Below are positions 1-64,000 of a stretch of DNA of 64,000 nucleotides, in pieces. Both the position numbers and the translations under genes were made by a program. The DNA is from a virus (Duplodnaviria > Heunggongvirae > Uroviricota > Caudoviricetes): positions 8,095-72,094 of IMG/VR virus record IMGVR_UViG_3300022555_000023; one strand, written 5' to 3'. The notes beneath the pieces were generated by a model. That model did no database searches. It had not been told where the DNA came from and saw only the letters and a program-made list of their open reading frames with translations. The number at the start of each line of letters is the position of its first letter. Positions within the stretch are counted from its first letter, which is position 1.

Positions 1-1115
1 CCACCAAAGTCACGGGCGATCTTGGCGGGCATTTTGCCTGCGGGTGTGGGGCGATCAGCAGCCTGCCGCACACCAATGCGAGCACGGTTCGCGTCGGCGG
101 CTGCCTTATCGGCGGCCTGCACCCGCCGCGACATCGCCTCGTCGGTCGTGCTCAGTTGCGGTTTGGCAGCCGGTGGCGGAGCAACCGGGGCAGGCGGTGC
201 CACTGGTGCTGGGTTGGCAGCCTGCCACATGGCCTTGTGAGCGTCGTAAGCCTTCGCCGCCATGCGGTGGTGATTCTCGTTTTCCAGGGCCAGGGCGAAC
301 ATGGCCATCTTGTCGGGATCTTTGATCTTGCCGATGCGACGTTCCAGGGCGGCGTCGTCCATCGTCCTGAGACGCTTGTACTCATGGTCCATCGCCTTCT
401 CATAGGCACGCTCGCCCATGCGGTTGCGTAGATCGTCATGATCCGGCATTCGGTACTTGGCTCGTGGGGCGGCACCGCCGGATCCACCGCCGTTATCCGG
501 AGCCAACTTTGCTCCGCCCGCACCGCCCGACCACTGGTTACCGTGGAAAGGATGACCCGCAAGATCACCAAGCTCAAGGTCAAGGCCGCGGGAAAGCTTG
601 CCCGTGGACGACTTGTCGTCGTGATCAACGGCGGCGTCTTCGTGGGCACGGGCTAACGCACTGTAGGCCGCAGAAAGCTTCTCGTGCATGTCCTGGTGGT
701 TCGCGCCGTGCTCGGATGCCTCGCGACTATCGGCACGGTTATACTCCCTGCCGCGTAGCGGGCCGTCCGTGGGGCCGTCCTCGGCTGACTGACTGTATTT
801 GGCCGCCATCTTCTCAGCGTAGTCCTGGGCCGCACCGTGTGCGTTGGAGGCGGTGTCGTGATCGCTGCTGTTGCACTTCGGGCCGCACTTGCTGCTGGCC
901 TTCTGGGCATCATCTGAGGACGCCGTTACCTCGTCATCGTCATGGGTATCGACGCCCCGTTTGTCCGCTACACGCTTCAGGCGTTCGACGGTGTCGCGAG
1001 CCTTACCTACAGCGGCCCAGCGACCGTTCTCGTCGCGGGCCTGGTCGCCGCCCAGAGAAATAGCCTTGCCGCTAACCGGAAGGCTGAGAAACATATCGAC
1101 GATGAAGTTCTGCAT
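1..1115 (-). CDS. virion-associated protein with GHxFHGNQ[YW] module (C-terminus beyond window edge)
   Basis: Hand translation: ATG at 1115 with AAGGTGG SD stays open to base 1, so it is missing from the ORF track. N-terminus MQNFIVDMFLS is paralogous to 1125..1646. LELGDLAGHPFHGNQW is encoded at 531..578. Confidence 0.75.
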   Translation of the reverse strand, partial: MQNFIVDMFLSLPVSGKAISLGGDQARDENGRWAAVGKARDTVERLKRVADKRGVDTHDDDEVTASSDDAQKASSKCGPKCNSSDHDTASNAHGAAQDYAEKMAAKYSQSAEDGPTDGPLRGREYNRADSREASEHGANHQDMHEKLSAAYSALARAHEDAAVDHDDKSSTGKLSRGLDLELGDLAGHPFHGNQWSGGAGGAKLAPDNGGGSGGAAPRAKYRMPDHDDLRNRMGERAYEKAMDHEYKRLRTMDDAALERRIGKIKDPDKMAMFALALENENHHRMAAKAYDAHKAMWQAANPAPVAPPAPVAPPPAAKPQLSTTDEAMSRRVQAADKAAADANRARIGVRQAADRPTPAGKMPAKIARDFG

Positions 1116-1124
1116 GATACCACC

Positions 1125-1646
1125 TTATTCGTAATATACGCCGCCCAGGTCTCCCCGCACCTTCTTCAGGCCGGCATCCAAGTTGGCTTGCTCCCGAGCA
1201 CTAACGCGTCGCGGCTTGGACTTGGCTTCAGGATGATCGGCCTCGATGGATTTGGCGGCAGCCTCGTTGGCTGCCTTGGCCTTCATCTGGGCACTGGCGG
1301 CTTCACCGTCACGAGTTACGTCGCGGTAGTCGACGTGATTGTAAGTATCCTCGTGCTCCAGCCACGCCTTCTTATGATATTTTGCTGCGGAACGGTAAGC
1401 CACAACGGCCTTGCCGAACTTGCCTTTGGCGAGATGACCCTTAGCCTCGTCTGCCTTGGCCTGGGCCATGTCCGCATGATTCTTGGCACCCATAGCACCG
1501 TTCAGTGCTCTGGTCTTAGCGTTGGCCTCGGACGACGCGGTCTCGGCTGATGCAGTATACTGATTGCCGTGAAACGCGTGACCCGCCACGTCGCCCAGAA
1601 CGAGCGACGGCTGGCTCAAGAATAGATCGACGATGTAATTCTGCAC
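1125..1646 (-). CDS. small Ala/Lys-rich protein with N-proximal GHxFHGNQY module
   Basis: GTG start after AAGGAGA. MQNYIVDLFLSQPSLVLGDVAGHAFHGNQY, module at 1557..1604. Confidence 0.75.
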   Translation of the reverse strand: MQNYIVDLFLSQPSLVLGDVAGHAFHGNQYTASAETASSEANAKTRALNGAMGAKNHADMAQAKADEAKGHLAKGKFGKAVVAYRSAAKYHKKAWLEHEDTYNHVDYRDVTRDGEAASAQMKAKAANEAAAKSIEADHPEAKSKPRRVSAREQANLDAGLKKVRGDLGGVYYE

Positions 1647-1664
1647 GGCGGTCTCCTTTGATAT

Positions 1665-3203
1665 TTACTTCGCCAGAGCAGCCATACGCTCGGCCATCAC
1701 CACTGTCGCGGGACGTTCCAGAACCCATGCACCCTGGCTGAACACCAGAGGCAGGTTCTCGCCACGGCTCAGGGACACCAAACGTTCACCCGCGGCCTTG
1801 GCGAGGTCGTGTTTTCCCGCCCGCTTAAGGGCACCGACGAAGCGTTCCAGTTTGTCCTTGTTCTTGATCTTGTTGATGCGAGTGGCCAAGTCGCGGTCGT
1901 TCATGGTCAGAATTCGCATCTGCTCATGCTCTTCATTCGATGTGGCGGCCACCACCTTCTTCTCGGCCCGCCCGTAACTCTTGGTCTGACGGGCAGCCGG
2001 CTTGACGTCGCTGCGGAGAACGGGCTTGCCTTCACCTGGGGCACGCTCGACAATCCGCTTGGCCGCCGCACGGGCTCCCACCGCAGCACCAGCCTCGCCA
2101 CCGGCGTACTGGTTGCCGTGGAACGCGTGCCCGGCCTGTTCGAGAACGAGGTCGCCGTGGCTCAGGGAGGTGTCCTGACCACCGCCCTTCGCGTCCCACT
2201 TGTCGCAGTCGGCATCGTGCTTGGCCATCAGGGCGTTCATGGACGCACGGCTCGGGGCACCCTTCTTGCCGAAGGCCAGTTTCAGATCACCGCGACTCAG
2301 GGCTGCCGGTGCGGCTGCGGCTTCATCGTGGGACGCCTGGTTGATTTTCTTCCATCCCTTGTCGCGGCTGGCCCGCAGGGAATAGATATCCTCTAGCGGG
2401 ATGGCCCGCACGGGAATCTTCTTCTCGATGCCGCCCTGCTCCGCTGCCTTGGGCTTGCTGTTGCCGCCTTGCAGGAGATTCTTCTTGAGTTCCTTCACCT
2501 CTTCCGCCGGCAGGACGCGGCCCGTGGCATTGTCACGCCACTGCTCGTGCTCGCGTCGCACGTTGCCCTTGGCGTCGGTGTGCGGACGAAGCTGGAGGTA
2601 TTCACGTCCGGTATCGACGTGCTTGATGATCTGGGGGTTGTCGGCATCGTGCTGGCCGGCACCTTCGGGATGGGCCTTCGAGACCCACATGGGCTGCTTC
2701 TCGAAGTCCTGATCGAGACCCTCACGGCCCTGCTGGGCCTGCACGTTCTTCTCGTAATTGAACCCGACGTGGAAACGACCGACCGCTTCGCGGGTGACGC
2801 CCTGCGGGTACAGCTCCTCGGTCTTCTTGCCCTTGTTCGGATGCTCGCCGCCGTCCGCTGCGATGCCACGGTGCTTCTTGACCAGTTCACCGTTGGCTGC
2901 GGAGAAGACCTTACGGTGGGCGACGCTGATGATGTTGTTGCCCTTCTTGAGGTCGTTGTTCAGGAACTCGCGGGTCTTCGCACCGTGGATGCTGCCCGGC
3001 CCGTACTGGTTCCCGTGGAACTCGTGTCCCGTCACATCGCCCAATCGAAGAACTTCAAACTCGCCGCAGCCAAGGGACAGAAGGAGAACATCCGTCGTCG
3101 GCTTGCTGCTCGTGCCCAGCTTGATTTCCTTCGTACCGAAAAGCTGGTTACTCAGGCTCATGGCCCAGTCACCCACCGGACGGTTATCGAACATCCTCGT
3201 CAT
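1665..3203 (-). CDS. large protein with two GHxFHGNQY modules
   Basis: ORF 1665..3293 trimmed to ATG 3203 (AAGGAGAA SD, 5-nt spacer). LRLGDVTGHEFHGNQY at 3003..3050 and LVLEQAGHAFHGNQY at 2106..2150. Confidence 0.75.
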   Translation of the reverse strand: MTRMFDNRPVGDWAMSLSNQLFGTKEIKLGTSSKPTTDVLLLSLGCGEFEVLRLGDVTGHEFHGNQYGPGSIHGAKTREFLNNDLKKGNNIISVAHRKVFSAANGELVKKHRGIAADGGEHPNKGKKTEELYPQGVTREAVGRFHVGFNYEKNVQAQQGREGLDQDFEKQPMWVSKAHPEGAGQHDADNPQIIKHVDTGREYLQLRPHTDAKGNVRREHEQWRDNATGRVLPAEEVKELKKNLLQGGNSKPKAAEQGGIEKKIPVRAIPLEDIYSLRASRDKGWKKINQASHDEAAAAPAALSRGDLKLAFGKKGAPSRASMNALMAKHDADCDKWDAKGGGQDTSLSHGDLVLEQAGHAFHGNQYAGGEAGAAVGARAAAKRIVERAPGEGKPVLRSDVKPAARQTKSYGRAEKKVVAATSNEEHEQMRILTMNDRDLATRINKIKNKDKLERFVGALKRAGKHDLAKAAGERLVSLSRGENLPLVFSQGAWVLERPATVVMAERMAALAK

Positions 3204-3231
3204 GACGATTCTCCTTTGTAAGATCATTTGA

Positions 3232-4299
3232 TTAGACAATACCCTGCAGCACGGCTGCTGTGCGTCCAACCATAGACGCGATGGTGACTCCAATCGGGTT
3301 CAGTAGCTGGCCCGCGTTCTTGGTTCCGCCGTTGGGCAGGATGACCCAATACGGATCGGTGCCCGCTGCTGGTGCGGCTATGCCAAGAATCTTACAGAAG
3401 TTGTAGGGACCGATGAGACCCGTAAGACCCAGACCGTTCGGGATGCCGGCGGCGGTCGGTGCTGTGCCGGTAATCGCCCGGTAGCACATGTAGGTGCTGC
3501 CGTTTGTCGCAAGCATCCCAGGAACGTAGGACGTACCGCCCGCGTAGGCTCCGGGCGAACCGATACTGGTCGTGGCCGTGATGCTGGTCAACCACCGCAT
3601 CGTGGTGTTGGGGTTGCCCCAGTCCTTGATGTTGTAAGCCTCGCTGTACTGAGCCAGACTTCCGCCCGTCGTCAGCAAGGTTCCAGGCTGGCGAGCGTTA
3701 CCGGACACTCCGTAGCCGTCGCTGACACCCTGCGAAACGTTGGGTCCGAAAAGCTGGGAGGTCTGACCTGCGGCGATGTTCTGCACGTCAACCCGCACCT
3801 GATCGAGGACGTCCACCACCGTACCGTAGACCGCCCGCAGTCCGATGACCGCACCCGTGCCGCTGCTGGCCGCACCGGAGGAGTTGACAGCCGTGGTCGT
3901 GGCGAAGCCCGCCTTGTATCCCGTACCGGGAACCAAGGGCAAGACGGCGGTCACACCGCCCGTCGCGCTGATTCTGGCCACCACCACCTTGCCGCCCGAC
4001 GCCCCGGTCTGCACCAGGGTCAGGATGTCGCCGATGCGGTAGTTCTGCCCCGCACCGCCCGGCTGTGTGGCAGCCTTGGCCCAGGGTAGAAGGTCCGAGC
4101 CTGACGTCAGCACCGCCCGTCGAAACGGCTTCTTGTAGAAGGCGTCGATGGCCGCGTACTGCGTGGCCGAGATGTAGCCCGCTGTCGTGCCCGGCCCAGT
4201 GTACATGAGGCGGGCCATTCGCAGCAGGGCGAACTGGAAGTAGCGAATCTTCCGCCGCGGCGGCATTTCGCTGGACTGGTAGGTCTTCAATGTGGCCAT
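3232..4299 (-). CDS. putative virion structural protein, Gly/Thr/Ala-rich
   Basis: 355-aa ORF with ACGGAG SD. The composition resembles beta-rich fibre or decoration proteins. No family recognised. Confidence 0.6.
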   Translation of the reverse strand: MATLKTYQSSEMPPRRKIRYFQFALLRMARLMYTGPGTTAGYISATQYAAIDAFYKKPFRRAVLTSGSDLLPWAKAATQPGGAGQNYRIGDILTLVQTGASGGKVVVARISATGGVTAVLPLVPGTGYKAGFATTTAVNSSGAASSGTGAVIGLRAVYGTVVDVLDQVRVDVQNIAAGQTSQLFGPNVSQGVSDGYGVSGNARQPGTLLTTGGSLAQYSEAYNIKDWGNPNTTMRWLTSITATTSIGSPGAYAGGTSYVPGMLATNGSTYMCYRAITGTAPTAAGIPNGLGLTGLIGPYNFCKILGIAAPAAGTDPYWVILPNGGTKNAGQLLNPIGVTIASMVGRTAAVLQGIV

Positions 4300-4320
4300 T
4301 GTAATGGTGCTCCGTATGGT

Positions 4321-4824
4321 TTACTGAACTTCGGCGTCCGCCGTGCCGGTGACACGCGCTTGCAGGCCCGCTTCCCGCATGGCACGCACCACGCGTGCCC
4401 CGCAGTCGATGATCACGATCATAGCGTCCGTCTCAATGCGGGCCTGTGCGCCATTTCGCGAGACGGTTTGTTGAATTGCGTAGGTGTCCGTTGACCGGCG
4501 ACGCAGAGTGGCCAGGGTGCGTTCCAACGCGTGCAGCCTGTTCACAATGGTCGGATCCGGTTCGGGCACGCTGCCCACCACCGTGGGATCGCCGAAGCGG
4601 CGTCGCAGGAGGATGCCCTGCATTTCCCAGATGGCTCGGGCCAATTCCGCCGTGCGGCTTGCCAGGCCATCACCTGTGGCGATGTCCTCGATATCGGCGA
4701 GGAGGACGTCAAGGACAGCCTCGTCGGGATATGGCGTGCGGGGCGGCGGAGTGTATTGCGGCTGCTCGCGGATGATGCGACGGCGGCTGCTGGTGTTCGT
4801 TGTTGATTCGGCTACTTCTGGCAT
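4321..4824 (-). CDS. hypothetical protein
   Basis: 167-aa ORF with TAGGAGA SD. Confidence 0.65.
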   Translation of the reverse strand: MPEVAESTTNTSSRRRIIREQPQYTPPPRTPYPDEAVLDVLLADIEDIATGDGLASRTAELARAIWEMQGILLRRRFGDPTVVGSVPEPDPTIVNRLHALERTLATLRRRSTDTYAIQQTVSRNGAQARIETDAMIVIIDCGARVVRAMREAGLQARVTGTADAEVQ

Positions 4825-4863
4825 TTCGGAAATCTCCTAATTCGGCTTCGGATGATCGCGGGC

Positions 4864-5559
4864 TTATTTGCCCGCCTTGTGCTGCTCCCATGCAGCTTTG
4901 TTGACGTAGTACTGGCTGTGCTCATGCACGCTTGGCGACTGCCCCTTGGGCGTGACCAGCACCTGATTGTTTTGGGATCGCGTCGCGCTGCCACCGGCGG
5001 GATTGTGCTCGACGTAATCGCCTGCGGGAAGATGACCCGCGTAGGGCACACCGGCCTGATATCCGTGCGACGGGATTTTGCCGGCGGGAACGGTGACGGC
5101 TGACGCGAGCTTTGTTGCTTCGGCGTCGTGATTGGCCGCCTCTTCGAGATGACCCTTGACCTTGTTCTGATACTCCCGCTTGTTCTCCTGCCACTTTTCT
5201 AATGGCTCGTAACCTTCATCCTCGTACCGTGACGCGGGGTATGGAACCTTGGGGGCGGCTGGGAAATCGTCGAGGGCCTCGTTGATGACACTGGCCGCAC
5301 GCCGGTTCAAGTCGGCTGCGGTCTTATGGGCCTCGGGCGTGTTCTTATCGTAAGCATCGTTCGTGGCGTCGATGGCCTTATCGGAAGCCTTATCGGGATC
5401 GCCGCCGTCCGTGTACTGATTGCCGCGAAACTTGTGGCCGGCAACATCACCCAGAACCAGGTCACCGCCACGAAGGTTATCATGACTCAAGGTCATGTCG
5501 GAAGCGTGGCCCGGCTTGATTCCCAAAAAGGTGTCAATGGTCTTGTTCAGGCTCGACAT
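4864..5559 (-). CDS. protein with GHxFRGNQY module
   Basis: ORF trimmed to ATG 5559 (MSSLNKTIDTF). LVLGDVAGHKFRGNQY at 5413..5460. Confidence 0.7.
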   Translation of the reverse strand: MSSLNKTIDTFLGIKPGHASDMTLSHDNLRGGDLVLGDVAGHKFRGNQYTDGGDPDKASDKAIDATNDAYDKNTPEAHKTAADLNRRAASVINEALDDFPAAPKVPYPASRYEDEGYEPLEKWQENKREYQNKVKGHLEEAANHDAEATKLASAVTVPAGKIPSHGYQAGVPYAGHLPAGDYVEHNPAGGSATRSQNNQVLVTPKGQSPSVHEHSQYYVNKAAWEQHKAGK

Positions 5560-5613
5560 GATGTTACCTATGATACGATATGACGCAGCAGCACTGCAAG
5601 GGCTTAACTGCAT

Positions 5614-5689
5614 TGACTTCCATAATACACGGTTGGGGCAATCTTAGCGATACCATTACTTTTCTCATTTTACAATGATCTAAGTATGA
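5614..5689 (-). promoter_or_regulatory. AT-rich intergenic spacer, candidate promoter
   Basis: One of the few AT-rich gaps in the window. The minus strand contains TTGTAA-N17-TATCGC and TGTATTATGG (extended -10-like). Confidence 0.3.
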
Positions 5690-8600
5690 TCAACCCTTGG
5701 CATGCTGCTCAGCTTGGCGACGATAGAATCGTGCCCGACCGAAGTGATTACTCGCTCGGTTCGTGCTGCCGGCAGCTCGGTGCTTCACGGCAGAATCGGC
5801 AAACGCCTCAGATGCCCTGACTGCCAACGAGGCTTTCTCGCCCGGTGATGCCGTGGATGCTCGGTACGCCTTGCCCGCCTGCTGGGCCGTCTTCATGGCC
5901 GCGTCAGCACGCTCCTGCATGGCCGCGTAAGCTGGATGATCCTTGAGCTTGCCCTTGCGGTCTTCAAACTCGTGGTCGCTGGCCCCGTGCTCGTGCAGGT
6001 GCATGAAGGCCATCAGGGCTCGGGCCTGCTCGTCATGGTCTTCGGTTCCGGGCTGGTCTCCGACCGCCTCGGCCAGCTTGGCGGCCTTCATGTGCTTCAC
6101 CGCGGCATCGCCCAGGCGGTTGCCGATCCAGTGGTGCATGGAATCCTCGATGTCGGGCGTCAGGGCCTGCGGCGGTCCACCGTGGTGGTGGGCGTTCATG
6201 GCCTCGCCCGCAGCTATGCGGGCGGCGTAGTCGGCCTGCTCGTACTGGATAGCCTTCTTCGCGTCGGGCTCCTTGGGCTGGCCAGCACTGTACTGATTGC
6301 CGCGGAATTCATGCCCCGCAACGTCACCAAGCTCCAGCGGCACATCCAGACTCAACCGAGCGTCGCGGGGGCGGCGGGGAGGATGGGCTTCAGCCTGGGC
6401 CTTGGCCGCGTTATCTCGCAGGGCCTGCATCCTGCCGGCGGATGGCAGTCTGACCACGTGCTCGCCTGCTCCGCGTATGCGTCGCGATTCCTCCTCGTGT
6501 TCGCGAGCCGCAGAGATTGCTGCCTTCTGGGCGGCGTGGTGCATGCTGGCGAACTCCAGGCTGACGTCACTGCCGTCTTCTTCATGATGCTGGGCGGCGA
6601 GAACATGACCTTTAGCAGCCTTCTGGAACTGCTCGGCGGCCTTATCATGATCTGCCGCCGCACCGGAGGCAATGGCTTTCTTCGCCGTCACCAGGGCCAC
6701 GTTGTTATCGCTGGTCGACGCGATGCTCTTGGCTAGTGCGCCCTTCTGCACCGTACCGGCTAGGGGGAACAACTTATAGTTCCGGATGGCGGCGTTAGCC
6801 TTGGCAGATGATTCTGTTGCCGTGAACTGGTTGCCATGAAACGCGTGCCCTGCGACGTCACCAAGCTCGATAGGTAGATCATGACTCAGGCCCTTGATCT
6901 GGAAATCATTCTGACGGCCCTGCACGTTGGCATTGTGAGCATCCCCGTACTTGCGACCATGCTCGTCATCATCTTCCGGGTTCCAGCCGGCGGCAATGGC
7001 CTGCCTACGCATCTCATCTGCCTGGAGACTCATGCGTTTTCCCTGAGCCATCGAAGTATGACGTGTTGCCAGGTCTTCCAGCTTCTCAGGATCATTGGCA
7101 GCACTCTTCGCCACGGGCAAACCACGGTTCTCATACACGCCCCGCACGGTTCTGCCGACAGCCGCAGCCTCCCTCAGATGACCCGCAGCATCGAGATGAT
7201 GCTGTATGGCCTCGGGTGTATCCCCGGCAGCCAGAGCCCGTGATGCTGCTTGTCCAGCCTGCGTTGTATGGTACTTGTGCTCAACGTAGGCTGACATACT
7301 TACATCATTTGCCGCCGCGTGCGTATCATCATGAAGTTGCTGAGCTGCCGTGACTGCATTGCTTTGCGCTACCGCCGGCAATGCAGTCAAATCTGTCTGG
7401 GGACGGTCATGATACGGCTCGATCATATTCTTACCCACGCTTTGCTGCGGGTTTATGGGCAGTCCCGCATCGTGCGTGATCACAACAGCATTGCCGCGGT
7501 CTTCGACGACCCGGAAGTCACGAGCATCATCTCCGGGATCCTGCCACTCCGGTTTGATGGCTACCCGCTGGCCTGCCAGGTACTGGCCGTGCTGCTCGGC
7601 GGCTCCCTCCAGATACTTAGCCGTCTCAATATGCTCTCGTGCCGCCATTCTGTGCTGGCCGCGTTCAAGCTGGGTCAGCCTTGGTGCCTCAGAGGCATTC
7701 GCATGACCTTCGGCGGCGTCGCGACAACGTGATGCTGCGGCAGAATACAGGCCGTCCTTGACGAGACGCTTCGCATCATCTGAAGCGTCCACATGACGTT
7801 TGCCAGCCCGTGCGCCCTTCGTACTGTTGGTGGCGTCACTAGCCTTCTTCACAGCATCAACGGCTCCCTGGTGCGTGTACTGATTCCCGTGGAACTCGTG
7901 ACCTGCAACGTCACCAAGCTCAAGATCAATATTTAGGCCATGACCTAAATTTAGGTCATCGGCTAACGCGGTGTCAGTTTGGCTCATGGCCATATCCTCT
8001 GGTTTGGTACTTCCAGTCCAAGACTGGAGATGATGGTTCGCCAGTTCCTGTAGGGCCTCGCCGGCAGAGCGACAGGCGTCGGCGGCGTCTTCATGATATG
8101 AATCGTGACCATCGGAACTGTTCAGGTCAGCATCGTTGTGCAGGTCGGCTGTGTGATGATACTCGTTCGCAGCCCTCGCACAGGCTTTGAAAGCAGCGTC
8201 GTTCGACCGGCCCGAGGCTGACTCCTTCAGGGCGACCACGGCTGCCGTGTTGGCCGCACCGTGTGCGTCGCGTGCGGCTGCTCCGCGGCGACCGGGCGGT
8301 GAGCCAATGGCTTCCTTGCTGGCCTTGGCGGCGTAGTCTACGGCCTCCTGTGCGGTCGCGGCGAACCTCCCACGGGCGTCCCGTTCCTGGCCCTCGCCGT
8401 GGCTGGCCCGCAGATCTCCCCGCAGGGCGGTAGCTCCGTCGCCAACAGCGTCGTCCTTGGGCTGGCACGTCTGGCCGCAGGTCGGGCACTTACCATCCTG
8501 ACACGCACCCTTGCAGGCCGGGCAGGTGGCATCCTGGCTCAATGCGGCGTCCTTACCGCCACCGATGAGAACCGGGTGTCCGTTGATCGTGACCCAATGA

Positions 8601-9442
8601 GCATCGTCCGGAAGTTTGGATCCGGCGTTGTGCGTGCGGGCCTTCACGCGGTGCTGGGATGCTGCATCGGACAGGCCCGCCTTCTCGGCCTTGCGGGCTG
8701 CGTCATTCCGGTCTAGATAAGCGTTCCTGTGCGCCCGCCGCAGGTTGACCAGATTGCCGTGGGACGGATCCGCACGGTGGGCGTCCTCGGCGGATTTGAC
8801 CTGGGACGCACGACGGTCGGCCCGTGCAGATGCCGTGGCGTGCTTCTTCAGGTTGCCAGCCTTTTCCTTTTCGGCCTTCTTGGCAGCTTCGGCCTTCGCC
8901 TTATCATCTGCAACCTTTTTATCGGCGGCGGCCTTCTCCCTGGCCAGTCGTTGGCTGCGGGCCACGAAGCCCTCCTGTGGAGTCTGGGCGAGATTTCTGC
9001 GGCCCACGTTAAGAACGCGTCCAATAGCACGGTCGCCAAACACGTTCGTGTTCCAGGCCCCGCCCCGTCCGCGGTTGCGGCCCGCGTCGGTTCGGTCCTT
9101 GACGAACTTCTGCCAGTGCTTCTTGTCGGCTGCGGACATCATATCATGGGAGATCTCGTGATGCCCGCCGGGGTTGGCCTCCTGGTCATGCATCATATCG
9201 TATGCATGGTCGGCAGACTTGGCCGGGCCGTACAGGTTACCTTCTGATATTCCGGGCTGCTCGATGTAGTCGCTGTGGAAGTCGCTGCCCATCTCCGACC
9301 GCATGCGGTCGGCTTTATCTTCATCGGGATAAGGTGCGACGGCGCAGTACCATTTGCCCTTCTCGGGTTCAAAGACCACGCAGTCCCGCTGCACGGACAG
9401 AATCAGGGCGGGCATCTCAACGGGGATATCTAGGGCTGACAT
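5690..9442 (-). CDS. very large Ala-rich protein with three GHxF[HR]GNQ[YF] modules and a Cys-rich knuckle
   Basis: Start moved to ATG 9442 (AAGGATG SD), giving 1250 aa. Modules at 7877..7924, 6824..6871 and 6290..6337. CPACKGACQDGKCPTCGQTC cluster. Confidence 0.8.
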   Translation of the reverse strand: MSALDIPVEMPALILSVQRDCVVFEPEKGKWYCAVAPYPDEDKADRMRSEMGSDFHSDYIEQPGISEGNLYGPAKSADHAYDMMHDQEANPGGHHEISHDMMSAADKKHWQKFVKDRTDAGRNRGRGGAWNTNVFGDRAIGRVLNVGRRNLAQTPQEGFVARSQRLAREKAAADKKVADDKAKAEAAKKAEKEKAGNLKKHATASARADRRASQVKSAEDAHRADPSHGNLVNLRRAHRNAYLDRNDAARKAEKAGLSDAASQHRVKARTHNAGSKLPDDAHWVTINGHPVLIGGGKDAALSQDATCPACKGACQDGKCPTCGQTCQPKDDAVGDGATALRGDLRASHGEGQERDARGRFAATAQEAVDYAAKASKEAIGSPPGRRGAAARDAHGAANTAAVVALKESASGRSNDAAFKACARAANEYHHTADLHNDADLNSSDGHDSYHEDAADACRSAGEALQELANHHLQSWTGSTKPEDMAMSQTDTALADDLNLGHGLNIDLELGDVAGHEFHGNQYTHQGAVDAVKKASDATNSTKGARAGKRHVDASDDAKRLVKDGLYSAAASRCRDAAEGHANASEAPRLTQLERGQHRMAAREHIETAKYLEGAAEQHGQYLAGQRVAIKPEWQDPGDDARDFRVVEDRGNAVVITHDAGLPINPQQSVGKNMIEPYHDRPQTDLTALPAVAQSNAVTAAQQLHDDTHAAANDVSMSAYVEHKYHTTQAGQAASRALAAGDTPEAIQHHLDAAGHLREAAAVGRTVRGVYENRGLPVAKSAANDPEKLEDLATRHTSMAQGKRMSLQADEMRRQAIAAGWNPEDDDEHGRKYGDAHNANVQGRQNDFQIKGLSHDLPIELGDVAGHAFHGNQFTATESSAKANAAIRNYKLFPLAGTVQKGALAKSIASTSDNNVALVTAKKAIASGAAADHDKAAEQFQKAAKGHVLAAQHHEEDGSDVSLEFASMHHAAQKAAISAAREHEEESRRIRGAGEHVVRLPSAGRMQALRDNAAKAQAEAHPPRRPRDARLSLDVPLELGDVAGHEFRGNQYSAGQPKEPDAKKAIQYEQADYAARIAAGEAMNAHHHGGPPQALTPDIEDSMHHWIGNRLGDAAVKHMKAAKLAEAVGDQPGTEDHDEQARALMAFMHLHEHGASDHEFEDRKGKLKDHPAYAAMQERADAAMKTAQQAGKAYRASTASPGEKASLAVRASEAFADSAVKHRAAGSTNRASNHFGRARFYRRQAEQHAKG

Positions 9443-9672
9443 GATACATCCTTGGTTAGCGGCGGGCATGCTTCATGCGGTTCATGGCATGCCAAACATC
9501 GCAGGCATAATGATGCTGCGATGAAATTTGTGGCTTCAGTGATGAACTTCTCACGACGAGACGCTTCGTCCTTCTCATAGCGGCGGAACTTCTCATACAG
9601 GTTCTCAGCCAGGCGGCGAGCAAACTCGTCGTGATTACGCATCGCATCTCGGGCCTCCGTATCACATAGCAT
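9430..9672 (-). CDS. hypothetical small helical protein
   Basis: Part of ORF 9430..9735. RNHDEFARRLAENLYEKFRRYEKDEA looks protein-like. Start uncertain. Confidence 0.4.
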   Translation of the reverse strand: MLCDTEARDAMRNHDEFARRLAENLYEKFRRYEKDEASRREKFITEATNFIAASLCLRCLACHEPHEACPPLTKDVSCQP

Positions 9673-9698
9673 AACGGATGAAGGCCGTTCAGGCGACG

Positions 9699-10139
9699 TT
9701 ATGGCTTGGGGCACGGCCCGCCCGCGGGGCAGCACGCTTTCTCTAGCGGCACCTTGATGGCGTAAGTGCAGACCGACTGATCGAACTTGCCCAACTGCTT
9801 AGCCTTATCATTGGAGTAGCTGGCTTCACATGTTCCCGGATACTCGCCGTTGGGCACGCAGGCACATAGCTCGTGTTTGACCACGCAGCCGCAGGGACTG
9901 ACGCTCTTGATCATGTGCAACGTCTTGGGCTGCTCGGGATTGGGCTTGCCGTCTTTGAACGCCGGCGGCTTGGTCATGTAGTCGTAGACCGTGGCTTTGC
10001 ACGGCCCATTCTTATGCGGGCACTCGGCAGGCACGGGAGCCGAGATGATGACCAGGCCGGGGTGCGTGACGTCGGGACATTCAATCTCGAAGTCGGCCCC
10101 AATGAAAGATGCTGCCAGTAGTAACGCTGCGGTTAACAT
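9699..10139 (-). CDS. secreted cysteine-rich protein
   Basis: TAGGAGA SD. Signal-like N-terminus MLTAALLLAASFIGA. 12 Cys in 146 aa. Confidence 0.7.
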   Translation of the reverse strand: MLTAALLLAASFIGADFEIECPDVTHPGLVIISAPVPAECPHKNGPCKATVYDYMTKPPAFKDGKPNPEQPKTLHMIKSVSPCGCVVKHELCACVPNGEYPGTCEASYSNDKAKQLGKFDQSVCTYAIKVPLEKACCPAGGPCPKP

Positions 10140-10160
10140 GATCTGTCTCCTAGAGGTTAG

Positions 10161-10337
10161 TTACTCAGACCAATCTGAGATTTGAGCGTAACGCTTTGCG
10201 ATATCCAGTTCGATCTGGAGCCGCTTGTTTTGTGCCCCGCTGCTGCACGCCTCGCCGCACCAATGATTCGCGGCGGCCAGCAAGATGATATTCAGGCAGA
10301 CAGAAATAATTAGGGCTGTGAGTAATACGGCGATCAT
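10161..10337 (-). CDS. small membrane protein (58 aa)
   Basis: Below the ORF-track cutoff. GGAGGAAAT then ATG 10337. MIAVLLTALIISVCLNIILLAAA transmembrane helix. 4-nt overlap with 10334..10579. Confidence 0.55.
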   Translation of the reverse strand: MIAVLLTALIISVCLNIILLAAANHWCGEACSSGAQNKRLQIELDIAKRYAQISDWSE

Positions 10338-10579
10338 ATTTCCTCCGTGTTGGTTCGACAGGTCGCTTCCTCCATACGAATGATCATGTCGTAGATACGA
10401 CGTGTTGACTCGTTGCAGGTTGCATCTGGCCCGGCCCGGCTGCCTACTTCATCGGTCTGCAACCACGATTCGTCTACGGCGGAGACCTTCGTATCGACGT
10501 GCGTGCGAGTGTTGGTCTCACGTATCCGCCCCAGGGTATTTTCCATGCGAAGCAAACGCTGCTTCAGGCTGTGTATCAT
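10334..10579 (-). CDS. hypothetical protein
   Basis: 81-aa ORF, AGGGGG upstream of ATG. Confidence 0.6.
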   Translation of the reverse strand: MIHSLKQRLLRMENTLGRIRETNTRTHVDTKVSAVDESWLQTDEVGSRAGPDATCNESTRRIYDMIIRMEEATCRTNTEEI

Positions 10580-11283
10580 ATTGAGCCCCCTGGAAATGCA
10601 GCCCGCCCAGTCATTGGGCTTAAACGTTGCTCGCCTCGGGTGCTTCTAGATTTAAATGTGGGGCGGGGGCCTGAATCTGTTGCCGGGTCGGAAAAGCGAG
10701 TGGCGGCTGTGTTTGGCGCGTCCGACCCGATTTTCAAAGCTGTAGTCCCCGTGACCCCCCGTCCATGAGAAGCATCACGTCTCCTGTCTACATAGATACT
10801 GTCTACATAGATACTGTCTACATAGATACTGTCTACATAGATACTGTCTACATCCGCCCCCATGACTTCCGTTTGCTTCGGTATGATATCCTTATCATAT
10901 TGTTGTTGAATCAACGTGTGACGCGACGCACAACCACGCAACATGTCTATACAGATCTTGTTACGTCGCTGTGCGTTCATTACGCTACTCCTGTACACCG
11001 TCTTCGATCACGCGACGCAACCGTGATCTCCTGCGATCACTGGATGTCTTGCGTTGCACACGTCCATTAGATTACAGTTACTGTTCGCGTGTGTATGATC
11101 TTCATTCATCGTTCGTTTCATGAAGACGCGTCCTGTCACGCGTCTCACGCTCGTCCTTGGGTTTAAATCTTCCCTTAGAGTTGCCCAGCCATCTGTATGA
11201 CGTACACATCGTGCAACGCACGCTGCGTCTACGCTTACCGTTGGTCTTACGTCGTGTGCCCATGTGCGTGTGTGATCTCGTGG
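10580..11283. other. ~700-bp non-coding gap with tandem repeat and hairpins (candidate origin or regulatory hub)
   Basis: Only low-complexity or Arg-rich ORFs here. Inverted repeats GATCACG-N9-CGTGATC (~11007) and GACGCGT-N6-ACGCGTC (~11124). Stem GGGTCGGA..TCCGACCC (~10686-10729). Confidence 0.5.
10784..10854. repeat. 15-bp tandem repeat CTGTCTACATAGATA x 4.7
   Basis: Perfect head-to-tail copies read directly from the sequence. Confidence 0.95.
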
Positions 11284-11478
11284 CTAACAGATGATCTTGG
11301 GTTGTTGGTCAGGCAGCGGGTCTCCAGTCGTTACCCTATTGGGCACACGTGGGTCCTGGATAGGCGGGCCAACAGGAAACGTCCCTAGCCCAGGCTGCAC
11401 TGTAGGCCCGCATGCACACGACCGCACCCACGGGGCGTTGGCCCTTCCACACTTCGGGCACGTCCATCCTTCGTTCAT
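11284..11478 (-). CDS. small zinc-ribbon protein
   Basis: WTCPKCGRANAPWVRSCACG, a RanBP2-like CxxC..CxC pattern. Confidence 0.65.
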   Translation of the reverse strand: MNEGWTCPKCGRANAPWVRSCACGPTVQPGLGTFPVGPPIQDPRVPNRVTTGDPLPDQQPKIIC

Positions 11479-11666
11479 GGCTTGGCTACCTCATGTGCCG
11501 TAATAGTGATACTGCCGCCCGCGTCAACGACCGGCTTATCGTTGGCGACCAATTGGCGTAACAGGCCGATGGCACTTAGGCCGTGAAATTGGGCCTCTGT
11601 GTAACTGGCCTGTGTGATGATCATGTTGTCCTTGTCCTTGGCGACAACGTTGTAGGTCATGGTCAT
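11475..11666 (-). CDS. hypothetical protein
   Basis: Trimmed to ATG 11666 (GGAGCC SD, ATGA overlap with the stop of 11663..12226). Confidence 0.55.
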   Translation of the reverse strand: MTMTYNVVAKDKDNMIITQASYTEAQFHGLSAIGLLRQLVANDKPVVDAGGSITITAHEVAKP

Positions 11667-12226
11667 GATTTCGGCTCCTGTGATGTTGAAAAGTAAATAC
11701 AATCGCTCTCGTGAAAATGCCTTGTTGTTCCGCCCTTGTAAATCTTGATTTCGGCCTGTGGGAATTCCTCGTGGAACATGGCCTCAGTTAATACGTGCAA
11801 ATGCAACTTGTCTGTGGGCCAGTTAATCGGCTCGAAGACTCGCAGCACTTTTGCACATGACTTCGCCTTCCTTAGTATCATTCTGGGATCGACTACATGC
11901 TGCAGCACGTTGAAGATCCACGCTTCATCGAAAATCGAGGGTGCCTCGTACTGCTCGAACGGCAGGGGGATGATCTCGACGTCGTCTCGTTGCAGCTTGT
12001 CATGATACGCGACCCACAGCGGATCAACGTTCACGGCTCTGCGAAACATCGGCAAGTTGCCGCATACCGGAAAGTTTCCACCGCCGATCTCCAGGATCGT
12101 TCTGTCTGCTACGTCCTCGGCTGTGATGGCGAGATACTGGAAAACCTCATAGTTTCGGCGACTAACATCAGCGTTCTGGCCGTGATGCTTCTCATGGCTC
12201 TGGGCCTCGATCCATTGTTTGTTCAT
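11663..12226 (-). CDS. class I SAM-dependent methyltransferase
   Basis: Motif I ILEIGGG. Later AWIFNVLQHVVDP is typical of Methyltransf_11/23-like folds. Confidence 0.75.
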   Translation of the reverse strand: MNKQWIEAQSHEKHHGQNADVSRRNYEVFQYLAITAEDVADRTILEIGGGNFPVCGNLPMFRRAVNVDPLWVAYHDKLQRDDVEIIPLPFEQYEAPSIFDEAWIFNVLQHVVDPRMILRKAKSCAKVLRVFEPINWPTDKLHLHVLTEAMFHEEFPQAEIKIYKGGTTRHFHESDCIYFSTSQEPKS

Positions 12227-12471
12227 TTTGGCCCCTTCAAGCTCGTCATACTATCGTACAACAGGAAAGCGGTTCGTTGAAATTCTCGCACTGCCTTTCT
12301 CAACTTGGTCTGGGCCTCGCTGGATGCGGCTTTAATATCCATCATTTTTAAGGCCCTTGTGTCGGCCTCGATATTCGCGGCCAGATGAGCGGCCCTCAAA
12401 TTGGCTTGTGGATCCGGCTCGGGTTTTACGGGATTTTCGGGCAAGCTGGCTATGGTCAGTTTACGATCCAT
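12223..12471 (-). CDS. hypothetical protein
   Basis: 82-aa ORF, 4-nt overlap with downstream gene. Confidence 0.55.
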   Translation of the reverse strand: MDRKLTIASLPENPVKPEPDPQANLRAAHLAANIEADTRALKMMDIKAASSEAQTKLRKAVREFQRTAFLLYDSMTSLKGPK

Positions 12472-12475
12472 GATA

Positions 12476-13177
12476 TTACGCCAGCCTGTACTTCGTGAAC
12501 GTCCAGAAGGTCTCGAACAATGGGCAGTAGCGGCAGAACCTGTGAAACTCCGCCGTAGCCTCGTCCTGGAGAAGCCTGATGATTCTGGTTTCAGACTTCG
12601 ACTTGTGCTCGCCGGTTTGTGATATGACCCACTTGCCGCGGAAGGCCCGCGCTAGATTGAGCCTGTAATCCTCGGATGCATGAGTCGGCTCGACAGTCAT
12701 ATCATCAAAAACAACGTCGTACTTGTCGGCGTTCTCGTACAAGTATCGGAACGCGTCACCTACGTTCACGTGCAGCTTGTGGGCCTCGCCGTTAAGGCTT
12801 ATGGGAAAGTGCCGCCGGCAAACGTCGAGAACCTCGCTATCAATCTCACAGCATGTGACTCGTGCCACGTTGGGCAGGTCGCATAGCTCGGCTGCCAGGC
12901 TGCCGTCGCCTCCGCCCATGATCAAGACCCGCATGTGATCCATGTCGGGCAGCAGGTCGAGCATAGCCCGATCATACTCAGTATCACTGTTGGCCGACAT
13001 AACATCGTCGCCCACGATGAGGGTCTTGCCATGAGCCTCATGATCCATGACCCTAATGATCTGAAAAGGCGACTTGCGCTCTTCGAGAATTCCAGAGAAC
13101 TTGTACCTGACCGGCCCGACGCGGTCTTCACTGTAGATAGTCAGGGATAATCCGTCATCGTCCCACTGTGAGTTCAT
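12476..13177 (-). CDS. spermidine synthase-like aminopropyltransferase
   Basis: SPFQIIRV..GKTLIVGDDVMSANSDTEYDRAM, VLIMGGGDGS and CEIDSEVLDVCRRHFP match the spermidine synthase (SpeE) family pattern. Confidence 0.7.
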   Translation of the reverse strand: MNSQWDDDGLSLTIYSEDRVGPVRYKFSGILEERKSPFQIIRVMDHEAHGKTLIVGDDVMSANSDTEYDRAMLDLLPDMDHMRVLIMGGGDGSLAAELCDLPNVARVTCCEIDSEVLDVCRRHFPISLNGEAHKLHVNVGDAFRYLYENADKYDVVFDDMTVEPTHASEDYRLNLARAFRGKWVISQTGEHKSKSETRIIRLLQDEATAEFHRFCRYCPLFETFWTFTKYRLA

Positions 13178-13718
13178 TTGTCTTTCCTGTCAGGTCATCG
13201 TGAGGTGCATCCCGATACAGGAAGTTAACTTTCCTGAACTTGGGCTTGAATCGTTCGTCGATCATCTTCAGGACGACCGACTGGTCATACGGCTTGCACG
13301 AGAAGATATCGAAGTACATGCTGCCGATGCGGTTGTCGCCGTGCATGGAGATGTTACTGGTTGTGATAAGCTGTAACGCACTCCAGCCACCATCGGAATC
13401 CGTGCCGAAGTTATACAGGAACGGCTCGCCCACGGCGGTCATCTTGATGGCCGCGACCAGATCCTTGATGAACTTCTTGATCTGCTTGCCGTCGTCGATG
13501 TTCTTGTTGCAGCCGGAGCAGTCCACCATCATGTGAAAGCCCCAATGCTCCTTGCCGTCTTCGCCCGTGAACAGATCATTTCGGGGATCGCGTTTGAGGT
13601 CGACTACGGGCGACTCGGGAATCGCGGCGGCATCTACGGGAGCGTCGCCCTGGGCCAGTTTGAGGTCGGCCTCGCGACCAGGCCGCAGGGACAGGAAAGA
13701 ATTCAGTTCGTGGTTCAT
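13155..13718 (-). CDS. S-adenosylmethionine decarboxylase-like (pyruvoyl proenzyme type)
   Basis: GFHMMVDCSGC.., LQLITTSNISMHGD.. and YFDIFSCKPYD resemble class 1 AdoMetDC. T-S sits where the E-S self-cleavage site normally lies. Confidence 0.6.
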   Translation of the reverse strand: MNHELNSFLSLRPGREADLKLAQGDAPVDAAAIPESPVVDLKRDPRNDLFTGEDGKEHWGFHMMVDCSGCNKNIDDGKQIKKFIKDLVAAIKMTAVGEPFLYNFGTDSDGGWSALQLITTSNISMHGDNRIGSMYFDIFSCKPYDQSVVLKMIDERFKPKFRKVNFLYRDAPHDDLTGKTNELTVGR

Positions 13719-14008
13719 ACTATTGCGCCTCTCGTGATATGAAAATGAGCGTGGCCCGCACTCGATGCGTCGATGCTCGGCTCGATGGTTATCGTGTCAA
13801 AGTCCTCGTCGCCAATCAACGTCCACGTATGATCCTGTCGTGCCGGATGGCACAAGATGTACTGGTCGTCGATGGCTTCGCGTCCCTTATGATGAAACTG
13901 TACCGCCAACCTGATATTCCTGCAACAGGGACAGTCGAACGTCAGGCCCACAAGTACGGTCTCGCCGGCGAAGGTCCACCACCGCGGGTTCAGTTCTCTC
14001 AGCCTCAT
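13715..14008 (-). CDS. DUF6527-like protein
   Basis: CPCC..W..IGDEDFDTITIEPSI..H.HFHITRGAIV pattern as I recall it for DUF6527. Confidence 0.45.
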   Translation of the reverse strand: MRLRELNPRWWTFAGETVLVGLTFDCPCCRNIRLAVQFHHKGREAIDDQYILCHPARQDHTWTLIGDEDFDTITIEPSIDASSAGHAHFHITRGAIV

Positions 14009-14607
14009 GATTTCCCTTCATGAAACTCGATGCCCACAATCCTGGGCACGCTGCCTTCGTACATCGTGGCTTGTTCGTTGGCTCGCCGGATGTCAACTTC
14101 GGTCTGCTTGAAGGGCAGGGTCAGGCATCGGAACCAGGCCGACACGACCTTGCCGTTGTGGGTCTCGATATCGAGGTAGTTACCCTCGCTATGCACGCTG
14201 CCGCCGTAGTATCGCGTGCCCTTGGCCCGGCAGGCGGCCTGTTGGTGCTTATGCCCACCGAAGGCCAGCAGGCCCGCTAGAAAGCCGTGTATGCGAGCCA
14301 GGGCCGTGGGCTTGGGCTGTTGTTCGCTTACAAAAGGCGGCTCGACGAGATGCTCGATGATATTGCGGGCGTCGCGTAGCAGGTCGCACGACATCCAGCG
14401 GCCCGCGTCTTTGTGCTGGCGGGACGCCTCGTCGAGTTGCTCCAGAACCGGCACTTCTTCGAGATTCTCCCGAATGAACACGGCCTTCTTCTCTGGGAAC
14501 CAGGCGGGCCACGAGCATACCATACAGTCGACTCCGCGATAGCCTTCGACTCGCAGCATAGTACCGTCGCCGGCACGATCACGAACGATACTGTTCTCGC
14601 GGATCAT
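14005..14607 (-). CDS. hypothetical protein
   Basis: ORF trimmed to ATG 14607 (ACGGAGA SD), which removes the overlap with 14621..15130. Confidence 0.6.
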   Translation of the reverse strand: MIRENSIVRDRAGDGTMLRVEGYRGVDCMVCSWPAWFPEKKAVFIRENLEEVPVLEQLDEASRQHKDAGRWMSCDLLRDARNIIEHLVEPPFVSEQQPKPTALARIHGFLAGLLAFGGHKHQQAACRAKGTRYYGGSVHSEGNYLDIETHNGKVVSAWFRCLTLPFKQTEVDIRRANEQATMYEGSVPRIVGIEFHEGKS

Positions 14608-14620
14608 AATATGATCTCCG

Positions 14621-15130
14621 TTAGGGCTTGTTGGCCTTCGGAATTTCCGGAGCCAGCGGGATATCAACCAGAGGAACCGTAGGATGCGGGCTATGCGTTC
14701 CCTGCCGCGACATCACGATCTTGACGGTCGATAGCACCTCGTCGATCTTCTTCTCGTTGTTCGCGGCGATACTGGCCGCAGCGTCGATCTTCTTGTTGCC
14801 GTCCTCGACTTTGGCGAGGGCTTTGTCGACATCGGTCTTGATGGCCGTAACAGTGGACTCGATGCCAGCCACCTTGGCCGATGTTTCGACTTGCCGAGTG
14901 CTCACCGTAGTAAGCCAAGTCTTCATGCTGTCCACCGTGACCTCGTCCTTGGTCTGCTGCACGAGCTTCGCGTCATGATCGGCCTGGCAATGGTTGCGAT
15001 ACTCGATATAGCCGATGACCACACCGATGCATCCGAACAGTCCTAACCACAATTCCCAACGGGTGTTGGTCTTTGGGCCGTGTTTGCTGGTCATCTTGAT
15101 TTCAACGTCGTTGGCGTCGGTCGACATCAT
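14621..15130 (-). CDS. single-pass membrane protein with coiled-coil ectodomain
   Basis: WELWLGLFGCIGVVIGYI transmembrane helix followed by heptad-like repeats. Confidence 0.6.
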   Translation of the reverse strand: MMSTDANDVEIKMTSKHGPKTNTRWELWLGLFGCIGVVIGYIEYRNHCQADHDAKLVQQTKDEVTVDSMKTWLTTVSTRQVETSAKVAGIESTVTAIKTDVDKALAKVEDGNKKIDAAASIAANNEKKIDEVLSTVKIVMSRQGTHSPHPTVPLVDIPLAPEIPKANKP

Positions 15131-15501
15131 TTGCCTCCAGTGGACTTGCCCTTCAGTTCTTCGATTTCTTTCTGCATATTCGAGATGACCACGCCTCGAT
15201 CAGAAAGTACCTTCTTCATGTCGTTGATATCTTCCTGCATGGTTTTCATATACTCGCCATTCTTGGCGATAGCTGCCGCATTACTCTTCATCTGGCTGGG
15301 CACGTATCCCGAGTCGCTGGCCAGATTGATCAACAGGATCGCGAGGAGCAAACCCATGAAGCCCAGCACCGCATATAGAATCTTGCGTAACGTCCTGATT
15401 TCCGGATCCGTGTATCGGCTCGCCTCCTGATGATTTGTGGGCTTAGTGCGAAGCCTCAGACAGCATCTTACCGTTTTCAGGAAATAACCGCCACATCGCA
15501 A
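15127..15501 (-). CDS. single-pass membrane protein with coiled-coil
   Basis: ILYAVLGFMGLLLAILLINL transmembrane helix plus helical tail. Start codon uncertain. Confidence 0.5.
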   Translation of the reverse strand: MRCGGYFLKTVRCCLRLRTKPTNHQEASRYTDPEIRTLRKILYAVLGFMGLLLAILLINLASDSGYVPSQMKSNAAAIAKNGEYMKTMQEDINDMKKVLSDRGVVISNMQKEIEELKGKSTGGK

Positions 15502-15502
15502 A

Positions 15503-15616
15503 TTACGGGCTGATAACTCGACGAAAAGATTCGCAGTGCATCAACACATAAACCGTAAGGCACGAGGTCATGATAGAAACTATCGCAGCCACGATCATAA
15601 CATAAGCCAACTTCAT
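15503..15616 (-). CDS. small membrane protein (37 aa)
   Basis: MKLAYVMIVAAIVSIMTSCLTVYVLM. Trimmed from ORF 15503..15700. Confidence 0.45.
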   Translation of the reverse strand: MKLAYVMIVAAIVSIMTSCLTVYVLMHCESFRRVISP

Positions 15617-15624
15617 GATATGCC

Positions 15625-15972
15625 TCACGCGAACAGTATGAACACCGAAAGCAGGGCTTCCAGTGCCGATAGGATCTGTGGCAAGTGACCCTCGATCCAA
15701 GTGATGATACTGCCCCAGTTGAACGTGGCCATCATCAGTTCGCCGATGCCGTAGCCGAGGTTATCAGCGGCGGCCATCGATGCGACCTTACCATGCATGA
15801 CGTCGATCAGGTTGCACGTCTCGCCTTTGTCGTTCTTCCGCATGGGCCGGGCTAGGGCTTCATGCACCGTGTCGGCCTGCTGCTGCGTGATCTTGCCCGC
15901 CCGCAACTGCGTGTGGGTCGCCCGATACATTGCCAAGCTGAACAGCGGATGGTGGAATAGGGCTTCGCTCAT
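15625..15972 (-). CDS. hypothetical protein
   Basis: ATG 15972 has an AAGGGA SD. Alternative start at 16047. Confidence 0.55.
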   Translation of the reverse strand: MSEALFHHPLFSLAMYRATHTQLRAGKITQQQADTVHEALARPMRKNDKGETCNLIDVMHGKVASMAAADNLGYGIGELMMATFNWGSIITWIEGHLPQILSALEALLSVFILFA

Positions 15973-16059
15973 GTTAAAAATCCCTTGGGTTTCAGGTGCG
16001 TTCCAGCCTAAGTAGCCAGTCGCGTGCGTGGTTTCGATACCGCCCATTATAGCCTGCTA

Positions 16060-16458
16060 TCAGAAACCGTCCTGAGCCTCGTTGCGGGCCGCAACCAGGC
16101 GTTCCAGTTCGGCCTCCAGATCGCGGACTCGCTCCTCGGTAGCAAAGTCGGCAACCCTGCCGCACATGCGTTCCATGAGGCTGAGCAGGTACATGCTCTT
16201 GCCACTGCGGGCATGACGGATCCAGTCGGCCACGAAGCCCTCCAGAACTTCATCCGTCATCTGGGCTCGGATAGCCGCCTGGATGCGGTTCTGCTCGCGC
16301 ACATACGGATTGCCGCCACTGCACCGATTACCTCTGAGAAACTTGCCCGACACCGGATCCCTGCCCGATGATGTCGACGTTGCTGCTTCGGTGGGCAACG
16401 CCGGCGGATCCTGCTTCGTATTCGGGTCGGAAGTGATACGCCTTCGATTGATACTCAT
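16060..16458 (-). CDS. hypothetical protein, possibly small-terminase-like; N-terminal RRRI tag
   Basis: MSINRRRITSDP. The GNRCSGGNPYVRE stretch is reminiscent of DUF5681-type small terminases (weak). Confidence 0.5.
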   Translation of the reverse strand: MSINRRRITSDPNTKQDPPALPTEAATSTSSGRDPVSGKFLRGNRCSGGNPYVREQNRIQAAIRAQMTDEVLEGFVADWIRHARSGKSMYLLSLMERMCGRVADFATEERVRDLEAELERLVAARNEAQDGF

Positions 16459-16607
16459 TATCGTCCTACCAGTTGAATTACCGGCTGCGTTCCGGTCGCC
16501 GTAGATCGCTACCGCGTGCGGCAGCCAGGCAACCCACAGATAAAAACGCAGCATCCATAACCATCGATCTTACATCGGGACCGGACTGCGTCAATACAAG
16601 TTAGCGG

Positions 16608-16850
16608 TTATTTCAGATCTTTCATCCAAAGATCATACTCTAACGCCACGTCGCGGTACTGCCTATGAAAGTGTTCCACGCTTTCGGCATCCCGCAGTTC
16701 GCTTGCGATCTGCATAGCACAAATGTTCCTGATCATTCGCAGATGGTAACCGATTACGCGTCGCAGTTGTTTGCACGCTTTGATCAACTGCCACGCACAT
16801 GCCAGGTTGATGAACGCGGCGGCGATAAAAACGAACCACATAACGGTCAC
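16608..16850 (-). CDS. small membrane protein
   Basis: MTVMWFVFIAAAFINLACAW transmembrane helix. Confidence 0.6.
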   Translation of the reverse strand: MTVMWFVFIAAAFINLACAWQLIKACKQLRRVIGYHLRMIRNICAMQIASELRDAESVEHFHRQYRDVALEYDLWMKDLK

Positions 16851-17599
16851 AGTTCACCACCGTTGGGCAGATTCTGGATGCGTCGTCGCTTCGGGCGTAA
16901 CTGCGGAGCAGTCGCACCAGGCGGGTCACGCAGATTGGGAATGCACGGCTCTTGGTCGATTTGCCGAATGCTGGCAAAAACGGCGGGCGGTATCTGCATC
17001 GCACGCATCACTCGCTGTTCTAACTCACGCATCTCCTCGGTGATATCTCGGGCTCGCGGCGTATTGGGGTTGCGCGGCTCACACGTCGGCCCAGTTGGTA
17101 CGACGTAGCGAAGATCGAGGGCGTCTTCAATACTACCGCCGTTGTGGACGCTTGGAATGACCGCGACCACCGAATCATGCATTGGGGCCGCTGTATAGCG
17201 GTGCCGATCCATCGCGTCGCGGAACGGCTCCATCGCTTCAAACGCACCATTCAGTGCCGTATCCAGGCCCGTACCAGCGAACACGTCCATCAGGGTGCGG
17301 CCCTGCGGCGGGTCTCGCAGTTCGGGCGGCTCAGGCCGCGGCGTTGCGCTCTGCACAGCCCACCGTAGACAATGCAAAGAGTTGATCATACAACTGCTCC
17401 ATCCCGATGGTGACGACGGATCAGGACTTGAATGTCTGATCACAGCTTCGCCCGCTTCCTTCAGAGCATCGCGATGCTGGGTGATGCGGGCGACGAAGTT
17501 GACCAGTTCATGATACTCCTCAGACGACGCATGGTTGCGTCGGGCTTGGTTGTAATTCCCCAGCAGTCTGTCCAGCGTTCGTCGTTCGTCTTGCGTCAT
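16847..17599 (-). CDS. hypothetical protein with C-terminal RRRIQ tag
   Basis: 250-aa ORF ending ..PKRRRIQNLPNGGEL*. Confidence 0.65.
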   Translation of the reverse strand: MTQDERRTLDRLLGNYNQARRNHASSEEYHELVNFVARITQHRDALKEAGEAVIRHSSPDPSSPSGWSSCMINSLHCLRWAVQSATPRPEPPELRDPPQGRTLMDVFAGTGLDTALNGAFEAMEPFRDAMDRHRYTAAPMHDSVVAVIPSVHNGGSIEDALDLRYVVPTGPTCEPRNPNTPRARDITEEMRELEQRVMRAMQIPPAVFASIRQIDQEPCIPNLRDPPGATAPQLRPKRRRIQNLPNGGEL

Positions 17600-17603
17600 G
17601 ATT

Positions 17604-18068
17604 TTACTCCATCCATGCCAGACACCCCGGCGTGCTACATCGTCCCCAGCAATGCCCGTTGATAGCCGCTATCGATAGCGTCAGCCGCCCGCCGCAGCCA
17701 GTCGGGCAATCTACGGTCTCCTGAGCGTTCTGGCGTTTGTGGCGGCTCCTGAAGGCATCCACGGTATCGGCGGCCATAGCATGACGTTCGAGAATACGGA
17801 TTAGTTCGATGTTCCTGGCTCGGCCCTCGGCCCGCGTGAACATAGCGAAATGATCACACGGCACGCGGTTTGAGTCCGATGCGTCGCTCAGTTTCCGGCA
17901 CGGTGCACGCAGTGCCCAGCCGATGTCAACCCCGCCTATCAGTCGCCTGATATCGATGTCCATAGCACACGGACGATCCTCTAACATGCCGCGAAAATGT
18001 CGGCATATCTGATCAGGCCCGGCCATCTTCGGGGCGGTTCTCATCCTGCGTCGTTCAGGCATGGTCAT
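17604..18068 (-). CDS. Cys-rich protein with N-terminal ERRRM tag
   Basis: MTMPERRRMRT.. CPTGCGG..GHCWGRCSTPGC. Confidence 0.65.
   Translation of the reverse strand: MTMPERRRMRTAPKMAGPDQICRHFRGMLEDRPCAMDIDIRRLIGGVDIGWALRAPCRKLSDASDSNRVPCDHFAMFTRAEGRARNIELIRILERHAMAADTVDAFRSRHKRQNAQETVDCPTGCGGRLTLSIAAINGHCWGRCSTPGCLAWME
17618..17625 (-). promoter_or_regulatory. GTGTCTGG junction motif
   Basis: 18 nt upstream of ATG 17599. Confidence 0.5.
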
Positions 18069-18111
18069 CTTTCAGTGGCGACGGCTTCATCATACGATGA
18101 CGCAATCACGA

Positions 18112-18963
18112 TCATAGTTCACCACCTTCACCCACGGGATTGTCGATGAAGTCCAGAAACTGTCGGCGTTGGTGGCCAGTCATGCTGCGAACTTGGTCTA
18201 CTGTCCAGCCATAGTATTCAGCCAGGCGTAGCTCGATGCAATCCTCGGGCGGTCGCAGGCCGATCATTACGATGTCCCACACGTTAGTGTTGTTGTTTCC
18301 GTTGCGGCCAACCAGCATGACCGTGCCCAGGGATAAGCTGCGTCGGACCGTGCTGGGCGACTCGCGGCCCGCACGAATGTTCTCCACGATGACTCCAGTA
18401 TCACGCACCTTGATCCGCACGCCAGACGGCTCCATACGGTCGGACATCAGCATCATGGCGTGTGCTTCGCCCAGTGGCCGCAGTTCCTCCAGCAGCACGC
18501 ACGACAGTATCTGGCTATATGAATCCGACCGCCGTCTGGTGAAGCATGACGTCATTTTGCGTCGTTCGACTGTTCTCGTGATTCGGAGTCGCTCCGGACG
18601 CTGCCGAACGTCATTGATCTCGATAACGATGAGGTTTTCTACAGTGCCACGATCACACCGCGGGTTAAATCGTGGGTCAGCAAACGTATTGCGATAACGT
18701 GGGTTTGGGTAGTTCTCATTCACGAGAGCATCACGACCATCGGAGAAACAGATCTCAGTCTCGGTTATGATCACCAAGTTTCGCGGCCCGCCAAAGTTGG
18801 ACCAGGCACATCGTAGCTCGACATCGTAGACTGACGGCACGCGTCCACCGACCAGAAGCGGCCTGATGTACATAACCAGGGCATTGACGTTGTGGCCCAG
18901 GCTGTCGGCGATGACCTTCATCATCACCTTGCCCGCCTTCGTGATCACGAGCATACCCGTCAT
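18112..18963 (-). CDS. hypothetical protein
   Basis: 283-aa ORF ending ..GEGGEL*. Confidence 0.65.
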   Translation of the reverse strand: MTGMLVITKAGKVMMKVIADSLGHNVNALVMYIRPLLVGGRVPSVYDVELRCAWSNFGGPRNLVIITETEICFSDGRDALVNENYPNPRYRNTFADPRFNPRCDRGTVENLIVIEINDVRQRPERLRITRTVERRKMTSCFTRRRSDSYSQILSCVLLEELRPLGEAHAMMLMSDRMEPSGVRIKVRDTGVIVENIRAGRESPSTVRRSLSLGTVMLVGRNGNNNTNVWDIVMIGLRPPEDCIELRLAEYYGWTVDQVRSMTGHQRRQFLDFIDNPVGEGGEL

Positions 18964-19247
18964 AAACTACACCGTAATCTTTCTAGAGTTGGATCGTAGC
19001 GATAGTTGTGCTTGACGCAGATATCCTGACACTGCTCCCAGGTGATGTTGCCCGCCTTGTACTGAGCAATCGCGTCGTTGGCCGCCGCCCGGTCGGCGTT
19101 CAGTTCGGCCCGCAGCTTCACCACCATATCGTGTAGCGGGCCGCGGTGCGGCTGGCACTTGTGCAGGGGCAGGCCCAGTGCCTGGAAGAACCGGCCCAGC
19201 CAGCCGATCTGGTCACCACACTTCTGACAACAGCTACTCGGGTACAT
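18960..19247 (-). CDS. hypothetical protein (N-terminal CxxC)
   Basis: 95-aa ORF, 4-nt overlap. Confidence 0.6.
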   Translation of the reverse strand: MYPSSCCQKCGDQIGWLGRFFQALGLPLHKCQPHRGPLHDMVVKLRAELNADRAAANDAIAQYKAGNITWEQCQDICVKHNYRYDPTLERLRCSL

Positions 19248-19518
19248 GATCTTCTCCTGGGCCTATCGCGGCCATCACTCGATGGTAGAGATCTTCAGGG
19301 AACTCGGGAAGCTGTAGTTCGCTTCTCACAATCTTCCCGATATCGGCACGCTCCAGTTCCAAACACGTGCGGATAATATCGTTTTGGGCGACGACGAACT
19401 CATCGTAGGGCTTCGTCGAGTCAAACTCGTTCTGGAACCGAATCAGCGTCTGCTGCGATACGCCCGATAGGTTCTTCCACACCTCACGCATCAACACAAC
19501 TCGATCATTTTCTGTCAT
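19234..19518 (-). CDS. hypothetical protein
   Basis: 94-aa ORF. Confidence 0.6.
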   Translation of the reverse strand: MTENDRVVLMREVWKNLSGVSQQTLIRFQNEFDSTKPYDEFVVAQNDIIRTCLELERADIGKIVRSELQLPEFPEDLYHRVMAAIGPGEDHVPE

Positions 19519-19570
19519 GATTTCGCCTTACAAATTAATCGTGGATCTCTTGTTTAGTAACGCCACCCAT

Positions 19571-19798
19571 TTAATTTGCCACCCATCCCAGGTTGTTGTG
19601 CCATACCACGTCGCCGCGCTCCCGCGGCGTCAGTTCACGATAGTAGTCTCGATGCGACCAGTGATAGTTACGATCCTCACCATCGTGGTGAACCCGCGGC
19701 TTCACATGCAGGAGGTTGCCGTCCACGTCACCGACAATGAACTCGCATCCCGCACGCGGGCCTTGTATCTGGATCACTATGTCACCCGCTTCGATCAT
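19571..19798 (-). CDS. hypothetical protein
   Basis: 75-aa ORF. Confidence 0.55.
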   Translation of the reverse strand: MIEAGDIVIQIQGPRAGCEFIVGDVDGNLLHVKPRVHHDGEDRNYHWSHRDYYRELTPRERGDVVWHNNLGWVAN

Positions 19799-20756
19799 TA
19801 TTTCGTACCTTCACGCAACGGTCCCACGACTCACCAAACACCCTCTCCCAGTCATTGCTGCTCACATCGAGGTAGCGGGCAACCCAGGATCGCACGTCAA
19901 GCCGGGTTTGCAGGCCCTCGCGGTGCTTGATCAGGGACAGGCCGGCGTCTGGCGTACCGGGCCGCAGGTCGTCGATGCTCAGGCGGGGCACGTCGGGCAG
20001 CAGTGGCCGCACCACGTCGCTGAAGGCCCGATAGTAGTCCGGAATGCCTGTGTCGCTAGGCAGGGCCAAACTGAACGCCAGGGGCGGGTATAGCTGGCCG
20101 TGCATTTCATCCTCCAGCCAGCAATGTACCTCCCGCACCTTGCCGCGAGCAAGCCTTCGCAGGGGCACGACATGCTCCTTCCACGTGAACTCGCCCGTGC
20201 CTTGCCAGATATCGAAGAATCCGCTGTCGTATGATCCCGGCTGGCAGTCCTTCAGGAACTGGAACAGGTCGGCTCGCACCACGCGTCGGTATTCCTTCCG
20301 CAGGGCCATGCGGCACAGATTCGGCCACACCAAGTCGATGATACGCTGGTCGTTCTCCACGACGGTGATGCCCTTGACCCGGCGATTGTAAGTCGCGTAT
20401 GTGGGAGCAACTCCCAAGCCCAGACCGCCGATCAGGGTATTGCCGTGCAGATACTGGACGGCGTCGTCCATCTGCCATAGCTCGCAGGGCACTGTGGACA
20501 TCCACGTGCCGCCCTCGTACTTCAGGGCGTTCGTGATGACGTCACTGGAGAACCGCAGCGAGACTGGTCGCTTTCCCATCAGAATCGCGTTACGCATCGA
20601 CACCAGATCGATGGGTACGCCGGCCTTGATGGTACTGATCACCACCTCGACGTCCTCGATCTTGCCGGGAGGTATCATCGGCATGCGTCGCAGCAGGCGG
20701 CACATGCGAGTGTTCGTATCCTCGGGCGTCTTGTTGCGTACCAGGGTTCGGCTCAT
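19782..20756 (-). CDS. Rossmann-fold SAM-methyltransferase/spermidine-synthase-like protein
   Basis: LIGGLGLGVAPTYA..GITVVENDQRIIDL..DSGFFDIW resembles motifs I, II and the post-I acidic residue. Confidence 0.5.
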   Translation of the reverse strand: MSRTLVRNKTPEDTNTRMCRLLRRMPMIPPGKIEDVEVVISTIKAGVPIDLVSMRNAILMGKRPVSLRFSSDVITNALKYEGGTWMSTVPCELWQMDDAVQYLHGNTLIGGLGLGVAPTYATYNRRVKGITVVENDQRIIDLVWPNLCRMALRKEYRRVVRADLFQFLKDCQPGSYDSGFFDIWQGTGEFTWKEHVVPLRRLARGKVREVHCWLEDEMHGQLYPPLAFSLALPSDTGIPDYYRAFSDVVRPLLPDVPRLSIDDLRPGTPDAGLSLIKHREGLQTRLDVRSWVARYLDVSSNDWERVFGESWDRCVKVRNNDRSG

Positions 20757-21016
20757 TGTCCATCACTCCTTTTCGTAAAATCACCGGGAAACACAGCACG
20801 TTCCAAACGATCAATACGTGCAAGTATGTCCGCACTAGCGGTCTCCGTAATAACTGAAATATTCGCTAGTGCGGAATCCAGCAGTTCATCGATGGCTTGT
20901 GATCTGTACATCCGCCTGCCGATCTGACCCTGACGCATAACACGATATGCCTCGATCTTTTGATACCGAGTTTTGCGAATTCGAGCGTCTTTCGATAGTT
21001 TTGGAACGTTCTCCAT
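20753..21016 (-). CDS. hypothetical protein
   Basis: 87-aa ORF, 4-nt overlap. Confidence 0.6.
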   Translation of the reverse strand: MENVPKLSKDARIRKTRYQKIEAYRVMRQGQIGRRMYRSQAIDELLDSALANISVITETASADILARIDRLERAVFPGDFTKRSDGQ

Positions 21017-21387
21017 TAGTCTCCAAGCTCCTCTTCGATCTGCTGGTCGATACCCGCCAGAAGCGTCGCTACCTGTATCTCGACCGAATGACGCAGGGCA
21101 CGCAGGGCCAGCAGCCGTGTCGAGTACAGAAACTTCGGATCCTGCGTCGTCGTATGATCATCTTGCCCAAAGGCATGGCTGACGCAGCCTGAACAGGCGG
21201 GCTCAACATGCGGCCCGCTGTGGCCACCGATGTAGTTGTTGTAGAGAAAGCCCTTGGTCAGGCCGCTGCCGCTGGGCGGGGCAACGTCGGGCCTCACGTC
21301 CTCGGTAAACCGCATGGCCTTCGCCAGCCTGAGTTCCTGCTGCAGGTCTGCCATTGCCTGCTGTTCCTTCTTCGTCATAGCCATCAT
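21016..21387 (-). CDS. hypothetical protein
   Basis: Trimmed to MMAMTKKEQQ (AAAGGA SD). Confidence 0.55.
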   Translation of the reverse strand: MMAMTKKEQQAMADLQQELRLAKAMRFTEDVRPDVAPPSGSGLTKGFLYNNYIGGHSGPHVEPACSGCVSHAFGQDDHTTTQDPKFLYSTRLLALRALRHSVEIQVATLLAGIDQQIEEELGD

Positions 21388-21532
21388 ACGTCCTTTACTC
21401 GGAAAGTGATCTTCAGTACGCCCGCCATCAACCGCTTTGCCACGGGTTCCCAAAGCTGGCCGTCGTAAAAGCGTGTACGGGGCCGCTGGTTACAAGAATA
21501 TTGGTCACGATAGTGATTCTCCTATGCCTTAT

Positions 21533-21540
21533 CCAGACAC
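21533..21540 (-). promoter_or_regulatory. GTGTCTGG junction motif
   Basis: 13 nt after stop 21554. Followed by ATAAGGCATAGGAG. Confidence 0.5.
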
Positions 21541-21553
21541 GGGAGGTTCAATA

Positions 21554-21733
21554 TCATTTGTGAATCAAATAGATCGTCGGCTGCGGCTGAGGTGATTCAG
21601 GCGTGCCACGGTAGTACTTAGCCGTAACCAGAGTGTTCTCGTCCAGGCGACCAAGCTCCAGGATTACCTGAGTCTGATCCAGTTCCTGCCGCGGTATCGC
21701 CTCAAGCCATTGCAGAAGTTGCAGGCCAGTCAT
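21554..21733 (-). CDS. small hypothetical protein (59 aa)
   Basis: Below the ORF-track cutoff: MTGLQLLQWLEAIPRQELDQ.. A junction motif follows its stop. Confidence 0.5.
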   Translation of the reverse strand: MTGLQLLQWLEAIPRQELDQTQVILELGRLDENTLVTAKYYRGTPESPQPQPTIYLIHK

Positions 21734-21747
21734 GATTTGTCACCTTA

Positions 21748-22098
21748 TCAGATCATCTCCACGATATCGTGGGCCAACTCATCGGGCCAACGGTCACCAC
21801 GACGTTGATCTTCAGCCAATTCAGTACCAAGCCATCGAATCTTCAGATCGGCGGCTGTCGGCCACACACGCTTGTACTTTACGGCGTTATGCATAACGTC
21901 GTCGGTGACACTCGTGTCGTATTCATCGACAACCGCGTTTGGAACGAAAACAACGGCGTCACGACCACGATGGCCGTACCACGGCTGATCTAGTCCGACG
22001 CTAAGGCGTCCTTTGGCGTTAGCTATCGCGTCCGATTTGCTCGTATGAATCGAACACATATAGCCATCTTTCAAGTTCTTAACAGCGTAAAGCAACAT
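21748..22098 (-). CDS. hypothetical protein
   Basis: 116-aa ORF. Confidence 0.65.
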   Translation of the reverse strand: MLLYAVKNLKDGYMCSIHTSKSDAIANAKGRLSVGLDQPWYGHRGRDAVVFVPNAVVDEYDTSVTDDVMHNAVKYKRVWPTAADLKIRWLGTELAEDQRRGDRWPDELAHDIVEMI

Positions 22099-22143
22099 GA
22101 TTCATACCTCCTATCACACTGGACACGGCCCGCCAATATGATA

Positions 22144-22455
22144 TTAGTTCATTTCGGGGCCGAAATGCGGAGAATTCGGATCGCCGACCGCCTGGTTCAG
22201 GCTTTCCGCCGGCGGATCCGCGATCACCTCGATGCCGGGCGGCGGTTCGGTCCACTGATCGCCCAGTTGCGATTTCCAGAACTCGATCATGCCGGGCAGG
22301 CAGTGTGCCGCGGCGTCAGCCCAGGTCGGCCAACGGCCACGCAGTTCGCGGAACCGCATTTGATAGTAGATGCTGCTCGCGTTATGAGGGAAATGCGGCT
22401 CATGTTTGTGGCCGCAGACCGGGCACATATCCTTGGACGGAGGGAGTAGAAGCAT
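22144..22455 (-). CDS. hypothetical protein (CxxC..H)
   Basis: MCPVCGHKHEPHFPHN..PTWADAAAHC. Confidence 0.6.
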   Translation of the reverse strand: MLLLPPSKDMCPVCGHKHEPHFPHNASSIYYQMRFRELRGRWPTWADAAAHCLPGMIEFWKSQLGDQWTEPPPGIEVIADPPAESLNQAVGDPNSPHFGPEMN

Positions 22456-23078
22456 TACGGTGCGAACTCCAGAGTTTCCATGTGCCTTCGACTCCTAAGT
22501 ATATCTTCGTGCGACACGCGAGGTGGTCTGAACTCGTTGCGCACCACGCGACCGTTCATGAGTTCGTTGTAATCAAAACGAACTTCAGTGGCCTGTCTAA
22601 ATGAGACGTCCTCACAGGCGAAGTCACACAGAGCGTTCTTAAATATGATAGCTATTCGTGGAATAAGAAGTTCGCCGCGAATGAACCTGCGTCCTCGATC
22701 ACGCAGACGATACCAGCCCTTCTTCAATACGCGTTCCTCGCGCCCGGCCACAATGATCAACTCAAATCGCTGCTCGACTACACCCCAGTGTCGCATATAC
22801 GATGAATCGCCCCATGATCCACTCGTGGTGTTATCGTGACCCTCAACTAGCCTGACAATCTCAATCCACTCCTCGCCGGTATTGTCGGTATATTCCTGCA
22901 TCCACTTCAGTATGCAGCAGTATTCACTAACGAATGGCCGTGGATAGAGACAGCACAGCCCTCCGCACACCTCACAGTGAAACTTCTCGCAGTCCCATAG
23001 ACGTCTCTCGTAATCTTCCTGCGTCTGGCGTATAACCGTCTCACGAGTAATAGTTTGCATCCGGCGTCGTTCGGGCAT
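22455..23078 (-). CDS. hypothetical protein with N-terminal ERRRMQT tag
   Basis: MPERRRMQTITRE after AAGGAGAA SD. Confidence 0.7.
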   Translation of the reverse strand: MPERRRMQTITRETVIRQTQEDYERRLWDCEKFHCEVCGGLCCLYPRPFVSEYCCILKWMQEYTDNTGEEWIEIVRLVEGHDNTTSGSWGDSSYMRHWGVVEQRFELIIVAGREERVLKKGWYRLRDRGRRFIRGELLIPRIAIIFKNALCDFACEDVSFRQATEVRFDYNELMNGRVVRNEFRPPRVSHEDILRSRRHMETLEFAP

Positions 23079-23235
23079 CGCGTTTCTCCTTCTCGTAAGC
23101 TAAGGCCAACGTCAGATTTACCGTTAGCACCGAGGATAAATGCTGCTGTTCAGGCGGCGTATTGATGTACCGCTGCACGGCTTCGCGGGCCGCTGGCGAT
23201 AGACTTTCAAGATAGCGGTCGATGTCGAACATCAT
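23041..23235 (-). CDS. hypothetical protein
   Basis: 64-aa ORF. Confidence 0.5.
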   Translation of the reverse strand: MMFDIDRYLESLSPAAREAVQRYINTPPEQQHLSSVLTVNLTLALAYEKEKRDARTTPDANYYS

Positions 23236-23420
23236 CCTATCCAGACATGCGGGTAGTCGCTCATGTGGCCCTCGTAAATCAACCAGAACACTTCGTCTCC
23301 GCCGATGGTCTCACCGCTTTCGGATGCATAATCATCGATCATGTTTCTGATCTCGGTTGGGCCGACGTTCTGGCCTGCGGTCAGGCGTTGCTGTAAGTAG
23401 TCTAGTAGGCTCATGATCAA
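23232..23420 (-). CDS. hypothetical protein
   Basis: 62-aa ORF, 4-nt overlaps on both sides. Confidence 0.55.
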   Translation of the reverse strand: MIMSLLDYLQQRLTAGQNVGPTEIRNMIDDYASESGETIGGDEVFWLIYEGHMSDYPHVWIG

Positions 23421-23794
23421 AGCTCCCAGCCAGGCCGCGATGATGGCGGCGGTGCAGGTGGTTCGGGCGGCGGTGTCTGCATGCGGCGGCGTACTATGAC
23501 TGGCCTCGTCAGTTCCCGTACCAGGGCGATCATAGCGTTTGTGGCAGTCTCAACGTCGGGCATGCGGCGACTCATGAAGGCCGCCTGCCTGTCTTCCAGT
23601 ATCTGCTTAATGCGGTTCTTGACGTCTTCGTCGGACATAACCTCGCGGCCACGCACGAAGTCCTCGGAGAACCGCATGATCTGGCCACGATACTCTGACT
23701 TACGATAGGCATCGTTGGCCGCGACGAGGCGGGTTAGTAGATTATGCAGAAAGTCGGTGTCGCCTTGGTTCATGCCTAACCAGACACGGCTCAC
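23417..23794 (-). CDS. hypothetical protein with C-terminal RRRMQT tag
   Basis: ..VRRRMQTPPPEPPAPPPSSRPGWEL*. Start is GTG 23794 or ATG 23773. Confidence 0.6.
   Translation of the reverse strand: MSRVWLGMNQGDTDFLHNLLTRLVAANDAYRKSEYRGQIMRFSEDFVRGREVMSDEDVKNRIKQILEDRQAAFMSRRMPDVETATNAMIALVRELTRPVIVRRRMQTPPPEPPAPPPSSRPGWEL
23780..23787 (-). promoter_or_regulatory. GTGTCTGG junction motif
   Basis: Between stop 23791 and ATG 23773. Confidence 0.5.
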
Positions 23795-24003
23795 CGAGAT
23801 GATTCAGGCACTGTCCCGCCCTGGGGTTTGGCTCGCTCTAGATTAGCCTCGCGTGCGCTCAGGTTGATGGGCTTCGACCGGCAGCCATGACACAGCGTGT
23901 GGTACTTTTCCTTCGGCTGGAACGTCTGATAACACCGCATACACGGTCGCTTCGGGGGCAGGTCTTCTGCGTCATCTTCTTCGATTAGAACGTCCGTGCT
24001 CAT
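23791..24003 (-). CDS. small zinc-ribbon protein
   Basis: CMRCYQ..CHGCR. Confidence 0.6.
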   Translation of the reverse strand: MSTDVLIEEDDAEDLPPKRPCMRCYQTFQPKEKYHTLCHGCRSKPINLSAREANLERAKPQGGTVPESSR

Positions 24004-24256
24004 GCTGCTTCCTTATTTCTACAAGTCGGCGGGCCGTCACCTCGATGGCCCCGGCTCGCACAGCTACTGCCCGCCGTGCTCGGGTTAGGTCGTAATGATC
24101 GCCGTGCCGCCATCCCCTTCGCAAGCCGATACTGCGGGCGAACGCTTCGAGTTCCGCGTCGCTGTCGGCCATAAGATGACAGGCTTCAGCATAGGGCCAG
24201 TTGCGGATAAACGCCATAGACGTATCACGTAGATCATCCACGTAGACCGACATCAC
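23972..24256 (-). CDS. DUF4031-like protein
   Basis: CHLMADSDAELEAFARSIGLRRGW..DHYDL..R..AVRAGA matches my memory of DUF4031. Confidence 0.5.
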   Translation of the reverse strand: MMSVYVDDLRDTSMAFIRNWPYAEACHLMADSDAELEAFARSIGLRRGWRHGDHYDLTRARRAVAVRAGAIEVTARRLVEIRKQHEHGRSNRRR

Positions 24257-24560
24257 TACTCTGCTGCCTCTCCATCCTGGCCATCATTTCGTTGTAGCTC
24301 GTCACGTCACGCGGCAGGATGGGTCGAGGCTGCCTCCCAGTGTAGTGCGTAAATAACTTGGCGTGTTCCTCGCAGTAGAACGTCGTCCAGCCCATCACAT
24401 AGTCCATAACCGACTTGCCGCCCAGGCCACTGAAGAACACCGGCGTCTGAATTTCCTCAAAGGCCAGGGTGGGTTTGGTCCTGCACTCCTCGCCTGGCTT
24501 ACCGAGAAACTTACCATAGAAGTTATGGTTGTGCTGACAAACGTGAATATCTGTGCTCAT
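24234..24560 (-). CDS. hypothetical protein
   Basis: 108-aa ORF. Confidence 0.6.
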   Translation of the reverse strand: MSTDIHVCQHNHNFYGKFLGKPGEECRTKPTLAFEEIQTPVFFSGLGGKSVMDYVMGWTTFYCEEHAKLFTHYTGRQPRPILPRDVTSYNEMMARMERQQSSDVGLRG

Positions 24561-24901
24561 GACTTCGGCTTTTGCTTCAGTTCGTCGATGTATCGGCCCA
24601 GACGTTCAGACACGTGCAGCAAGTCCTCGTTCTCATATACGGCGTTGCAATCCTCCTCGGTTTCGCACGGCAGCACGGCGCAGCACAACAGTTCGTACCG
24701 CAGCCGGCGGTTGATGATGTGCATCTCCGATAGCTGGCACTCCAAGGAGTGTTGGTCCCGTCCATCGGAATCGATGCGGCTGCCACACACCCATGCGTAT
24801 GGCATGCCGCTGATTCTCCTGGTCGGCTGGGCACCACACTTCTGACAGTGATCCTTTGGAAACTTACTGTCGGGGCAGTAGTTCTGTAGATCGGTGTTCA
24901 T
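24557..24901 (-). CDS. Cys-rich hypothetical protein
   Basis: Trimmed to MNTDLQNYCPD.., ATGA overlap with 24898..25041. Confidence 0.55.
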   Translation of the reverse strand: MNTDLQNYCPDSKFPKDHCQKCGAQPTRRISGMPYAWVCGSRIDSDGRDQHSLECQLSEMHIINRRLRYELLCCAVLPCETEEDCNAVYENEDLLHVSERLGRYIDELKQKPKS

Positions 24902-25041
24902 GATCGCGGACTCATTAGAACGAGGCAAACCAGAGCGGCTACAGTCAGCACCACCATCACGATAAACGTCCAGCAGCCCATCGCGTTGCAGCGGCACGGC
25001 CAGTAGCCGCACTCCTGGCACTTCATAGTTCGGTCGTTCAT
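24898..25041 (-). CDS. small zinc-ribbon/transmembrane protein (47 aa)
   Basis: MNDRTMKCQECGYWPCRCNAMGCWTFIVMVVLTVAALVCLVL. ATGA overlaps at both ends. This is the last 47 codons of the spurious long ORF 24898..25419. Confidence 0.5.
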   Translation of the reverse strand: MNDRTMKCQECGYWPCRCNAMGCWTFIVMVVLTVAALVCLVLMSPRS

Positions 25042-25328
25042 TGTCGCGGGGCTGGCTTGTCGGCGGGGCCATGATGACCCTCGGCAACGGGGCCTTCGAC
25101 GTAGTCGGGCTGCGTCATGACCGGCTTCTCGCTGATCACGTTCAGGCGGCACACATCCATCCAGTACTGGTCGAGGCGTTTGCCGTCTTTGTCGAAGCCG
25201 AGGTCCAGGGTCGCCTGGATGCAACCGTACAGGTCGAACGAGATCGACGAGCAGACGCCCTCCAGTCCGGTGACCTTGTCTTTGACCTTGTGGCCCAGCA
25301 GGGCCAGATGCTGTTGTACGTTCGTCAC
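25038..25328 (-). CDS. hypothetical protein
   Basis: 96-aa ORF, GTG after AAGGAGA. Confidence 0.6.
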   Translation of the reverse strand: MTNVQQHLALLGHKVKDKVTGLEGVCSSISFDLYGCIQATLDLGFDKDGKRLDQYWMDVCRLNVISEKPVMTQPDYVEGPVAEGHHGPADKPAPRQ

Positions 25329-25844
25329 TTATGATTCTCCTTGGGTTTGTATTTTGCGTCGTTCGATCACCTTCTCCTCGGCGGCGATGCGGCGTGCCAG
25401 GCTGGCAACAAATCTCCACGTCGGGGCCGAGGAATCGAACCAGGGCGCACTTACGGTTACCTTACCAAACACCGTAGCACCAGGGGCTCCCCACCATCTC
25501 TGGCCACGAGTTGTGATCGGCATGATCTCGATGAGCCCAGCCCACTGTGGGATATCATCGTGCGTCAGCAGGCCACCAGGCGTTGCGTAGTAAAACTCGT
25601 TGCACAGCATCCTGGCCCGGCGTTGCTTCATGCGATTCTTAACGTCGCTGCGAAAATCGGGGCGTGATACTTTGATCTCGATGGATACCCGCCGGCAGCG
25701 ACGGTCGGATTCTATTCCCCATAAGTCCATCGTGCGCTCGCCGTCGTCGCCGAAGCCTGACCCGACACGCATCTGCCGCATCCAGATCATTTTTCCCCAG
25801 GCCCGCATGTTCCGCACGGCGTGTTCGACTTCATCGGCAGTCAC
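25329..25844 (-). CDS. PD-(D/E)xK nuclease-fold protein (MmcB-like), C-terminal ERRKIQT tag
   Basis: D..SIEIKVSRPDF..NEFYYATPGGL pattern. Ends VIERRKIQTQGES*. Confidence 0.55.
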   Translation of the reverse strand: MTADEVEHAVRNMRAWGKMIWMRQMRVGSGFGDDGERTMDLWGIESDRRCRRVSIEIKVSRPDFRSDVKNRMKQRRARMLCNEFYYATPGGLLTHDDIPQWAGLIEIMPITTRGQRWWGAPGATVFGKVTVSAPWFDSSAPTWRFVASLARRIAAEEKVIERRKIQTQGES

Positions 25845-26028
25845 GCAGTATCTCCAGCATGGTGTCGGTGATCTCGACGTTGGTGGCCAGCAGCCTGCCG
25901 TTATGCAGTACGCGACCGTCCGCTTTGAACCGCAATTGGTTATCAGGGCCGGCAGCCAAGACGATCTCGTTAGATTCGGTGGCCTTAGCGTGGCGACCGA
26001 TCACTATCGTATCGTGTACGTCGATCAT
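25831..26028 (-). CDS. hypothetical protein
   Basis: 65-aa ORF. Confidence 0.5.
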   Translation of the reverse strand: MIDVHDTIVIGRHAKATESNEIVLAAGPDNQLRFKADGRVLHNGRLLATNVEITDTMLEILRDCR

Positions 26029-26234
26029 CTCGACCTCACGGGCTTCAGCACGGGGCGACCGTTCTCGATCACAGACTGCACCATATCATCGGAGAAGTCC
26101 GGGGCGTCGATGGCCTCGGTTAGAATGACTCCCGTGACGGTGGCTCCATCACGAACGGATCCGTCTGGAACCACCATCGTCAGCGGCGGGCCATTATTGA
26201 ACTCAAGCGTCAGCATGCGTACCTTCATTTGCAA
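26025..26234 (-). CDS. hypothetical protein
   Basis: 69-aa ORF, 4-nt overlap. Confidence 0.5.
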   Translation of the reverse strand: MQMKVRMLTLEFNNGPPLTMVVPDGSVRDGATVTGVILTEAIDAPDFSDDMVQSVIENGRPVLKPVRSR

Positions 26235-26590
26235 TGAATCCTTACCTTACGTGATGCGTCCTCAAACTTCCGCAGGCCGCTCAGGAACTTCGCGGTATCC
26301 CGCTGACTGCGGGCCGCCTTGACTGTAATGGCGTTGATTTCAGCACGCACGACGCCCTCCGCCCGCCTCTCGATCTTCAGCAGAGCCTTGGCCATCATCC
26401 AGCAGTGCCAATGCGCTTCTTCAAGCGTGAACTCGAACCCGCGACCGAAGTCGAAGTACTGATTGCCAACCACAAGCCATGTGCGGCACTCCTTGCGGCC
26501 CGTGACGCGAATCCAGCGATCAGCACAGTCCCGTTCTTGCACGGTAGCCTTTGGCGGAAGTACCGGCTTGTAATGTCGCGTCGTGATCAT
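26225..26590 (-). CDS. hypothetical protein
   Basis: Trimmed to ATG 26590 (ATGA overlap with upstream stop). Confidence 0.55.
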   Translation of the reverse strand: MITTRHYKPVLPPKATVQERDCADRWIRVTGRKECRTWLVVGNQYFDFGRGFEFTLEEAHWHCWMMAKALLKIERRAEGVVRAEINAITVKAARSQRDTAKFLSGLRKFEDASRKVRIHCK

Positions 26591-26793
26591 AGTTGATGCC
26601 TCCAGTGCGTCGGTTGATAGTAAACGTACATGCCACCATCCATGAACCACAGTCGCCCGTTCGAGCCACCACGCCGCATCCGCTGGATGTTCCGTTCGCC
26701 CTCGTGGTCGCTGATTTTGGTCTCGACGGCTACATCCATCGGCGGCGAAGTGTCCGTGATCGGCTGCCAGGTTTGTATGTAGCGTCGGGTCAT
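26587..26793 (-). CDS. DUF551-like small protein with N-terminal TRRYIQT
   Basis: Trimmed to ATG 26793 (ATGA overlap). W.PI..P...THW pattern. Confidence 0.45.
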   Translation of the reverse strand: MTRRYIQTWQPITDTSPPMDVAVETKISDHEGERNIQRMRRGGSNGRLWFMDGGMYVYYQPTHWRHQL

Positions 26794-27221
26794 CGCTTCA
26801 TCACCTTCGTTAGTGTTCGGATCGCGTAGCAAACATGGCTGCCGCAGGCACAGTTCTCACCATGCAGCAGCACCGGAGCAGGCAGGTCGCGTCTCAAGGC
26901 GGCAATAGATTCATCGATAGCCGCAGCAAGCTCACCCTGACGGTTGCTGACGGCCAGGGCGGGCCGCAGTAGGGCATCGAGTTTTGGCAAAGGAAAGAAC
27001 TTGTGTGCCTTACCTCCCTTGCCTACGTTCATCATGGCCATCACTGCCTCGCCGGGATTATTCTTGTCCGGCGGCATCCGAGACCACAGGCCCTGCTTGC
27101 CGTCGATCATGAACACCTGTCGCCCGCAATGAATGATGCGTGCCGAGACTGTGTTGGGGTAGTTTTCGATATGGGCCATTTCTCGCACGTCGATTTCTTT
27201 TTGACAGTGAGGACACTTCAT
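26790..27221 (-). CDS. zinc-ribbon protein
   Basis: MKCPHCQ.., later CACGSHVC. Confidence 0.6.
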   Translation of the reverse strand: MKCPHCQKEIDVREMAHIENYPNTVSARIIHCGRQVFMIDGKQGLWSRMPPDKNNPGEAVMAMMNVGKGGKAHKFFPLPKLDALLRPALAVSNRQGELAAAIDESIAALRRDLPAPVLLHGENCACGSHVCYAIRTLTKVMKR

Positions 27222-27625
27222 TTACACGTTCCCATGTTCTGGCCGCACCGCGGGCATACGCCTTCGATGGTCTTGCCGCACACGCATACGAGGTCGGGCT
27301 GATCCTTCATGACGTTAGTCCCTCGTGCCATATTTGCAACCGCTAGGTCTACGGGCGGCTTCGACATCTCCTCCACCCAGGCAATCCATCTATCCCATCG
27401 AGCCACCGTCGCCATCTGCTTCTCGTACCGGCGGGCACGTTCGCCGTCGCTCAGGCAGCTATGCGGCTTCGCAAACTTGTCGGCCCACTGCTGGCTCTTC
27501 GCCCGCTGGGCCTTCAGGTAGATCAGCAGGCCGATAGCCGGGGCCTTCTCCGCATCAGTCTGCTTGAATCCGCAGGCCGGGCAATAGGGCGTCGTGACTT
27601 CGGTTCCGCAGCGGCAAGTGCTCAT
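27218..27625 (-). CDS. double zinc-ribbon protein
   Basis: Trimmed to ATG 27625 (GGAGGAG SD, ATGA overlap). CRCG..CPACG and CVCG..CPRCG. Confidence 0.6.
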   Translation of the reverse strand: MSTCRCGTEVTTPYCPACGFKQTDAEKAPAIGLLIYLKAQRAKSQQWADKFAKPHSCLSDGERARRYEKQMATVARWDRWIAWVEEMSKPPVDLAVANMARGTNVMKDQPDLVCVCGKTIEGVCPRCGQNMGTCK

Positions 27626-27840
27626 GTGGGCTCCTCCATCGCCTTGCGGTTGCTGTGCTGGTACTGAGCGAATGTATCGGCCAGCCAGTATGAGCGACTC
27701 GCCAAGCAGTCCACGCACACCAGGGTGATGCTGGCGTTCCCCGGCATGTTGGCCCGCGGATGCGGGATCTCGCCGTAGGTCGCCAGTCGCCACGTGCGAT
27801 GGCCGCAGAACAGCCTCTTCAAGAAGTGGATGATTCTCAT
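27622..27840 (-). CDS. hypothetical protein
   Basis: 72-aa ORF. Confidence 0.5.
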   Translation of the reverse strand: MRIIHFLKRLFCGHRTWRLATYGEIPHPRANMPGNASITLVCVDCLASRSYWLADTFAQYQHSNRKAMEEPT

Positions 27841-28082
27841 GGCTTCTCCGCCTTCATGCTGATCACGCAGAACGACTCGCTGCGGGAAATCTGGCCACCG
27901 TTCTGATAGTTGAACTTGTGGTACAAAATATGATGCCCCTGCCAGTCGAAGGTAGACCAGCCGTTGCCCACCTCGCGGACGTTCGTCGCTCCCGTGGGAA
28001 GGGTGTCACTGGTCGGGGCCACCGTGGTTTCGCCGCAGCCGATACATAAAACCAGCAGGGCTAGAGCTAGAAGTCGTTTCAT
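27837..28082 (-). CDS. lipoprotein
   Basis: AAGGAGGA SD, MKRLLALALLVLCIGCG lipobox. Confidence 0.7.
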   Translation of the reverse strand: MKRLLALALLVLCIGCGETTVAPTSDTLPTGATNVREVGNGWSTFDWQGHHILYHKFNYQNGGQISRSESFCVISMKAEKP

Positions 28083-28474
28083 GTTTGGATCCTCCTTCGC
28101 GTTGGGGTGGCAGGGGCCGCTGTTTGGCCCCACAGGCGGTCAAAGTCACTGGCCAGCCGTTCTATCGACCTGCGGGCGACGGGCTCACGTGCGGCCACAG
28201 GCGGCGTCACAGCGGGTCGTGACGGGGCCTGGGCTGGCGTTCGGGTAGTTAAGGCCGATACATCGGCCAGGGGCTTGTCCCAGGCGGGCAAACCGGCGTC
28301 TTCCTCGCCCCACGGCAAATGGCCGGGAGCCTCGCCGGTCTCGGACCTCGTGTACTGGCCGAACTTGTCCCGAACCATGACCACCGGCGGCCCAGACTTA
28401 TTTATGAGCCCGTGGAAGATGATCTCGGCAGTAGCTTGGTCGATGTCGTGCATGGTGCTTTCAATACTGGACAC
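28079..28474 (-). CDS. hypothetical protein ending in RRRIQT
   Basis: ..ATPTRRRIQT*. Here the tag codons CGA AGG AGG ATC CAA ACA double as the SD of the lipoprotein gene. Confidence 0.6.
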   Translation of the reverse strand: MSSIESTMHDIDQATAEIIFHGLINKSGPPVVMVRDKFGQYTRSETGEAPGHLPWGEEDAGLPAWDKPLADVSALTTRTPAQAPSRPAVTPPVAAREPVARRSIERLASDFDRLWGQTAAPATPTRRRIQT

Positions 28475-28617
28475 CGCTGCGGCGTATGATTATCCCAGGG
28501 CAGCCTCTCGTATTCACGATCTGGATGATGACAGGAGAACCCGCCGTGGCTGTCCAGGTTATGAACGCAGCCCCAGCAATACGGCCCATCGTCGCACTGC
28601 TTCGGTCCAACTTGCAT
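28402..28617 (-). CDS. Cys/His-rich small protein (71 aa)
   Basis: MQVGPKQCDDGPYCWGCVHN.., TGATG junction with 28617..28889. Its 3' end overlaps the next gene. Confidence 0.45.
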   Translation of the reverse strand: MQVGPKQCDDGPYCWGCVHNLDSHGGFSCHHPDREYERLPWDNHTPQRCPVLKAPCTTSTKLLPRSSSTGS

Positions 28618-28889
28618 CACCCGTCCTCCATCAGTCGCACGTTGTTTTCTTCCCACGGGCTTGGATCGTCGCTCCCGCCATGTTCCATCGGACAGCCTGG
28701 GCCGGCTGAGAATAGCTGGGCCGGTCGGCTGCTGATCGTGTCGCGGAACAGTTCGTCGGCACACTCACGGCAGTACATCATCTCGTGGCAGTGCGGCGTG
28801 ATGCCGGCTCGCGATAGCTTATCCATACGATTTGATGGATCGAATCTACACCGGCACGCTTTGCAGGTAGGCCGCAGGTCACTCATCAT
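28617..28889 (-). CDS. zinc-ribbon protein
   Basis: CKACRC..HCH..CREC, ATGA overlap with the upstream gene. Confidence 0.6.
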   Translation of the reverse strand: MMSDLRPTCKACRCRFDPSNRMDKLSRAGITPHCHEMMYCRECADELFRDTISSRPAQLFSAGPGCPMEHGGSDDPSPWEENNVRLMEDG

Positions 28890-29251
28890 AGCCCCTTCTG
28901 ATCACGCTCCAGTTTGATGCGGGGACTGTTCAAGTACCTGTGCATCTCACGCCACAGGCGGCGGGACTCATCGGTCAGCCATATTAGGTAGTCCAGTGGA
29001 ACAGCATCGATACGCTTACCCTCGTACTTCCCAAACCTCATGGTCGCCGTCTGGCCATAGGCTTTGGCCTCGACATCGTTCATGGGTACGGTCGCCGCAG
29101 TTCCCTGTTCCGGACGAACAGGTGCTGGTAGCCAGGGACTTATCAGTTCGCCTAAACGATTAGCAACAATACGACGACCGAGATCATTCATATCACTAAC
29201 TTCGCTAATGACCAAGGCTGCCAACTCGGATGCAACTTCACCTGGACTCAT
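28886..29251 (-). CDS. DUF3820-like protein
   Basis: MRFGKYEGKRIDAVPLDYLIWL signature. The N-terminal 42 aa are paralogous to 30046..30177. Confidence 0.6.
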   Translation of the reverse strand: MSPGEVASELAALVISEVSDMNDLGRRIVANRLGELISPWLPAPVRPEQGTAATVPMNDVEAKAYGQTATMRFGKYEGKRIDAVPLDYLIWLTDESRRLWREMHRYLNSPRIKLERDQKGL

Positions 29252-29793
29252 TTAGGTTGATTCCTTACTAAATTCCGTTCCACAATCGCCTCTGCAACTC
29301 GAAGTAAAGGCCCCTCACCCCAGACACCCATAGCGTTATTCACTAGTAACCAAACAATTCTAATGTTACCCTGAACGTAACCACACGATGGATCAATACG
29401 ATCTAACGACATCTTTCCGTAGTCAGTAGTTTGCTCAAACGGCATAGCCGTTATAGCACAAACACCGCCCTGTAAATCATAAACCTGACGCAGGTATTCT
29501 AGCGATATGTTGCAATCCAGGTTACGTCTGGCACTACGAGCACGTGCGTTTCGCATCATACACTCTAACGCTATGGAAACATCTACGTGACGACGATCTC
29601 GATGCTTGCGTTGACTCTTGCCAATTATCGCCCTTGCCTTGTCTGGATCATTCTTCCAAAGTTCTGCCCATCTTTTTGCACTACGCATATTTATAGATTC
29701 ACGATTCCGTAGGTAACACTGGCGATTTGTGTACCTCTTTCTAGCCTTCCTAATTTCTTCAGGACTTGTTTGAATTCGTCGTCGTTCTAGCAT
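29248..29793 (-). CDS. HNH homing endonuclease, N-terminal ERRRIQT
   Basis: TAAGGAGC SD before ATG 29793 (MLERRRIQT). ..SLDRIDPSCGYVQGNIRIVWLLVNNAMG. Locally AT-richer than its surroundings. Confidence 0.75.
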   Translation of the reverse strand: MLERRRIQTSPEEIRKARKRYTNRQCYLRNRESINMRSAKRWAELWKNDPDKARAIIGKSQRKHRDRRHVDVSIALECMMRNARARSARRNLDCNISLEYLRQVYDLQGGVCAITAMPFEQTTDYGKMSLDRIDPSCGYVQGNIRIVWLLVNNAMGVWGEGPLLRVAEAIVERNLVRNQPK

Positions 29794-29926
29794 GGCGATG
29801 CTCCTTATGCAGTCCGCCAGAGGCCCTGGAGCATCGCCAAACGCAGACAGGGCGTGGCGGACATGATTTGGGCATTGGCGATGCTCGACTAGACTCATGG
29901 TACATTAAACCACAGCCGATAGCAAC

Positions 29927-30177
29927 TCACGGCTTCACCTTCGCTTTCGCCGCCTTCTCCCGCATCGCCGCGGTCGCCCGCAGGAACGCCTCGGCGTAGT
30001 CAAGCTGGCCCTGAACGTAGCCGTCGTGCCAGTCCTGCGAAGAGTTTACATCAGGAAGGGCTGGATGACCTCGGCGAGCCTATTGGCCACAATACGCCGA
30101 CCAAGGTCGTCCATACCCTTCACCTCATCGTTGAGGATGGCTACAAGCTCGGCTGCGACTTCTGCTGGGCTGTTCAT
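29927..30177 (-). pseudogene. frameshifted paralogue of the 5' part of 28886..29251
   Basis: The 43-aa ORF 30046..30177 (MNSPAEVAAELVAILNDEVKGMDDLGRRIVANRLAEVIQPFLM*) is about 60 percent identical to the N-terminus of 28886..29251. Similarity (LPDVN vs LPAPV) continues in another frame down to stop 29927. Confidence 0.5.
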
Positions 30178-30410
30178 GGCATGTGTCCGAAATAGCGGCT
30201 AACCGCGGTATATGATGCTTCGCCGTAGCACACGTGCATCCAAATGGCAGCAGCGATCCACCGAGGCAATTGTGCCCAAGATTTATCCCATTGATAGAGT
30301 GCCCAACTAATCGTTGACCACCCAAAGTAAAACGCCAAAGCATCGTATCCCACGGACAGAACGACCGCCGTGCAACAGATGCTCGCTAGTATGATCGATA
30401 GCGTGCTCAT
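30174..30410 (-). CDS. membrane protein
   Basis: Two or three hydrophobic helices, ATGA overlap downstream. Confidence 0.6.
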   Translation of the reverse strand: MSTLSIILASICCTAVVLSVGYDALAFYFGWSTISWALYQWDKSWAQLPRWIAAAIWMHVCYGEASYTAVSRYFGHMP

Positions 30411-30463
30411 GTTTGTTAACCTCCTACGTTCAGGTTAACAGTCATCCGCAAGCCGTGCAAGGC

Positions 30464-31177
30464 TTACGGCATCGTTGTCATTCTCCGTTTGCTCATGAGC
30501 TTGGTGTAGACATGCTGGAGGCCACCCTGCACCTCGGCGAAGAACTCATCGTCGGCATCGCAGCGGTCCAGAAGCTCCTCCAGCCAGGCGTTGGCCCACT
30601 TCGTGATCTTCTTGCGGCTACCCTCGGCCACCTCTTCCAGTTCAGCCACCTTCTTCTTCAGGTCGGTGATGGTTTTCTCGTGCAGGCCGATGAGCTTCAC
30701 CAGTTGCAAGGCTTCGGGCTTGTCTGTGTCGCAGCCCCACACCAGGGCATGGATGATATCCCGCAAATCCGGGTAACCTTCGCCCTTAACGCCGGTAGCC
30801 TTGACGACGATGTTGCAGCACGCGATGTTCTTCGCCACCAGCATCTCGGCCAGTTCCTTCACGCCCGTGCCGGGCGGGACGTCCTTCGGGTTGAGGTGAT
30901 GCTCCATGATCGCCTTCGCCCGGTACATGGCCTCGACGCTACAGTGCTTGGCCGCGGCCAACTGCTCGTTCGCCTTGTCGAGTTCCATGCCACGCAGGTT
31001 GGACTCGAAGCTGTGATGATCTTTCAGGCGTTCGGCGTTCTTCAAACGAGACATCACCGCTTTGGCGGCGTCCACGATGTCGACGATGCTGTCGTCAGGC
31101 TCGGGTATCAGAACGTCCCGCACCTCCTTCAGTATCTTGGAAAGGTCGTGGGCCGGTCCTACGCTACTATCGCTCAT
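30464..31177 (-). CDS. hypothetical helical protein
   Basis: 237-aa ORF with AAGGAGAA SD. Confidence 0.7.
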   Translation of the reverse strand: MSDSSVGPAHDLSKILKEVRDVLIPEPDDSIVDIVDAAKAVMSRLKNAERLKDHHSFESNLRGMELDKANEQLAAAKHCSVEAMYRAKAIMEHHLNPKDVPPGTGVKELAEMLVAKNIACCNIVVKATGVKGEGYPDLRDIIHALVWGCDTDKPEALQLVKLIGLHEKTITDLKKKVAELEEVAEGSRKKITKWANAWLEELLDRCDADDEFFAEVQGGLQHVYTKLMSKRRMTTMP

Positions 31178-31199
31178 GGTTTGTTCTCCTTATGCTGTA

Positions 31200-31207
31200 C
31201 CAGACAC
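31200..31207 (-). promoter_or_regulatory. GTGTCTGG junction motif
   Basis: 22 nt upstream of ATG 31177, just after two hairpins. Confidence 0.5.
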
Positions 31208-31223
31208 ATGCTAAATGAGGGCA

Positions 31224-31250
31224 GGGAGTAGAACGTGAGATACTACTCCC
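31224..31250 (-). terminator. 8-bp stem hairpin GGGAGTAG/CTACTCCC
   Basis: Lies after the stop of 31284..32711. A second hairpin GCGAAT/ATTCGC sits at 31262..31276. No clear U-tract. Confidence 0.4.
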
Positions 31251-31283
31251 CTGACAATGCTGCGAATACAATTCGCGGCTTGT

Positions 31284-32711
31284 TTACTTCACGGCCTCGG
31301 CGGTCTTGACCGCAGCCTTGGCCTTCGCGGGCGGCACGTCCGCTGTGGGCATCGACAATAGCATGGTTGGCCCTGCACCGCTGCTGCCGTTCATTAGGTA
31401 CACCGGCATGCGGCCATCCCAGGTCTCCAGCATGCGGCTCTGGATTTCAAGCTGCTTCAGCATCAGGTACGCCTGCGGGTTCTCCTGAAGTTTCTGTAGC
31501 TCATACGCCTTGGCGTCGGCGACAGCCTGGATGCCCTTGGCTTCGCCCTGCTTGATGGCCAGCACCTTGGCTGCCTCGCCCTCGCCCACGGCCTGCAAAG
31601 CCTTCTTACGCTCCGTGGCGGCTTCCTGTTCGGCCTTGGCGACGTTCTTGTCCTGCTGCTGCTGGAAGACCTTGTCAATGGATGTCTGGATGTTAGGATT
31701 TGCGTAGGTCAAACCACCCTTCATACCAATGCTTGTGATGGTAATTCCTCGCTCGACGAAGTACTTCTGAGCCTCGTCTCGCATCGCCTTCAGGAACTCG
31801 GTCTTCCTATTGCGACCTTCATCCATCGTGTACTTGGCCGCCTCGTCGGAGAAAACCCGCTGGAGAACGGCTCGCACCTCGGTATCCATGACGTCTTCAA
31901 GCCCTACGGTCTTAACGACGTAGTCATCCTTGTATCCGCCGCCCGCCTTGATGACCCTATCCTTGTTCGCCGGATAGTTGAAGAAGAACTTAACCGCGTC
32001 TTCCTCAGTCAGAATACGGGCAACGATGGAGATGCCGCAGGAGAAGTTCACCGAATCACTGGACTCGACGTCAATGGCCTGGTCCCTGAACGACGTTCCT
32101 GTGTGCGGGGCTGCGGTCCACTCTCGCGTACATGGAACGCGATCTACAATGAAAACCTGAGCGTCGGGGATAAACTTGCCGTTGTTCCAACCATGACCCA
32201 TGTCCTGCCAGCGGTACGGAATAAGGATGCGCTTCGACTGCACCCAGGGTTTGCCCTCGGCAGTCTGCTGAATGAACATCTGCGTGGTCTTCGTCGCCGT
32301 TTGCTTGCTGTTGTCCTCCTTCTTCACCATGAATGCCGTCTCGGAATTACCGACATCGACGAAGACCGGAGTATCGTAGGGCGACTGACACCCACCGACA
32401 AGCAATAGCAGCAACAACGCTGGTGACATACTGGTCGCAAAGGTTTTGCCCGCCTTCGTGGCGCGCTTCAGTTCGGGCATGAAGGTCAGCAAGGTCAGCA
32501 GGGAGAACGAAGTCCAGATGATCGTGCCTGGGTACTGCTTGGCGACTTGCCAGAATCGCATGTTCTGCTGCTCATGCCGGGAGCGACTGTGATCAAGCTG
32601 GTTGTAAGCCATTTGGTCGTTCACCTCCGGAACGACAGCGTAGTGCCAGTAGCTGTGAGCCACCAATGCAGCCACGAACATGAATCCTATCAGAAACACT
32701 TTTGCAAACAT
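31284..32711 (-). CDS. SPFH/band-7 (prohibitin/HflK-like) membrane protein
   Basis: N-terminal transmembrane helices and an internal lipobox-like LLLLLVGGC. The SPFH core and Ala/Glu/Lys-rich coiled coil (..QQQDKNVAKAEQEAATERKKAL..) are typical of the family. Confidence 0.8.
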   Translation of the reverse strand: MFAKVFLIGFMFVAALVAHSYWHYAVVPEVNDQMAYNQLDHSRSRHEQQNMRFWQVAKQYPGTIIWTSFSLLTLLTFMPELKRATKAGKTFATSMSPALLLLLLVGGCQSPYDTPVFVDVGNSETAFMVKKEDNSKQTATKTTQMFIQQTAEGKPWVQSKRILIPYRWQDMGHGWNNGKFIPDAQVFIVDRVPCTREWTAAPHTGTSFRDQAIDVESSDSVNFSCGISIVARILTEEDAVKFFFNYPANKDRVIKAGGGYKDDYVVKTVGLEDVMDTEVRAVLQRVFSDEAAKYTMDEGRNRKTEFLKAMRDEAQKYFVERGITITSIGMKGGLTYANPNIQTSIDKVFQQQQDKNVAKAEQEAATERKKALQAVGEGEAAKVLAIKQGEAKGIQAVADAKAYELQKLQENPQAYLMLKQLEIQSRMLETWDGRMPVYLMNGSSGAGPTMLLSMPTADVPPAKAKAAVKTAEAVK

Positions 32712-32753
32712 AAATCACCTCCGGGTCTAGAAATAGGGTAAAACGTCATTGAG

Positions 32754-32789
32754 CATCCAGACACGTCGGGTTCGTATGACGCCTGGATG
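32754..32789 (-). promoter_or_regulatory. hairpin CAUCCAG-G-CGUC/GACG-UGU-CUGGAUG containing the junction motif
   Basis: Imperfect inverted repeat read from the sequence, between lipoprotein stop 32792 and SPFH start 32711. Confidence 0.5.
32757..32764 (-). promoter_or_regulatory. GTGTCTGG junction motif
   Basis: 45 nt upstream of ATG 32711. Forms the 3' arm of the hairpin. Confidence 0.5.
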
Positions 32790-32791
32790 AT

Positions 32792-32938
32792 TTAGCGAGC
32801 CACCTCAACTGCGACGGTGGTCGCTACGATATCGGGGTGGCCGTCCTGATGAGTGTCGGTGATCGCGTACCGCGTCACCACCTTCGATCCTGCACAACCC
32901 GCACATACTAACAGAACCAGAATAGCTACGATCCGCAT
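32792..32938 (-). CDS. small lipoprotein (48 aa)
   Basis: Below the ORF-track cutoff. MRIVAILVLLVCAGCAG lipobox. Confidence 0.55.
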   Translation of the reverse strand: MRIVAILVLLVCAGCAGSKVVTRYAITDTHQDGHPDIVATTVAVEVAR

Positions 32939-32968
32939 GATATCATCCTTGACTCTAGGGTTTGTAAT

Positions 32969-33385
32969 CTACTCGCACACTGGTTTGATTCGGCTGCCCG
33001 GCACGTTGTTCTTGAGGCACGCGGGACACAGCACCGGGTCTTCGGTCTGCCAGCCCTTGGCCTCGTGGTCGTCCTTGCGTTGCAGGCGGGTGCAGTAATG
33101 GCACTGGAGGCGTTGCGGCTTCCCACGTCGCACACGCAGGCCCGACAGTGGCATACCTGCGGCGGCCATAGCCAGTAGCGGCGAGAAGGACATCGGGCGT
33201 CGTTTTACGGGCATGCCGGTCTTGGGCGGGCCTGCTATCTGTACCATAACGGCGTCTTTGCCAGTCTCGTCCTTCACCACCTGCATGGCATCTTCCAGGT
33301 TGGCGGGCGGTATGCTGCTGTCGGAAGTATTCACAATAATCGTTCCTCCATTATTGATGATGTCGCGTAAGCGTTCTTTGTCCAT
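32969..33385 (-). CDS. hypothetical protein
   Basis: 138-aa ORF, C-terminal CHYC..CPAC. Confidence 0.6.
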   Translation of the reverse strand: MDKERLRDIINNGGTIIVNTSDSSIPPANLEDAMQVVKDETGKDAVMVQIAGPPKTGMPVKRRPMSFSPLLAMAAAGMPLSGLRVRRGKPQRLQCHYCTRLQRKDDHEAKGWQTEDPVLCPACLKNNVPGSRIKPVCE

Positions 33386-33428
33386 TGGTCACCGTACTAA
33401 GTTGAAGCAGTGGTCGTTCAGCCGTACC

Positions 33429-33626
33429 TTATCTCCTGGTTTCACGTTTGTCCCGCACTAGACGCCGGCGGTCGGTCGAAACTGGATCGGCCTTGCGTCG
33501 TTCTTTGGCCCTGGTGGCTCGACGGGCGTCCCGCCACCATACCATACGATGATACGTTACGTCTATAAACACCACCAGCAGTAGACCCAGGCCACCACCT
33601 ATCATCACGCACATGATCTCACGCAT
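33429..33626 (-). CDS. small membrane protein
   Basis: MCVMIGGGLGLLLVVFIDV transmembrane helix. Confidence 0.55.
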   Translation of the reverse strand: MREIMCVMIGGGLGLLLVVFIDVTYHRMVWWRDARRATRAKERRKADPVSTDRRRLVRDKRETRR

Positions 33627-34609
33627 TACAGTTCTCCCGTGGACTGAATCCTTCGTCGCACGACGGTTCGCTTGCCGCGTGTAATCTTTCTTCGTTTGAC
33701 TGGTTCCGGACCAAGACGGTTCAACGTCCAGCCGACCGGCAGGACGATGCCATGCTCGGTTTCTCTGTCCATCAGGCCGGCAAGTATCGTGATAGCCAGT
33801 TGGCTGTTGCTGACAACTCGGCTGCCCTGGCGAGACTCACCGGGCGGGTATGTCAGCACCCATATCACGCGGTCGGTATTTGCCTCGACGTGGGCAATAA
33901 TACGTTGTTCAGCATTAACGAACGTTCGCGGCAGCGTGTAGCCCACGGGAAGCCGCTGGACGTTCGGCTCGGCGGGCGTCACCTGGCTGTGGGATCGCAG
34001 TCGTCGCAGATCGGCTTCTGTAATATAGGGCTGATGTTGCTGCTCAACTGCTGCTTCCAGTCGGCGTATAAACTCCGCTCGCGGTACGTCACCACGACCG
34101 AAAAGGTTGCTGAATGACATCGCGTCAGCGTGTGCGCTCGAATAGTTACTGTCCTGCGTCAGCAAGCTGCCCGGTATTCCCAGCGACTCATTAGCCCGCC
34201 GTGCGGCGTCGGTGGTAACAGCGGCTATGGCCTCGGGCGTCGGTGGTGGCGGTGTTGGCCCCAAGCGATGCTGTCGCCGCTCGGGTGGCCGGGCTCCATA
34301 CATAGGCGGAATATCCAGTCGGGATCCACGTCGACGGGCTTCGATGATGTTGGCCGCATGACCGTAGTCCTCACGGTTCCGCTGCGGGTAGAGATGAATA
34401 ATACTGTCAGTATCACTAATCTGCTGACCAAACGGCAGCCCTTCCTGAATAACGATGTATTCTCCGGTTCGCAGGCCGTAGAGGGACACAAGGTGCATGG
34501 CGTCGATGAAATGGCGGTCGCCGTCAGACATGCTGGTGACGTAGCCGGGATGCACTGCGTACCGCGGCCCGTTCATCGGTTCAGGATTGTTTGGGTTCTG
34601 CTGTGGCAT
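33626..34609 (-). CDS. hypothetical protein, YPPG-domain paralogue with C-terminal RRRIQS tag
   Basis: ..VIWVLTYPPGESRQGSRVVSNSQLAITILAGL.. and ..VVRRRIQSTGEL*. Paralogous to 37026..37583. Confidence 0.7.
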   Translation of the reverse strand: MPQQNPNNPEPMNGPRYAVHPGYVTSMSDGDRHFIDAMHLVSLYGLRTGEYIVIQEGLPFGQQISDTDSIIHLYPQRNREDYGHAANIIEARRRGSRLDIPPMYGARPPERRQHRLGPTPPPPTPEAIAAVTTDAARRANESLGIPGSLLTQDSNYSSAHADAMSFSNLFGRGDVPRAEFIRRLEAAVEQQHQPYITEADLRRLRSHSQVTPAEPNVQRLPVGYTLPRTFVNAEQRIIAHVEANTDRVIWVLTYPPGESRQGSRVVSNSQLAITILAGLMDRETEHGIVLPVGWTLNRLGPEPVKRRKITRGKRTVVRRRIQSTGEL

Positions 34610-34764
34610 GACGCTAAGCTCCTACCTTCGACGCGAAAGATCACTGCCCCGCACCCAGGTTAGTCCGCCACCTCGATGATTTCCGTTGTGTCCTTGCCAG
34701 TACGAGCATCGACAGCCGCGACACTCTTCTGGACACGGGCCGAACAGCCATCGTAAGAGTCTCT

Positions 34765-35175
34765 TCACGGCTTCACCGCAATCTGTCGTTCCAATTCGTG
34801 GATACGGGCCTGGGCCTGCCGGTACAGCTCAACCGGCACGGTCGTGGGGTCGACCTTCACCGCCCGGTTCTGGAGACGCTGAATGGCTCGCAGATCTTCC
34901 AGGCTTTTGTCGCGGCGACGATTGAGAATGGCACGAAGCTGAAAGTTCTCATCCTTGATCTCCTCCAGAGCCTCGACCAAGGGTATGCCGCCGTACTGCA
35001 AGGTCACGCCCGCCAGGAGCCCTTCCAGTTCCTCGATGCGGTTACGGGCGGCCTGAGCCATCTCGGAGCAGTGTGCCCCGTACAACGGCCCCTTGCGGGC
35101 GATCTCGGCCAGGGCTTGCAAGAGAAGTTCGTTAGCTTCATCTACCGGATCGGCATTGTCGATGGGCGGTTCCAC
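34765..35175 (-). CDS. hypothetical coiled-coil protein
   Basis: Start moved to GTG 35175 (AAGGAGA SD). Confidence 0.55.
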   Translation of the reverse strand: MEPPIDNADPVDEANELLLQALAEIARKGPLYGAHCSEMAQAARNRIEELEGLLAGVTLQYGGIPLVEALEEIKDENFQLRAILNRRRDKSLEDLRAIQRLQNRAVKVDPTTVPVELYRQAQARIHELERQIAVKP

Positions 35176-35255
35176 GGCGTTTCTCCTTTTGGGCCAGCAC
35201 ACGGCGGCCACGTTCGGTAATCGTGATGCTGCAGTATCGTCGCCGCACCCACCGT

Positions 35256-35693
35256 TTAACCAGACACTGCACTTCTATCACGGTAATGTACTTTGCGATG
35301 ACAGTTTGAACAAAGCACTATGCACTTCCGAACCTCGGCTATGATTAGATCAATGGGAACACTAGTATTTATCATGTGCCTAACGCTATCAACTTTCTCG
35401 CCAGTAACATGATGAAAATCTAAACACGCAATATGCGTTTCCCCACACGAGCATCTATCAACACCGAGCACAGCAAGTAGACGTAACTTCATGTTCTCGC
35501 TACGCTTCCGATAACGTATACGACATGATTCCCGTGCATAGCTCGTTCTTACATAAATCCTCGCAGCCTCTCTTCGGCATGATAGACACGTGGATACGGG
35601 CCGACCGCGTGACATACAGAAGTTGCCCGTAATCGGTTTAGTGTACCCACATTTAGCACATCGCTTCGTTGCTATTTTCTGTCGTTCAACCAC
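35256..35693 (-). CDS. HNH homing endonuclease
   Basis: CSCGE..LDFHHV..N..CSNCHRKVH. N-terminus MVERQKIAT. AT-richer than its flanks. Confidence 0.8.
   Translation of the reverse strand: MVERQKIATKRCAKCGYTKPITGNFCMSRGRPVSTCLSCRREAARIYVRTSYARESCRIRYRKRSENMKLRLLAVLGVDRCSCGETHIACLDFHHVTGEKVDSVRHMINTSVPIDLIIAEVRKCIVLCSNCHRKVHYRDRSAVSG
35260..35267 (-). promoter_or_regulatory. GTGTCTGG junction motif
   Basis: Overlaps the last codons and stop of HNH gene 35256..35693. Confidence 0.5.
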
Positions 35694-35715
35694 GACTGTT
35701 CTCCAAACGCCGCCC

Positions 35716-35760
35716 GCCCCACCAGCAGAAGTAGCCGCGAAGTTAGATCGCTGGTGGGGC
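35716..35760 (-). terminator. perfect 11-bp stem hairpin GCCCCACCAGC/GCTGGTGGGGC
   Basis: Read from the sequence, 23-nt loop, about 20 nt upstream of the HNH start. Confidence 0.4.
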
Positions 35761-35822
35761 GTTTGGCGTGTACGGGAGTTCGCGGCTACCGTCGAGTTAA
35801 CAACTCAGTATAGCTTATCATA

Positions 35823-36005
35823 TCAAACAGTACAACACATATCCACGGTTCGGCGTTGCAGCAACTCATCCAGACACCGCGACTCAAATCGAGACACCCG
35901 TATCATCTGCCTGAATCGCAGTCCGTAGACACTGTCCCAGATATAGGCCATGTCCCAGCCGTACTTGGCCGTATCCCGCAGGATTTGTAGCTGCCGGCGG
36001 GTCAT
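35823..36005 (-). CDS. small hypothetical protein
   Basis: 60-aa ORF, MTRRQLQIL.., 4-nt overlap with the epimerase stop. Confidence 0.45.
   Translation of the reverse strand: MTRRQLQILRDTAKYGWDMAYIWDSVYGLRFRQMIRVSRFESRCLDELLQRRTVDMCCTV
35870..35877 (-). promoter_or_regulatory. GTGTCTGG junction motif
   Basis: In or near small ORF 35823..36005. Degenerate copy GTGTCTCG at 35890..35897. Confidence 0.4.
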
Positions 36006-37012
36006 ATCGTGTCATGCACCGTGCGTTTGCCGGCCTTGCGGTCGTGATACTGAGCTTCTATCCAAGCAAATGTTCGTGCCAGGCCGACGCGGAACGATGT
36101 CCGTGGCTGCCAGCCCAGGTAGTGCTGAATCATCGTGTTGTCGCTGTTGCGACCAGCCACACCCTTGGGGGCACTGAGATCGTACAGTCGCTTCAGCTTC
36201 ACGCCTCCGATTTCCTCGGCGATATCCACCAAGTCATTGACAGAGATCGACTCATTGGATCCGAGGTTGATGGGCGTCGCGATAAGATCACTGCATTGCG
36301 TAATACGGTCGATGCCGTCCAGACAGTCCTCGATCCACATGTAGCTGCGATTCTGCGTGCCGTCGCCCCATATCGTGATCTCGTGCTTGCCGGTTTCCCT
36401 GGCCTCGATCACCTTGCGGCAGATAGCTGCTGGTGCCTTCTCACGGCCACCGTCCCACGTGCCGTGCGGGCCGTAGACGTTGTGGAAGCGGGCGATGAAG
36501 GTCTTCATGCCGCGTTCGGCCCAATACTCCTGACAGAACATCTCCGAGAGGAGCTTCTCCCAGCCGTAACCACGCTCCGCCATCGCGGGGTAGGCATCAG
36601 TCTCCTTCAGTGCCAGGCACTCGGCAGTCTTCTGCAAGTTGATGTTGTAGGCACAGGCTGACGATGAGTAGAAATACTTCTGGCAACCAGCACGCCAGGC
36701 GGCTTCGATCATGTGAGTATTAATCAACACGCTTCGCAGGCACTGGATACGGAACCTCTCGATGAAGCCCATGCCACCCATATCGGCTGCCAGGTTGTAG
36801 ACTGCGGTCGCGCCCTCACATACGCGATGGCAGTTCTCCTCGATGCTCACATCAAGACTCAGGTTCTCGACGCCGTCGCTGACCTGATACCAGTCGGGCA
36901 GTGGCTTCTTATCCACAGCCCTGATGTGAACATGACCTTTCTCGTTAAGTCGTCGCACTAATGATCCGCCGATGAACCCACCGGACCCTGTAACCACAAT
37001 CACGTCGCTCAC
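36002..37012 (-). CDS. NAD-dependent sugar-nucleotide epimerase, GDP-mannose 3,5-epimerase-like
   Basis: Start moved to GTG 37012 (TAAGGAGAA SD) just before VTGSGGFIGG. NLAADMGGMGFI, YSSSACAY, YGWEKL and GTWDGGREKAPAA closely match my memory of the GDP-mannose 3,5-epimerase (GME) family. Confidence 0.8.
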   Translation of the reverse strand: MSDVIVVTGSGGFIGGSLVRRLNEKGHVHIRAVDKKPLPDWYQVSDGVENLSLDVSIEENCHRVCEGATAVYNLAADMGGMGFIERFRIQCLRSVLINTHMIEAAWRAGCQKYFYSSSACAYNINLQKTAECLALKETDAYPAMAERGYGWEKLLSEMFCQEYWAERGMKTFIARFHNVYGPHGTWDGGREKAPAAICRKVIEARETGKHEITIWGDGTQNRSYMWIEDCLDGIDRITQCSDLIATPINLGSNESISVNDLVDIAEEIGGVKLKRLYDLSAPKGVAGRNSDNTMIQHYLGWQPRTSFRVGLARTFAWIEAQYHDRKAGKRTVHDTI

Positions 37013-37025
37013 GCTTAATTTCTCC

Positions 37026-37583
37026 TTAGATTTCACCACTATCGGGTAATGTTTGAATACGTCGCCGCACCGGCCTGGGTGCGTCTTCCATCGCTGGCGT
37101 CCATAACTGGCCACCGTTGGTTTCGATCCACTGCGGAATCACAGGCGGACCTACGCTCTCCAGCCGCCATCCTATTTCACCAGGCTCGGAGGCAGGAAGG
37201 GCTACACCCACCGGCCAGCGGTCGCAGCTTTCCAGGGCCTGTAGTATTTGAACCGATAATTCACAGTTTTCGACTTCCCTGCCACCCTGATAAGATCTGC
37301 CGGGCGGATAGTACAGCACCCAGGCACGCTGGTTCGACGGGCAGGCTGCGGCGATTGCCGACTCTGGCCTGTTCGTGTGCCGCCGGCGGTCGATCCACTC
37401 CCGCATCTTCTGGTAGGCTTCACTCGATGGCAACACGCTCAGATACACGCAGTCACCTACATAATTGGCTGTTGGCATGAATACGTCGTATTCACCAACC
37501 ACCAAACCGTAGTTCTGCACTAGCATACGGGCTTCGGTTATGTCACCGTTCCGTTGCGGGCATATTATATAGTGACTCGGCAT
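37026..37583 (-). CDS. hypothetical protein, YPPG-domain paralogue with C-terminal RRRIQT tag
   Basis: ..AWVLYYPPGRSYQGGREVENCELSVQILQAL.. and ..PVRRRIQTLPDSGEI*. Confidence 0.7.
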   Translation of the reverse strand: MPSHYIICPQRNGDITEARMLVQNYGLVVGEYDVFMPTANYVGDCVYLSVLPSSEAYQKMREWIDRRRHTNRPESAIAAACPSNQRAWVLYYPPGRSYQGGREVENCELSVQILQALESCDRWPVGVALPASEPGEIGWRLESVGPPVIPQWIETNGGQLWTPAMEDAPRPVRRRIQTLPDSGEI

Positions 37584-38210
37584 TTACTTCACGCCAGAAA
37601 ATACCCACGCCGACAGCCTCTGGTACGTTCCGCCGAACATATTAACGACGTGTCGAATGCCCTTCATCACCACCTCGCTGGCAAACGTCCACACGAAGCT
37701 CCAGGGCCACAGGGTCACCCAGGCCACGAGCCTCTTGCGGTTCGGAGCGAACGACGGCGGCTGAATGTGCGGTGGCTTGTCCTCCGACCACTTCATGCCG
37801 TAGTTATTAATGAACCGATAGGATCCGTTCTTGACCCAACCGTCCTCGGTGTTGGGGTTATCAACGTAGTGATCGTTGACGTAGTTACGTGACACGCCGT
37901 TCAGATACGCAGCGTGTGCAGCGTTATATTCCTTCAGCACCCGCTTCAGGAATATGATCCATCGGGGAAAGCTCCAGAGCATTCCAAGAACCACCCAGGC
38001 AATCGGATAAAGCACAAAGTGCCAGGGATGCTCCAGCATCAGCGGCCACAGATTGCCGAATAACAGCCAGGCCAACAGGAATGCGACCACACCGAATACG
38101 GTCCAGCCGGGAGCATCATCGTTCTCGGCACAGAAAAAGAACATGGCGGTTGCCACCACCAGCAGCAAGTAGAATGCTAGGCTGCCGAGGACAAAGATCG
38201 AGGTAAACAT
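37584..38210 (-). CDS. multi-pass membrane protein
   Basis: Trimmed to ATG 38210 (AAGGAGA SD). Several hydrophobic helices. Confidence 0.65.
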   Translation of the reverse strand: MFTSIFVLGSLAFYLLLVVATAMFFFCAENDDAPGWTVFGVVAFLLAWLLFGNLWPLMLEHPWHFVLYPIAWVVLGMLWSFPRWIIFLKRVLKEYNAAHAAYLNGVSRNYVNDHYVDNPNTEDGWVKNGSYRFINNYGMKWSEDKPPHIQPPSFAPNRKRLVAWVTLWPWSFVWTFASEVVMKGIRHVVNMFGGTYQRLSAWVFSGVK

Positions 38211-38226
38211 GACGTGTCTCCTTGTG

Positions 38227-38412
38227 TTAAGATTCTTCCTCGCCTTCGGTTTTGTCCGATAGGCTTTCCATCCAGCGTGCGATACCGTCTCGCTCACCAG
38301 CATCATCAGTGTAACGCATCGCCAGCCGCAGGGTCACCAGGGCGTCGGCGTAATGCCCACCCTCCTGCTGCTGCGATGCTTGTCTCAGAAGGTCATCGTA
38401 TCGCGGGCTCAT
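38227..38412 (-). CDS. small hypothetical protein
   Basis: 61-aa ORF. Confidence 0.5.
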   Translation of the reverse strand: MSPRYDDLLRQASQQQEGGHYADALVTLRLAMRYTDDAGERDGIARWMESLSDKTEGEEES

Positions 38413-38681
38413 GCTTCGTACTTCGCCTCGGCGACGCGGGCCTTGGCCTCCATCTCCCTCGCGGCAGAGGTGTACTTCGTCATCTCTACGCTGTCACCGT
38501 CTGCATCCAGGTGCGACGGGGGCCATCCGTGCTTGCGAACGGAAAGCATCATGCGGTTCCAGCACTTGAGTAACGTATTACAAACGGCGGTGATAACACC
38601 AGCAAACAGGGCCAATATCATGAACGTCCCGCAAAACGACCAGAAGCCAGCGGTGCCATGTTCCAAGATGTTCTCGATCAT
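38409..38681 (-). CDS. membrane protein
   Basis: Trimmed to MIENILEHG.. FWSFCGTFMILALFAGVITAV transmembrane helix. Confidence 0.5.
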   Translation of the reverse strand: MIENILEHGTAGFWSFCGTFMILALFAGVITAVCNTLLKCWNRMMLSVRKHGWPPSHLDADGDSVEMTKYTSAAREMEAKARVAEAKYEA

Positions 38682-38683
38682 AT

Positions 38684-38881
38684 TTATTGTCCTGCCAAGT
38701 ACAGCCCCAGGCGTATCGACGTCAGAATTACGGCGGATAGCACGCAGAGCACTACTGCACCTAACACGCACGCATGACGACAGTCACAATCAGGATGACG
38801 TTTGATCTGCACCAGGGCATAGATACTCAGTATCAAGGCTAAGGTCACAGACGAGAGAACGGCGACGCATACGATTATCAT
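38684..38881 (-). CDS. small two-helix membrane protein
   Basis: Trimmed to MIIVCVAVLSSVTLALIL (GAGG SD). Confidence 0.5.
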   Translation of the reverse strand: MIIVCVAVLSSVTLALILSIYALVQIKRHPDCDCRHACVLGAVVLCVLSAVILTSIRLGLYLAGQ

Positions 38882-38889
38882 ATTATACC

Positions 38890-39108
38890 TCACCAGCTTC
38901 TCTGGCGACATTCGGTCACCAGCCTCTGCCAACATGCATCACAGTGTACACCAGCAACCAGTCCGTTGTCGATACGCCACTGACCGGGCCTACCACAAGA
39001 ACATAACCGTTCCTTCTTCAATTTGGCCTTTCGCTTCTTCATCATACGACGGTAGTCTCTCCACGTCCGCCGGCGTTCGCTGCCGTTCATGTATCGTCGA
39101 GGGTTCAT
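38890..39108 (-). CDS. basic Cys4 protein
   Basis: CSCG..CDAC, Arg/Lys-rich N-terminus. Confidence 0.5.
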   Translation of the reverse strand: MNPRRYMNGSERRRTWRDYRRMMKKRKAKLKKERLCSCGRPGQWRIDNGLVAGVHCDACWQRLVTECRQRSW

Positions 39109-39137
39109 GGGGGATATGAGGCAGTTGTGTTGTCGCC

Positions 39138-40289
39138 TTACGTGGCATCTGGACCCCGCCGTGCATAAGCATCCCAGCCAAGGGCCGTAACGTCCTCATG
39201 CGAGGCTTCCGATATCATCACCAGAGCGTCGATCAGCTTCAAGTCTCGCAAAGCGGCCAGATGCTGCTTGATGCCGTCCAGTAGGGTAACGCAGCCCTCG
39301 CTTTGCAGATGCTCTAGAAACAGACTGCGAATCTCCTGCCGTTCACGATGATACACTTCATTCATGCGTTCCACCTCGGTGATACTGAGGTGAACCTCCT
39401 GCATGAGATCGTCCACCATAATCTCGATGTTCGGATCCTTGTCCTGGAGCTTGCGGCAGTTCCGCCACCAGAACACGGCGTTCTCCCGCAGCTTCTTCGC
39501 CTCGCCATCCAGCTTCTGACGTTCCTGCATAAACACCATGAGGTTGTGGAACTCGATAGACCAACCGTGCTGACCTTCCTGGAGATCGATCTCGTCACCT
39601 CGCAGGCCGTGGGCGATAGCCTGGAATTTAGCCCGCACTGCTTCGTATTCTACTCGTGTAGCGTTGTAATCTGTCTCCAGTGCCGCCATCTTCCGCGTAA
39701 TCTCGTGGCACTTCTTTTCCCAAGTGTCACGACTGAGTTTCAGGCCGTGAACCATCGTCAGCACGCGACCCAGCGTCGGGTTGCCTGGTTTGCTGGCAAC
39801 GTACTGGTCGCAAATCTTGTCGATGCTGTTCAGCACACCCAGGGCTGCATGCAGCTTCTTGAACAGGACGTCGGAGCAGGAATGCCCACCGTGCGTGCCT
39901 GTGGGCCACGCGTAGCCGCACGTGCAGCATACGCTAGTCTTCGGGTCGCGTACCGGCTGCATGAACGCAGGCTGCTGCTTCTCCTCCAGGCCGATAGCTC
40001 GACGAATGATACGGTTCAAAGCCTCCAGAGGTTTCACGCGGGCTTCCGGTTCCAGGTTGAGCAGGGAGGCACAGATCACCTTCTCGTCCATGCACTCGTG
40101 GCACTCGCAGGGCCTGCCCGTAGGCTCGCCACGCACCGTAGCCTGCATGCCGTGGCAGCGATGCTCCCAGCCGTCCCGCACGTTACAGCCGTCGCAGATG
40201 TTCGGCGGCAGGTCGATGTGGGCTACCGTGCAGCCCTCGGCCTGTAACTCAGCGGTCGTCTTCTCTGGTTCATCGATCAGGTCGGCCAC
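39138..40289 (-). CDS. hypothetical protein (N-terminal Cys/His cluster, helical C-terminus)
   Basis: 383-aa ORF. Confidence 0.7.
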   Translation of the reverse strand: MADLIDEPEKTTAELQAEGCTVAHIDLPPNICDGCNVRDGWEHRCHGMQATVRGEPTGRPCECHECMDEKVICASLLNLEPEARVKPLEALNRIIRRAIGLEEKQQPAFMQPVRDPKTSVCCTCGYAWPTGTHGGHSCSDVLFKKLHAALGVLNSIDKICDQYVASKPGNPTLGRVLTMVHGLKLSRDTWEKKCHEITRKMAALETDYNATRVEYEAVRAKFQAIAHGLRGDEIDLQEGQHGWSIEFHNLMVFMQERQKLDGEAKKLRENAVFWWRNCRKLQDKDPNIEIMVDDLMQEVHLSITEVERMNEVYHRERQEIRSLFLEHLQSEGCVTLLDGIKQHLAALRDLKLIDALVMISEASHEDVTALGWDAYARRGPDAT

Positions 40290-40710
40290 GGTCCTGCCGC
40301 AGTGCGAGCATCCGCCGGTGCAGACAGCCGTGCGGGGTCATCGGCCCGTGACAGGTTGGGCATGTATTCATAGCAGTCTCCTTTACAAGATTCGGGTAGG
40401 GCATACGGGCCAGCAGCTTGTCGGCCTCCTCGGGCGTGACGCTGACCGGAAGATCGTAATCTTCGGTGTTGGCCAGGATGCCGTCCGCACAGAAGTCAAG
40501 GGTGATGTCGCTGTGCCGCACCGCCTCTTCGACCACGCGGATGGCGTCGGCCCGCGTGAAGCACAGGGCGAACTCCTGCGAGTCATAAGCCTTGATGATC
40601 GTATCGACGGCGAGGCAGTGATCCGAAGCGCACTGGAGAACGCCAGTGCGGTTGCGTGCCCGCAGGAACTCGATGGCCTGCTGCAACGATGACTTGACGG
40701 TATCGCTCAT
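40270..40710 (-). CDS. hypothetical protein
   Basis: 146-aa ORF. Confidence 0.6.
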   Translation of the reverse strand: MSDTVKSSLQQAIEFLRARNRTGVLQCASDHCLAVDTIIKAYDSQEFALCFTRADAIRVVEEAVRHSDITLDFCADGILANTEDYDLPVSVTPEEADKLLARMPYPNLVKETAMNTCPTCHGPMTPHGCLHRRMLALRQDRGRPDR

Positions 40711-41354
40711 GATTTATCCTTGGGAAGTAGTTTGAACTCTTCGGGCTTGTAACCACCGCGGGTGCCATCGTCGAAACGGATGGTGTACAACAAACCGATC
40801 ATCTCGTTGAACCCCACGATCTCGCCAGGTACGCCCCACTTACGTTCGCCGAGAAGATCGGCAAACAACTGATTCTCGGTCTCGGTGCGAACGGTACGCG
40901 ACCTCGTCGTCACGACTCGCGTGCCCAGCGGTATCGGGGGCCACATCACCTCAACATCGCTGGCGTCCTCCAGCGTCTCCAGTTCGGCCCGTTCGTATTC
41001 ATAGCTGGAACGATCTCGCAGGATGTGCCAGGCCAGCCAGCCGTTGTTGGTGTCGATGGCCCGCTTGATGCGGTTGTAATCATCGGTCTCCTGCTGCCAG
41101 GCGTTCAGCGACCGCCGGTACTGCTTGAACGTCTCCTTCGCCGCAGCCTGCATGGACGCTGGCATCTTCTCGATGTCGGCCTCCGCGAAGTCGGGCTTCG
41201 TGGGAGCGACGCCAGGGGCGTAGTACCAGCCGCCCTCATCGAAACGGGCCTTCAGGACTGACAGTGCAGCCTGGGCCAGCAGTTTGTCGGTCGATGCGTC
41301 GAAGTGGCGGGTGCCGTGCTTTTCTTCCAGAACGAGAATGCGTTTCATGATCAT
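40707..41354 (-). CDS. hypothetical protein
   Basis: 215-aa ORF, 4-nt overlaps. Confidence 0.65.
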   Translation of the reverse strand: MIMKRILVLEEKHGTRHFDASTDKLLAQAALSVLKARFDEGGWYYAPGVAPTKPDFAEADIEKMPASMQAAAKETFKQYRRSLNAWQQETDDYNRIKRAIDTNNGWLAWHILRDRSSYEYERAELETLEDASDVEVMWPPIPLGTRVVTTRSRTVRTETENQLFADLLGERKWGVPGEIVGFNEMIGLLYTIRFDDGTRGGYKPEEFKLLPKDKS

Positions 41355-42040
41355 CCACGGGGTTCGTCGCCGGGAACGACAGCTTCGCCCAGCGGCATGG
41401 GTCGGTTCTCAGGGTATTCGGGATACGTCTTGGGATGGGCGGCGTGCCATGCAACAGCAGCCTCCTGATTCTTGCGATCCTCGTCGTCGCGGGCCTGTGT
41501 AATACGCTTGTGGGCCTCGATCAGTTCCAGGCGGGCCTCCTCCTTCTTCGCCTCTTCATCCAGGTCGGGGGCGATCTCCACAACCGCCTCGGTATCCGGG
41601 TCGGTTGCCGGCAGTTCGGTCTGATCGTCGCCGCTGCTGTGGCTATGCTCCATCTCGGCGGGCATATCACCGAACGTCTCGCCCAGGTAGCGGAAGACGT
41701 AGTCGAGGATGCTCTTGGCATACCGCACGCACGTCTCGCCCTTGGTGTAACCCATAGGCTCAAACTTCGTGTGGCTGAACTTCTCCACGAGCTTGTACAG
41801 CGGCCACCCGCTTTGCAGGCAGAAGCTGGTCAGGGTGGCGATGCCGTCGAGCAGGCCGTCGATGGTGCTGCCCTCCTTCCGCGTCGTCAGGAAGATCTCG
41901 CACAGCCTGCCGTCAGGAAAGGTGTTCGAGATGATGAAGAATTCGACCGGATCGGGCGACGTGCCGTCATCGGACATGGCGAGGATGGTGGCCTTGTGCG
42001 TCAGGCCAAATCGGGTCTCGGTTGGTTTTTCACGGTTCAT
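41351..42040 (-). CDS. TSCPD-domain-like protein
   Basis: Trimmed to ATG 42040 (AAGGAGA SD). GRLCEIFLTTRKEGSTIDGLLDGIATLTSFCLQSGWP..AKSILDYVFRYL resembles the ribonucleotide-reductase-associated TSCPD domain. Confidence 0.5.
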   Translation of the reverse strand: MNREKPTETRFGLTHKATILAMSDDGTSPDPVEFFIISNTFPDGRLCEIFLTTRKEGSTIDGLLDGIATLTSFCLQSGWPLYKLVEKFSHTKFEPMGYTKGETCVRYAKSILDYVFRYLGETFGDMPAEMEHSHSSGDDQTELPATDPDTEAVVEIAPDLDEEAKKEEARLELIEAHKRITQARDDEDRKNQEAAVAWHAAHPKTYPEYPENRPMPLGEAVVPGDEPRG

Positions 42041-42189
42041 ATCGGTCTCCTTGATAAGGGCGGAACGGGCGAGCGACGCCTCCGAATCACAGAGAGTCAC
42101 TAGGCCCGAAGGCCACGCCATTCTAAGGGATGCCGTGCGTAGCGATCCCAACCATCCCTGCGTCGTAACGCCGCCCGCACCATGCATCA

Positions 42190-42197
42190 CCAGACAC
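42190..42197 (-). promoter_or_regulatory. GTGTCTGG junction motif
   Basis: 3 nt after the stop of 42201..42686. Confidence 0.5.
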
Positions 42198-42200
42198 GAA

Positions 42201-42686
42201 CTACATACCGGAAAACACAATAATCCAGTCGTGCAATGAACTGCCTGACGATACGTTAGCTACATAAACTTGCTGGCTTTTTAGCCCGAGGGCATTCACA
42301 TACAGCTCCTTGACCACCCAGTGTTCATCCTGCCACGCCAACTGAACTGTAATTGGTGATTTAAGGCTTGCCGCACGAGCATCGTCTTTCCATTCGGATG
42401 ACGGTATAGAGTACTCGTCGCGGAACGTAACCGTCGCCGTGTACGGCGTTATCATCGAATCCGTCTTCTTGACATCATAATGCAAGTCATGAGCAGTCGC
42501 ACCACGCGGCGTGCCGCGTGCCACGCGAGCCAGAATATCCTTCATGGCCGAGACTGGATCGGGTTTGACCGGAACGGAAACCAGGACAGGATCAGCAGAC
42601 TGTTTGGCGTTGGGTGTCGACGTTACGGATGTCTCGAACGAGCATCCGGCAACGATCAACAAAAGTACGAGACTCGCAAACTTCAT
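42201..42686 (-). CDS. lipoprotein
   Basis: Trimmed to MKFASLVLLLIVAGCS lipobox. Confidence 0.7.
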   Translation of the reverse strand: MKFASLVLLLIVAGCSFETSVTSTPNAKQSADPVLVSVPVKPDPVSAMKDILARVARGTPRGATAHDLHYDVKKTDSMITPYTATVTFRDEYSIPSSEWKDDARAASLKSPITVQLAWQDEHWVVKELYVNALGLKSQQVYVANVSSGSSLHDWIIVFSGM

Positions 42687-42732
42687 GATACTACCTTTCG
42701 AGTTAGTGGAGATGTAAACCTGCATCACGTCA

Positions 42733-42740
42733 CCAGACAC
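42733..42740 (-). promoter_or_regulatory. GTGTCTGG junction motif
   Basis: Abuts stop TAG of 42740..43669, 46 nt upstream of ATG 42686. Confidence 0.5.
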
Positions 42741-43669
42741 TACTCAAGCGGTGCATTTCCGATATCATATCTCCCGTCACCGGCTCGCGTCAGGGTGCGG
42801 TACTGAAACGGCATTACGCCAGCGTTGGGCGGGGATTGGCTATCGGGTACGATATCGAACGATGGATGATATACAATGAACGCAAACGCCGCACGATGCG
42901 GCTCGTGGTGAACGCTGCGTATGACAGCCCCGTGCGGCAATTCGGGGTCGATGCCGACCACGATGTAGTCGGGATCCTCGCGGTAGAAGGCGATCAGCAG
43001 TTCTCGCTCGCGGATGTAGTATATCATCTCGCGGCGTTCCCGGTTGGGGGCATGGGACATGTCCATGACTCGCCCGCGGGCCACGCCACGCAAATCTTCA
43101 CCGATGGCGGGGCATCGCGGTTGGGCCTCGCAGATGACTCCCGATTGACCGTTTCCCATGTGGAACGCTAGGTTCTCGGGGCCACCCAGCGGTAACGGGG
43201 CTGCCCGCCCGCCTGAACGCGGCACGTTGCTCACGTTGGGCCTTGCGGAAGATACGCGGCCCGTTTCCGTACTATGCCACTGAAGCCGCCTGTCGAGGTT
43301 TACGGCCTCGTCAAAGGCTACGCCGCTGATCTCCTGTCCGCGAAGCGGTACGTTATCCGGTGGAACCCACAGCCCGGCGATACCGGCACGCTGCCCTGGC
43401 GGGTAGGCCACCTCCATGTTCAGCACCACCTGACCGTTACACACATAAGCTGTACAGTTCCTAACCGTCGCCGGCTCACCGTTGATGTTGATGAATCGGT
43501 TCATCAAGTCGACGTTGATGTTGCCCGGGTCAGGGCTCGCGATCCTCATACCGAATTGACCGGCACGCATCGGTTCGGGGCGTAGGGACGGCGGAACGGG
43601 TGGCGGACCACCTGTGTTCATACGTCGTCGAACTACAGGCGGTGTCTGGATGCGTCTACGTTCGGGCAT
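42740..43669 (-). CDS. hypothetical protein with doubled N-terminal tag
   Basis: MPERRRIQTPPVVRRRMNTGGPP.. after TAGGAGCA SD. Confidence 0.7.
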   Translation of the reverse strand: MPERRRIQTPPVVRRRMNTGGPPPVPPSLRPEPMRAGQFGMRIASPDPGNINVDLMNRFININGEPATVRNCTAYVCNGQVVLNMEVAYPPGQRAGIAGLWVPPDNVPLRGQEISGVAFDEAVNLDRRLQWHSTETGRVSSARPNVSNVPRSGGRAAPLPLGGPENLAFHMGNGQSGVICEAQPRCPAIGEDLRGVARGRVMDMSHAPNRERREMIYYIRERELLIAFYREDPDYIVVGIDPELPHGAVIRSVHHEPHRAAFAFIVYHPSFDIVPDSQSPPNAGVMPFQYRTLTRAGDGRYDIGNAPLE

Positions 43670-43697
43670 GACTTGCTCCTATACGACGTCTAGACAC
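43642..43697 (-). promoter_or_regulatory. imperfect inverted repeat bracketing SD and ATG of 42740..43669
   Basis: Minus strand: GTGTCTAGACGTCG..TAGGAG..ATG..GACGCATCCAGACAC. Outer 6-8 bp plus an inner CGUC/GACG pairing are possible. Confidence 0.4.
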
Positions 43698-44519
43698 GAA
43701 GATTCGCTTTACTTCGTCCACATCGGTGCGGAGCGTAACCAGTTGCCGCATGATTGCCAGTCCATCATCGCGGAACTTCAGCAGGGCGGCCCTGCGGGAC
43801 GCGCTGACCTTAACTGAATCGATGTTATCGTAAATAGCGTCGATGCTGCCCCACTGCCGAATAGCCTCGCTGGCCGTCTTCTCGCCCCATCCCGGACAAC
43901 CAGGCACACCGTCTCCAGAATCACCAGCGAGGGTCTGATAATCAATCCACTGACGCGGCGTCAGGCCCTTCTGATCGAGAAGAAGCTGCGGCGTCATCCA
44001 CTCAATGTTTGTGATACCCGATCCCAACAGGTGGAACTTCTTGATGATCGTTACGCGGTCGGCAACCAAGCACTGGTTGAGGTCTTTGTCGGGCGACGCG
44101 AGCACGGCATCACTGCCCACGGCGACCGCCCTGGCGGCTAAGGCAGCTAGGCAATCATCCGCTTCAAAACCGTTTACCTGAACCACCACGGCCCAGTCCT
44201 TCAGCACGCCCAGAGCATTCTCCAGTACGAAGTGCAGGTTCTCGTCGTGCGGGCGTTCGCCCCGTTTGGCCTTATAGGGCGGATAGAGATCATGCCGGAA
44301 GCTCCTGCGGTCGAGGCACACCACCACCAGCTTCGGCTGTAGGTTCCGCGTCAGGGCGTCGATGCGGCGCACCACAGTCTCCAGCACATCGTGCCCGTTG
44401 TTGGCATGGTAGATAGTGTGCAGCCAGTTCGTACCGTCGATGCCGAGATAGACTTGACGGCTGGCCCGTGTGGTAGCGACATCGAACAATGATCGATCCG
44501 GGCGGCGGATTGCCATCAT
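43656..44519 (-). CDS. 5'-3' exonuclease / flap endonuclease (Pol I N-terminal domain family)
   Basis: IDGTNWLH, YKAKRGERP, GFEADDCLAALA and a helix-3-turn-helix segment LAGDSGDGVPGCPGWGEKTA. C-terminus ..SRRRIGASHART*. Confidence 0.85.
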   Translation of the reverse strand: MMAIRRPDRSLFDVATTRASRQVYLGIDGTNWLHTIYHANNGHDVLETVVRRIDALTRNLQPKLVVVCLDRRSFRHDLYPPYKAKRGERPHDENLHFVLENALGVLKDWAVVVQVNGFEADDCLAALAARAVAVGSDAVLASPDKDLNQCLVADRVTIIKKFHLLGSGITNIEWMTPQLLLDQKGLTPRQWIDYQTLAGDSGDGVPGCPGWGEKTASEAIRQWGSIDAIYDNIDSVKVSASRRAALLKFRDDGLAIMRQLVTLRTDVDEVKRIFVSRRRIGASHART

Positions 44520-44995
44520 ATCCTCACGGATACGTGAACTCCGGTCAGCAGCGACTTGGTCACTCCCGCCGGCATCTCGGAGCTTGAATATTCCTTGCGG
44601 CCCAGCGATATGCTCAGCACGGTCAGGCCGGTCCGTAGCTCGAACTCTCGCACCAGCGTGCCCACCGATTCAGCTAACGCTATTTTGGCTCGCTTGGCCT
44701 CGTCGATGTTCATGCTTTGGATTTCCGGTACTTTGACCTCGTTCATCAGGGCGCACATCTTACGGATGGCCTTCTCCTCGATCTGGCGGATGCGGGCGAC
44801 GGTGGTCTTGAAGATGTGGGCCACCTCCTGAAATGTGTAGCAGTAGCCATCGCCAAAACCGAACCGCAGCTTGAGTATCTCACGCTCGCGATAGGTGATC
44901 TTGCTGAGATGAATCACTACAGCGTCTTTGCCCAGCACGGAGATCGCCGTGCCGAACTTTTGCAGTACTTCAGATCTTGTTGGTTTTTTGGTCAT
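44516..44995 (-). CDS. sigma-70 region-4-like helix-turn-helix protein
   Basis: Trimmed to ATG 44995. REREILKLRFGFGDGYCYTFQEVAHIFKTTVARIRQIEEKAIRKM is a region 4.2 signature. I recognise no region 2. Confidence 0.65.
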   Translation of the reverse strand: MTKKPTRSEVLQKFGTAISVLGKDAVVIHLSKITYREREILKLRFGFGDGYCYTFQEVAHIFKTTVARIRQIEEKAIRKMCALMNEVKVPEIQSMNIDEAKRAKIALAESVGTLVREFELRTGLTVLSISLGRKEYSSSEMPAGVTKSLLTGVHVSVRI

Positions 44996-44996
44996 A

Positions 44997-46211
44997 TTAC
45001 TTCTTTCCGAATCTAAGCCAAATATCACTGCCACTACCACAGGCCGGGCTGAACCAAACACGCTCGCGGCCCGCGTTCCCGCGAAGAAACTGCCCGCCCT
45101 TCTCTACCTTCTTGTTAGCCCCATCCTGACCCTGGTTTCCGTAGCCTCCTGCGGCTGTCCACGCGTGAACTGCCCATCCGTTCTGCTCAAGGATATCACC
45201 TTCCGGTGTATAGCCGCAGTACGCGATGCGGTAGATATTCGTGTCTTTGTTCGCTCGGCACCACGCGGGGTCGGTATGCTGGATGCACCACTCCTTGATC
45301 TTGGTGCTGATGTCGGCATCCTGATTTGTGTATAGGGTGCCGTTGAAGTTGGCATCAGCACCGTAGGGCGGGTCGAACATGATGCCTATTTTGCCCGTTC
45401 CCGTGAACGCGGGCGTCACGGCCCGCGACCAGTCACCGCTGAGGACTAATGTCTGTCGCATGCGGTACGACAGGGCTCGCATCCACGACTTGAGGTAGTC
45501 AAGCTCCTGCCGCAGCACGCCCCGGTTCCCCACGCAGGGCACGCTACAGGTGATGCCGTTGCCGTCCCGTCGCGGGTCGTCCTTCTCCAGGCACACAAGC
45601 TCGTCGTTGATGACGTACCACGGGCCGTCGCCGCTACAGAACCCACCGCCCAGCTTCATGCAGATGCCCCACAGCCACCACGCGCCGAGCTTCACGTCAC
45701 AGAAGTCGGTACTGCCGCCCACGAGCTTCCGCATGCGATCCCTGGATCGCGTGAGGTGCGAGTGGATGGCGTGCAGTTCCATCTCGGCCAGCATGATACC
45801 GTTGCAGATCTCAGCCACCTCGTCGGGATGACGGCTGATGGCCCTCCACGCGTTCACCAGGAGGGCATCGTAGTCGTTGAGGACTTCACGGCCCACCCAC
45901 GGCTGTGGTCGCACGAGGTACGTTGCTGCGGATCCCATGCACGGCTCGATATAGCAGTCGAGGGTCTTGGGATCCAGGCGACTCCATATCTCATTAGCGA
46001 CACCGCTTTTTCCGCCGAAGTACGGATAGGGGGCAACAAGTAGCTTCTCGTCCACGTTCCCGCTATCACCAATATGCCTGCGAGCAGGGGTCGCAATCGA
46101 GCGACGGACGAGGGTACGCTGGTCGGATGTCGGTTCTTCCGCGACGGGAACCTCCACGGACGAGATGATGCGGCGTCGTGTAGGTACGGTTTCGATATTT
46201 CGGCGTTCCAT
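44997..46211 (-). CDS. Dam-like (D12 class) N6-adenine DNA methyltransferase
   Basis: YPYFGGKSGVANEIW..YIEPCMGSAA..NDYDALLVN and catalytic DPPY (IMFDPPYGA). N-terminus MERRNIETVPTRRRII. Confidence 0.8.
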   Translation of the reverse strand: MERRNIETVPTRRRIISSVEVPVAEEPTSDQRTLVRRSIATPARRHIGDSGNVDEKLLVAPYPYFGGKSGVANEIWSRLDPKTLDCYIEPCMGSAATYLVRPQPWVGREVLNDYDALLVNAWRAISRHPDEVAEICNGIMLAEMELHAIHSHLTRSRDRMRKLVGGSTDFCDVKLGAWWLWGICMKLGGGFCSGDGPWYVINDELVCLEKDDPRRDGNGITCSVPCVGNRGVLRQELDYLKSWMRALSYRMRQTLVLSGDWSRAVTPAFTGTGKIGIMFDPPYGADANFNGTLYTNQDADISTKIKEWCIQHTDPAWCRANKDTNIYRIAYCGYTPEGDILEQNGWAVHAWTAAGGYGNQGQDGANKKVEKGGQFLRGNAGRERVWFSPACGSGSDIWLRFGKK

Positions 46212-46442
46212 TTACTTCGGCTTTCCTTTACTCCCTAGTTTAGACGCGGCCCATTCCAGTCGATCCTGGGCGACGCGAGCGATGCGTCGTAGCTCAGCCG
46301 AATCAAACCGGCTGGCCTGCATAACTTCAACAAACTCAACATCGGTTTTGGCCATCCGAGCCATATCAAGGGGATCGGTGGGCCACAGAGATTCACTGTG
46401 AATTCTGTTCGTGGGTTTGTGCGGCTGCGGCCTGGGCTTCAT
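46212..46442 (-). CDS. hypothetical protein
   Basis: 76-aa ORF. Confidence 0.55.
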   Translation of the reverse strand: MKPRPQPHKPTNRIHSESLWPTDPLDMARMAKTDVEFVEVMQASRFDSAELRRIARVAQDRLEWAASKLGSKGKPK

Positions 46443-46552
46443 GGTGATCTCCTATTCCATCGCCTGACTGCTTCGGTCAGGCCCGCGGCTGCGATCTTGG
46501 GATACCAGTAGCTCAGACAGTTCTTCTGAATGTTGTCGATGATACTACTCAT
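46439..46552 (-). CDS. small hypothetical protein (37 aa)
   Basis: AAGAGGA SD before ATG 46552. Confidence 0.35.
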   Translation of the reverse strand: MSSIIDNIQKNCLSYWYPKIAAAGLTEAVRRWNRRSP

Positions 46553-46682
46553 CGGAATCCTCTTCGTTACAGATTTCTTTGTGACCACAGTCGACGTTCC
46601 TCGCCTTTCTTCTTGTACGGGGCTCGATATAGTGATTTGCATACAGGGCAAGGTTGGCAACCGTACATATTGCTGTTTGCAT
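46545..46682 (-). CDS. small hypothetical protein (45 aa)
   Basis: MQTAICTVANLALYANHYIEP.., the tail of ORF 46545..46826. Confidence 0.35.
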   Translation of the reverse strand: MQTAICTVANLALYANHYIEPRTRRKARNVDCGHKEICNEEDSDE

Positions 46683-46699
46683 GGTCGTGCTTGATGATG

Positions 46700-46882
46700 T
46701 TACTCGCCAGCTTCGGCATGTCTCGTCACCCATGTCGCCCGGCGTACCCGTCGCTGGCGACGCTCGATGTCGTGGTGTCGCTGGCAGTACCGCCCGGCCA
46801 CGGCCTTCTCTGGGCACTTGATGCACAGACCGGCCCGCTGGTGCAGTATCTGGTACTTCCGCTGCCGCGATACATGTTCCAT
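46700..46882 (-). CDS. small CxxC..CxxH protein
   Basis: Trimmed to MEHVSRQRKY..CIKCPEKAVAGRYCQRHH. Confidence 0.5.
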   Translation of the reverse strand: MEHVSRQRKYQILHQRAGLCIKCPEKAVAGRYCQRHHDIERRQRRVRRATWVTRHAEAGE

Positions 46883-46884
46883 GA

Positions 46885-47106
46885 CTAACCTATACCCGGC
46901 ACCTGAATAGAGCAGACCGTGTCGTTCGGCGTCGTACTGCTCCACGTGTCGCCGCGTTCATGGCCGACCACGTATGCTTGCAGGAGGCTCAGGCCCTTCT
47001 GAATCACCAGGGATGGTGTAAGGTCGTAAGCATCGCACATGTGGTCGATGAAGGCTTCGGCTTCCGGTGTGAACTCTATTTCCATGATATTACATCCATT
47101 GTCCAA
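46885..47106 (-). CDS. hypothetical protein
   Basis: 73-aa ORF. Confidence 0.55.
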   Translation of the reverse strand: MDNGCNIMEIEFTPEAEAFIDHMCDAYDLTPSLVIQKGLSLLQAYVVGHERGDTWSSTTPNDTVCSIQVPGIG

Positions 47107-48949
47107 GGTGGGATCCGCTTTCGTCGCGGGTCACGGTAAGTACACCATCAAACAACCCGCTGTCCAGGCTGCGGTGATCGACGATAAAGATTCGTTTGTT
47201 TTCCACGCGGGCTCGCGTGCGTAGAAAGTCCAGCAAGTCGGCAACACCCTGCACGTTCAGGTGTGCTGTCGGCTCGTCCCATATCTCGCAGTCGCACATC
47301 ACGCCTGCGTAGTCGCTGACCAGCTTCATCATGCCAACCGTAGTCGCTATCCGCAGACGCTGCACCTCGCCGCCGCAGTATGATTCCCACTTCGACGCAA
47401 TCTCCGAACCCGGAGGTGCGATCATGGTCTGCATGCCGTGGGATAAAGTGCCGGCCTTGGTTTTGCGTTCGACGACGAACTCCACATTCCATCCGTCCAG
47501 GCCGAGGGTCGCCACGTCGCTGTTCACGTGCGTTTCAAGCTGACGGAGAGCGTCCTCCATGATGCTCAGCCGCAGGTTCTTGAAGCCGCGGGTGGCCCAG
47601 AACTCCATGAACCGCTCATTCCGCTTCGCCACCCGCAGGTCGAACAGGCAGTCCCGCATGCTTTCGCCGAGGGCTCGCATGTTCTCCAGAGTTTCCTCAT
47701 ATTCCAGGGTGCGTTCACCGCTGGCACTAGCAGTCGCCTCCAGCCTCGCGATATCGGCCCGCACATGACGCAGATCGGCCTCGGATTGCTCGCGGGCGGA
47801 ATCGGTGCGGCGTACCTGGGTCTCCATCTCCTGCCGGGACCGCTGGAGGGTACTGACCGTGCGGTCATGCCCCGCCACCGTCTGGCGGATTTCGGTGAGG
47901 GATCGGCGGGCCTCAGTTTCAACGGTCTCCAGTTCCTGCCGTTTGGTCTTGGCCGCGGCCACCTTGTTCGCCCGCGTTGCAAGCTCGGTGTCGAAATGAT
48001 CTCGCGACACCACCTGCCCGCACTCCACGCAGCGGGGGAATGCCCGCTTCAGGCGTTCTACCTCGCCGCTCAGGCGTATGATCTCGGTTTTCTGGGCGGT
48101 TACCTTGGCCGACGCCCCGGCCTGTGCCGCCACAAGGTCTTCCACCTGTATCTGGGCCTCACGTCTCGCCGCTGTGGCCTCGTCTACGGCCCGCTGGGCT
48201 ATGTGTACCTTTCGCCGCATCCAGGCCACGTCCCGCCGCATAGAGGCTATGTCGGCCTCGTATTGGGTCGCTTCGGCCTCCAGGCGTGTACGGTCTTCCT
48301 CAAGCTGACGGCGGCTGCGGGTGATAATGGCGTCGAGGCTCGCCAATCGGTCGGCCACCTCCTCGTAACGGCCCTTCACCTGGGCTTGGTTGGTGCTGGC
48401 CTCCGCCGCCTTGATGGCTGCGGCGTTAGCGGCGTCCCTGGCTCGGGCAGCACACTCCTGCCAATAGTCCAGGCCAAGAACGAAACTGAACAGGGCCAGT
48501 TTCTCGGCGGGTAGCAGGTCAACGAAGTGGCGGGCGAACTGCCCAACCAATGCTGCGAAGCTGAAGCAATCGAAGTTCAGACCGATGGCTTGGTTCGCTG
48601 CGTCCTGATCGATTTCCTGGCCGTCGAGGGTGATGCTTCCGGGCTGCGTAGACCGCCGCATGATATGCTGCTGGTTGCCCTTCAGGTACTTCACCTCGAC
48701 CGCAGATGATCGCGGCCCGTTCCACGATGCCACTTCCCCGCCACGCAGGCCGCGTGACGTCTTGCCATAGAAACACCACGGGATGGACTCGACGAGGGTA
48801 GACTTGCCCGCACCGTTGGAATGTAGCTGGGGGGCGACGGTGTTGTCACCCCCAATCATGTATAATCCGGGACGTTCAGGAAGAACCCAGCGTGTTTCCT
48901 CGGCGAACGACTTGAATCCCTTCAGGGTGACTTCCTGTATATGCATCAT
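47090..48949 (-). CDS. Rad50/SbcC-like SMC-type recombination ATPase
   Basis: Walker A SNGAGKST, long coiled coil with a central CVECGQ hook-like CxxC, and C-terminal Walker B/D-loop RIFIVDH. Confidence 0.8.
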   Translation of the reverse strand: MMHIQEVTLKGFKSFAEETRWVLPERPGLYMIGGDNTVAPQLHSNGAGKSTLVESIPWCFYGKTSRGLRGGEVASWNGPRSSAVEVKYLKGNQQHIMRRSTQPGSITLDGQEIDQDAANQAIGLNFDCFSFAALVGQFARHFVDLLPAEKLALFSFVLGLDYWQECAARARDAANAAAIKAAEASTNQAQVKGRYEEVADRLASLDAIITRSRRQLEEDRTRLEAEATQYEADIASMRRDVAWMRRKVHIAQRAVDEATAARREAQIQVEDLVAAQAGASAKVTAQKTEIIRLSGEVERLKRAFPRCVECGQVVSRDHFDTELATRANKVAAAKTKRQELETVETEARRSLTEIRQTVAGHDRTVSTLQRSRQEMETQVRRTDSAREQSEADLRHVRADIARLEATASASGERTLEYEETLENMRALGESMRDCLFDLRVAKRNERFMEFWATRGFKNLRLSIMEDALRQLETHVNSDVATLGLDGWNVEFVVERKTKAGTLSHGMQTMIAPPGSEIASKWESYCGGEVQRLRIATTVGMMKLVSDYAGVMCDCEIWDEPTAHLNVQGVADLLDFLRTRARVENKRIFIVDHRSLDSGLFDGVLTVTRDESGSHLGQWM

Positions 48950-48964
48950 TTCTCCTTGAACCGA

Positions 48965-49312
48965 CTACCACGTGCGGTAGATGATCGGGTCGTCCACCCA
49001 CACCACGCGGCGGGTATATCCGTGACGTTGCTCGATGTAAGACGGCGGCTGAACTTGCTTCTTGCAGTTTCGCTGCTCGATACGGGACGGCGGCTGTACC
49101 TGATGCCAGACACCGCACTCGCCGCACTTCCGCCACTCGGGAGCAGGAACCACGGTGATCTCATACGTTGATTCCACCCACACCGGGGCCGGATAGACGG
49201 TGACGTTGTATGTCGTCTCGTCCCACACCTCTTGCCACGCCGCATTCGCCGTTCCGCAAAGCAGCATCATGGCACAAATCAAACCAGCAAACCACTTCAT
49301 GATGACCTCCAC
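48965..49312 (-). CDS. secreted protein with short internal repeats
   Basis: Signal-like MKWFAGLICAMMLLCGTANA. VQPPSRIEQR/VQPPSYIEQR duplication. Confidence 0.6.
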   Translation of the reverse strand: MEVIMKWFAGLICAMMLLCGTANAAWQEVWDETTYNVTVYPAPVWVESTYEITVVPAPEWRKCGECGVWHQVQPPSRIEQRNCKKQVQPPSYIEQRHGYTRRVVWVDDPIIYRTW

Positions 49313-49346
49313 AAGTTAGTATAGACCGACTGCCGCCGGCGTTCAA

Positions 49347-49646
49347 TCAACCACTACCGTCGCGGTAGTTTATTTCGTTATCGTCGTCATCTCCACCCGC
49401 AGACGCGTGCAGTAGCACGGCCTCACGTATGCCGCATGCAGCCGCCTGCTGAAAGAACCTAATTGCCTGGTCGGGGAACTCCGTGAACCGCCGGCGTACT
49501 GATTCCACGTCCTCGGTAGCCAGCCAGTTAAATAGGAAGTCCTGCACAGCATCATCTGTTTTCTCCCAGACGCTGCGTAGCTCCTCCAGAGCCATGTCCT
49601 GGTTCGACCGGCCACGCAGGAAAGCAATGCGTTCGTCTTCATTCAT
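49347..49646 (-). CDS. hypothetical protein
   Basis: 99-aa ORF. Confidence 0.6.
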   Translation of the reverse strand: MNEDERIAFLRGRSNQDMALEELRSVWEKTDDAVQDFLFNWLATEDVESVRRRFTEFPDQAIRFFQQAAACGIREAVLLHASAGGDDDDNEINYRDGSG

Positions 49647-49882
49647 GATTTCACCTCAGCCGCGTATGCGGCGTCCTCCTCGGCCTGGTTTCGTAAACCA
49701 AGCTCGACGTCCCATGTATTACCTCGTTGTAGGCTACACCACATGAACGATACATTCTTCCCACTATCGGTTTTTACTACATAAGTTTTACCGCTAGGTC
49801 CGCACTCATCGATAACGCCATGTAGCCCACGATGTTCCGCGGGATCGCATAGGACTTCTTCGCCTACACTGAACGTAGTCAT
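49643..49882 (-). CDS. hypothetical protein
   Basis: 79-aa ORF, 4-nt overlaps. Confidence 0.55.
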   Translation of the reverse strand: MTTFSVGEEVLCDPAEHRGLHGVIDECGPSGKTYVVKTDSGKNVSFMWCSLQRGNTWDVELGLRNQAEEDAAYAAEVKS

Positions 49883-50175
49883 GATTTCTTTTTCCCACCT
49901 CGGCGTTCCTCAATCCAGCCTGTAGCCCACTTCCGAGTCACATTCTCCAGAGCCTCACTAGCCAGCTTGGATTCCTTCGCTATGCGGGTCACGTCCTTCG
50001 TCATCTTCTTGGCGATCACGTCGCCGTGCTTGGCCATGATTCGCATGTAGCTGGCATGGCTCGCGAGCTTACCCACTCCCTCAGCCAGAGCGTAACGGAT
50101 GGTGTTCAACTGCGACAGAGTCATGGTCAAGGTGACCACGCTGGTTCGTTTGCTAGAATCAACGCTGATCTTCAT
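49879..50175 (-). CDS. hypothetical protein
   Basis: 98-aa ORF. Confidence 0.55.
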   Translation of the reverse strand: MKISVDSSKRTSVVTLTMTLSQLNTIRYALAEGVGKLASHASYMRIMAKHGDVIAKKMTKDVTRIAKESKLASEALENVTRKWATGWIEERRGGKKKS

Positions 50176-50468
50176 GATCTGCCCCGCTTTTTCTGTTCCG
50201 GATTACCAGTTCGCACTGCCCGATGCCGTTCACCCATACGTTCCAGCACCATATCAGCCAGCGTGCCCTTAACCCAGGACCGCTTGGCGAAGAACTCGAT
50301 TCTCAGTCGGGTTGCCGGAGGCGAGCAGCCGTTGTGATCGAAGAACGGTGTCTCGTTGCAAAAGTCGCCAACCTGATATTCCTTACCCCGATAGTAGATC
50401 GGGTCTTGGCCGCACCCAAGTGCGTCCAGAATATAGGCGGCCACCTCGGCTGTAACGTAGTTCGTCAT
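50172..50468 (-). CDS. hypothetical protein
   Basis: 98-aa ORF. Confidence 0.55.
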   Translation of the reverse strand: MTNYVTAEVAAYILDALGCGQDPIYYRGKEYQVGDFCNETPFFDHNGCSPPATRLRIEFFAKRSWVKGTLADMVLERMGERHRAVRTGNPEQKKRGRS

Positions 50469-50830
50469 GATTGGTCTTTCTTCTCTCGCCGGGCTGCTAT
50501 CAGCTTATGCAAAGCATGCCGGGCAGGCGACTGTGGGTCTTTGACCTTCTCGACAGCATCCTTCGACTCCTGGCGGCGGGTCTTGCGTGCTTTGCTGATC
50601 TTCGCCTGGTCGCCGGCATCCAGAAGTTCTACGATGCGGACAGCCAATTCGGTGTAGCGGGCCGCAATAAGATCAGCATGAGCAATCCTACCCGCAGCCA
50701 CCTCCTCGCTGGTCTTGCCAGCGGCGAGATCCTTCCGGACGTATCGCTTCGAGTGTCGCCGATAAGCTCGGGCTTGTTGCAGGGCCGCAAGCGTCGTCAG
50801 CAAATCGTAGCGGGACAGGTGCAGGAACAT
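50465..50830 (-). CDS. hypothetical protein
   Basis: 121-aa ORF. Confidence 0.55.
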   Translation of the reverse strand: MFLHLSRYDLLTTLAALQQARAYRRHSKRYVRKDLAAGKTSEEVAAGRIAHADLIAARYTELAVRIVELLDAGDQAKISKARKTRRQESKDAVEKVKDPQSPARHALHKLIAARREKKDQS

Positions 50831-51183
50831 CAGCGGCTACTCCGGGTCGATTCGGCCATAATGATTTCGCGGCAAAAACTACATGTGTGGGAGTAAAACA
50901 CGGCGTTCACGCACCCACATCGAACACAGGTCTCGTCTACAGAAACTCCACGCCTTATCAGACACTCGTAGCCGTCAGCGTTGGACGTTAGATCATCCAC
51001 GGCGATCCAGTATTCGGACGTTCCGCGGCTCGCACACCACACGTCCCAGTTCAGGTACAGATCGCCGGGCTTCACCGCACCACGCCATACACGATAGTGT
51101 CCTATCGGCAGTTCAATGACCGCTGGTTTGCCCTCCCGTAGTGGATCGTTGCCGAACTCCTGCGTGATGACCAAGGTATTCAT
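50830..51183 (-). CDS. hypothetical protein
   Basis: 117-aa ORF, C-terminal CVRCGC..CSFC. Confidence 0.55.
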   Translation of the reverse strand: MNTLVITQEFGNDPLREGKPAVIELPIGHYRVWRGAVKPGDLYLNWDVWCASRGTSEYWIAVDDLTSNADGYECLIRRGVSVDETCVRCGCVNAVFYSHTCSFCREIIMAESTRSSR

Positions 51184-51404
51184 CGTTTGCCTCCGATGTT
51201 CACGCCAAACATGGTTTCACCGTGCAGGCAGCGGCAGCACGGGCACATGCACGCAGGCTGGCACGGCATGTTGCCAGGATGACCGATATAGCCCTTGTGG
51301 CCACAGCCTAGATACATGCACTGCACGCCGGTGCTGCCGTCATCCAGCTTGCAGGCCCGGTACGATGGGAAACCCGAAGGTGCTGTGCCGTCGCCGATGA
51401 TCAT
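51180..51404 (-). CDS. small Cys-rich protein
   Basis: 74 aa with 10 Cys. Confidence 0.5.
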   Translation of the reverse strand: MIIGDGTAPSGFPSYRACKLDDGSTGVQCMYLGCGHKGYIGHPGNMPCQPACMCPCCRCLHGETMFGVNIGGKR

Positions 51405-51847
51405 ACTTGCCTCTCGACGTAAGTTGTGGAATCTCCCCAGGCCACGCCGGTCATATCCATGCTGATTAATCCTGCCTTGCGAACGTAATGCGTCACCAGC
51501 AAGTCGTTCTCAGGTTCGGGCAGGTAACCTATCGGCAGGCCCAGTTCCGCAGCGAAGAGTCGCTCCTCTCGCAGACCGACCGATTCCTGCCATCCCTCGA
51601 TCTCCGTGATCAGCATCGCCTGGCTACGTTCCAGCATCATGTGGTCGAACCGCTTCCAGTATTCCCAGTCCAGAGGCAGCCCGTGGGCCACAGCAATTGG
51701 GTGAGCATGCACGATAGGTGCGAACACGAAGCACCCGGCCCGCTTCAGAATCGATGCGCAGTGCGTCACGATCTCAAACCGCCGTCGCCTCACATCAGCG
51801 TCCTTGTGCGTGTACGGCGACGATAGGTAGATCAGCTTCCCTGTCAT
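51401..51847 (-). CDS. DUF1937 / nucleoside 2-deoxyribosyltransferase-like protein
   Basis: IYLSSPYTH..VFAPIVHAHP..W..D..GWQESVGLREE pattern. Confidence 0.5.
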   Translation of the reverse strand: MTGKLIYLSSPYTHKDADVRRRRFEIVTHCASILKRAGCFVFAPIVHAHPIAVAHGLPLDWEYWKRFDHMMLERSQAMLITEIEGWQESVGLREERLFAAELGLPIGYLPEPENDLLVTHYVRKAGLISMDMTGVAWGDSTTYVERQV

Positions 51848-52149
51848 TCTTCGTTACTCCCTAATCCCATGCCCGGCCTTACGCATGGCGGTACGGGCAA
51901 ATGATCGACGGTGCAGACCGTGTGGAACTCGCTGTGCTGCCCACGCGTCGTAACCTTGGATCCCAGGTAACTGGCGAGGTTCTCGGTAACCTCCTCCTGC
52001 GTTGCCTTCTTGCTCGTGTATAACTTCAACACCTTGCGAATCTCCTCAACCATGATTTCTCTGGTGAGGGTGATGTCCACCTCGTAGCAGTCAACGTCAT
52101 CGTTGATGGGACTGATGCATCTCAGGTCGGTGGTGTGTGTTACAATCAC
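51844..52149 (-). CDS. hypothetical protein
   Basis: 101-aa ORF. Confidence 0.55.
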   Translation of the reverse strand: MIVTHTTDLRCISPINDDVDCYEVDITLTREIMVEEIRKVLKLYTSKKATQEEVTENLASYLGSKVTTRGQHSEFHTVCTVDHLPVPPCVRPGMGLGSNEE

Positions 52150-52490
52150 AGCCCGCGCCTCCCTAGTATGCGACGGATGTCGGAAACTCCACTAATCGTG
52201 TTACCAACATTCCGAAACGGGGTCATGTTCCCTGGACGCAAACCGGATGAATTCGTCATCGGCGGTATTGGTTCCAGTTCCCGTTCCTCGGTGATCGGAG
52301 GCCCGCCCACGATGTTACCGTTTCGATTCTTCGCCGGGCGGGCAAGCAAATGCGTCACGGTGTCGTAACGAAGCACGTCGACCTGCTGACGGGTAGTTTT
52401 GTCCCGCACGCCGCGTCGCCATTCAGCAGGAATAGGGACGACATTGTCGTTGTCGTCGAATGCATGTCCCACCTCCCAGTCGATCAGCAT
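52146..52490 (-). CDS. hypothetical protein
   Basis: 114-aa ORF. Confidence 0.55.
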   Translation of the reverse strand: MLIDWEVGHAFDDNDNVVPIPAEWRRGVRDKTTRQQVDVLRYDTVTHLLARPAKNRNGNIVGGPPITEERELEPIPPMTNSSGLRPGNMTPFRNVGNTISGVSDIRRILGRRGL

Positions 52491-52741
52491 GACTTCAGTC
52501 TCTTTGCTATCGCGTCCAGTTCATCGAGCTTAGCCTTTAACCCACGCCACGCCTGAAGTTCGGTATCGGCCATGAACCCTTGATCCTTCAAGCCGTCGCT
52601 CCACGCGACATAAACCCAATACCGACCGTTGGCGTACCGCGTAATATCGTAATTAGAGAATCCGGGCAGCTTCATGCACTGCCGCTTGATGCTGTTGATC
52701 TCGTTGGCTGGTGCCCGTCTACTTGTTCCCATTGCCGACAC
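52484..52741 (-). CDS. hypothetical protein
   Basis: 85-aa ORF, start GTG 52741 or ATG 52732. Confidence 0.55.
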   Translation of the reverse strand: MSAMGTSRRAPANEINSIKRQCMKLPGFSNYDITRYANGRYWVYVAWSDGLKDQGFMADTELQAWRGLKAKLDELDAIAKRLKSC

Positions 52742-52765
52742 CTTACAGGTTATTTCTTATGCTAT

Positions 52766-52773
52766 CCAGACAC
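52766..52773 (-). promoter_or_regulatory. GTGTCTGG junction motif
   Basis: 13 nt after stop 52787, 24 nt upstream of start 52741. Confidence 0.5.
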
Positions 52774-52786
52774 TTGGCTGTCCGCG

Positions 52787-53149
52787 TCAGCCGCCACGCC
52801 GATAGTCGCGGGCGGCTTCATTGTAGCCAGCCGCGTTGCCCTCGGCAATCACGTCCTGTAGAAACCACCAGTACTTCTTCTTGATTTCCTGCCAGGCCGT
52901 CTCACCAGCAATCAGCTTGGCGTACACTTCATCATTCGTCCCATCACACTCCAGGCAAACGAACGGGTTGCCGCCCGGAACGCCAAGCTGGCAACACTGC
53001 GGCGTATTGGTCATGATGAACCGCAGTACATCGCCCTCCACGAAGTCATGCCCGCACAGGGCACAGGCAAACTGGCGATGCCTCGACCACGCCACCACTG
53101 TTGCGGCGTCAACTACATGCTGCTCTCCGTCGCACATTCCCCTGGGCAT
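52787..53149 (-). CDS. Cys-rich hypothetical protein
   Basis: 120-aa ORF, CALCGH..CLEC. Confidence 0.6.
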   Translation of the reverse strand: MPRGMCDGEQHVVDAATVVAWSRHRQFACALCGHDFVEGDVLRFIMTNTPQCCQLGVPGGNPFVCLECDGTNDEVYAKLIAGETAWQEIKKKYWWFLQDVIAEGNAAGYNEAARDYRRGG

Positions 53150-53151
53150 GA

Positions 53152-53511
53152 TTAATCCAACCGTTCTACCTTGTCCACAGTGTACTGCGATCCCTGCTGG
53201 GCCGGTGCAATCATGTACTGGTGATAATGAATCTTGACCTTGTGTCCGTCCAGGGCTTCCAGTTGCTGGCCGATGCCGTCGTCGCGGCTGGAGAACTCGA
53301 ACACATTCGTGCCCTTGTCCTCGCCGGACTTCCGCAAGTTGAAGTCGGACAGCTTCAGTTCGCCCTCCCAGGACTTCCAGATCACGCCCTTATTACTGAT
53401 CTTGTAAAGCTCGCCTGTACGCGAACCATCCGAATACTCGGGCATGAAACCGCCGCCTAGCTTGATGGCGGCACAGGACGGGATGAGAATTAGGGCTGCG
53501 ATAATAACCAC
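53152..53511 (-). CDS. lipoprotein
   Basis: VVIIAALILIPSCAA lipobox. The true start may lie upstream, because AAGGAG sits at about 53570 with no canonical start codon. Confidence 0.55.
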   Translation of the reverse strand: MVIIAALILIPSCAAIKLGGGFMPEYSDGSRTGELYKISNKGVIWKSWEGELKLSDFNLRKSGEDKGTNVFEFSSRDDGIGQQLEALDGHKVKIHYHQYMIAPAQQGSQYTVDKVERLD

Positions 53512-53615
53512 GATGCCCAGCTTGGCATTGCCGTCGAGGCGTCTGGGGGACTGATAGGAACGCGTAATGATCTCCTTGGGTCTGGTGTGCCTCGCGTTAC
53601 GTTACGCCCGGCTGA

Positions 53616-54686
53616 TCATTCAGACACAGATGATTCTAGACGTCGCCGCGTCAATTGCCGGCCTACGGTTTCCTCCGGGTTGGCCCGTGGAAACTGCGGG
53701 CCGGCCAAGCACGCCTTGCCCGCTGCCTTCAGGTCGTCGCTGATCTGGTCGGCGTTGCTGGCGCAGTAGTGATTGAACAGGTCACCGGGCGGCAGACGCC
53801 GGGCGGCCAAGTCCATCGGGCTCATGTGGTGAACATCGCGTTCCACGAGCCTGCACCCGCACAGCACGGCCCTTTGGCGTTCGGCAAACTCCTGCACCCG
53901 CCGGCGGCACTCGTTCCAGGTGTCAAACTCGGCCCGCTTCAGCCGCACCTCGATCTTGATCATGTCGCCGGGGTTCACCCGCATATCGGTAAGCCGGTCG
54001 GTGCCATCGATGACCAGCTTCCGCTTGGCCGGGAACGGCGGGTTGATATCCTCGTAGTCCCGACCACTGTCGAAGATCACCCGCGGTATGTATTCATCGC
54101 CGAAGTCAACGTGGTACGGTGCCCCGACATACTCGATGTTCGCCAGCCGCTGCGGAACATGAACGTCCCCGCAGTATACCCTCGCCCGCGTACCCGAGAA
54201 CGTCGAAGTCGGCAGGCCATCTAAACGCTTCCCGCCGCCGATACTGGCCCCGTGGAATGTCTGGTGGGCGAATATGTAGTCGAAGTCGGACATCCTGTAG
54301 CCTTCGGCGTACTGCCGCACAGCCCGCGTGTGAGGCAGGAACAGGCACTTGGACTCGCCGAGGGTGCGCTTGGTAGGCTCCAGAAAGAACTCCACGCCCG
54401 TATGCCGCAGCCAACGGAAGTAGGGCACGTCGGGGTTCACGTAATCGTGGTTGCCCATCAGAACGATAGTCGGAGCGGCGTCGTCGAGGAGTTTCAGCCC
54501 ATCGGCAATAGCGTTCGCCAGGGCCGAAGAGTGTCGATCCTTGGATTCCGTCAAATCCCCAAGGATTATGATATAGTTCACGTGCCGCCGCGTCGCCTCA
54601 CCCGCCAGCCACTCAAAGATTCTCAATCGATAGGCGTCTCGCAGGTTATCGGTCTCGTGCAGGTCGCTGGCTATCAGTAAGTTCAT
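53616..54686 (-). CDS. Mre11/SbcD-like metallophosphoesterase nuclease
   Basis: LIASDLHE, ILGDLTE, MGNHD and FAHQTFHGA calcineurin-like motifs. C-terminus ..LTRRRLESSVSE*. Confidence 0.8.
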   Translation of the reverse strand: MNLLIASDLHETDNLRDAYRLRIFEWLAGEATRRHVNYIIILGDLTESKDRHSSALANAIADGLKLLDDAAPTIVLMGNHDYVNPDVPYFRWLRHTGVEFFLEPTKRTLGESKCLFLPHTRAVRQYAEGYRMSDFDYIFAHQTFHGASIGGGKRLDGLPTSTFSGTRARVYCGDVHVPQRLANIEYVGAPYHVDFGDEYIPRVIFDSGRDYEDINPPFPAKRKLVIDGTDRLTDMRVNPGDMIKIEVRLKRAEFDTWNECRRRVQEFAERQRAVLCGCRLVERDVHHMSPMDLAARRLPPGDLFNHYCASNADQISDDLKAAGKACLAGPQFPRANPEETVGRQLTRRRLESSVSE

Positions 54687-54808
54687 GATGGTTCCTTAAC
54701 TCCGTAGCGGAACGGGCTTGTGATGTAGCCGTCAGTTCCTTCGCATAGTTCGGGCGTGTTCAGGTGGCGGATACATTCACGATACTTGTTGTATCGGGTG
54801 CTGTCCAC
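54683..54808 (-). CDS. small hypothetical protein (41 aa)
   Basis: GTG 54808, ATGA overlap with the Mre11-like start. Below the ORF-track cutoff. Confidence 0.35.
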   Translation of the reverse strand: MDSTRYNKYRECIRHLNTPELCEGTDGYITSPFRYGVKEPS

Positions 54809-54833
54809 CCGTACTAACAGACACCCGCACCGT

Positions 54834-55451
54834 TCACATCGCGGCTGAATTGATTCCGCCATTCGTCACCACGCCATAGTATGTGATCAGCAGGGCGTCG
54901 CATACCGCCATTTGCTCCTTCTTCGTCTTCTGCCACACGTCCAGATCGGGCATCAGTTCCTGAGCCCGCTTGCGGATATCCTCTTTGTGTTCAGCCTGGA
55001 GCAGTGCTTTGACCGCCTTGGTCGTCCGTGTGCTGCCGTCCTGCTTGCGGAAGTCCACGGGCACTGGCTTGCGGGTCGTCGGGATGTTCATGGCCCGCTG
55101 CCAAGTGGCGGGCTGCACCTTAACCGGGATGATATCCAGAGCTGTCATGAACGCCAGAAGTCGCCCGTAACCTACGCCAAACTTGAATGCCCCAGCCACG
55201 CCCATCGCATAGGCATGCACGGCCTCGATGTAGACGCTGACGTTGCTTGGATCCGCGATATGCTGCCGCAGCCAAGCCCACAGTTCGTCGTTCCCTTCGG
55301 GCATCCGCTTGACCAACATGATCGCGTTGGGTCCGGTCTCGGTGACAGCCAAGCCACCGTTCATGCCGGGATCGATACCCATGATCAGTCTGCGTTCGGG
55401 AGTGATCACCTCACGCCAGTCGGTAGTTTTAATGCGGCGGCGTTCGGTCAC
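54834..55451 (-). CDS. RuvC-like Holliday junction resolvase, N-terminal ERRRIKT
   Basis: IMGIDPGMNGG, VYIEAV, ..PATWQRAM.., VCDALLI catalytic pattern. Confidence 0.75.
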   Translation of the reverse strand: MTERRRIKTTDWREVITPERRLIMGIDPGMNGGLAVTETGPNAIMLVKRMPEGNDELWAWLRQHIADPSNVSVYIEAVHAYAMGVAGAFKFGVGYGRLLAFMTALDIIPVKVQPATWQRAMNIPTTRKPVPVDFRKQDGSTRTTKAVKALLQAEHKEDIRKRAQELMPDLDVWQKTKKEQMAVCDALLITYYGVVTNGGINSAAM

Positions 55452-55699
55452 GCGGTCTCCAGTTTATGCACCAGCCGTAGAAGCTCGATACCGACGTCCT
55501 TCAGGTCTGGGTAGTGCTGGCTTGCGGCAGCATAGGCCACAGCAGCCTCGCGGCACGAGGCGATGTGGCCTATGCTGCCACCACTGTCCAGACGCAGTAC
55601 GAAGTACACGGCGTTCGGGTCGCACGTCGTACCATCGGCCTTGGTGACCTTATACCGCTGGTGAAGTCCGTTAGGATTCTCTTCGGCTGTTGGTATCAT
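55448..55699 (-). CDS. hypothetical protein
   Basis: 83-aa ORF. Confidence 0.55.
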   Translation of the reverse strand: MIPTAEENPNGLHQRYKVTKADGTTCDPNAVYFVLRLDSGGSIGHIASCREAAVAYAAASQHYPDLKDVGIELLRLVHKLETA

Positions 55700-56013
55700 C
55701 CTATCTCATCCCTTGGGGTTCGGTTGCTCGGAACTTCACGATCACGCATGGCGTTGATCGCCTCCTGTGCCTTGCCTACGTTGGCGAAGGTACGAATGCC
55801 ATCAGTCTTGGCCACGTGATGCCGGCACCAGCCCGCACCATCGATAGGGAGATGCAGGGCTGGGTTCAGTTCGCAGTGCTCGGCCTCGGCGTTGTGGTTG
55901 CCGCTACAGTCGCTCTCCCTGTAATGAACACAGGTCGAACAGCAGCGTACCGGGTCATGGTAACCCATCTCATCCAGCAGGGCCTTCACCACGCTATCGT
56001 TCTTACTTCTCAC
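55696..56013 (-). CDS. Cys/His-rich hypothetical protein
   Basis: CCSTCVHY..C..HC..CRHH. Confidence 0.55.
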   Translation of the reverse strand: MRSKNDSVVKALLDEMGYHDPVRCCSTCVHYRESDCSGNHNAEAEHCELNPALHLPIDGAGWCRHHVAKTDGIRTFANVGKAQEAINAMRDREVPSNRTPRDEIG

Positions 56014-56024
56014 CTTCGACCTCC

Positions 56025-56564
56025 TTACGAATCTGCTCGCACTAAACCACCGTTTCGTATCTTCACCAGCATCGGGTCACCGTGCCGCTTGAACCGCTGG
56101 TAGTGCTTCCGACACATTCCTAATTCAAAGGACTGATCACCACAAAAACATACTACACTAGTTTTCCGCTTTCCTCGTTTCCCGTGCTGCCAGTGCCACT
56201 TAGTATGACATCGCGGGCATAGCGTCATTCGGTTAGACGGATCGTTGTTCTCTTTGTCGCCATCGATGTGATGTGTTCCTAACCGCTTCCGCTGTCGTTT
56301 GCACATCTCGCACCGCCGTTTCTTCGGCAGTTTGCTGTTCCTGGTTGCTACGGTCTCCAGAGACAGCTTCGGCACCTCGATCAGCTTGTAGCCGATGCGC
56401 TCGTTACGGCACAAGGCGACCTGCCGGTCGGCGGGCACGTGCGGCGTCTCGTTGCCGGCACCGACATAGGTCTGCTGCGATACGCCCCACACGTAGAAGG
56501 GCATGATGTATTCACCGTCCACGATCACGTGAACCGTATCGCCGGGTTTCGGTAAGGTAATCAT
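56025..56564 (-). CDS. HNH homing endonuclease
   Basis: CEMCKR..THHIDGDKENNDPSNRMTLCPRCHTKWH plus C-terminal CG..MCRKHYQRFKRHGDP. Confidence 0.85.
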   Translation of the reverse strand: MITLPKPGDTVHVIVDGEYIMPFYVWGVSQQTYVGAGNETPHVPADRQVALCRNERIGYKLIEVPKLSLETVATRNSKLPKKRRCEMCKRQRKRLGTHHIDGDKENNDPSNRMTLCPRCHTKWHWQHGKRGKRKTSVVCFCGDQSFELGMCRKHYQRFKRHGDPMLVKIRNGGLVRADS

Positions 56565-56731
56565 CCTAAGTCTTCTCCACAGTTATTACAGCGCATGTCA
56601 GGCTCCAGGGCGTTCACGTTATACCACACCACGCCGCCTGGATGATTTCGCACGCGGCACCAGAAATTCGTCCAACCCGTGCAGCCGTCGAACAGGTATA
56701 GCCACCAACTTAAACTAAACCATTTCATCAT
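56561..56731 (-). CDS. small hypothetical protein (56 aa)
   Basis: MMKWFSLSWWLYLFDGC..CNNCG, ATGA overlap with the HNH start. Confidence 0.45.
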   Translation of the reverse strand: MMKWFSLSWWLYLFDGCTGWTNFWCRVRNHPGGVVWYNVNALEPDMRCNNCGEDLG

Positions 56732-56821
56732 CGCATCCACAGGGTTGTTGCTAAATCACCCGGCACTTCGCGGGCCAGACGCACCTTGAAGTCGGGGAAC
56801 GGTACGTCATACACAACCAGT

Positions 56822-56829
56822 CCAGACAC
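56822..56829 (-). promoter_or_regulatory. GTGTCTGG junction motif
   Basis: Intergenic, 90 nt upstream of ATG 56731. Confidence 0.45.
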
Positions 56830-56863
56830 GGTGGCGTTGTACGCGTTGCAGATACGTGGTATA

Positions 56864-56871
56864 GTGTCTGC
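56864..56871 (+). promoter_or_regulatory. GTGTCTGC variant co-oriented with a plus-strand gene
   Basis: 1 nt upstream of ATG 56873 of the plus-strand HNH gene. Confidence 0.4.
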
Positions 56872-56872
56872 T

Positions 56873-57265
56873 ATGGATATCACGTGTAACCTCTGCGGCG
56901 TTCCTCAACCGACCACCGAATTTTCGGGACTACGCAACCGTTCGTATAGATGTAAAACGTGCTGCACAAAAAGGAAAAACGAGTGGCGACGTCAGGTACG
57001 GGTTGCTGTACTACAAATGCTCGGCGGATGTTGCTGCAAATGTGGGTACAACAAACATCCTGAAATATTACAAGCAGATCATATTGTTGCTATCGGCGGC
57101 GGACGTCATAGAACTGGTGATAACACGGTCAGGGCCTATAAAAACCCCGAACTCTACCAACTCATGTGCCCAAACTGCCATGCTCTGAAAACTATCAAGG
57201 ATAAGATCATTCTTCGGAACAAACAGACTAAACATTCAACGCCAAAGGCTACACCCGCCGCTTAG
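56873..57265 (+). CDS. HNH homing endonuclease (plus strand)
   Basis: Trimmed to MDITCNLCG. CCKCGY..ADHIVAIGGG..NPELYQLMCPNCHALK. GTGTCTGC lies 1 nt before the ATG. Confidence 0.75.
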   Translation: MDITCNLCGVPQPTTEFSGLRNRSYRCKTCCTKRKNEWRRQVRVAVLQMLGGCCCKCGYNKHPEILQADHIVAIGGGRHRTGDNTVRAYKNPELYQLMCPNCHALKTIKDKIILRNKQTKHSTPKATPAA

Positions 57266-57934
57266 AATGACCGACATCACCACGTCGCTCGGCACGTCTG
57301 GAAGCAGTTGTATCCTAAGATTCGTAAACTCAACATCATAGACCTTCAGCTTTGGTACGATCACTCGCGTACCACCCATCGCACGCCATTGTTGGAGTGG
57401 GATATTCCACCCATAACCATATCCAAAACTGCCCCATCCGATGGTCTTGCCGTTGCGGGACAGTGCGTTGTTCAGCAGCTTCGGCCCGCGATGTCCGTAA
57501 GCCTTCCAGATCATTCGCAGCGGAACCACAATCACGTCTTGCATTAGCCTGGCAATTTCATGATATAGCTCGGTCTTACTCTCAGCCTTCGAGACCTGGC
57601 AGTGGTGATGCCAGAACCAGTAGCATAACTGGTAGCCGCGGAGGCAGAAGTCGGCGTCCTTGCGCAGGCGGCTCTGATAGATGATCGCCTGGTCAGTGTT
57701 GCCGACCGACTTGCTCTCGAAGAACAGCCGGCGGGAATACTGGATGTCTGGACAAATCTCGCAGCGGCAGTCCGTCCGGAGTCGCACGCTGCTGGTGAGG
57801 CATGCGGTTGCTTCCTCCATGAAATCGCCCACCATCACGCGACACATACCGTGCGTCATCTCTTGCGTATCAAACATCATACGTTGACGTTCAACTGATC
57901 TCGGCTTCGGGAGTTGGTGTCGATTCAGCCTCAT
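57236..57934 (-). CDS. putative PD-(D/E)xK nuclease-fold protein
   Basis: CPDIQYSRRLFFESKSVG fits a D..(E/D)xK motif. N-proximal SVERQRMMF. Start uncertain. Confidence 0.4.
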   Translation of the reverse strand: MRLNRHQLPKPRSVERQRMMFDTQEMTHGMCRVMVGDFMEEATACLTSSVRLRTDCRCEICPDIQYSRRLFFESKSVGNTDQAIIYQSRLRKDADFCLRGYQLCYWFWHHHCQVSKAESKTELYHEIARLMQDVIVVPLRMIWKAYGHRGPKLLNNALSRNGKTIGWGSFGYGYGWNIPLQQWRAMGGTRVIVPKLKVYDVEFTNLRIQLLPDVPSDVVMSVILSGGCSLWR

Positions 57935-58005
57935 GATATCGTCTTTCCGTAACAACTCTTGCGTATTAGCAATAGCTTTGCTACAATAAAGCAAAGGAGA
58001 TAACT

Positions 58006-58479
58006 ATGTCCCGCCACGCCATACCACTTGATGTTAGATTCCACACTGTGCCCAAACGCCGAAGAATCGGAGGATGTTTGATCTGGATGGGCGGAACCAG
58101 AAGTGGCTATGGAATGATAGGATCCGGTGGCACGAACTCGAAGCCACTGTACGCCCACCGCGTCGCTTATGAACTCGCTTACGGCCCAATACCGGATGGT
58201 ATGTATGTCTGTCACCACTGTGATAACCCACCGTGCGTCGAGCCTACACACCTGTTCCTCGGAACACAGCAAGATAACGAAGACGACTGTGTTTCCAAAA
58301 GACGGCACATGCACGGAGCCACCCACTATAACGCTAAGATGACTACACCCCAGGTTATTGAAGCTCGTCTCCTTTACGCGACTGGTGAATTTGGGTACTA
58401 CCGACTCGGAATACGATTTAACGTCAACCCCACAACGATTCGTAACATCATCAAGGGCTATACACGACAGCTTGAATAG
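58006..58479 (+). CDS. HNH_3-type homing endonuclease (plus strand)
   Basis: AAGGAG SD. YAHRVAYELAYGPIPDGMYVCHHCDNPPCVEPTHLFLGTQQDN. Confidence 0.85.
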   Translation: MSRHAIPLDVRFHTVPKRRRIGGCLIWMGGTRSGYGMIGSGGTNSKPLYAHRVAYELAYGPIPDGMYVCHHCDNPPCVEPTHLFLGTQQDNEDDCVSKRRHMHGATHYNAKMTTPQVIEARLLYATGEFGYYRLGIRFNVNPTTIRNIIKGYTRQLE

Positions 58480-58483
58480 ACGT

Positions 58484-59044
58484 TCAAAATGGGACATCGT
58501 CCACCCTACCACGGTTCGCGGCTATGGTTCGCAGCCTAAGATTCCTATAAGAACAGTTCGCCCTATTCTTATCTCGATGATCTACATCGTAACCATCCGG
58601 TATTAGTTTTCGGCGAACGGCCATGTAAACTAATCTGTGAACCATAGCACCCTTGCGGTGACCGTTCCAGTAGATGCGGACGCTGGGGTAACCATTACGG
58701 TCTAAATCCTGCTTGAGGATGACCCACTGCTTCGTCCACTCGTGACAAACCTTGCGGTGCTTACGAACCACGCCGGTTATCGGATTGACCTTGAGATGAC
58801 CTTCCTCGATCAGTTGTAGTATTTGATCATCGGTCATCCTGCGGTATTTGCGCTCGCGGTAGTTTCGCAGCTTCTCGACGTAGACTGCGTCGGTTCGCCA
58901 TTTGCCGCCGCAGGCAAGGCACTTCACCTCGGAATACTTACTGGCCACCTCGTCGCCGGTCGTCGATGTAGCCACGAACCGCCGCGTGCAAACGTAGTTA
59001 CTCCGGGTTCTACATCCCGGCAGACAGCGGCAGCCTTGAGCCAT
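58484..59044 (-). CDS. HNH_3-type homing endonuclease
   Basis: NGYPSVRIYWNGHRKGAMVHRLVYMA..DVDHRDKNRANCSYRNLRL. Confidence 0.8.
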   Translation of the reverse strand: MAQGCRCLPGCRTRSNYVCTRRFVATSTTGDEVASKYSEVKCLACGGKWRTDAVYVEKLRNYRERKYRRMTDDQILQLIEEGHLKVNPITGVVRKHRKVCHEWTKQWVILKQDLDRNGYPSVRIYWNGHRKGAMVHRLVYMAVRRKLIPDGYDVDHRDKNRANCSYRNLRLRTIAANRGRVDDVPF

Positions 59045-59048
59045 AGTC

Positions 59049-59198
59049 TCATCCCTTGGTATTCCTGATGAATGGGCGTAGGAACCACCAGGGACGGCGT
59101 TCGGGCTGACCTGGGATATGGTGAACGAGACCCCACAGCCTGTCGTATTGTTGCTCGCTGAGCTTCAGGCCGTTAACGGCCCGGATAAATGCCCACAT
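59049..59198 (-). CDS. small hypothetical protein (49 aa)
   Basis: MWAFIRAVNGLKLSEQQYDRLWGLVHH.. Below the ORF-track cutoff. Confidence 0.4.
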   Translation of the reverse strand: MWAFIRAVNGLKLSEQQYDRLWGLVHHIPGQPERRPWWFLRPFIRNTKG

Positions 59199-59203
59199 GG
59201 TTC

Positions 59204-59416
59204 TCAGCGAGTCCACGGTTCACCTCTGTGGTTTAATCTCATGCGACGGTCGATGATACGTCGGGCCACACGCGATGCGCAGTCCAGATCTTCGGGCGAC
59301 AGAATACCTTGCTGTACAAGCTGAATCATGTGCATCGCCGCCTCATGAATCTTCGGATCATTCTGGTAACGCCGTTCGTCGTCCTCGGCCTGGCAGTTCA
59401 ACGGGTCGTCGTCCAT
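59204..59416 (-). CDS. hypothetical protein
   Basis: 70-aa ORF. Confidence 0.55.
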   Translation of the reverse strand: MDDDPLNCQAEDDERRYQNDPKIHEAAMHMIQLVQQGILSPEDLDCASRVARRIIDRRMRLNHRGEPWTR

Positions 59417-59417
59417 A

Positions 59418-59672
59418 TCATTCGTACCTCGGCTTTATTAACCACAGGTCGGGTCGGCCCTGAACTGATGTGATGCTAATAGAATGGGCGAAGGGAAACA
59501 TGGCCTTCGCCTGCTCCATCGCCTCGCCCGTGGTTTTGCCCAACACGATATGAGAATCGGGACGCGTGCTATCGTAAATCTCCGGTGATGACTCCAGCAC
59601 GCCGCGGACGACGAAGCCCACCACGTATCCTACAGCCACCGCAATTCCGGTTACGATCCACATGGCCGTCAC
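59418..59672 (-). CDS. small membrane protein
   Basis: MTAMWIVTGIAVAVGYVVGFVV transmembrane helix. Confidence 0.55.
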   Translation of the reverse strand: MTAMWIVTGIAVAVGYVVGFVVRGVLESSPEIYDSTRPDSHIVLGKTTGEAMEQAKAMFPFAHSISITSVQGRPDLWLIKPRYE

Positions 59673-59675
59673 CTC

Positions 59676-60248
59676 CTAGCGACGTCCGCGTCGTGCCGCC
59701 CAGCGAGCAAATAGGCCCTGGCGTTCGCGCCCGCCCCGTGACGATCCGTACTGATCACCCTGCGGTGTCGTTTCAGGGGCGACGGCTGGGGGCGTCTGGC
59801 CGACTTCGCGTCGGGCCTCGGCTGTTTGCAGGGGATGCGTGATAGCCCGCACAGCGTTTGCCACAGGGCCGTTGGGTCGATTGCCCACGAATAACTGGCA
59901 GAACTTGACCCCGTTGTTGTATGACGCTGCGGCCCCGGCGTAGGTAAAGTTGCCGGTTGTATTGCACGCCAGCCAGCCACTGCTGATAGCTCCGCCGTCG
60001 CAGCCGCCGAAGTCGGCCCATGATCCCCTGGGCAGGAACGCGAAGTCGTTCCCGGTGTGGTGATGCATGCCGTAACTGGCACGATAGTCGGCGCAGGCCA
60101 TCGCACCCTGCGTCATCGCTGCGTCCCGCTGGAATGCAGGCATACCGTGCTGGGCACGAATTGCGTTCACTTCATCGAGAGCATCGGTCGCGGCATTGGC
60201 AATGCCCGCAATGCATACGACCACAAAGAACAAAACTGACTTCATCAT
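59676..60248 (-). CDS. secreted CAP/SCP/PR-1-like protein
   Basis: Trimmed to ATG 60248 (TAGGAGGA SD). Signal MMKSVLFFVVVCIAGIANA. ALDEVNAIRAQHGMPAFQRDAAMTQGAMACAD resembles the SCP-like family. Confidence 0.55.
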   Translation of the reverse strand: MMKSVLFFVVVCIAGIANAATDALDEVNAIRAQHGMPAFQRDAAMTQGAMACADYRASYGMHHHTGNDFAFLPRGSWADFGGCDGGAISSGWLACNTTGNFTYAGAAASYNNGVKFCQLFVGNRPNGPVANAVRAITHPLQTAEARREVGQTPPAVAPETTPQGDQYGSSRGGRERQGLFARWAARRGRR

Positions 60249-60276
60249 CTTCTTCCTCCTAATGGTGAAATTCGCC

Positions 60277-61470
60277 TTAGCTACCGTACTTCGAGAAGTT
60301 CGGCGAGAATGACTCCTCGATCTTGTCCCACTCGGCCCGCACCACTGCGGACATACGCTTGGATTCGCTAATGTACATTTCACGCGGCTGTTTGTCCAGC
60401 CACTTCAGGTACGTTCCAGGTTTTCGTTCATCGAACAGTTCCCACTTCTTCACCTCAACTAACCAGTCTGCCATCGATTCGATGTCATCGATGCCGTAGT
60501 CAAAGATCACGGGGAACTCGCACTCGCGGAACGGCGGGCCACACTTGTTCTTCTTGCACTTGGCCTTGATGCGAACACCGACCACGCGTTCGATGCCGTT
60601 GACCGAGCGTTTGATCTGGCCAATATGCGACAGCCACACCACCCACGAAGCGTAGAAGTCCAGGGCTTTGCCGCCGGCACGCGTCGCCTTCTCGCCGAAC
60701 GATACATTCAGCTTGTCGCGTAGCTGCGAGATGACTATCAGGGTCACCTTGGCGGAGTTCAAAGGGCCGGCCAGGGTGCGGAAGAACTGTGACATGCGTT
60801 TGGCCTTCGCCATACCGTAACTGGCCTTGTCCATACCGCCATCCAGTTCGGCCTGATCGCTCAGGGCATCAAGGCTATCGATGATATACAAGCCTGGCAC
60901 GCGACGGCGTTCACACTCGGCAATGAAGTCCTTCACGTCCTGAAAGAACACCTCGACGATACGGCACTCCTCGACGAAGCTGATTCTGTCCATCGGCAGT
61001 CCCATGCGGCGGGCATAATTCACATCGAACGCGGCCTCGGCGTCGTTATATCGCGTGATGCCGGTCGGATAGGCGATGGAAAAGTTGGCACACGCCTCGA
61101 TGCATACGCCTGTCTTGTTCGTTGACTGCCAGCCAGCGAAGTTCACCACGCGGCCTTCAGGGAACGCTCCGCCACCACCACCACCAATCTCGCAGTCCAG
61201 AAGGGTACAGCCCGAACCGAATCGTTTAACACGGATATCCTCCATGTCGCCCGTGAGCCCGTAGGCCCCACCGTCGCGTACCAACGGCTCGTCATCGGTA
61301 TCGCGGGCGGTCTTGCGGCGAGTAGCCTTAGCCGTGCGACGTGGGGCTGCACGTGACCCGCGGGCCGGTGTTTCATCTTCGGTTGACTCGACGTCTTCGT
61401 CCTCTTCCTCACGCTGCGGAGGTGGGGGCGTTGCCGTTACGAGACGTCGTCGAACTATTTTCTTCGCCAT
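60277..61470 (-). CDS. RecA-fold recombinase-like ATPase
   Basis: Degenerate P-loop GWQSTNKTG, Walker B LYIIDSLDAL, GGKALDFYAS as in RecA. Acidic N-terminal region preceded by MAKKIVRRRLVT. Confidence 0.65.
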   Translation of the reverse strand: MAKKIVRRRLVTATPPPPQREEEDEDVESTEDETPARGSRAAPRRTAKATRRKTARDTDDEPLVRDGGAYGLTGDMEDIRVKRFGSGCTLLDCEIGGGGGGAFPEGRVVNFAGWQSTNKTGVCIEACANFSIAYPTGITRYNDAEAAFDVNYARRMGLPMDRISFVEECRIVEVFFQDVKDFIAECERRRVPGLYIIDSLDALSDQAELDGGMDKASYGMAKAKRMSQFFRTLAGPLNSAKVTLIVISQLRDKLNVSFGEKATRAGGKALDFYASWVVWLSHIGQIKRSVNGIERVVGVRIKAKCKKNKCGPPFRECEFPVIFDYGIDDIESMADWLVEVKKWELFDERKPGTYLKWLDKQPREMYISESKRMSAVVRAEWDKIEESFSPNFSKYGS

Positions 61471-61613
61471 GATCTAACCTTCCTGATGCCCCGTATGCAC
61501 AGTCCTATGAAGAAGACATACAACATTCCGGGTGCGGTCAAAATGATGAACGGGAAAGTCCAAATCTTGTGAACTTTCTCCGCCTCGTCGCATACGTCTA
61601 AAAACCAGTTCAT
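61455..61613 (-). CDS. small membrane protein (52 aa)
   Basis: GAGG SD, MNWFLDVC..FPFIILTAPGMLYVFFIGLCI. Overlaps the recombinase start. Confidence 0.45.
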   Translation of the reverse strand: MNWFLDVCDEAEKVHKIWTFPFIILTAPGMLYVFFIGLCIRGIRKVRSWRRK

Positions 61614-61638
61614 AGTTACCTCGGCTGACTAGACACGA

Positions 61639-61887
61639 TCACGGTTGCTTTCCCGTTTCCGTAGTCTGATACCGCATCCGCATCTCGACGCCTGACATAC
61701 CACAGCGAGGACAGCGTTGCCTGATGGAATCGTACTTGAACCAGTACGGCATGAAGAAGCACGGATGCGGTAGGCCACGGAGGCGTTCGCCTGGATCCAT
61801 CCGGTCAGCACTCGCCTGTCGAAGAAGTAGATCGATCTCGGCATCGTCATTATCGACAGGCGAGGTGACCGGACTCGCTGGAACCAT
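61639..61887 (-). CDS. hypothetical protein
   Basis: GGAGA SD 9 nt upstream. C-terminal CPRCG. Confidence 0.55.
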   Translation of the reverse strand: MVPASPVTSPVDNDDAEIDLLLRQASADRMDPGERLRGLPHPCFFMPYWFKYDSIRQRCPRCGMSGVEMRMRYQTTETGKQP

Positions 61888-61989
61888 AGCTCATGATCTC
61901 CATATAAAGCGAGCCCGGCTATTTCGGAATCGCCGCCGGGCGGGGCACGTGCAGGCCCCTCAGAGACCGTCGTCATCTGCATGCCTGCA

Positions 61990-62457
61990 CTTGTTCATTC
62001 TGCCGTAGAACGATCATATCGTTCGCGCCTGCATGTCGTTGACGCATTGCTGGCTTAACCGTTTTCGATACCATCGGTCGCTACGAGCTACCTACTGCAT
62101 CGTTCGTATCTAACCACCTCCGCTATCACCGTAGTATGCTAGGTAGGAGTGCAAACCCAGCGCGTCTACGAGCACATCGTCGTCTGATCCAAGAACAAAC
62201 CCGTCGCTTCGCAATCGGGTGGTGAAGGCTGGTCTCGCAGGCAACCCTGCCGCCTTGCGTTGACAGGCCATGCTGCGGTCGAGTGGAACGCCCATCAGGT
62301 GTGCTCAAGCGCGTCCATCCCAATCCGTCCTGATTCCGGCCAGCCCTCACCACCCGCCTCTCCCCCACTGGGACTGAGAGGCGAAGCCTTGCGGCTACCC
62401 ACCAGTCTACCCGTCGCCGGGTTTTCCTTCTAGTGCAGGTAGTCGCAATCATTCGGT
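61990..62457 (-). ncRNA. candidate structured non-coding RNA
   Basis: No convincing ORF. 17-bp long-range helix (62340..62356 with 62215..62232; its G-U pair is only valid on the minus-strand transcript). GCAA tetraloop hairpin at 62385..62396. 7-bp hairpin at 62356..62382. Confidence 0.35.
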
Positions 62458-63780
62458 TCAGCTTTCGCTGCGGCGGCGTCCCTCGGCCACGCGATCCCGC
62501 AAGCTCGTGCGTGCGGGCGGGGCGTCGTCGGCATCGGCGTCGCGGCTTCGGCTGCGGGTCTCGCGGGCCGGTGGGTCAGTAGCCTCCTCGGCAGCACGGC
62601 TGCTGCGGCGGCGGGCTGGCGGGGCGTCGTCGTGGCCCGTGTCGCGGGCTGGCGGCGGGTCACGGTCGTCATCGACGTCCGCGTCGGCTTCTCGGCTGCG
62701 GCCCCCGTTGCGGCCAGCACGGGCCGGTGGCGGGTCATCGTCGTGGTCGTCGCGGTCGCGTCCTCGCCCACGTGCGGGCGGCGGATCATCATCAACGTCA
62801 GCGTCGCGTCCCCGGATCGCCGGTCGGCGGGCTCGGTTGTCGTCATCGTCGTCGGCGATATCGCGTGCTCGGCTACGGCTGCCGCGATCACCATCGTCGT
62901 CGTCGCGGGCGTGCCTGCGGTCGTCACCGCGATTTCCACCGCCTCGGCGATCATCTCCACCTTCGTCGCGGTTGCGGCGTTGCCCGGCCAGAGCAGCCTT
63001 GATGTGCTCATAGTCGTGGAAGGTGAGAAGCTCGGGAATCGGATTCTCGGCGATGGTACGCAACCAGTCGTCCTGACGGTCAGGGTTGTCGCTCAGCGGC
63101 GTGCTGCGGCGAGCAATGGCGATGCCACCGTACTTCGTCTTGATGCCGGTGCCGGTCACAGAAAACTCGATGTCGAATCCCTCCTCGGGATGATCGATGC
63201 ACACGGCTTCGCGGGTTTCCTTGTCCATGCTCAGCTTGTTCAAGTCGCGGTCCATCGACCACGCCATGTTCCAAAGCTGCGGGCCACTGTTGCGTTCGTC
63301 GCGGTCGATCACGTATGCGATCACCCGCTTTGTCGGCTGAAGGTTGCGGATGTAATCGTCGAAGTCCTTATCCGCCATCGACATCCCAGCAGCACCCAGT
63401 GCGGCGACGCGTTCACGCTCTTCGCACACCGGGCAGGCTTCGCCCTTCATCTTCTTCAGGCAGAAGTACTTCTGATTGTCCGCGCCCACGCTGAAGTGAA
63501 CATAGACCTCCAGGCCAAAGTCATCGGCACCTTCCGGATCCCAGTCGTCGGAACGTGTGGGATGGACGATCCCCAGTTCTTCCAGCAGATGATCGTTCCA
63601 CGACGGCGGGCAGATACGCAGCCGCCAGTCGCCCTCCTTGATGGAGACGACGTCAACATCGCTGCGGAACAGCGAGTCGAAAGCACCACCGCTCTGGTTG
63701 GCACGCCGCTGTACGGTGGCCGATGAGCGTTCGCGGTATTGAAAACCGCCGCGATTTCGGTCGTTGCCTCTTGTAGGCAT
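62458..63780 (-). CDS. gp32-like single-stranded DNA-binding protein with repetitive Asp/Arg/Pro tail
   Basis: H-x11-C-x8-C-x2-C (YVHFSVGADNQKYFCLKKMKGEACPVCEE) mirrors the T4 gp32 zinc site. The C-terminal ~170 aa carry six D-rich (P)PPAR repeats. Confidence 0.75.
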   Translation of the reverse strand: MPTRGNDRNRGGFQYRERSSATVQRRANQSGGAFDSLFRSDVDVVSIKEGDWRLRICPPSWNDHLLEELGIVHPTRSDDWDPEGADDFGLEVYVHFSVGADNQKYFCLKKMKGEACPVCEERERVAALGAAGMSMADKDFDDYIRNLQPTKRVIAYVIDRDERNSGPQLWNMAWSMDRDLNKLSMDKETREAVCIDHPEEGFDIEFSVTGTGIKTKYGGIAIARRSTPLSDNPDRQDDWLRTIAENPIPELLTFHDYEHIKAALAGQRRNRDEGGDDRRGGGNRGDDRRHARDDDDGDRGSRSRARDIADDDDDNRARRPAIRGRDADVDDDPPPARGRGRDRDDHDDDPPPARAGRNGGRSREADADVDDDRDPPPARDTGHDDAPPARRRSSRAAEEATDPPARETRSRSRDADADDAPPARTSLRDRVAEGRRRSES

Positions 63781-63885
63781 GGGTTCACCTCATTGGTTAC
63801 AGGTTCTTGGTTCCAGCGTTACGGGTCGCCTTATCGTCCCGCTTGCTACTCCTACACTAAACACATCTGCCGTTGGCTTCCGCGA

Positions 63886-63999
63886 TCATTCTCGCGAGGT
63901 GCTGTTCATGCGACGTCGCTGGTCCGCCACGGCTTGGCGGGCCTCGTCACCTGCACGTTCTTCGGCGGCACGTCGGTCACCGGCGAGGCTTGCGTTGGC
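63886..63999 (-). CDS. hypothetical protein, 5' end beyond window
   Basis: Open frame from the window edge to TGA at 63886..63888. Confidence 0.4.
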   Translation of the reverse strand, partial: ANASLAGDRRAAEERAGDEARQAVADQRRRMNSTSRE

Positions 64000-64000
64000 C

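Follow-up and report, generated by a model that had tools for sequence, protein, structure and literature searches.

The island between positions 10,580 and 11,283 of the window (the whole stretch of phage DNA analysed, 64,000 nucleotides) is a repeat-instability hotspot, which probably codes for a variable (VDSIY)n segment, and then a spacer of about 300 nt. The tandem array, its polymorphism among samples, the open reading frame with its translation signals and the conserved genes at the boundaries are all shown by the analysis. To the island as a whole, composed of ORF134 with an in-frame minisatellite plus an intergenic spacer of ~300 nt, we assign a probability of about 0.5, with the array most likely located in a small orphan gene.

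Layout of the island and bounding genes

The island is bounded by two minus-strand genes shared with the sister phage L016, and its main parts are:
10334..10579, minus strand: ORF81, the first conserved gene downstream, with 53% amino acid identity to L016 and found on at least 23 contigs
10576..10980, minus strand: ORF134 (134 codons), with its ATG at 10980, the array in frame, and a TGA overlapping the ATG of the next gene (ATGA)
10981..11283: the true intergenic spacer, 303 nt between the zinc-ribbon gene and the start of ORF134, without similarity to the sister phage
11102..11263, minus strand: ORF53, doubtful as a gene, very basic, without a Shine-Dalgarno (SD) sequence, with a codon score of 0.086 and no family match
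11284..11478, minus strand: ORF64, a real gene encoding a zinc-ribbon-like protein, which is the upstream bound, shows 75% amino acid identity to L016 and is ATGA-coupled to the preceding gene

This is the longest stretch without a well-scoring ORF. The first-pass annotation had called it the largest gap in the gene array, and on a crude gene map this holds: the other apparent gaps all contain an ORF on the minus strand that scores well for codon usage, and the best ORF of the island scores 0.086. A plus-strand ORF at 10765-11070 was rejected, being without SD, antisense to all its neighbours and with a codon score of -0.007. The description of the island as non-coding fits the 303-nt spacer but is doubtful for the 405 nt containing the repeat, where a sense ORF has both a strong SD and a stop coupled to the next gene. 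The island had also been proposed to separate a putative virion-protein block from accessory and early-looking genes. The boundary is real, with polyamine-synthesis and accessory genes upstream and large unannotatable proteins with a common repeated motif downstream, but the attempt to identify the downstream block as virion-related failed: the block gave no Pfam, PHROG or PDB sequence matches, and the structure model of p167 matched generic helical bundles only. The small ORFs within and around the island gave zero Pfam or PHROGs matches.

The tandem array and its copy-number variation

The tandem array is clearly beyond chance. TRF recovers the 15-mer array of 4.7 copies that had been noticed by eye, as perfect head-to-tail repeats of CTGTCTACATAGATA (period 15, 100% matches, 10784-10853), and this unit is absent elsewhere in the 64-kb window at up to three mismatches. 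Its length of 15 nt is a multiple of three. The array and a related element nearby are arranged as follows:
10784..10853, minus strand (gene-strand view): the array, five ATGTAGACAG cores with TATCT linkers, which give (VDSIY)n in the frame of ORF134
10944..10956, plus strand: an orphan degenerate unit, TGTCTATACAGAT, 11/13 identical to the unit, oriented as the array and 91 nt away from it

The orphan unit is the sole match outside the array at up to two mismatches, against an expectation of 0.70 for both strands of the whole window; that one should lie within about 150 nt and in the same orientation has an estimated chance of roughly 0.002. Its changes relative to the array are all non-synonymous, so it is compatible with a DNA-level as well as a protein-level element. 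A CRISPR array is ruled out, since the units are contiguous and without spacers, and no dimer of the unit was found in GTDB genomes.

The array is a VNTR, with 3, 4, 5, at least 6, 7 or 8 copies in nine samples of one ~192-kb phage; the values 3, 4, 5 and at least 6 were read from DNA, and 7 and 8 from gene calls of 144 and 149 aa. The samples bearing the phage are the ERZ1426xxx series, ERZ186xxxxx, ERZ273xxxxx, ERZ27245846, JGI 3300009175 and SRR5581337. Two properties of a VNTR are present, high-identity head-to-tail units and a number of units that is polymorphic between 100% identical flanks. Five assemblies are 100% identical over 1 kb, the array excepted, and the 192.5-kb contig is 100% identical to window positions 4334-18226 (~13.9 kb) except that it has three copies and not five, copy number being the sole difference seen across about 14 kb between otherwise identical phage copies. 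Conservation of the repeat number, suggested earlier as a check, is contradicted by this range of 3 to 8. The locus is the fastest-changing site seen in the phage. Further strain differences nearby are also indels, located within a gene encoding a 1259-aa protein, one of these indels being bounded by a repeated motif of ~50 nt.

The array is a minisatellite and changes its copy number much faster than point mutations accrue, likely by slipped-strand mispairing or unequal recombination. The phage contains a T4-type replication and recombination module, and encodes UvsX and gp46/47-type (SbcCD-like) recombination genes.

ORF134, a candidate orphan gene around the array

An ORF of 134/140 codons on the gene strand covers the array. 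The first part of the island (10576-10980, gene strand) would most likely be a lineage-specific small gene, ORF134, which is translated; it would head the downstream gene block in translational coupling with ORF81, and its in-frame 15-nt array would encode a variable (VDSIY)n segment. The start signals are beyond chance, in addition to the ATGA coupling:
10988..10992, minus strand: AGGAG Shine-Dalgarno sequence, 7 nt upstream of the ATG of ORF134 (AGGAG-N7-ATG)

A strong SD precedes 14 of the 62 real ATG starts versus 3.9% of other ATGs, an enrichment of ~6-fold. When the flanks of the array were shuffled, an ORF of at least 134 codons ran through it in 4.3% of cases (p 0.043), and such an ORF with a strong SD was obtained in 0.08% (p 0.0008). 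ORF134 is called as a protein of 124, 129, 134, 144 or 149 aa in other assemblies. It is missing from the gene calls of the 192.5-kb contig, which is weak evidence against the gene since the conserved ORF64 is omitted there too.

The codon score of ORF134 is -0.145 as a whole, +0.17 for the N-terminal 40 codons and -0.09 for the C-terminal 68 codons, compared with averages of +0.16 to +0.29 for real genes and -0.25 for the off-frame null. R, G, S, T, P and A abound among the C-terminal 68 residues, which resemble an out-of-frame reading of GC-rich DNA. AlphaFold gave ORF134 a pLDDT of 36 without secondary structure, versus 71 for a control protein of the same phage that was also modelled from a single sequence. 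No homologues besides its own length variants were found among 5.8 billion clusters, and in a full HMMER search of 1.8 billion representatives all matches to ORF134 were driven by the repeat.

The sister phage L016 shows no such array at the syntenic site and no ORF134, and its gene at the equivalent position has no similarity to ORF134. The gene content of the region differs between the two phages, and the reading frame is not kept in this one relative, where the frame equivalent to ORF134 is closed. Two blocks of DNA are conserved with L016, one at the start of the next gene and the other beside the array:
10733..10768, minus strand: the GACGGGGGGTCACGG block, with the core TCATgGACGGGGGGTCACGG followed by CAGCTT, immediately 3' of the array

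This block is 83% identical to L016 over 36 nt (blastn) and occurs once in the window. In L016 it lies inside an uncalled gap of 325 nt, in which the frame equivalent to ORF134 stops three codons later. The phage has no match among GenBank phages (megablast, blastn and tblastn) or plasmids, and its UvsX is at most 41% identical to that of any phage among the matches listed. Scans of IMG/VR gave nothing syntenic, whether made with the repeat, a flanking protein, the alignment of the zinc ribbon or the conserved block, and scans of JGI metagenomes gave just four chance matches to the conserved block. L013, which carries a 48%-identical relative of ORF146, is not syntenic, and L015 is a mosaic and too short for comparison.

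Intergenic spacer and secondary structures

The second part of the island (10981-11283) is an intergenic spacer, which would likely act as an operon end and/or a regulatory leader. All four hairpins of the first-pass annotation exist in the sequence, which was read directly, and a further stem and a palindrome had been overlooked:
10684..10729, minus strand: stem GGGTCGGA/TCCGACCC (10685-10692 and 10721-10728), which extends to a 9-bp CGGGTCGGA/TCCGACCCG stem with a 28-nt loop, in the leader or the C-terminal region of ORF134
10765..10914: AT-rich island, 39% GC versus a mean of 58%, containing the array and the adjacent palindrome, with the second-lowest 150-nt GC in the window
10882..10899: perfect AT-rich palindrome TATGATA-TCCT-TATCATA (fold z -3.1), overlooked before
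11006-11028: stem GATCACG-N9-CGTGATC
11023-11040: stem GTGATC-N6-GATCAC, overlooked before
11118..11150, minus strand: stem-loop of 12 pairs with AGACGCGT/ACGCGTCT (-18 kcal/mol, z -3.9, a stability reached by none of 200 shuffles)
11124-11145: the stem AGACGCGT-N6-ACGCGTCT within it, with arms of 8 bp, one more than had been reported
11216..11228: small hairpin ACGCA-CGC-TGCGT, read from the sequence

Only 2.5% of windows of the same size (704 nt) contain as many as three perfect stems of at least 7 bp. Three stems individually exceed shuffled sequences in stability (z -3.9, -3.1 and -2.3), the last value belonging to the fold of 10680-10735 (-19.7 kcal/mol), and the halves of the island as wholes fold no better than shuffles (z -1.3 for the spacer; 0.06). 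The GATCAC/GTGATC hairpins at 11006..11040 overlap and are mutually exclusive, and lie 14-50 nt upstream of the SD of ORF134; their local fold is not above shuffles (z -0.7). The stem-loop at 11118..11150 has no U-tract and is not called by the terminator scan; it may mark the end of an operon or a site of RNA processing, and as the location of this strong structure the spacer is a plausible transcriptional boundary. Rfam and tRNA scans of the region were empty.

Two smaller observations of the first-pass annotation did not hold. The repeated CGCGACGCA words amount to two copies, which is chance level, since by our estimate 704 nt should contain about one repeated 9-mer. The likeness of the repeat to a junction motif is spurious: several small genes on the gene strand end in CGTGTCTGGAT, which encodes Val-Ser-Gly-stop and has only TGTCT in common with the repeat, on opposite strands.

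Other readings of the array

A tentative alternative, on balance unlikely, takes the array as non-coding protein-binding sites, similar to operators or iterons, within an AT-rich region that would be the promoter or leader of the ORF81 block, with ORF134 fortuitous or irrelevant and copy number tuning occupancy and hence downstream expression. The array does lie in the AT-rich island beside a perfect palindrome. A weak sigma-70-like match (GTCACA-N17-TATGAT, 10922-10894, minus strand) overlaps this palindrome with its -10 hexamer, but is no better than chance; the scans for sigma-70 promoters and terminators were both at chance level, and the search for a promoter word common to other AT-rich junctions gave nothing convincing. 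The orphan unit 91 nt away in the same orientation would fit a binding site, as would the conserved blocks 3' of the array and at the start of the next gene, which are DNA untranslated in L016; L016, however, is without the array itself. Against the poor codon usage and absent fold of ORF134, which favour operator sites, stands the combination of ORF and strong SD, at p of about 0.0008 under the non-coding null. The dyad TCTA-CA-TAGA inside the unit was rejected as a signal because such symmetry occurs no more than by chance, no DNA-binding domain was recognised in the neighbouring small proteins, and a 15-bp period would place successive sites on different faces of the helix.

It is unlikely that the array is a functionless minisatellite, a product of neutral slippage in a hyperplastic region, and that ORF134 arose by chance or has no function. 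Perfect units absent from L016 are as expected of a young neutral expansion, and the different gene content of the two phages and the nearby indels, one bounded by a repeated motif, are in keeping with it. However, the translation signals around the ORF are improbable by chance, the orphan unit suggests a motif older than the expansion, and the persistence of alleles of 3 to 8 copies across studies is compatible with neutrality without requiring it. At the other extreme, it is quite unlikely that the array is a contingency locus under selection in a large lytic phage: a programmed in-frame minisatellite (or operator array), expanding and contracting rapidly, would head a putative tail-fibre-side block, and changes in its length would adjust a function in host interaction or anti-defence, so that the population would keep a standing range of phenotypes as a form of bet-hedging. 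If true, it would form a class apart from the homopolymer loci with frameshifts that were recently described in T-even phages.

The first-pass annotation proposed a replication origin with iterons, for which the likeness is circumstantial. An iteron-type origin is improbable here. Comparable to T4 oriE or lambda ori, it would combine iterons with an AT-rich unwinding element and GATC sites for methylation. Direct repeats are present (15 bp, 3 to 8 copies, plus the orphan unit), but they are contiguous with a period of 15 bp, whereas classical iterons are spaced. The AT-rich segment, second in the window over 150 nt, is mostly the array itself, and the other minima lie at ordinary gene junctions. 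The third ingredient is a cluster of sites:
10954..11038: GATC cluster, four sites in 100 nt (10954, 11006, 11025 and 11035)

Its density ties the window maximum and is reached by 0.16% of positions, and the phage encodes a Dam-like methyltransferase (44997-46211) in addition to the T4-type module. No Rep, O or RepE-like domain was recognised in the neighbours (Pfam and PHROGs), and ORF134 has no homologues among initiators or elsewhere. The cumulative GC skew is monotonic without an inflection, a measure which is uninformative when genes share one strand; nearly all long ORFs are on the minus strand on both sides, with no strand switch at the site. The copy number of 3 to 8 and the absence from the syntenic site of L016 differ from the T4 iterons, which are conserved in syntenic regions of relatives, and even these have no proven role in an origin (PMC3016281). 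Sequence alone does not suffice to read an iteron-like array in a phage gap as an origin: in this phage the number of repeats is unstable, the closest relative lacks the array, and the array is in frame within an ORF whose translation signals are good. A partition centromere or an operator of the ParR-TubR type was also rejected: the repeats are contiguous, but no domain of a small DNA-binding adaptor or of a ParA, ParM or TubZ motor was recognised in the flanking genes.

A packaging (pac/cos) signal or physical genome end, also proposed in the first-pass annotation, is highly improbable. Five contigs end within the array and another 34 nt away, but such breaks are normal at any repeat that is polymorphic or longer than the assembly k-mer; some pac sites, such as that of P1, have repeated GATC-bearing motifs. 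The 192.5-kb contig and the window both traverse the site, continuing about 26 kb and 10 kb beyond, and no terminase was recognised among the neighbouring genes scanned. Nothing tested marks the array as a replication origin or packaging site. Finally, transcription of the array as a repeated non-coding RNA decoy against host defence, like the pseudo-ToxI repeats of phage TE, is extremely improbable: the pattern of a tandem-repeat expansion as the single genome difference matches (PMC3475682), but ToxI has units of 36 nt and this array units of 15 nt, no Rfam family matches at E up to 1, and the fold of the array RNA is not above shuffles (z -1.0).

Comparison with known systems

The locus differs among samples that are identical over the surrounding ~14 kb, which makes it a ready strain marker with which to follow this uncultivated ~192-kb phage from one metagenome to another. 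Repeat-length change in lytic phages may have a function, as in phage TE, or be a by-product of T4-type recombination, and the locus offers a test case for this question. The array resembles the in-frame VNTR loci of bacteria and phages in its perfect units, multiple-of-three unit length, polymorphic copy number and gain or loss of whole peptide units, and differs from them in its carrier, an orphan ORF with no fold prediction and putative translation. The iterons of lambda ori are about 19 bp long, spaced, imperfect and stable in number, and are located within the initiator's own gene O; the likeness to the island lies in direct repeats beside an AT-rich segment within a reading frame, but ORF134 has no similarity to any initiator.

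The oriE iterons of T4 are 12-nt direct repeats, evenly spaced and conserved at the syntenic sites of relatives, with a function that is unproven (PMC3016281). Both phages combine direct repeats of small size, 12 nt in T4 and 15 nt in the island, with T4-type replication and recombination genes, whereas the repeats described here are contiguous, variable in number and absent from L016, and no repE-like gene was recognised. Contingency loci of phages are short SSRs (at least 6 bases) in which reversible frameshifts give on/off switching (PMC12633550). They share with the array a hypermutable repeat which generates population heterogeneity via polymerase slippage (PMC12633550), but the 15-nt unit varies in frame and would have no on/off switch. 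In the escape of phage TE, an intergenic tandem repeat expands from 1.5 to 4.5-5.5 copies as the single difference between wild type and escape phage, which its authors ascribe to strand slippage (PMC3475682). The two cases are alike in a large myovirus-type genome whose single difference is a repeat copy number (PMC3475682); the TE units, however, are 36 nt long, intergenic and mimic a structured antitoxin RNA, whereas the units of this array are 15 nt long, lie in an ORF and show no RNA family or fold signal.

Array and island features

The window phage is large and uncultivated, with nearly all its genes on the minus strand (the gene strand). It recurs across many metagenome assemblies, two of its contigs there being 192.5 kb and 192.1 kb long, and no close relative was found among GenBank phages or in IMG/VR. 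It also encodes an adjacent polyamine synthesis pair on the minus strand (12476-13718), an AdoMet decarboxylase (13155-13718) and a spermidine synthase (12476-13177), both of them kept in the sister phage contig L016. The locus studied contains:

10334-10579, minus strand: ORF81
10576-10980, minus strand: ORF134, candidate orphan gene carrying the array
10784-10853: array, 4.7 perfect copies of CTGTCTACATAGATA
10882-10899: inverted repeat TATGATA-N4-TATCATA
10981-11283: spacer of 303 nt, from ORF64 to the ORF134 start
11023-11040: inverted repeat GTGATC-N6-GATCAC
11102-11263, minus strand: ORF53, doubtful basic ORF
11284-11478, minus strand: ORF64, zinc-ribbon-like gene

The features noted in the first-pass annotation are confirmed: the array has no second occurrence in the window, the four inverted repeats listed were all found, together with the two additional ones given here, and the island (10580-11283) is, as claimed, the longest stretch without a well-scoring ORF, all other apparent gaps in the gene map holding a minus-strand ORF whose codon score is gene-like. 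Hairpin clustering is modest, with three perfect stems of at least 7 bp, a number matched by 2.5% of same-size windows. Taken singly, three of the island's stems are more stable than shuffles (z -3.9, -3.1 and -2.3), and the whole-fold of either island half is not better than shuffled sequence. The reported repetition of CGCGACGCA words comes down to two copies, which by count and our estimate is the chance level.

The array is a hypervariable minisatellite beside a true intergenic spacer. Contigs carrying the flanking genes were fetched from independent samples, and copies were counted as ATGTAGACAG cores; the residues in the ORF equal 109 + 5n, n being the number of cores.

Copy number of the array in the window phage and its metagenome contigs
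3 copies: contigs L001, L002 and L007 (core count)
4 copies: contig L003 (core count)
5 copies: window and contig L004 (core count)
At least 6 copies: contig L008 (core count; contig truncated)
7 copies: 144-aa gene calls (inferred from ORF length)
8 copies: one 149-aa gene call (inferred from ORF length)

In a 1-kb alignment of five assemblies, all bases outside the array are identical, and the 192.5-kb contig shows 100% identity to window 4334-18226 save for the array (three versus five copies). Within one study's series (ERZ1426xxx), 5-, 7- and 8-copy alleles are found in separate samples, and ERZ1426818 very probably carries three copies, its gene spacing being identical to that of the 3-copy contig L009. 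The array interior is the endpoint of five contigs, as expected at any repeat in short-k assemblies; the k141 contig L008, which ends in the array, suggests that alleles are mixed within one sample. The repeat number, for which conservation in relatives had been proposed as a check, thus varies from 3 to 8, and no 15-mer array was found in L016 between the ORF64 and ORF81 homologues. The element shows both of the VNTR properties that sequence can test.

Coding status of the array

The description of the island as non-coding holds for the spacer and is doubtful for the array, which lies inside the 134-codon ORF134 (140 codons if read from a GTG). On the gene strand this ORF starts with an ATG at 10980, the array falls in its frame as (VDSIY)n, and its closing TGA shares bases with the ORF81 ATG. 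In favor of a gene, an AGGAG lies 7 nt ahead of the ATG (a strong SD precedes 23% of real ATG starts versus 3.9% of other ATGs), and the first 40 codons have a codon score of +0.17, like real small genes. When the array was retained and the flanks shuffled, an ORF of at least 134 codons through the array appeared in 4.3% of trials; requiring a strong SD as well brought this down to 0.08%. Against a gene, the entire ORF scores -0.145, close to the off-frame null, its C-terminal half resembles an out-of-frame translation of GC-rich DNA, and AlphaFold gives a pLDDT of 36, versus 71 for a control protein of the same phage. Sequence-cluster and domain-family searches found no homologues beyond its own length variants. 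The odds that ORF134 is translated, placing the array within an orphan gene, are roughly even or slightly better.

L016 shows about 70% identity to the window phage in shared genes and keeps ORF64 and ORF81 (75% and 53% aa identity, respectively), with 1.46 kb of different genes between them. The DNA it shares with the island consists of two blocks: TCATgGACGGGGGGTCACGG..CAGCTT, directly 3' of the array, and GCAATATGATA, at the start codon of the next gene. Since the L016 frame matching ORF134 is closed three codons past the first block, ORF134 would at best be a recent gene confined to this lineage, its C-terminal half coinciding with DNA that forms an untranslated leader in L016.

Three other features were observed in L016. 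A short tandem repeat of its own, CAGATGCACTGG/CAGATGCACGGG (two copies, 4314-4337), sits within the homologous leader, some 75 nt 3' of the conserved block, and differs from the window's array in sequence and position. Between its homologues of ORF64 and ORF81 runs a 199-aa antisense ORF (3094-3693, on the locus's minus strand) that contains CxxC pairs and looks HNH-like; Pfam gave no match to it, and it is possibly a homing endonuclease in a hyperplastic spot. Just upstream of its large fibre-like protein, L016 also encodes one of 314 aa (6470-7414) that combines a response-regulator receiver domain with a PAS domain, unusual cargo for a lytic phage.

Spacer and regulatory readings

No ORF with start signals was seen in the spacer, ORF53 having no SD, and the spacer has no similarity to L016 and no match in Rfam. 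It contains a stem-loop (-18 kcal/mol, no U-tract) and, a short way upstream of the ORF134 SD, two hairpins with GATC sites that exclude each other. The spacer may plausibly act as an operon end, a regulatory leader or both. A second region lacking a well-scoring ORF (the top codon score is 0.016) occurs at 57995-58483, in AT-rich surroundings, and is a possible further regulatory island.

Three features leave room for reading the array as operators or iterons, without establishing it: 10765-10914 ranks second among the most AT-rich 150-nt stretches of the window; a degenerate unit (11/13 identical) lies 91 nt away in the array's orientation, with 0.7 matches expected in the whole window; and GATC occurs four times inside 100 nt (10954-11035), in the top 0.16% of window positions. 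The 15-nt unit has no significant internal dyad symmetry. The proposed replication origin received no positive support: the repeats abut one another, have an unstable copy number and are missing from L016, no initiator-like gene was found among the neighbouring genes, and GC skew has no inflection, long ORFs being nearly all on the minus strand either side of the site. T4 oriE, the nearest origin analogue, has 12-nt repeats that are evenly spaced and conserved in relatives, unlike this array, and their role is still unproven (PMC3016281). The proposed packaging site likewise has no positive support, as long contigs cross it and no terminase was recognised among the scanned neighbours.

The repeat had also been likened to a junction motif, to which it is unrelated; that motif encodes Val-Ser-Gly-stop, with which several small gene-strand genes end. 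The word, CGTGTCTGGAT, is over-represented (10 matches at up to one mismatch versus 1.4 expected), with minus-strand sites at 21531-21541, 23239-23249, 23778-23788, 32755-32765, 35258-35267, 35868-35878 and 52764-52774. Its gene-strand reading is GTG TCT GG(A/T) and then stop, so at least six small genes terminate in Val-Ser-Gly (one in Met-Ser-Gly), often immediately before the start of the next gene. It could be a common C-terminal tripeptide or a recombination/junction sequence.

Indels in the phage population

The remaining nearby strain differences are all in-frame cassette indels of a 1259-aa protein (5690-9469, minus strand). About 726 nt of its gene are absent from contigs L002, L005 and L010, and a second block from L003. 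Indel edges lie near 6334, 6846, 8674 and 9388; the first two sit on a motif of about 50 nt (copies at 5400-5468, 6289-6334, 6821-6872 and 7872-7928) and the last two are off it. This motif encodes LGDVAGHxF(R/H)GNQY, present too in 249-aa and 542-aa neighbours, and the pattern suggests that modules are shuffled within a fibre-like protein. With array and cassettes as the nearby differences, indels, at least some of them repeat-mediated, appear to be the chief mode of change in this population. This fits a phage carrying its own recombination system; the proteins recognised include a gp32-like single-strand DNA-binding protein, a UvsX/RecA recombinase, SbcCD-like gp46/47 nucleases and a Dam-like methyltransferase. 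In the short contig L015 (1-1174, encoding a 218-aa protein), compared with window 9669-9957, the final 289 nt match ORF146 at 100% and the initial 885 nt are unrelated, which marks a mosaic junction within ORF146.

Comparison with known repeat systems

The locus is of value chiefly as a naturally hypermutable site that can serve to mark strains of a large uncultivated phage. Its closest functional precedent is the escape locus of phage TE, where the genomes differed solely by an expanded intergenic tandem repeat, and this expansion defeated an abortive-infection system (PMC3475682). In unit size and RNA features, that locus is unlike the window's array. The phage contingency loci described of late are SSRs that cause frameshifts (PMC12633550), and belong to a different class from this array.

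Follow-up and report, generated by a model that had tools for sequence, protein, structure and literature searches.

Gene content and organization of the locus

The window analyzed here is a 64-kb stretch of the genome, of at least 192 kb, of a large uncultured phage. On its minus strand lies a compact run of genes that includes a SpeD-family proenzyme and a short polyamine aminopropyltransferase (APT). In the direction of transcription, the features are as follows:

13715..14008, minus strand: DUF6527/BubE-family ORF, directly upstream (Pfam DUF6527, 1.7e-6)
13155..13718, minus strand: SpeD-family proenzyme, 187 aa (Pfam AdoMet_dc, phrog_3125)
13356..13361, minus strand: predicted self-cleavage site T120/S121 of the SpeD-like protein
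13341-13343, minus strand: codon of H126 of the SpeD-like protein, a predicted processing/catalytic residue
13296-13298, minus strand: codon of C141 of the SpeD-like protein, a predicted processing/catalytic residue
12476..13177, minus strand: short polyamine APT, 233 aa (Pfam Spermine_synth)
12905..12916, minus strand: GGGD motif (G88-D91) of the short APT, dcAdoMet site, invariant in short APTs
12701-12706, minus strand: D158-D159 of the short APT, conserved site residues
12223..12471, minus strand: orf82, 82 aa, conserved directly downstream of the short APT
11663..12226, minus strand: probable class I SAM-methyltransferase-fold protein, 187 aa, with weak matches; it adjoins the module and is not a member of it

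The last four genes, described as translationally coupled in an earlier note on this DNA, were confirmed as ORFs and are tightly packed: all lie on the minus strand, with overlaps of 4 to 23 nt or a 4-nt gap. The DUF6527 ORF and the SpeD-like gene share a 4-nt ATGA overlap, the SpeD-like and SpeE-like (short APT) genes overlap by 23 nt, a 4-nt gap separates the latter from orf82, and orf82 overlaps the methyltransferase ORF by 4 nt. A programmed frameshift that would fuse the SpeD-like and SpeE-like products was considered and rejected: the 23-nt overlap is not kept, its place in relatives being taken by a 4-nt overlap or by a gap of 5 nt. No nucleotide match to the whole region was found among phages.

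The earlier note treated the methyltransferase, SpeE-like and SpeD-like genes as a trio of SAM-utilizing enzymes. This grouping did not hold, as the methyltransferase ORF is absent from every related locus; the conserved unit, found in at least five phage lineages, consists of the SpeD-like gene, the short APT gene and orf82, which travel together.

The SpeD-like decarboxylase

The product of 13155-13718 matches the Pfam model AdoMet_dc (PF02675) at 9.8e-18 (64.9 bits, cut-off 25), and its sequence identifies it as a predicted pyruvoyl decarboxylase of the AdoMetDC/SpeD family. To this extent the original call of an AdoMetDC-like protein stands; however, the protein falls outside the bona fide AdoMetDC clade (30 versus 129 bits, and no diagnostic Pro). 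It remains below the cut-off of the NCBIfam AdoMetDC equivalog TIGR03330 (35.3 versus 75.65 bits), and against profiles built from cellular sequences only it scores 128.7 bits with the HF ODC-type, 122.0 bits with the HT type and 30.5 bits with canonical SpeD. A single-sequence phmmer search found no match among PDB AdoMetDCs. Pairwise identity is 34-38% to three assayed pyruvoyl ornithine decarboxylases (ODCs), namely the Ca. Electrothrix enzyme (L044) and the SpeD2 domains from Desulfotignum and Omnitrophica; two reference ODC sequences are hand-corrected OCR text of a supplementary figure. Identity to canonical AdoMetDCs is 14-19%, and it reaches 46-49% with proteins of 117-120 aa encoded on phage-like contigs, in which all four ODC-diagnostic residues are present.

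In a neighbor-joining tree, the protein lies within the SpeDC (ODC-type) superclade together with the three assayed ODCs and also with the AdoMetDC of Sinorhizobium phage phiN3; its own group, the HG subclade, has a bootstrap value of 91, and the deeper nodes are without support values. On this sequence evidence, we assign it to the SpeDC superclade. Members of the HG subclade carry N-terminal (~55 aa) and C-terminal extensions that are absent from the assayed ODCs.

The cleavage-site context reads ITTSNISMH, with the predicted scissile pair T120-S121. S121, H126 and C141 align with S63, H68 and C83 of the T. maritima enzyme, all three of which are named as essential (PMC10407285), so the serine expected to form the pyruvoyl group is in place. 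The earlier note was right that Thr-Ser occupies this position; it is not an oddity, though, since x-T-S is present in all 80 cellular relatives inspected, and Thr-Ser is what normally stands at this site in the SpeDC clade, a group in which the assayed members are ODCs. The residues diagnostic of ODC-type SpeDC are Gln, Thr, Phe and Tyr (PMC10407285, Fig. 8; positions from Fig. S5). Three of these are matched by Q116, T120 and Y135, and the remaining one, the Phe that follows the His, is replaced by G127 in this protein and throughout the HG subclade. Bona fide AdoMetDCs are reported to have, without exception, a Pro in the motif H-T-W-P-E (PMC10407285); this Pro is missing from the sequence H126-G-D-N-R, as it is from the phiN3 AdoMetDC.

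On the substrate, these data pull in two directions. On the one hand, the site residues are marks of the SpeDC clade, in which ornithine is the substrate of the assayed members, so the protein may not use SAM at all. On the other hand, clade membership does not fix the substrate, because the proven phiN3 AdoMetDC scores like the SpeD-like protein against the same profiles; moreover, the HG subclade may have changed its substrate, since it has Gly in place of the diagnostic Phe and carries extensions unseen in assayed ODCs.

A serious rival reading, possible if somewhat unlikely, is that the protein is (again) an AdoMet decarboxylase that feeds dcAdoMet to the short APT, with host putrescine as the acceptor; the logic would be that of the validated AdoMetDC and spermidine synthase (SpdSyn) pair of an uncultured Caudovirales phage, which provides a known phage precedent. 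The phiN3 enzyme speaks for it, as it belongs to the same superclade, has neither the Pro nor the Glu of HTWPE, and still complements ΔspeD. So do the Gly that the HG subclade has where ODCs have the diagnostic Phe and the compatibility of Thr-Ser with canonical hallmarks (STSH...HTWPE in L103). The counts and identities argue the other way: among the assayed SpeDC-clade members counted, one is an AdoMetDC and at least 12 are ODCs, and the SpeD-like protein is closer to assayed ODCs (34-38%) than to the phiN3 enzyme (29%). Further evidence on both sides comes from gene context (see below).

The same residues bear on a very unlikely arginine-based route, in which a SpeDA-like arginine decarboxylase (ADC) would be combined with an agmatine (N1-aminopropylagmatine) or other non-putrescine APT and a host ureohydrolase would finish spermidine. 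Loss of the Pro marks ADC-type homologs, ADC activity arose several times in the family, and pelagiphage ADCs lie near the ODC clade; however, Gln, Thr and Tyr are ODC-specific and are not marks of ADCs.

The short aminopropyltransferase

Assignment of 12476-13177 as aminopropyltransferase-like, also made in the earlier note, was upheld by several lines of evidence. The protein matches Pfam Spermine_synth (PF01564) at 3.3e-19 (69.6 bits, cut-off 22.9), and a phmmer search of PDB returned 26 aminopropyltransferases with E-values down to 1.5e-17, among which spermidine synthases aligned over aa 28-164. Its AlphaFold2 model is of high confidence (pLDDT 93, pTM 0.90) and has strands over aa 2-62 followed by alternating strands and helices, that is, an N-terminal beta domain and a Rossmann core. 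The best 50 Foldseek matches of this model in PDB are all aminopropyltransferases (TMq 0.71-0.81). By family and predicted fold, the protein is thus a polyamine aminopropyltransferase.

In SpeE crystal structures, the dcAdoMet site involves a Gln, the Asp of GGGDG, a ribose-binding Glu and an adenine-side Asp. The corresponding motifs of human SpdS align with Q39, G88-D91, E111 and D141 of the short APT, and more generally the GGGDG, CEID and GDG motifs and the catalytic Asp of the human enzyme all have aligned counterparts in it. In an alignment of 15 short APTs, G88, G89, G90, D91, D113, D154, D159, W225 and F227 are invariant; besides GGGD, the conserved site residues are Q39, Y68, E111, D113, D141 and D158-D159. 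D159 occupies the position of the catalytic Asp (D170 in T. maritima, D173 in human) and is invariant in the family alignments. Of the active-site Asp residues that the earlier note proposed to check, the catalytic Asp and that of GGGD are present.

The acceptor side is remodeled. The gatekeeping loop, DDMTVEPTHASE, is about five residues shorter than the D-S-T-D-P-x-G-P...LF form, and the second acidic residue (E163) is shifted and not conserved across the family (PTP in L006), so that the full gatekeeping loop with a second acidic residue, which binds the distal amine of putrescine, is not found here. An extra Asp, D158, is invariant in short APTs. The protein ends at W225-T-F227, with the C-terminal ~50 aa missing, and scores below the NCBIfam PRK00811 equivalog (99 bits versus a cut-off of 260, aligned over aa 18-168 only). 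Close relatives are few: four matches at E<=1e-30 among 1.84 billion representatives.

This remodeling can be read in favor of other acceptors. For the arginine-based route, the shortened loop and the lack of conservation at the second acidic residue suggest that the amine pocket is altered, and the T. thermophilus agmatine/triamine APT is among the fold matches. It is also conceivable, though most improbable, that the truncated APT, possibly together with the methyltransferase, aminopropylates DNA, protein or a small molecule or modifies it in another way. The short loop, the C-terminal loss and the invariant Asp158 all lie on the acceptor side, orf82 is a conserved small partner after the APT gene, and a gene of the methyltransferase fold lies alongside in this phage. 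Against this, the methyltransferase is not conserved with the SpeD-like/APT pair, the best 50 fold matches are without exception aminopropyltransferases, and the same short architecture occurs in cellular genomes fused to AdoMetDC, while Pelagibacter AdoMetDC-APT fusions make ordinary polyamines (PMC11107197). A scan of ~45 window ORFs revealed no DNA-hypermodification genes. The earlier suggestion of DNA-base modification or aminocarboxypropyl transfer has no support: none of the annotated window ORFs was found to encode a hydroxymethylase, a base kinase or the like, and the short APT keeps the GGGD Asp that characterizes dcAdoMet-using enzymes.

Neighboring genes

In L002-L005 and L014, tblastn detected a counterpart of orf82 (43-49% identity) that immediately follows the SpeE-like gene. 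The protein has no match in Pfam, PHROG or NCBIfam; the idea that it is a decayed speD was ruled out, as no profile matched it. The DUF6527 ORF occupies the same position in L014, L101, L096 and L097 and is not found there in L002-L005.

The methyltransferase proposed at 11663-12226 could be confirmed only weakly. All its Pfam matches are below cut-off, the best being Methyltransf_23 (E=7e-4, 19.8 bits versus 27); it matches phrog_3603, of unknown function, at 1.6e-12, and a single-sequence search of PDB gave no match. A two-sequence profile, however, reached the SAM-binding core of plant N-methyltransferases in PDB (E=2.8e-4), and a motif-I-like ILEIGGG is present. The single-sequence AlphaFold2 model has very low confidence (pLDDT 29), and among phages its only homologs are proteins of Synechococcus phage ACG-2014f labeled as hypothetical. 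Judged from its sequence, the protein probably has a class I SAM-methyltransferase fold.

A further ORF at 19782-20756 had been described as spermidine-synthase-like. It scores below the cut-off of Spermine_synth (E=0.019, 14.9 bits), reaches only E=0.004 with the short-APT profile, and has a generic methyltransferase as its only PHROG match; a second SpeE was ruled out by the below-cut-off scores. A single-sequence PDB search with orf324 returned nothing useful.

Gene pairing in related genomes

The SpeD-like and short APT genes are adjacent in the window, in the P0005 lineage, in the P0008/P0009 lineage, in P0007 (where they are convergent) and in P0283. More distant short APTs stand alone and therefore can depend on host dcAdoMet. 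With the short-APT profile, the search of IMG/VR yielded nothing but a giant-virus MAG that carries a canonical pair of SpeE and SpeD, and with the HG-subclade profile only P0010-type genes (with the ArgZ-like partner) and HF-type genes; a metagenome scan for relatives gave six loci only, none of which had a SpeD neighbor.

In favor of the AdoMetDC reading, the HG-subclade gene almost always adjoins a gene for a dcAdoMet-consuming enzyme, and short APTs with the D-x-T-x-x-P loop and W-x-F end are found joined to canonical AdoMetDC in ~357-aa fusion proteins. In cellular genomes, on the other hand, a SpeDC-type gene that precedes speE comes with a separate canonical speD: it lies directly upstream of speE in 24 of 80 loci, and in 23 of those 24 a canonical speD follows. 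The order of the phage pair is that of the first two genes in this speDC-speE-speD operon. No second SpeD homolog was detected in the 64-kb window of the genome of at least 192 kb.

A second context is provided by P0010, a member of the HG subclade that shares the H-G-D motif and is overlapped by a gene whose best PDB sequence matches are AgrE and ArgZ. These two proteins are arginine dihydrolases, which convert arginine to ornithine. Such a partner makes sense only beside an ornithine-using decarboxylase; it has no logical tie to AdoMet, and it yields ornithine and not agmatine, which also argues against the arginine-based route. Nor is there an agmatinase nearby, unlike in Microcystis phage MaAM05.

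Proposed function

Polyamine synthesis, one of the functions put forward in the earlier note, is the best supported. From family and fold membership, conservation of the catalytic residues and gene pairing, we infer substrates and product as follows. The SpeD-family proenzyme would cleave itself between T120 and S121, as its conserved Ser, His and Cys suggest, leaving a pyruvoyl group derived from Ser121. The clade, motifs and gene context point to L-ornithine as the substrate, which would be decarboxylated to putrescine. The short APT, judged by its fold and conserved site residues, would then move an aminopropyl group from dcAdoMet, which would come from the host AdoMetDC, to putrescine, forming spermidine or a close analogue. 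The likely benefit would be more polyamine with which to replicate and package the genome of at least 192 kb. We regard the chances as about even that the cassette raises putrescine and spermidine synthesis during infection in this way, by an ODC-type decarboxylase and a short APT.

Two further points run counter to the ornithine reading: strict pairing with a dcAdoMet-consuming enzyme is what would be expected of an AdoMetDC, and a canonical speD could lie outside the 64-kb window. It is also conceivable, if rather unlikely, that the HG decarboxylase, truncated APT and orf82 form a dedicated three-part machine with chemistry undescribed for phages. The decarboxylase could accept AdoMet as well as ornithine, in which case two genes would be enough to make spermidine from ornithine and SAM, or the opened acceptor site of the APT could aminopropylate an unusual amine or a macromolecule.

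Phage polyamine enzymes are a recently recognized class of auxiliary metabolic genes, and those validated to date comprise one phage AdoMetDC and spermidine synthase pair and several phages with standalone pyruvoyl ODCs or ADCs. Compared with these, the cassette would be wired differently, pairing an ODC-type SpeD homolog with a minimal APT, and it is kept across several lineages of large environmental phages. Because the HG subclade deviates from the diagnostic residues as published, it is a natural test case of substrate shifts in the SpeD family, and the short APT is one for the minimum size of a working aminopropyltransferase. In practical terms, "AdoMet decarboxylase" labels on phage genes with the Q-L-I-x-T-S motif are probably wrong.

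Comparison with known systems

The cassette is a variant of known phage polyamine genes and not a new kind of system, because Li et al. (PNAS 2023) had already demonstrated both a phage AdoMetDC and spermidine synthase pair and phage pyruvoyl ODCs. The premise of novelty in the earlier note is thus out of date, given this clustered pair (PMC9992855) and the annotated cluster of MaAM05. The pair, SpdSyn/SpeE with a class 1b AdoMetDC, was validated in an uncultured freshwater Caudovirales phage (PMC9992855) and resembles the present cassette in that adjacent genes of a tailed phage encode a SpeD-family protein and an APT, with spermidine as the expected product. However, the SpeD of that phage complements ΔspeD, whereas the homolog here is of the SpeDC (ODC) type; its SpeD and SpdSyn were reported as closest to gamma-proteobacterial homologs (PMC9992855), whereas here the APT is a truncated 233-aa protein with few relatives, followed by the conserved orf82.

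The same study validated phage pyruvoyl ODCs and ADCs, and the ODCs (SpeDC; LBP and UCP01-04) have 117-122 aa (PMC9992855). They share with the SpeD-like protein the clade hallmarks QLI-x-TS ... H ... Y-x-D-I-F-S-C, in a comparison that used 117-120-aa homologs from phage-like contigs in place of the LBP and UCP01-04 sequences themselves. These ODC-type proteins are standalone, with no SpeE neighbor, have Phe after the His and lack extensions; the HG subclade, in contrast, has H-G-D-N, extensions at both termini and an adjoining short APT. The AdoMetDC of phage phiN3 is the best match of the SpeD-like protein in the phage collection and, like it, belongs to the SpeDC superclade without HTWPE; it differs in its D-S cleavage site, retained Phe and lack of a SpeE neighbor, and identity between the two is 27-29%.

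Among cellular systems, SpeDC has been described (PMC10407285), and the speDC-speE-speD operons in MAGs of Alpha- and Gammaproteobacteria have the same gene order, with the SpeDC-type gene directly upstream of the APT. In addition they contain a canonical AdoMetDC, and their SpeE is of full length and has the DSTDPVGPG loop; the phage cassette has neither. Activity has been shown experimentally for AdoMetDC-APT fusion proteins of Pelagibacter (PMC11107197). In a comparison that covered the ~357-aa fusions that we found, the short APT part, D-x-T-x-x-P loop and W-x-F end are shared with the phage APT; these ~357-aa fusions carry a canonical decarboxylase domain (ISESH...HTYPE) covalently joined to the APT, whereas the phage SpeDC-type gene is separate. 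Finally, the annotated cluster speH_2-speH_1-speE-speB of MaAM05 likewise combines SpeD homologs with an APT. Unlike the cassette described here, it has a canonical AdoMetDC and an ADC-like SpeD (AESH...HSF), and with a full-length SpeE (1e-92 to B. subtilis SpeE) and an agmatinase it constitutes, by annotation, a complete arginine-based route.

Gene organization and genomic context

The four minus-strand ORFs that the earlier note had described as a translationally coupled group are all present, and their spacing, like that of the ORF before them, is operon-like:

13715-14008 (-): DUF6527 ORF (BubE in the precomputed Pfam annotations); 4-nt overlap (ATGA) with the start of the SpeD-like gene
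13155-13718 (-): SpeD-like decarboxylase, 187 aa; 23-nt overlap with the SpeE-like gene
12476-13177 (-): SpeE-like short aminopropyltransferase, 233 aa; 4-nt gap to orf82
12223-12471 (-): orf82, 82 aa; 4-nt overlap with the next ORF
11663-12226 (-): putative methyltransferase

The minus strand carries all genes of the 64-kb window, and recognizable ones are typical of phages: RecA/UvsX-like, SbcC- and SbcD-like, 5'-3' exonuclease, Dam methylase, a sigma factor region 4 protein, and HNH endonucleases. No member of the phage collection matched the window at the nucleotide level. An identical SpeD-like protein with the same neighbors is found on a 192,532-bp metagenomic contig, ERZ27245846 k141_83342, and thus the phage is a large one.

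The window has several other features. The position of the DUF6527 ORF is shared with the related loci L014, L101, L096, and L097, but not with L002-L005. A 1259-aa Ala/Asp/His-rich protein (5690-9469, -) has no Pfam or PHROG match and contains the motif (L/I)ELGDVAGH-x-F-x-GNQ(Y/F) three times, at residues 516, 867, and 1045. GC content falls from ~0.61 to 0.53 near 10 kb, just upstream of a perfect 15-bp tandem repeat, CTGTCTACATAGATA, present in 4.7 copies (10784-10853) within a stretch (~10.6-11.0 kb) that has no convincing gene. An SPFH/Band 7 domain protein (475 aa, 31284-32711, -) and a DUF1937 protein (148 aa, 51401-51847, -) are unrelated to the polyamine cassette.

The SpeD-like protein is closer in sequence to pyruvoyl ornithine decarboxylases than to canonical AdoMetDCs

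The SpeD-like protein passes the Pfam AdoMet_dc threshold, and the serine expected to form the pyruvoyl group is in place: Ser121, His126, and Cys141 align with S63, H68, and C83 of the T. maritima protein, whose equivalents are essential for SpeD self-processing and catalysis (PMC10407285). Thr-Ser instead of Glu-Ser at the cleavage position, which had been singled out as an oddity, turned out to be a clade marker of the ornithine decarboxylase (ODC) group, SpeDC. AdoMetDC domains read AESH..VH.WPE..D.FTCG and fused ODC domains read QLIETS...GHF....AY.D.FSC (PMC10407285, Supplementary Fig. S5); Gln, Thr, Phe, and Tyr are diagnostic of SpeDC, and Pro is invariant in bona fide AdoMetDCs (PMC10407285). 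Published SpeDCs have a kcat/Km of 10^2-10^3 M^-1 s^-1 on ornithine. The corresponding site in the window protein, LQLITTSNISMHGDNRIGSMYFDIFSC, keeps Gln, Thr-Ser, and Tyr, lacks the Pro, and has Gly in place of Phe.

A genome scan yielded more than 578 cellular relatives; all 80 that we inspected read x-T-S, and among them is the Ca. Electrothrix enzyme, an ODC by assay. Identity to the core of the window protein is 38% for the Ca. Electrothrix ODC, 34% for two assayed ODC domains, 29% for the AdoMetDC of Sinorhizobium phage phiN3, and 14-19% for canonical AdoMetDCs. With profiles built from cellular sequences only, the window protein scores 129 bits against the ODC type vs 30 bits against the canonical type. 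Its nearest relatives beyond its own subclade are 117-120-aa proteins on phage-like contigs (46-49% identical), which have all four diagnostic residues and no SpeE neighbor; their length is that of the phage ODCs that Li et al. tested (PMC9992855).

Variation at the site was also seen elsewhere. Of the 80 cellular SpeDC-like proteins, 18 have H-(T/S)-N-D...R-D-M-Y instead of the diagnostic Phe, and their substrate may differ; their sources are Spirochaetota, Planctomycetota, Omnitrophota, and Alphaproteobacteria (loci L041, L048, L050, L051, L060, L063-L066, L068, L075, L079, L082, L085, L086, L088, L093, and L094). A cellular SpeD convergent with a short aminopropyltransferase gene (L103:2726-3106, -) reads LLSTSHISIHTWPE, combining canonical AdoMetDC hallmarks with a Thr-Ser cleavage site; a Thr at position -1 thus also occurs outside the ODC clade.

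A conserved module of predicted decarboxylase and aminopropyltransferase

Together with its homologs P0005, P0007, P0008/P0009, and P0010, the window protein forms a subclade (HG; bootstrap 91) marked by H-G-(D/A)-(N/D) and by N- and C-terminal extensions. A short transferase gene adjoins the SpeD-like gene in the window and in the P0005, P0008/P0009, and P0007 lineages; in P0007, on a 327-kb contig, the two are convergent. On the P0283 contig, a 195-aa gene annotated as AdoMet_dc likewise precedes the short transferase. In the closer lineages orf82 directly follows the transferase (43-49% identity), and the putative methyltransferase was found in none of the related loci. The assignment of that ORF as a class I SAM enzyme comes from sub-threshold matches, and the gene at 19782-20756, earlier called spermidine-synthase-like, encodes in profile searches a different methyltransferase-fold protein rather than a SpeE. 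Conservation therefore points to a functional unit of decarboxylase, transferase, and orf82, and the "SAM-utilising trio" does not survive as a unit.

The aminopropyltransferase-like assignment of the 233-aa protein held: it passes the Pfam Spermine_synth threshold, and fold matches agree. Residues ~25-165 align with human, plant, Plasmodium, and bacterial spermidine synthases; the best 50 PDB fold matches listed for its AlphaFold model (pLDDT 93, pTM 0.90, from a 43-sequence alignment) are all spermidine, spermine, or thermospermine synthases or agmatine/triamine aminopropyltransferases. By alignment, the dcAdoMet-binding and amine-deprotonating residues of known SpeE structures are in place (Gln39, Tyr68, the Asp of GGGD88-91, Glu111, Asp141, and the catalytic Asp159) and are invariant or nearly so among relatives.

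The acceptor side is where this predicted enzyme departs from the canon. The gatekeeping loop lacks ~5 residues, a displaced second acidic residue is unconserved in relatives, and the protein ends directly after W225-T-F227, ~50 residues early; as a result, it scores far under the NCBIfam equivalog cut-offs. Such short transferases are few: searched exhaustively with HMMER, 1.84 billion representatives contained only ~15 clusters that match from end to end. The same ending and D-x-T-x-x-P loop recur in ~357-aa canonical-AdoMetDC/transferase fusions and in DPANN archaeal proteins, so the short form is no degenerate remnant. Pelagibacter AdoMetDC-aminopropyltransferase fusions produce spermidine and spermine/thermospermine in E. 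coli (PMC11107197); the likeness to these is in fusion architecture, the short form having been seen in the ~357-aa proteins found here. The available flanks of the more distant short transferases contain no SpeD gene, and these enzymes can thus evidently live on host dcAdoMet, as judged from gene content. One stand-alone short transferase (L115:1304-2921), 36% identical to that of the window, follows a SET-domain ORF and a Mutator-family transposase; its whole 5.7-kb contig has no SpeD gene.

The decarboxylase substrate

Gene order in cells bears on the substrate. Of 80 cellular loci, 24 have a SpeDC-type gene immediately upstream of speE, and a separate canonical speD follows in 23 of these 24; such a set is predicted to be a full ornithine-to-putrescine-to-spermidine operon, the first two genes of which the phage pair mirrors. 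By profile comparison, the phage transferase is not derived from the full-length SpeEs of these operons. The three-gene form (SpeDC-type with ETS..HF, full-length SpeE, canonical SpeD; 24 loci in L045-L092, e.g., L057:3962-5759) comes from alpha- and gammaproteobacterial MAGs and would form a complete pyruvoyl-based pathway that leads from ornithine to spermidine.

P0010 is the only subclade member without a transferase partner. A 282-aa gene overlaps it, and in the PDB this gene's product matches Alr4995/AgrE and Sll1336/ArgZ best by sequence; the same pair occurs in two IMG/VR contigs. Sll1336 corresponds to argZ, the gene for the arginine dihydrolase of the cyanobacterial ornithine-ammonia cycle; its reaction reportedly yields ornithine (Zhang et al. 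2018). With an arginine-to-ornithine enzyme as partner, the coupled decarboxylase would make sense only with ornithine as its substrate, and an arginine/agmatine route seems improbable to us. Such pairs on T4-like freshwater phage contigs (L008:6001-7289; also L009, L104, and L105), an HG-type SpeD-like gene with an overlapping 282-aa gene that matches AgrE (6lrf, 2.4e-18) and ArgZ best in the PDB, resemble a two-step phage pathway that leads from arginine through ornithine to putrescine, of which we found no description in the literature consulted.

The cellular operon order and the P0010 pairing together favor ornithine. The SpeD-like protein would then decarboxylate ornithine to putrescine, which the short transferase would convert to spermidine with host dcAdoMet. 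We give this ODC-aminopropyltransferase cassette about an even chance, since the proven AdoMetDC of phiN3 belongs to the same superclade and is inseparable from ODCs by profile score, the diagnostic Phe is lost in the HG subclade, and constant partnering with a consumer of dcAdoMet is how an AdoMetDC would be expected to look. An AdoMetDC paired with the aminopropyltransferase is accordingly a serious, though less likely, alternative; however, P0010 pairs with an arginine-to-ornithine enzyme, and cellular SpeDC-speE operons add a separate canonical speD. Aminopropylation of DNA or a small molecule, as the earlier note proposed, finds nothing in its support among the annotated ORFs of the window (about a third of the genome), and a non-polyamine acceptor is, if anything, marginally less probable than the agmatine route.

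Comparison with known viral polyamine genes

The earlier note was largely right in what it saw in the sequence and right only in part in its interpretation. Its premise that phages are known to carry only AdoMetDC no longer holds, nor is the general idea new, given the following precedents. One phage and two phycodnaviruses have clustered SpdSyn and class 1b AdoMetDC genes, complementation confirmed both activities in the case of the phage and of the Heterosigma akashiwo virus, and many phage "speD" genes encode pyruvoyl ODCs or ADCs (Li et al. 2023, PMC9992855). Microcystis phage MaAM05, by annotation, carries a canonical SpeD, an ADC-like SpeD, a full-length SpeE, and an agmatinase.

In the literature searched we found no description of a SpeDC-clade decarboxylase of such a distinct, extended subclade in combination with a minimal aminopropyltransferase and a conserved small ORF. 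This wiring recurs in several large-phage lineages and was absent from IMG/VR in scans with short-transferase and HG-subclade profiles. The cassette thus described is, by its predicted enzymes, one of polyamine auxiliary metabolism, and its wiring is a variation on phage polyamine cassettes already known.
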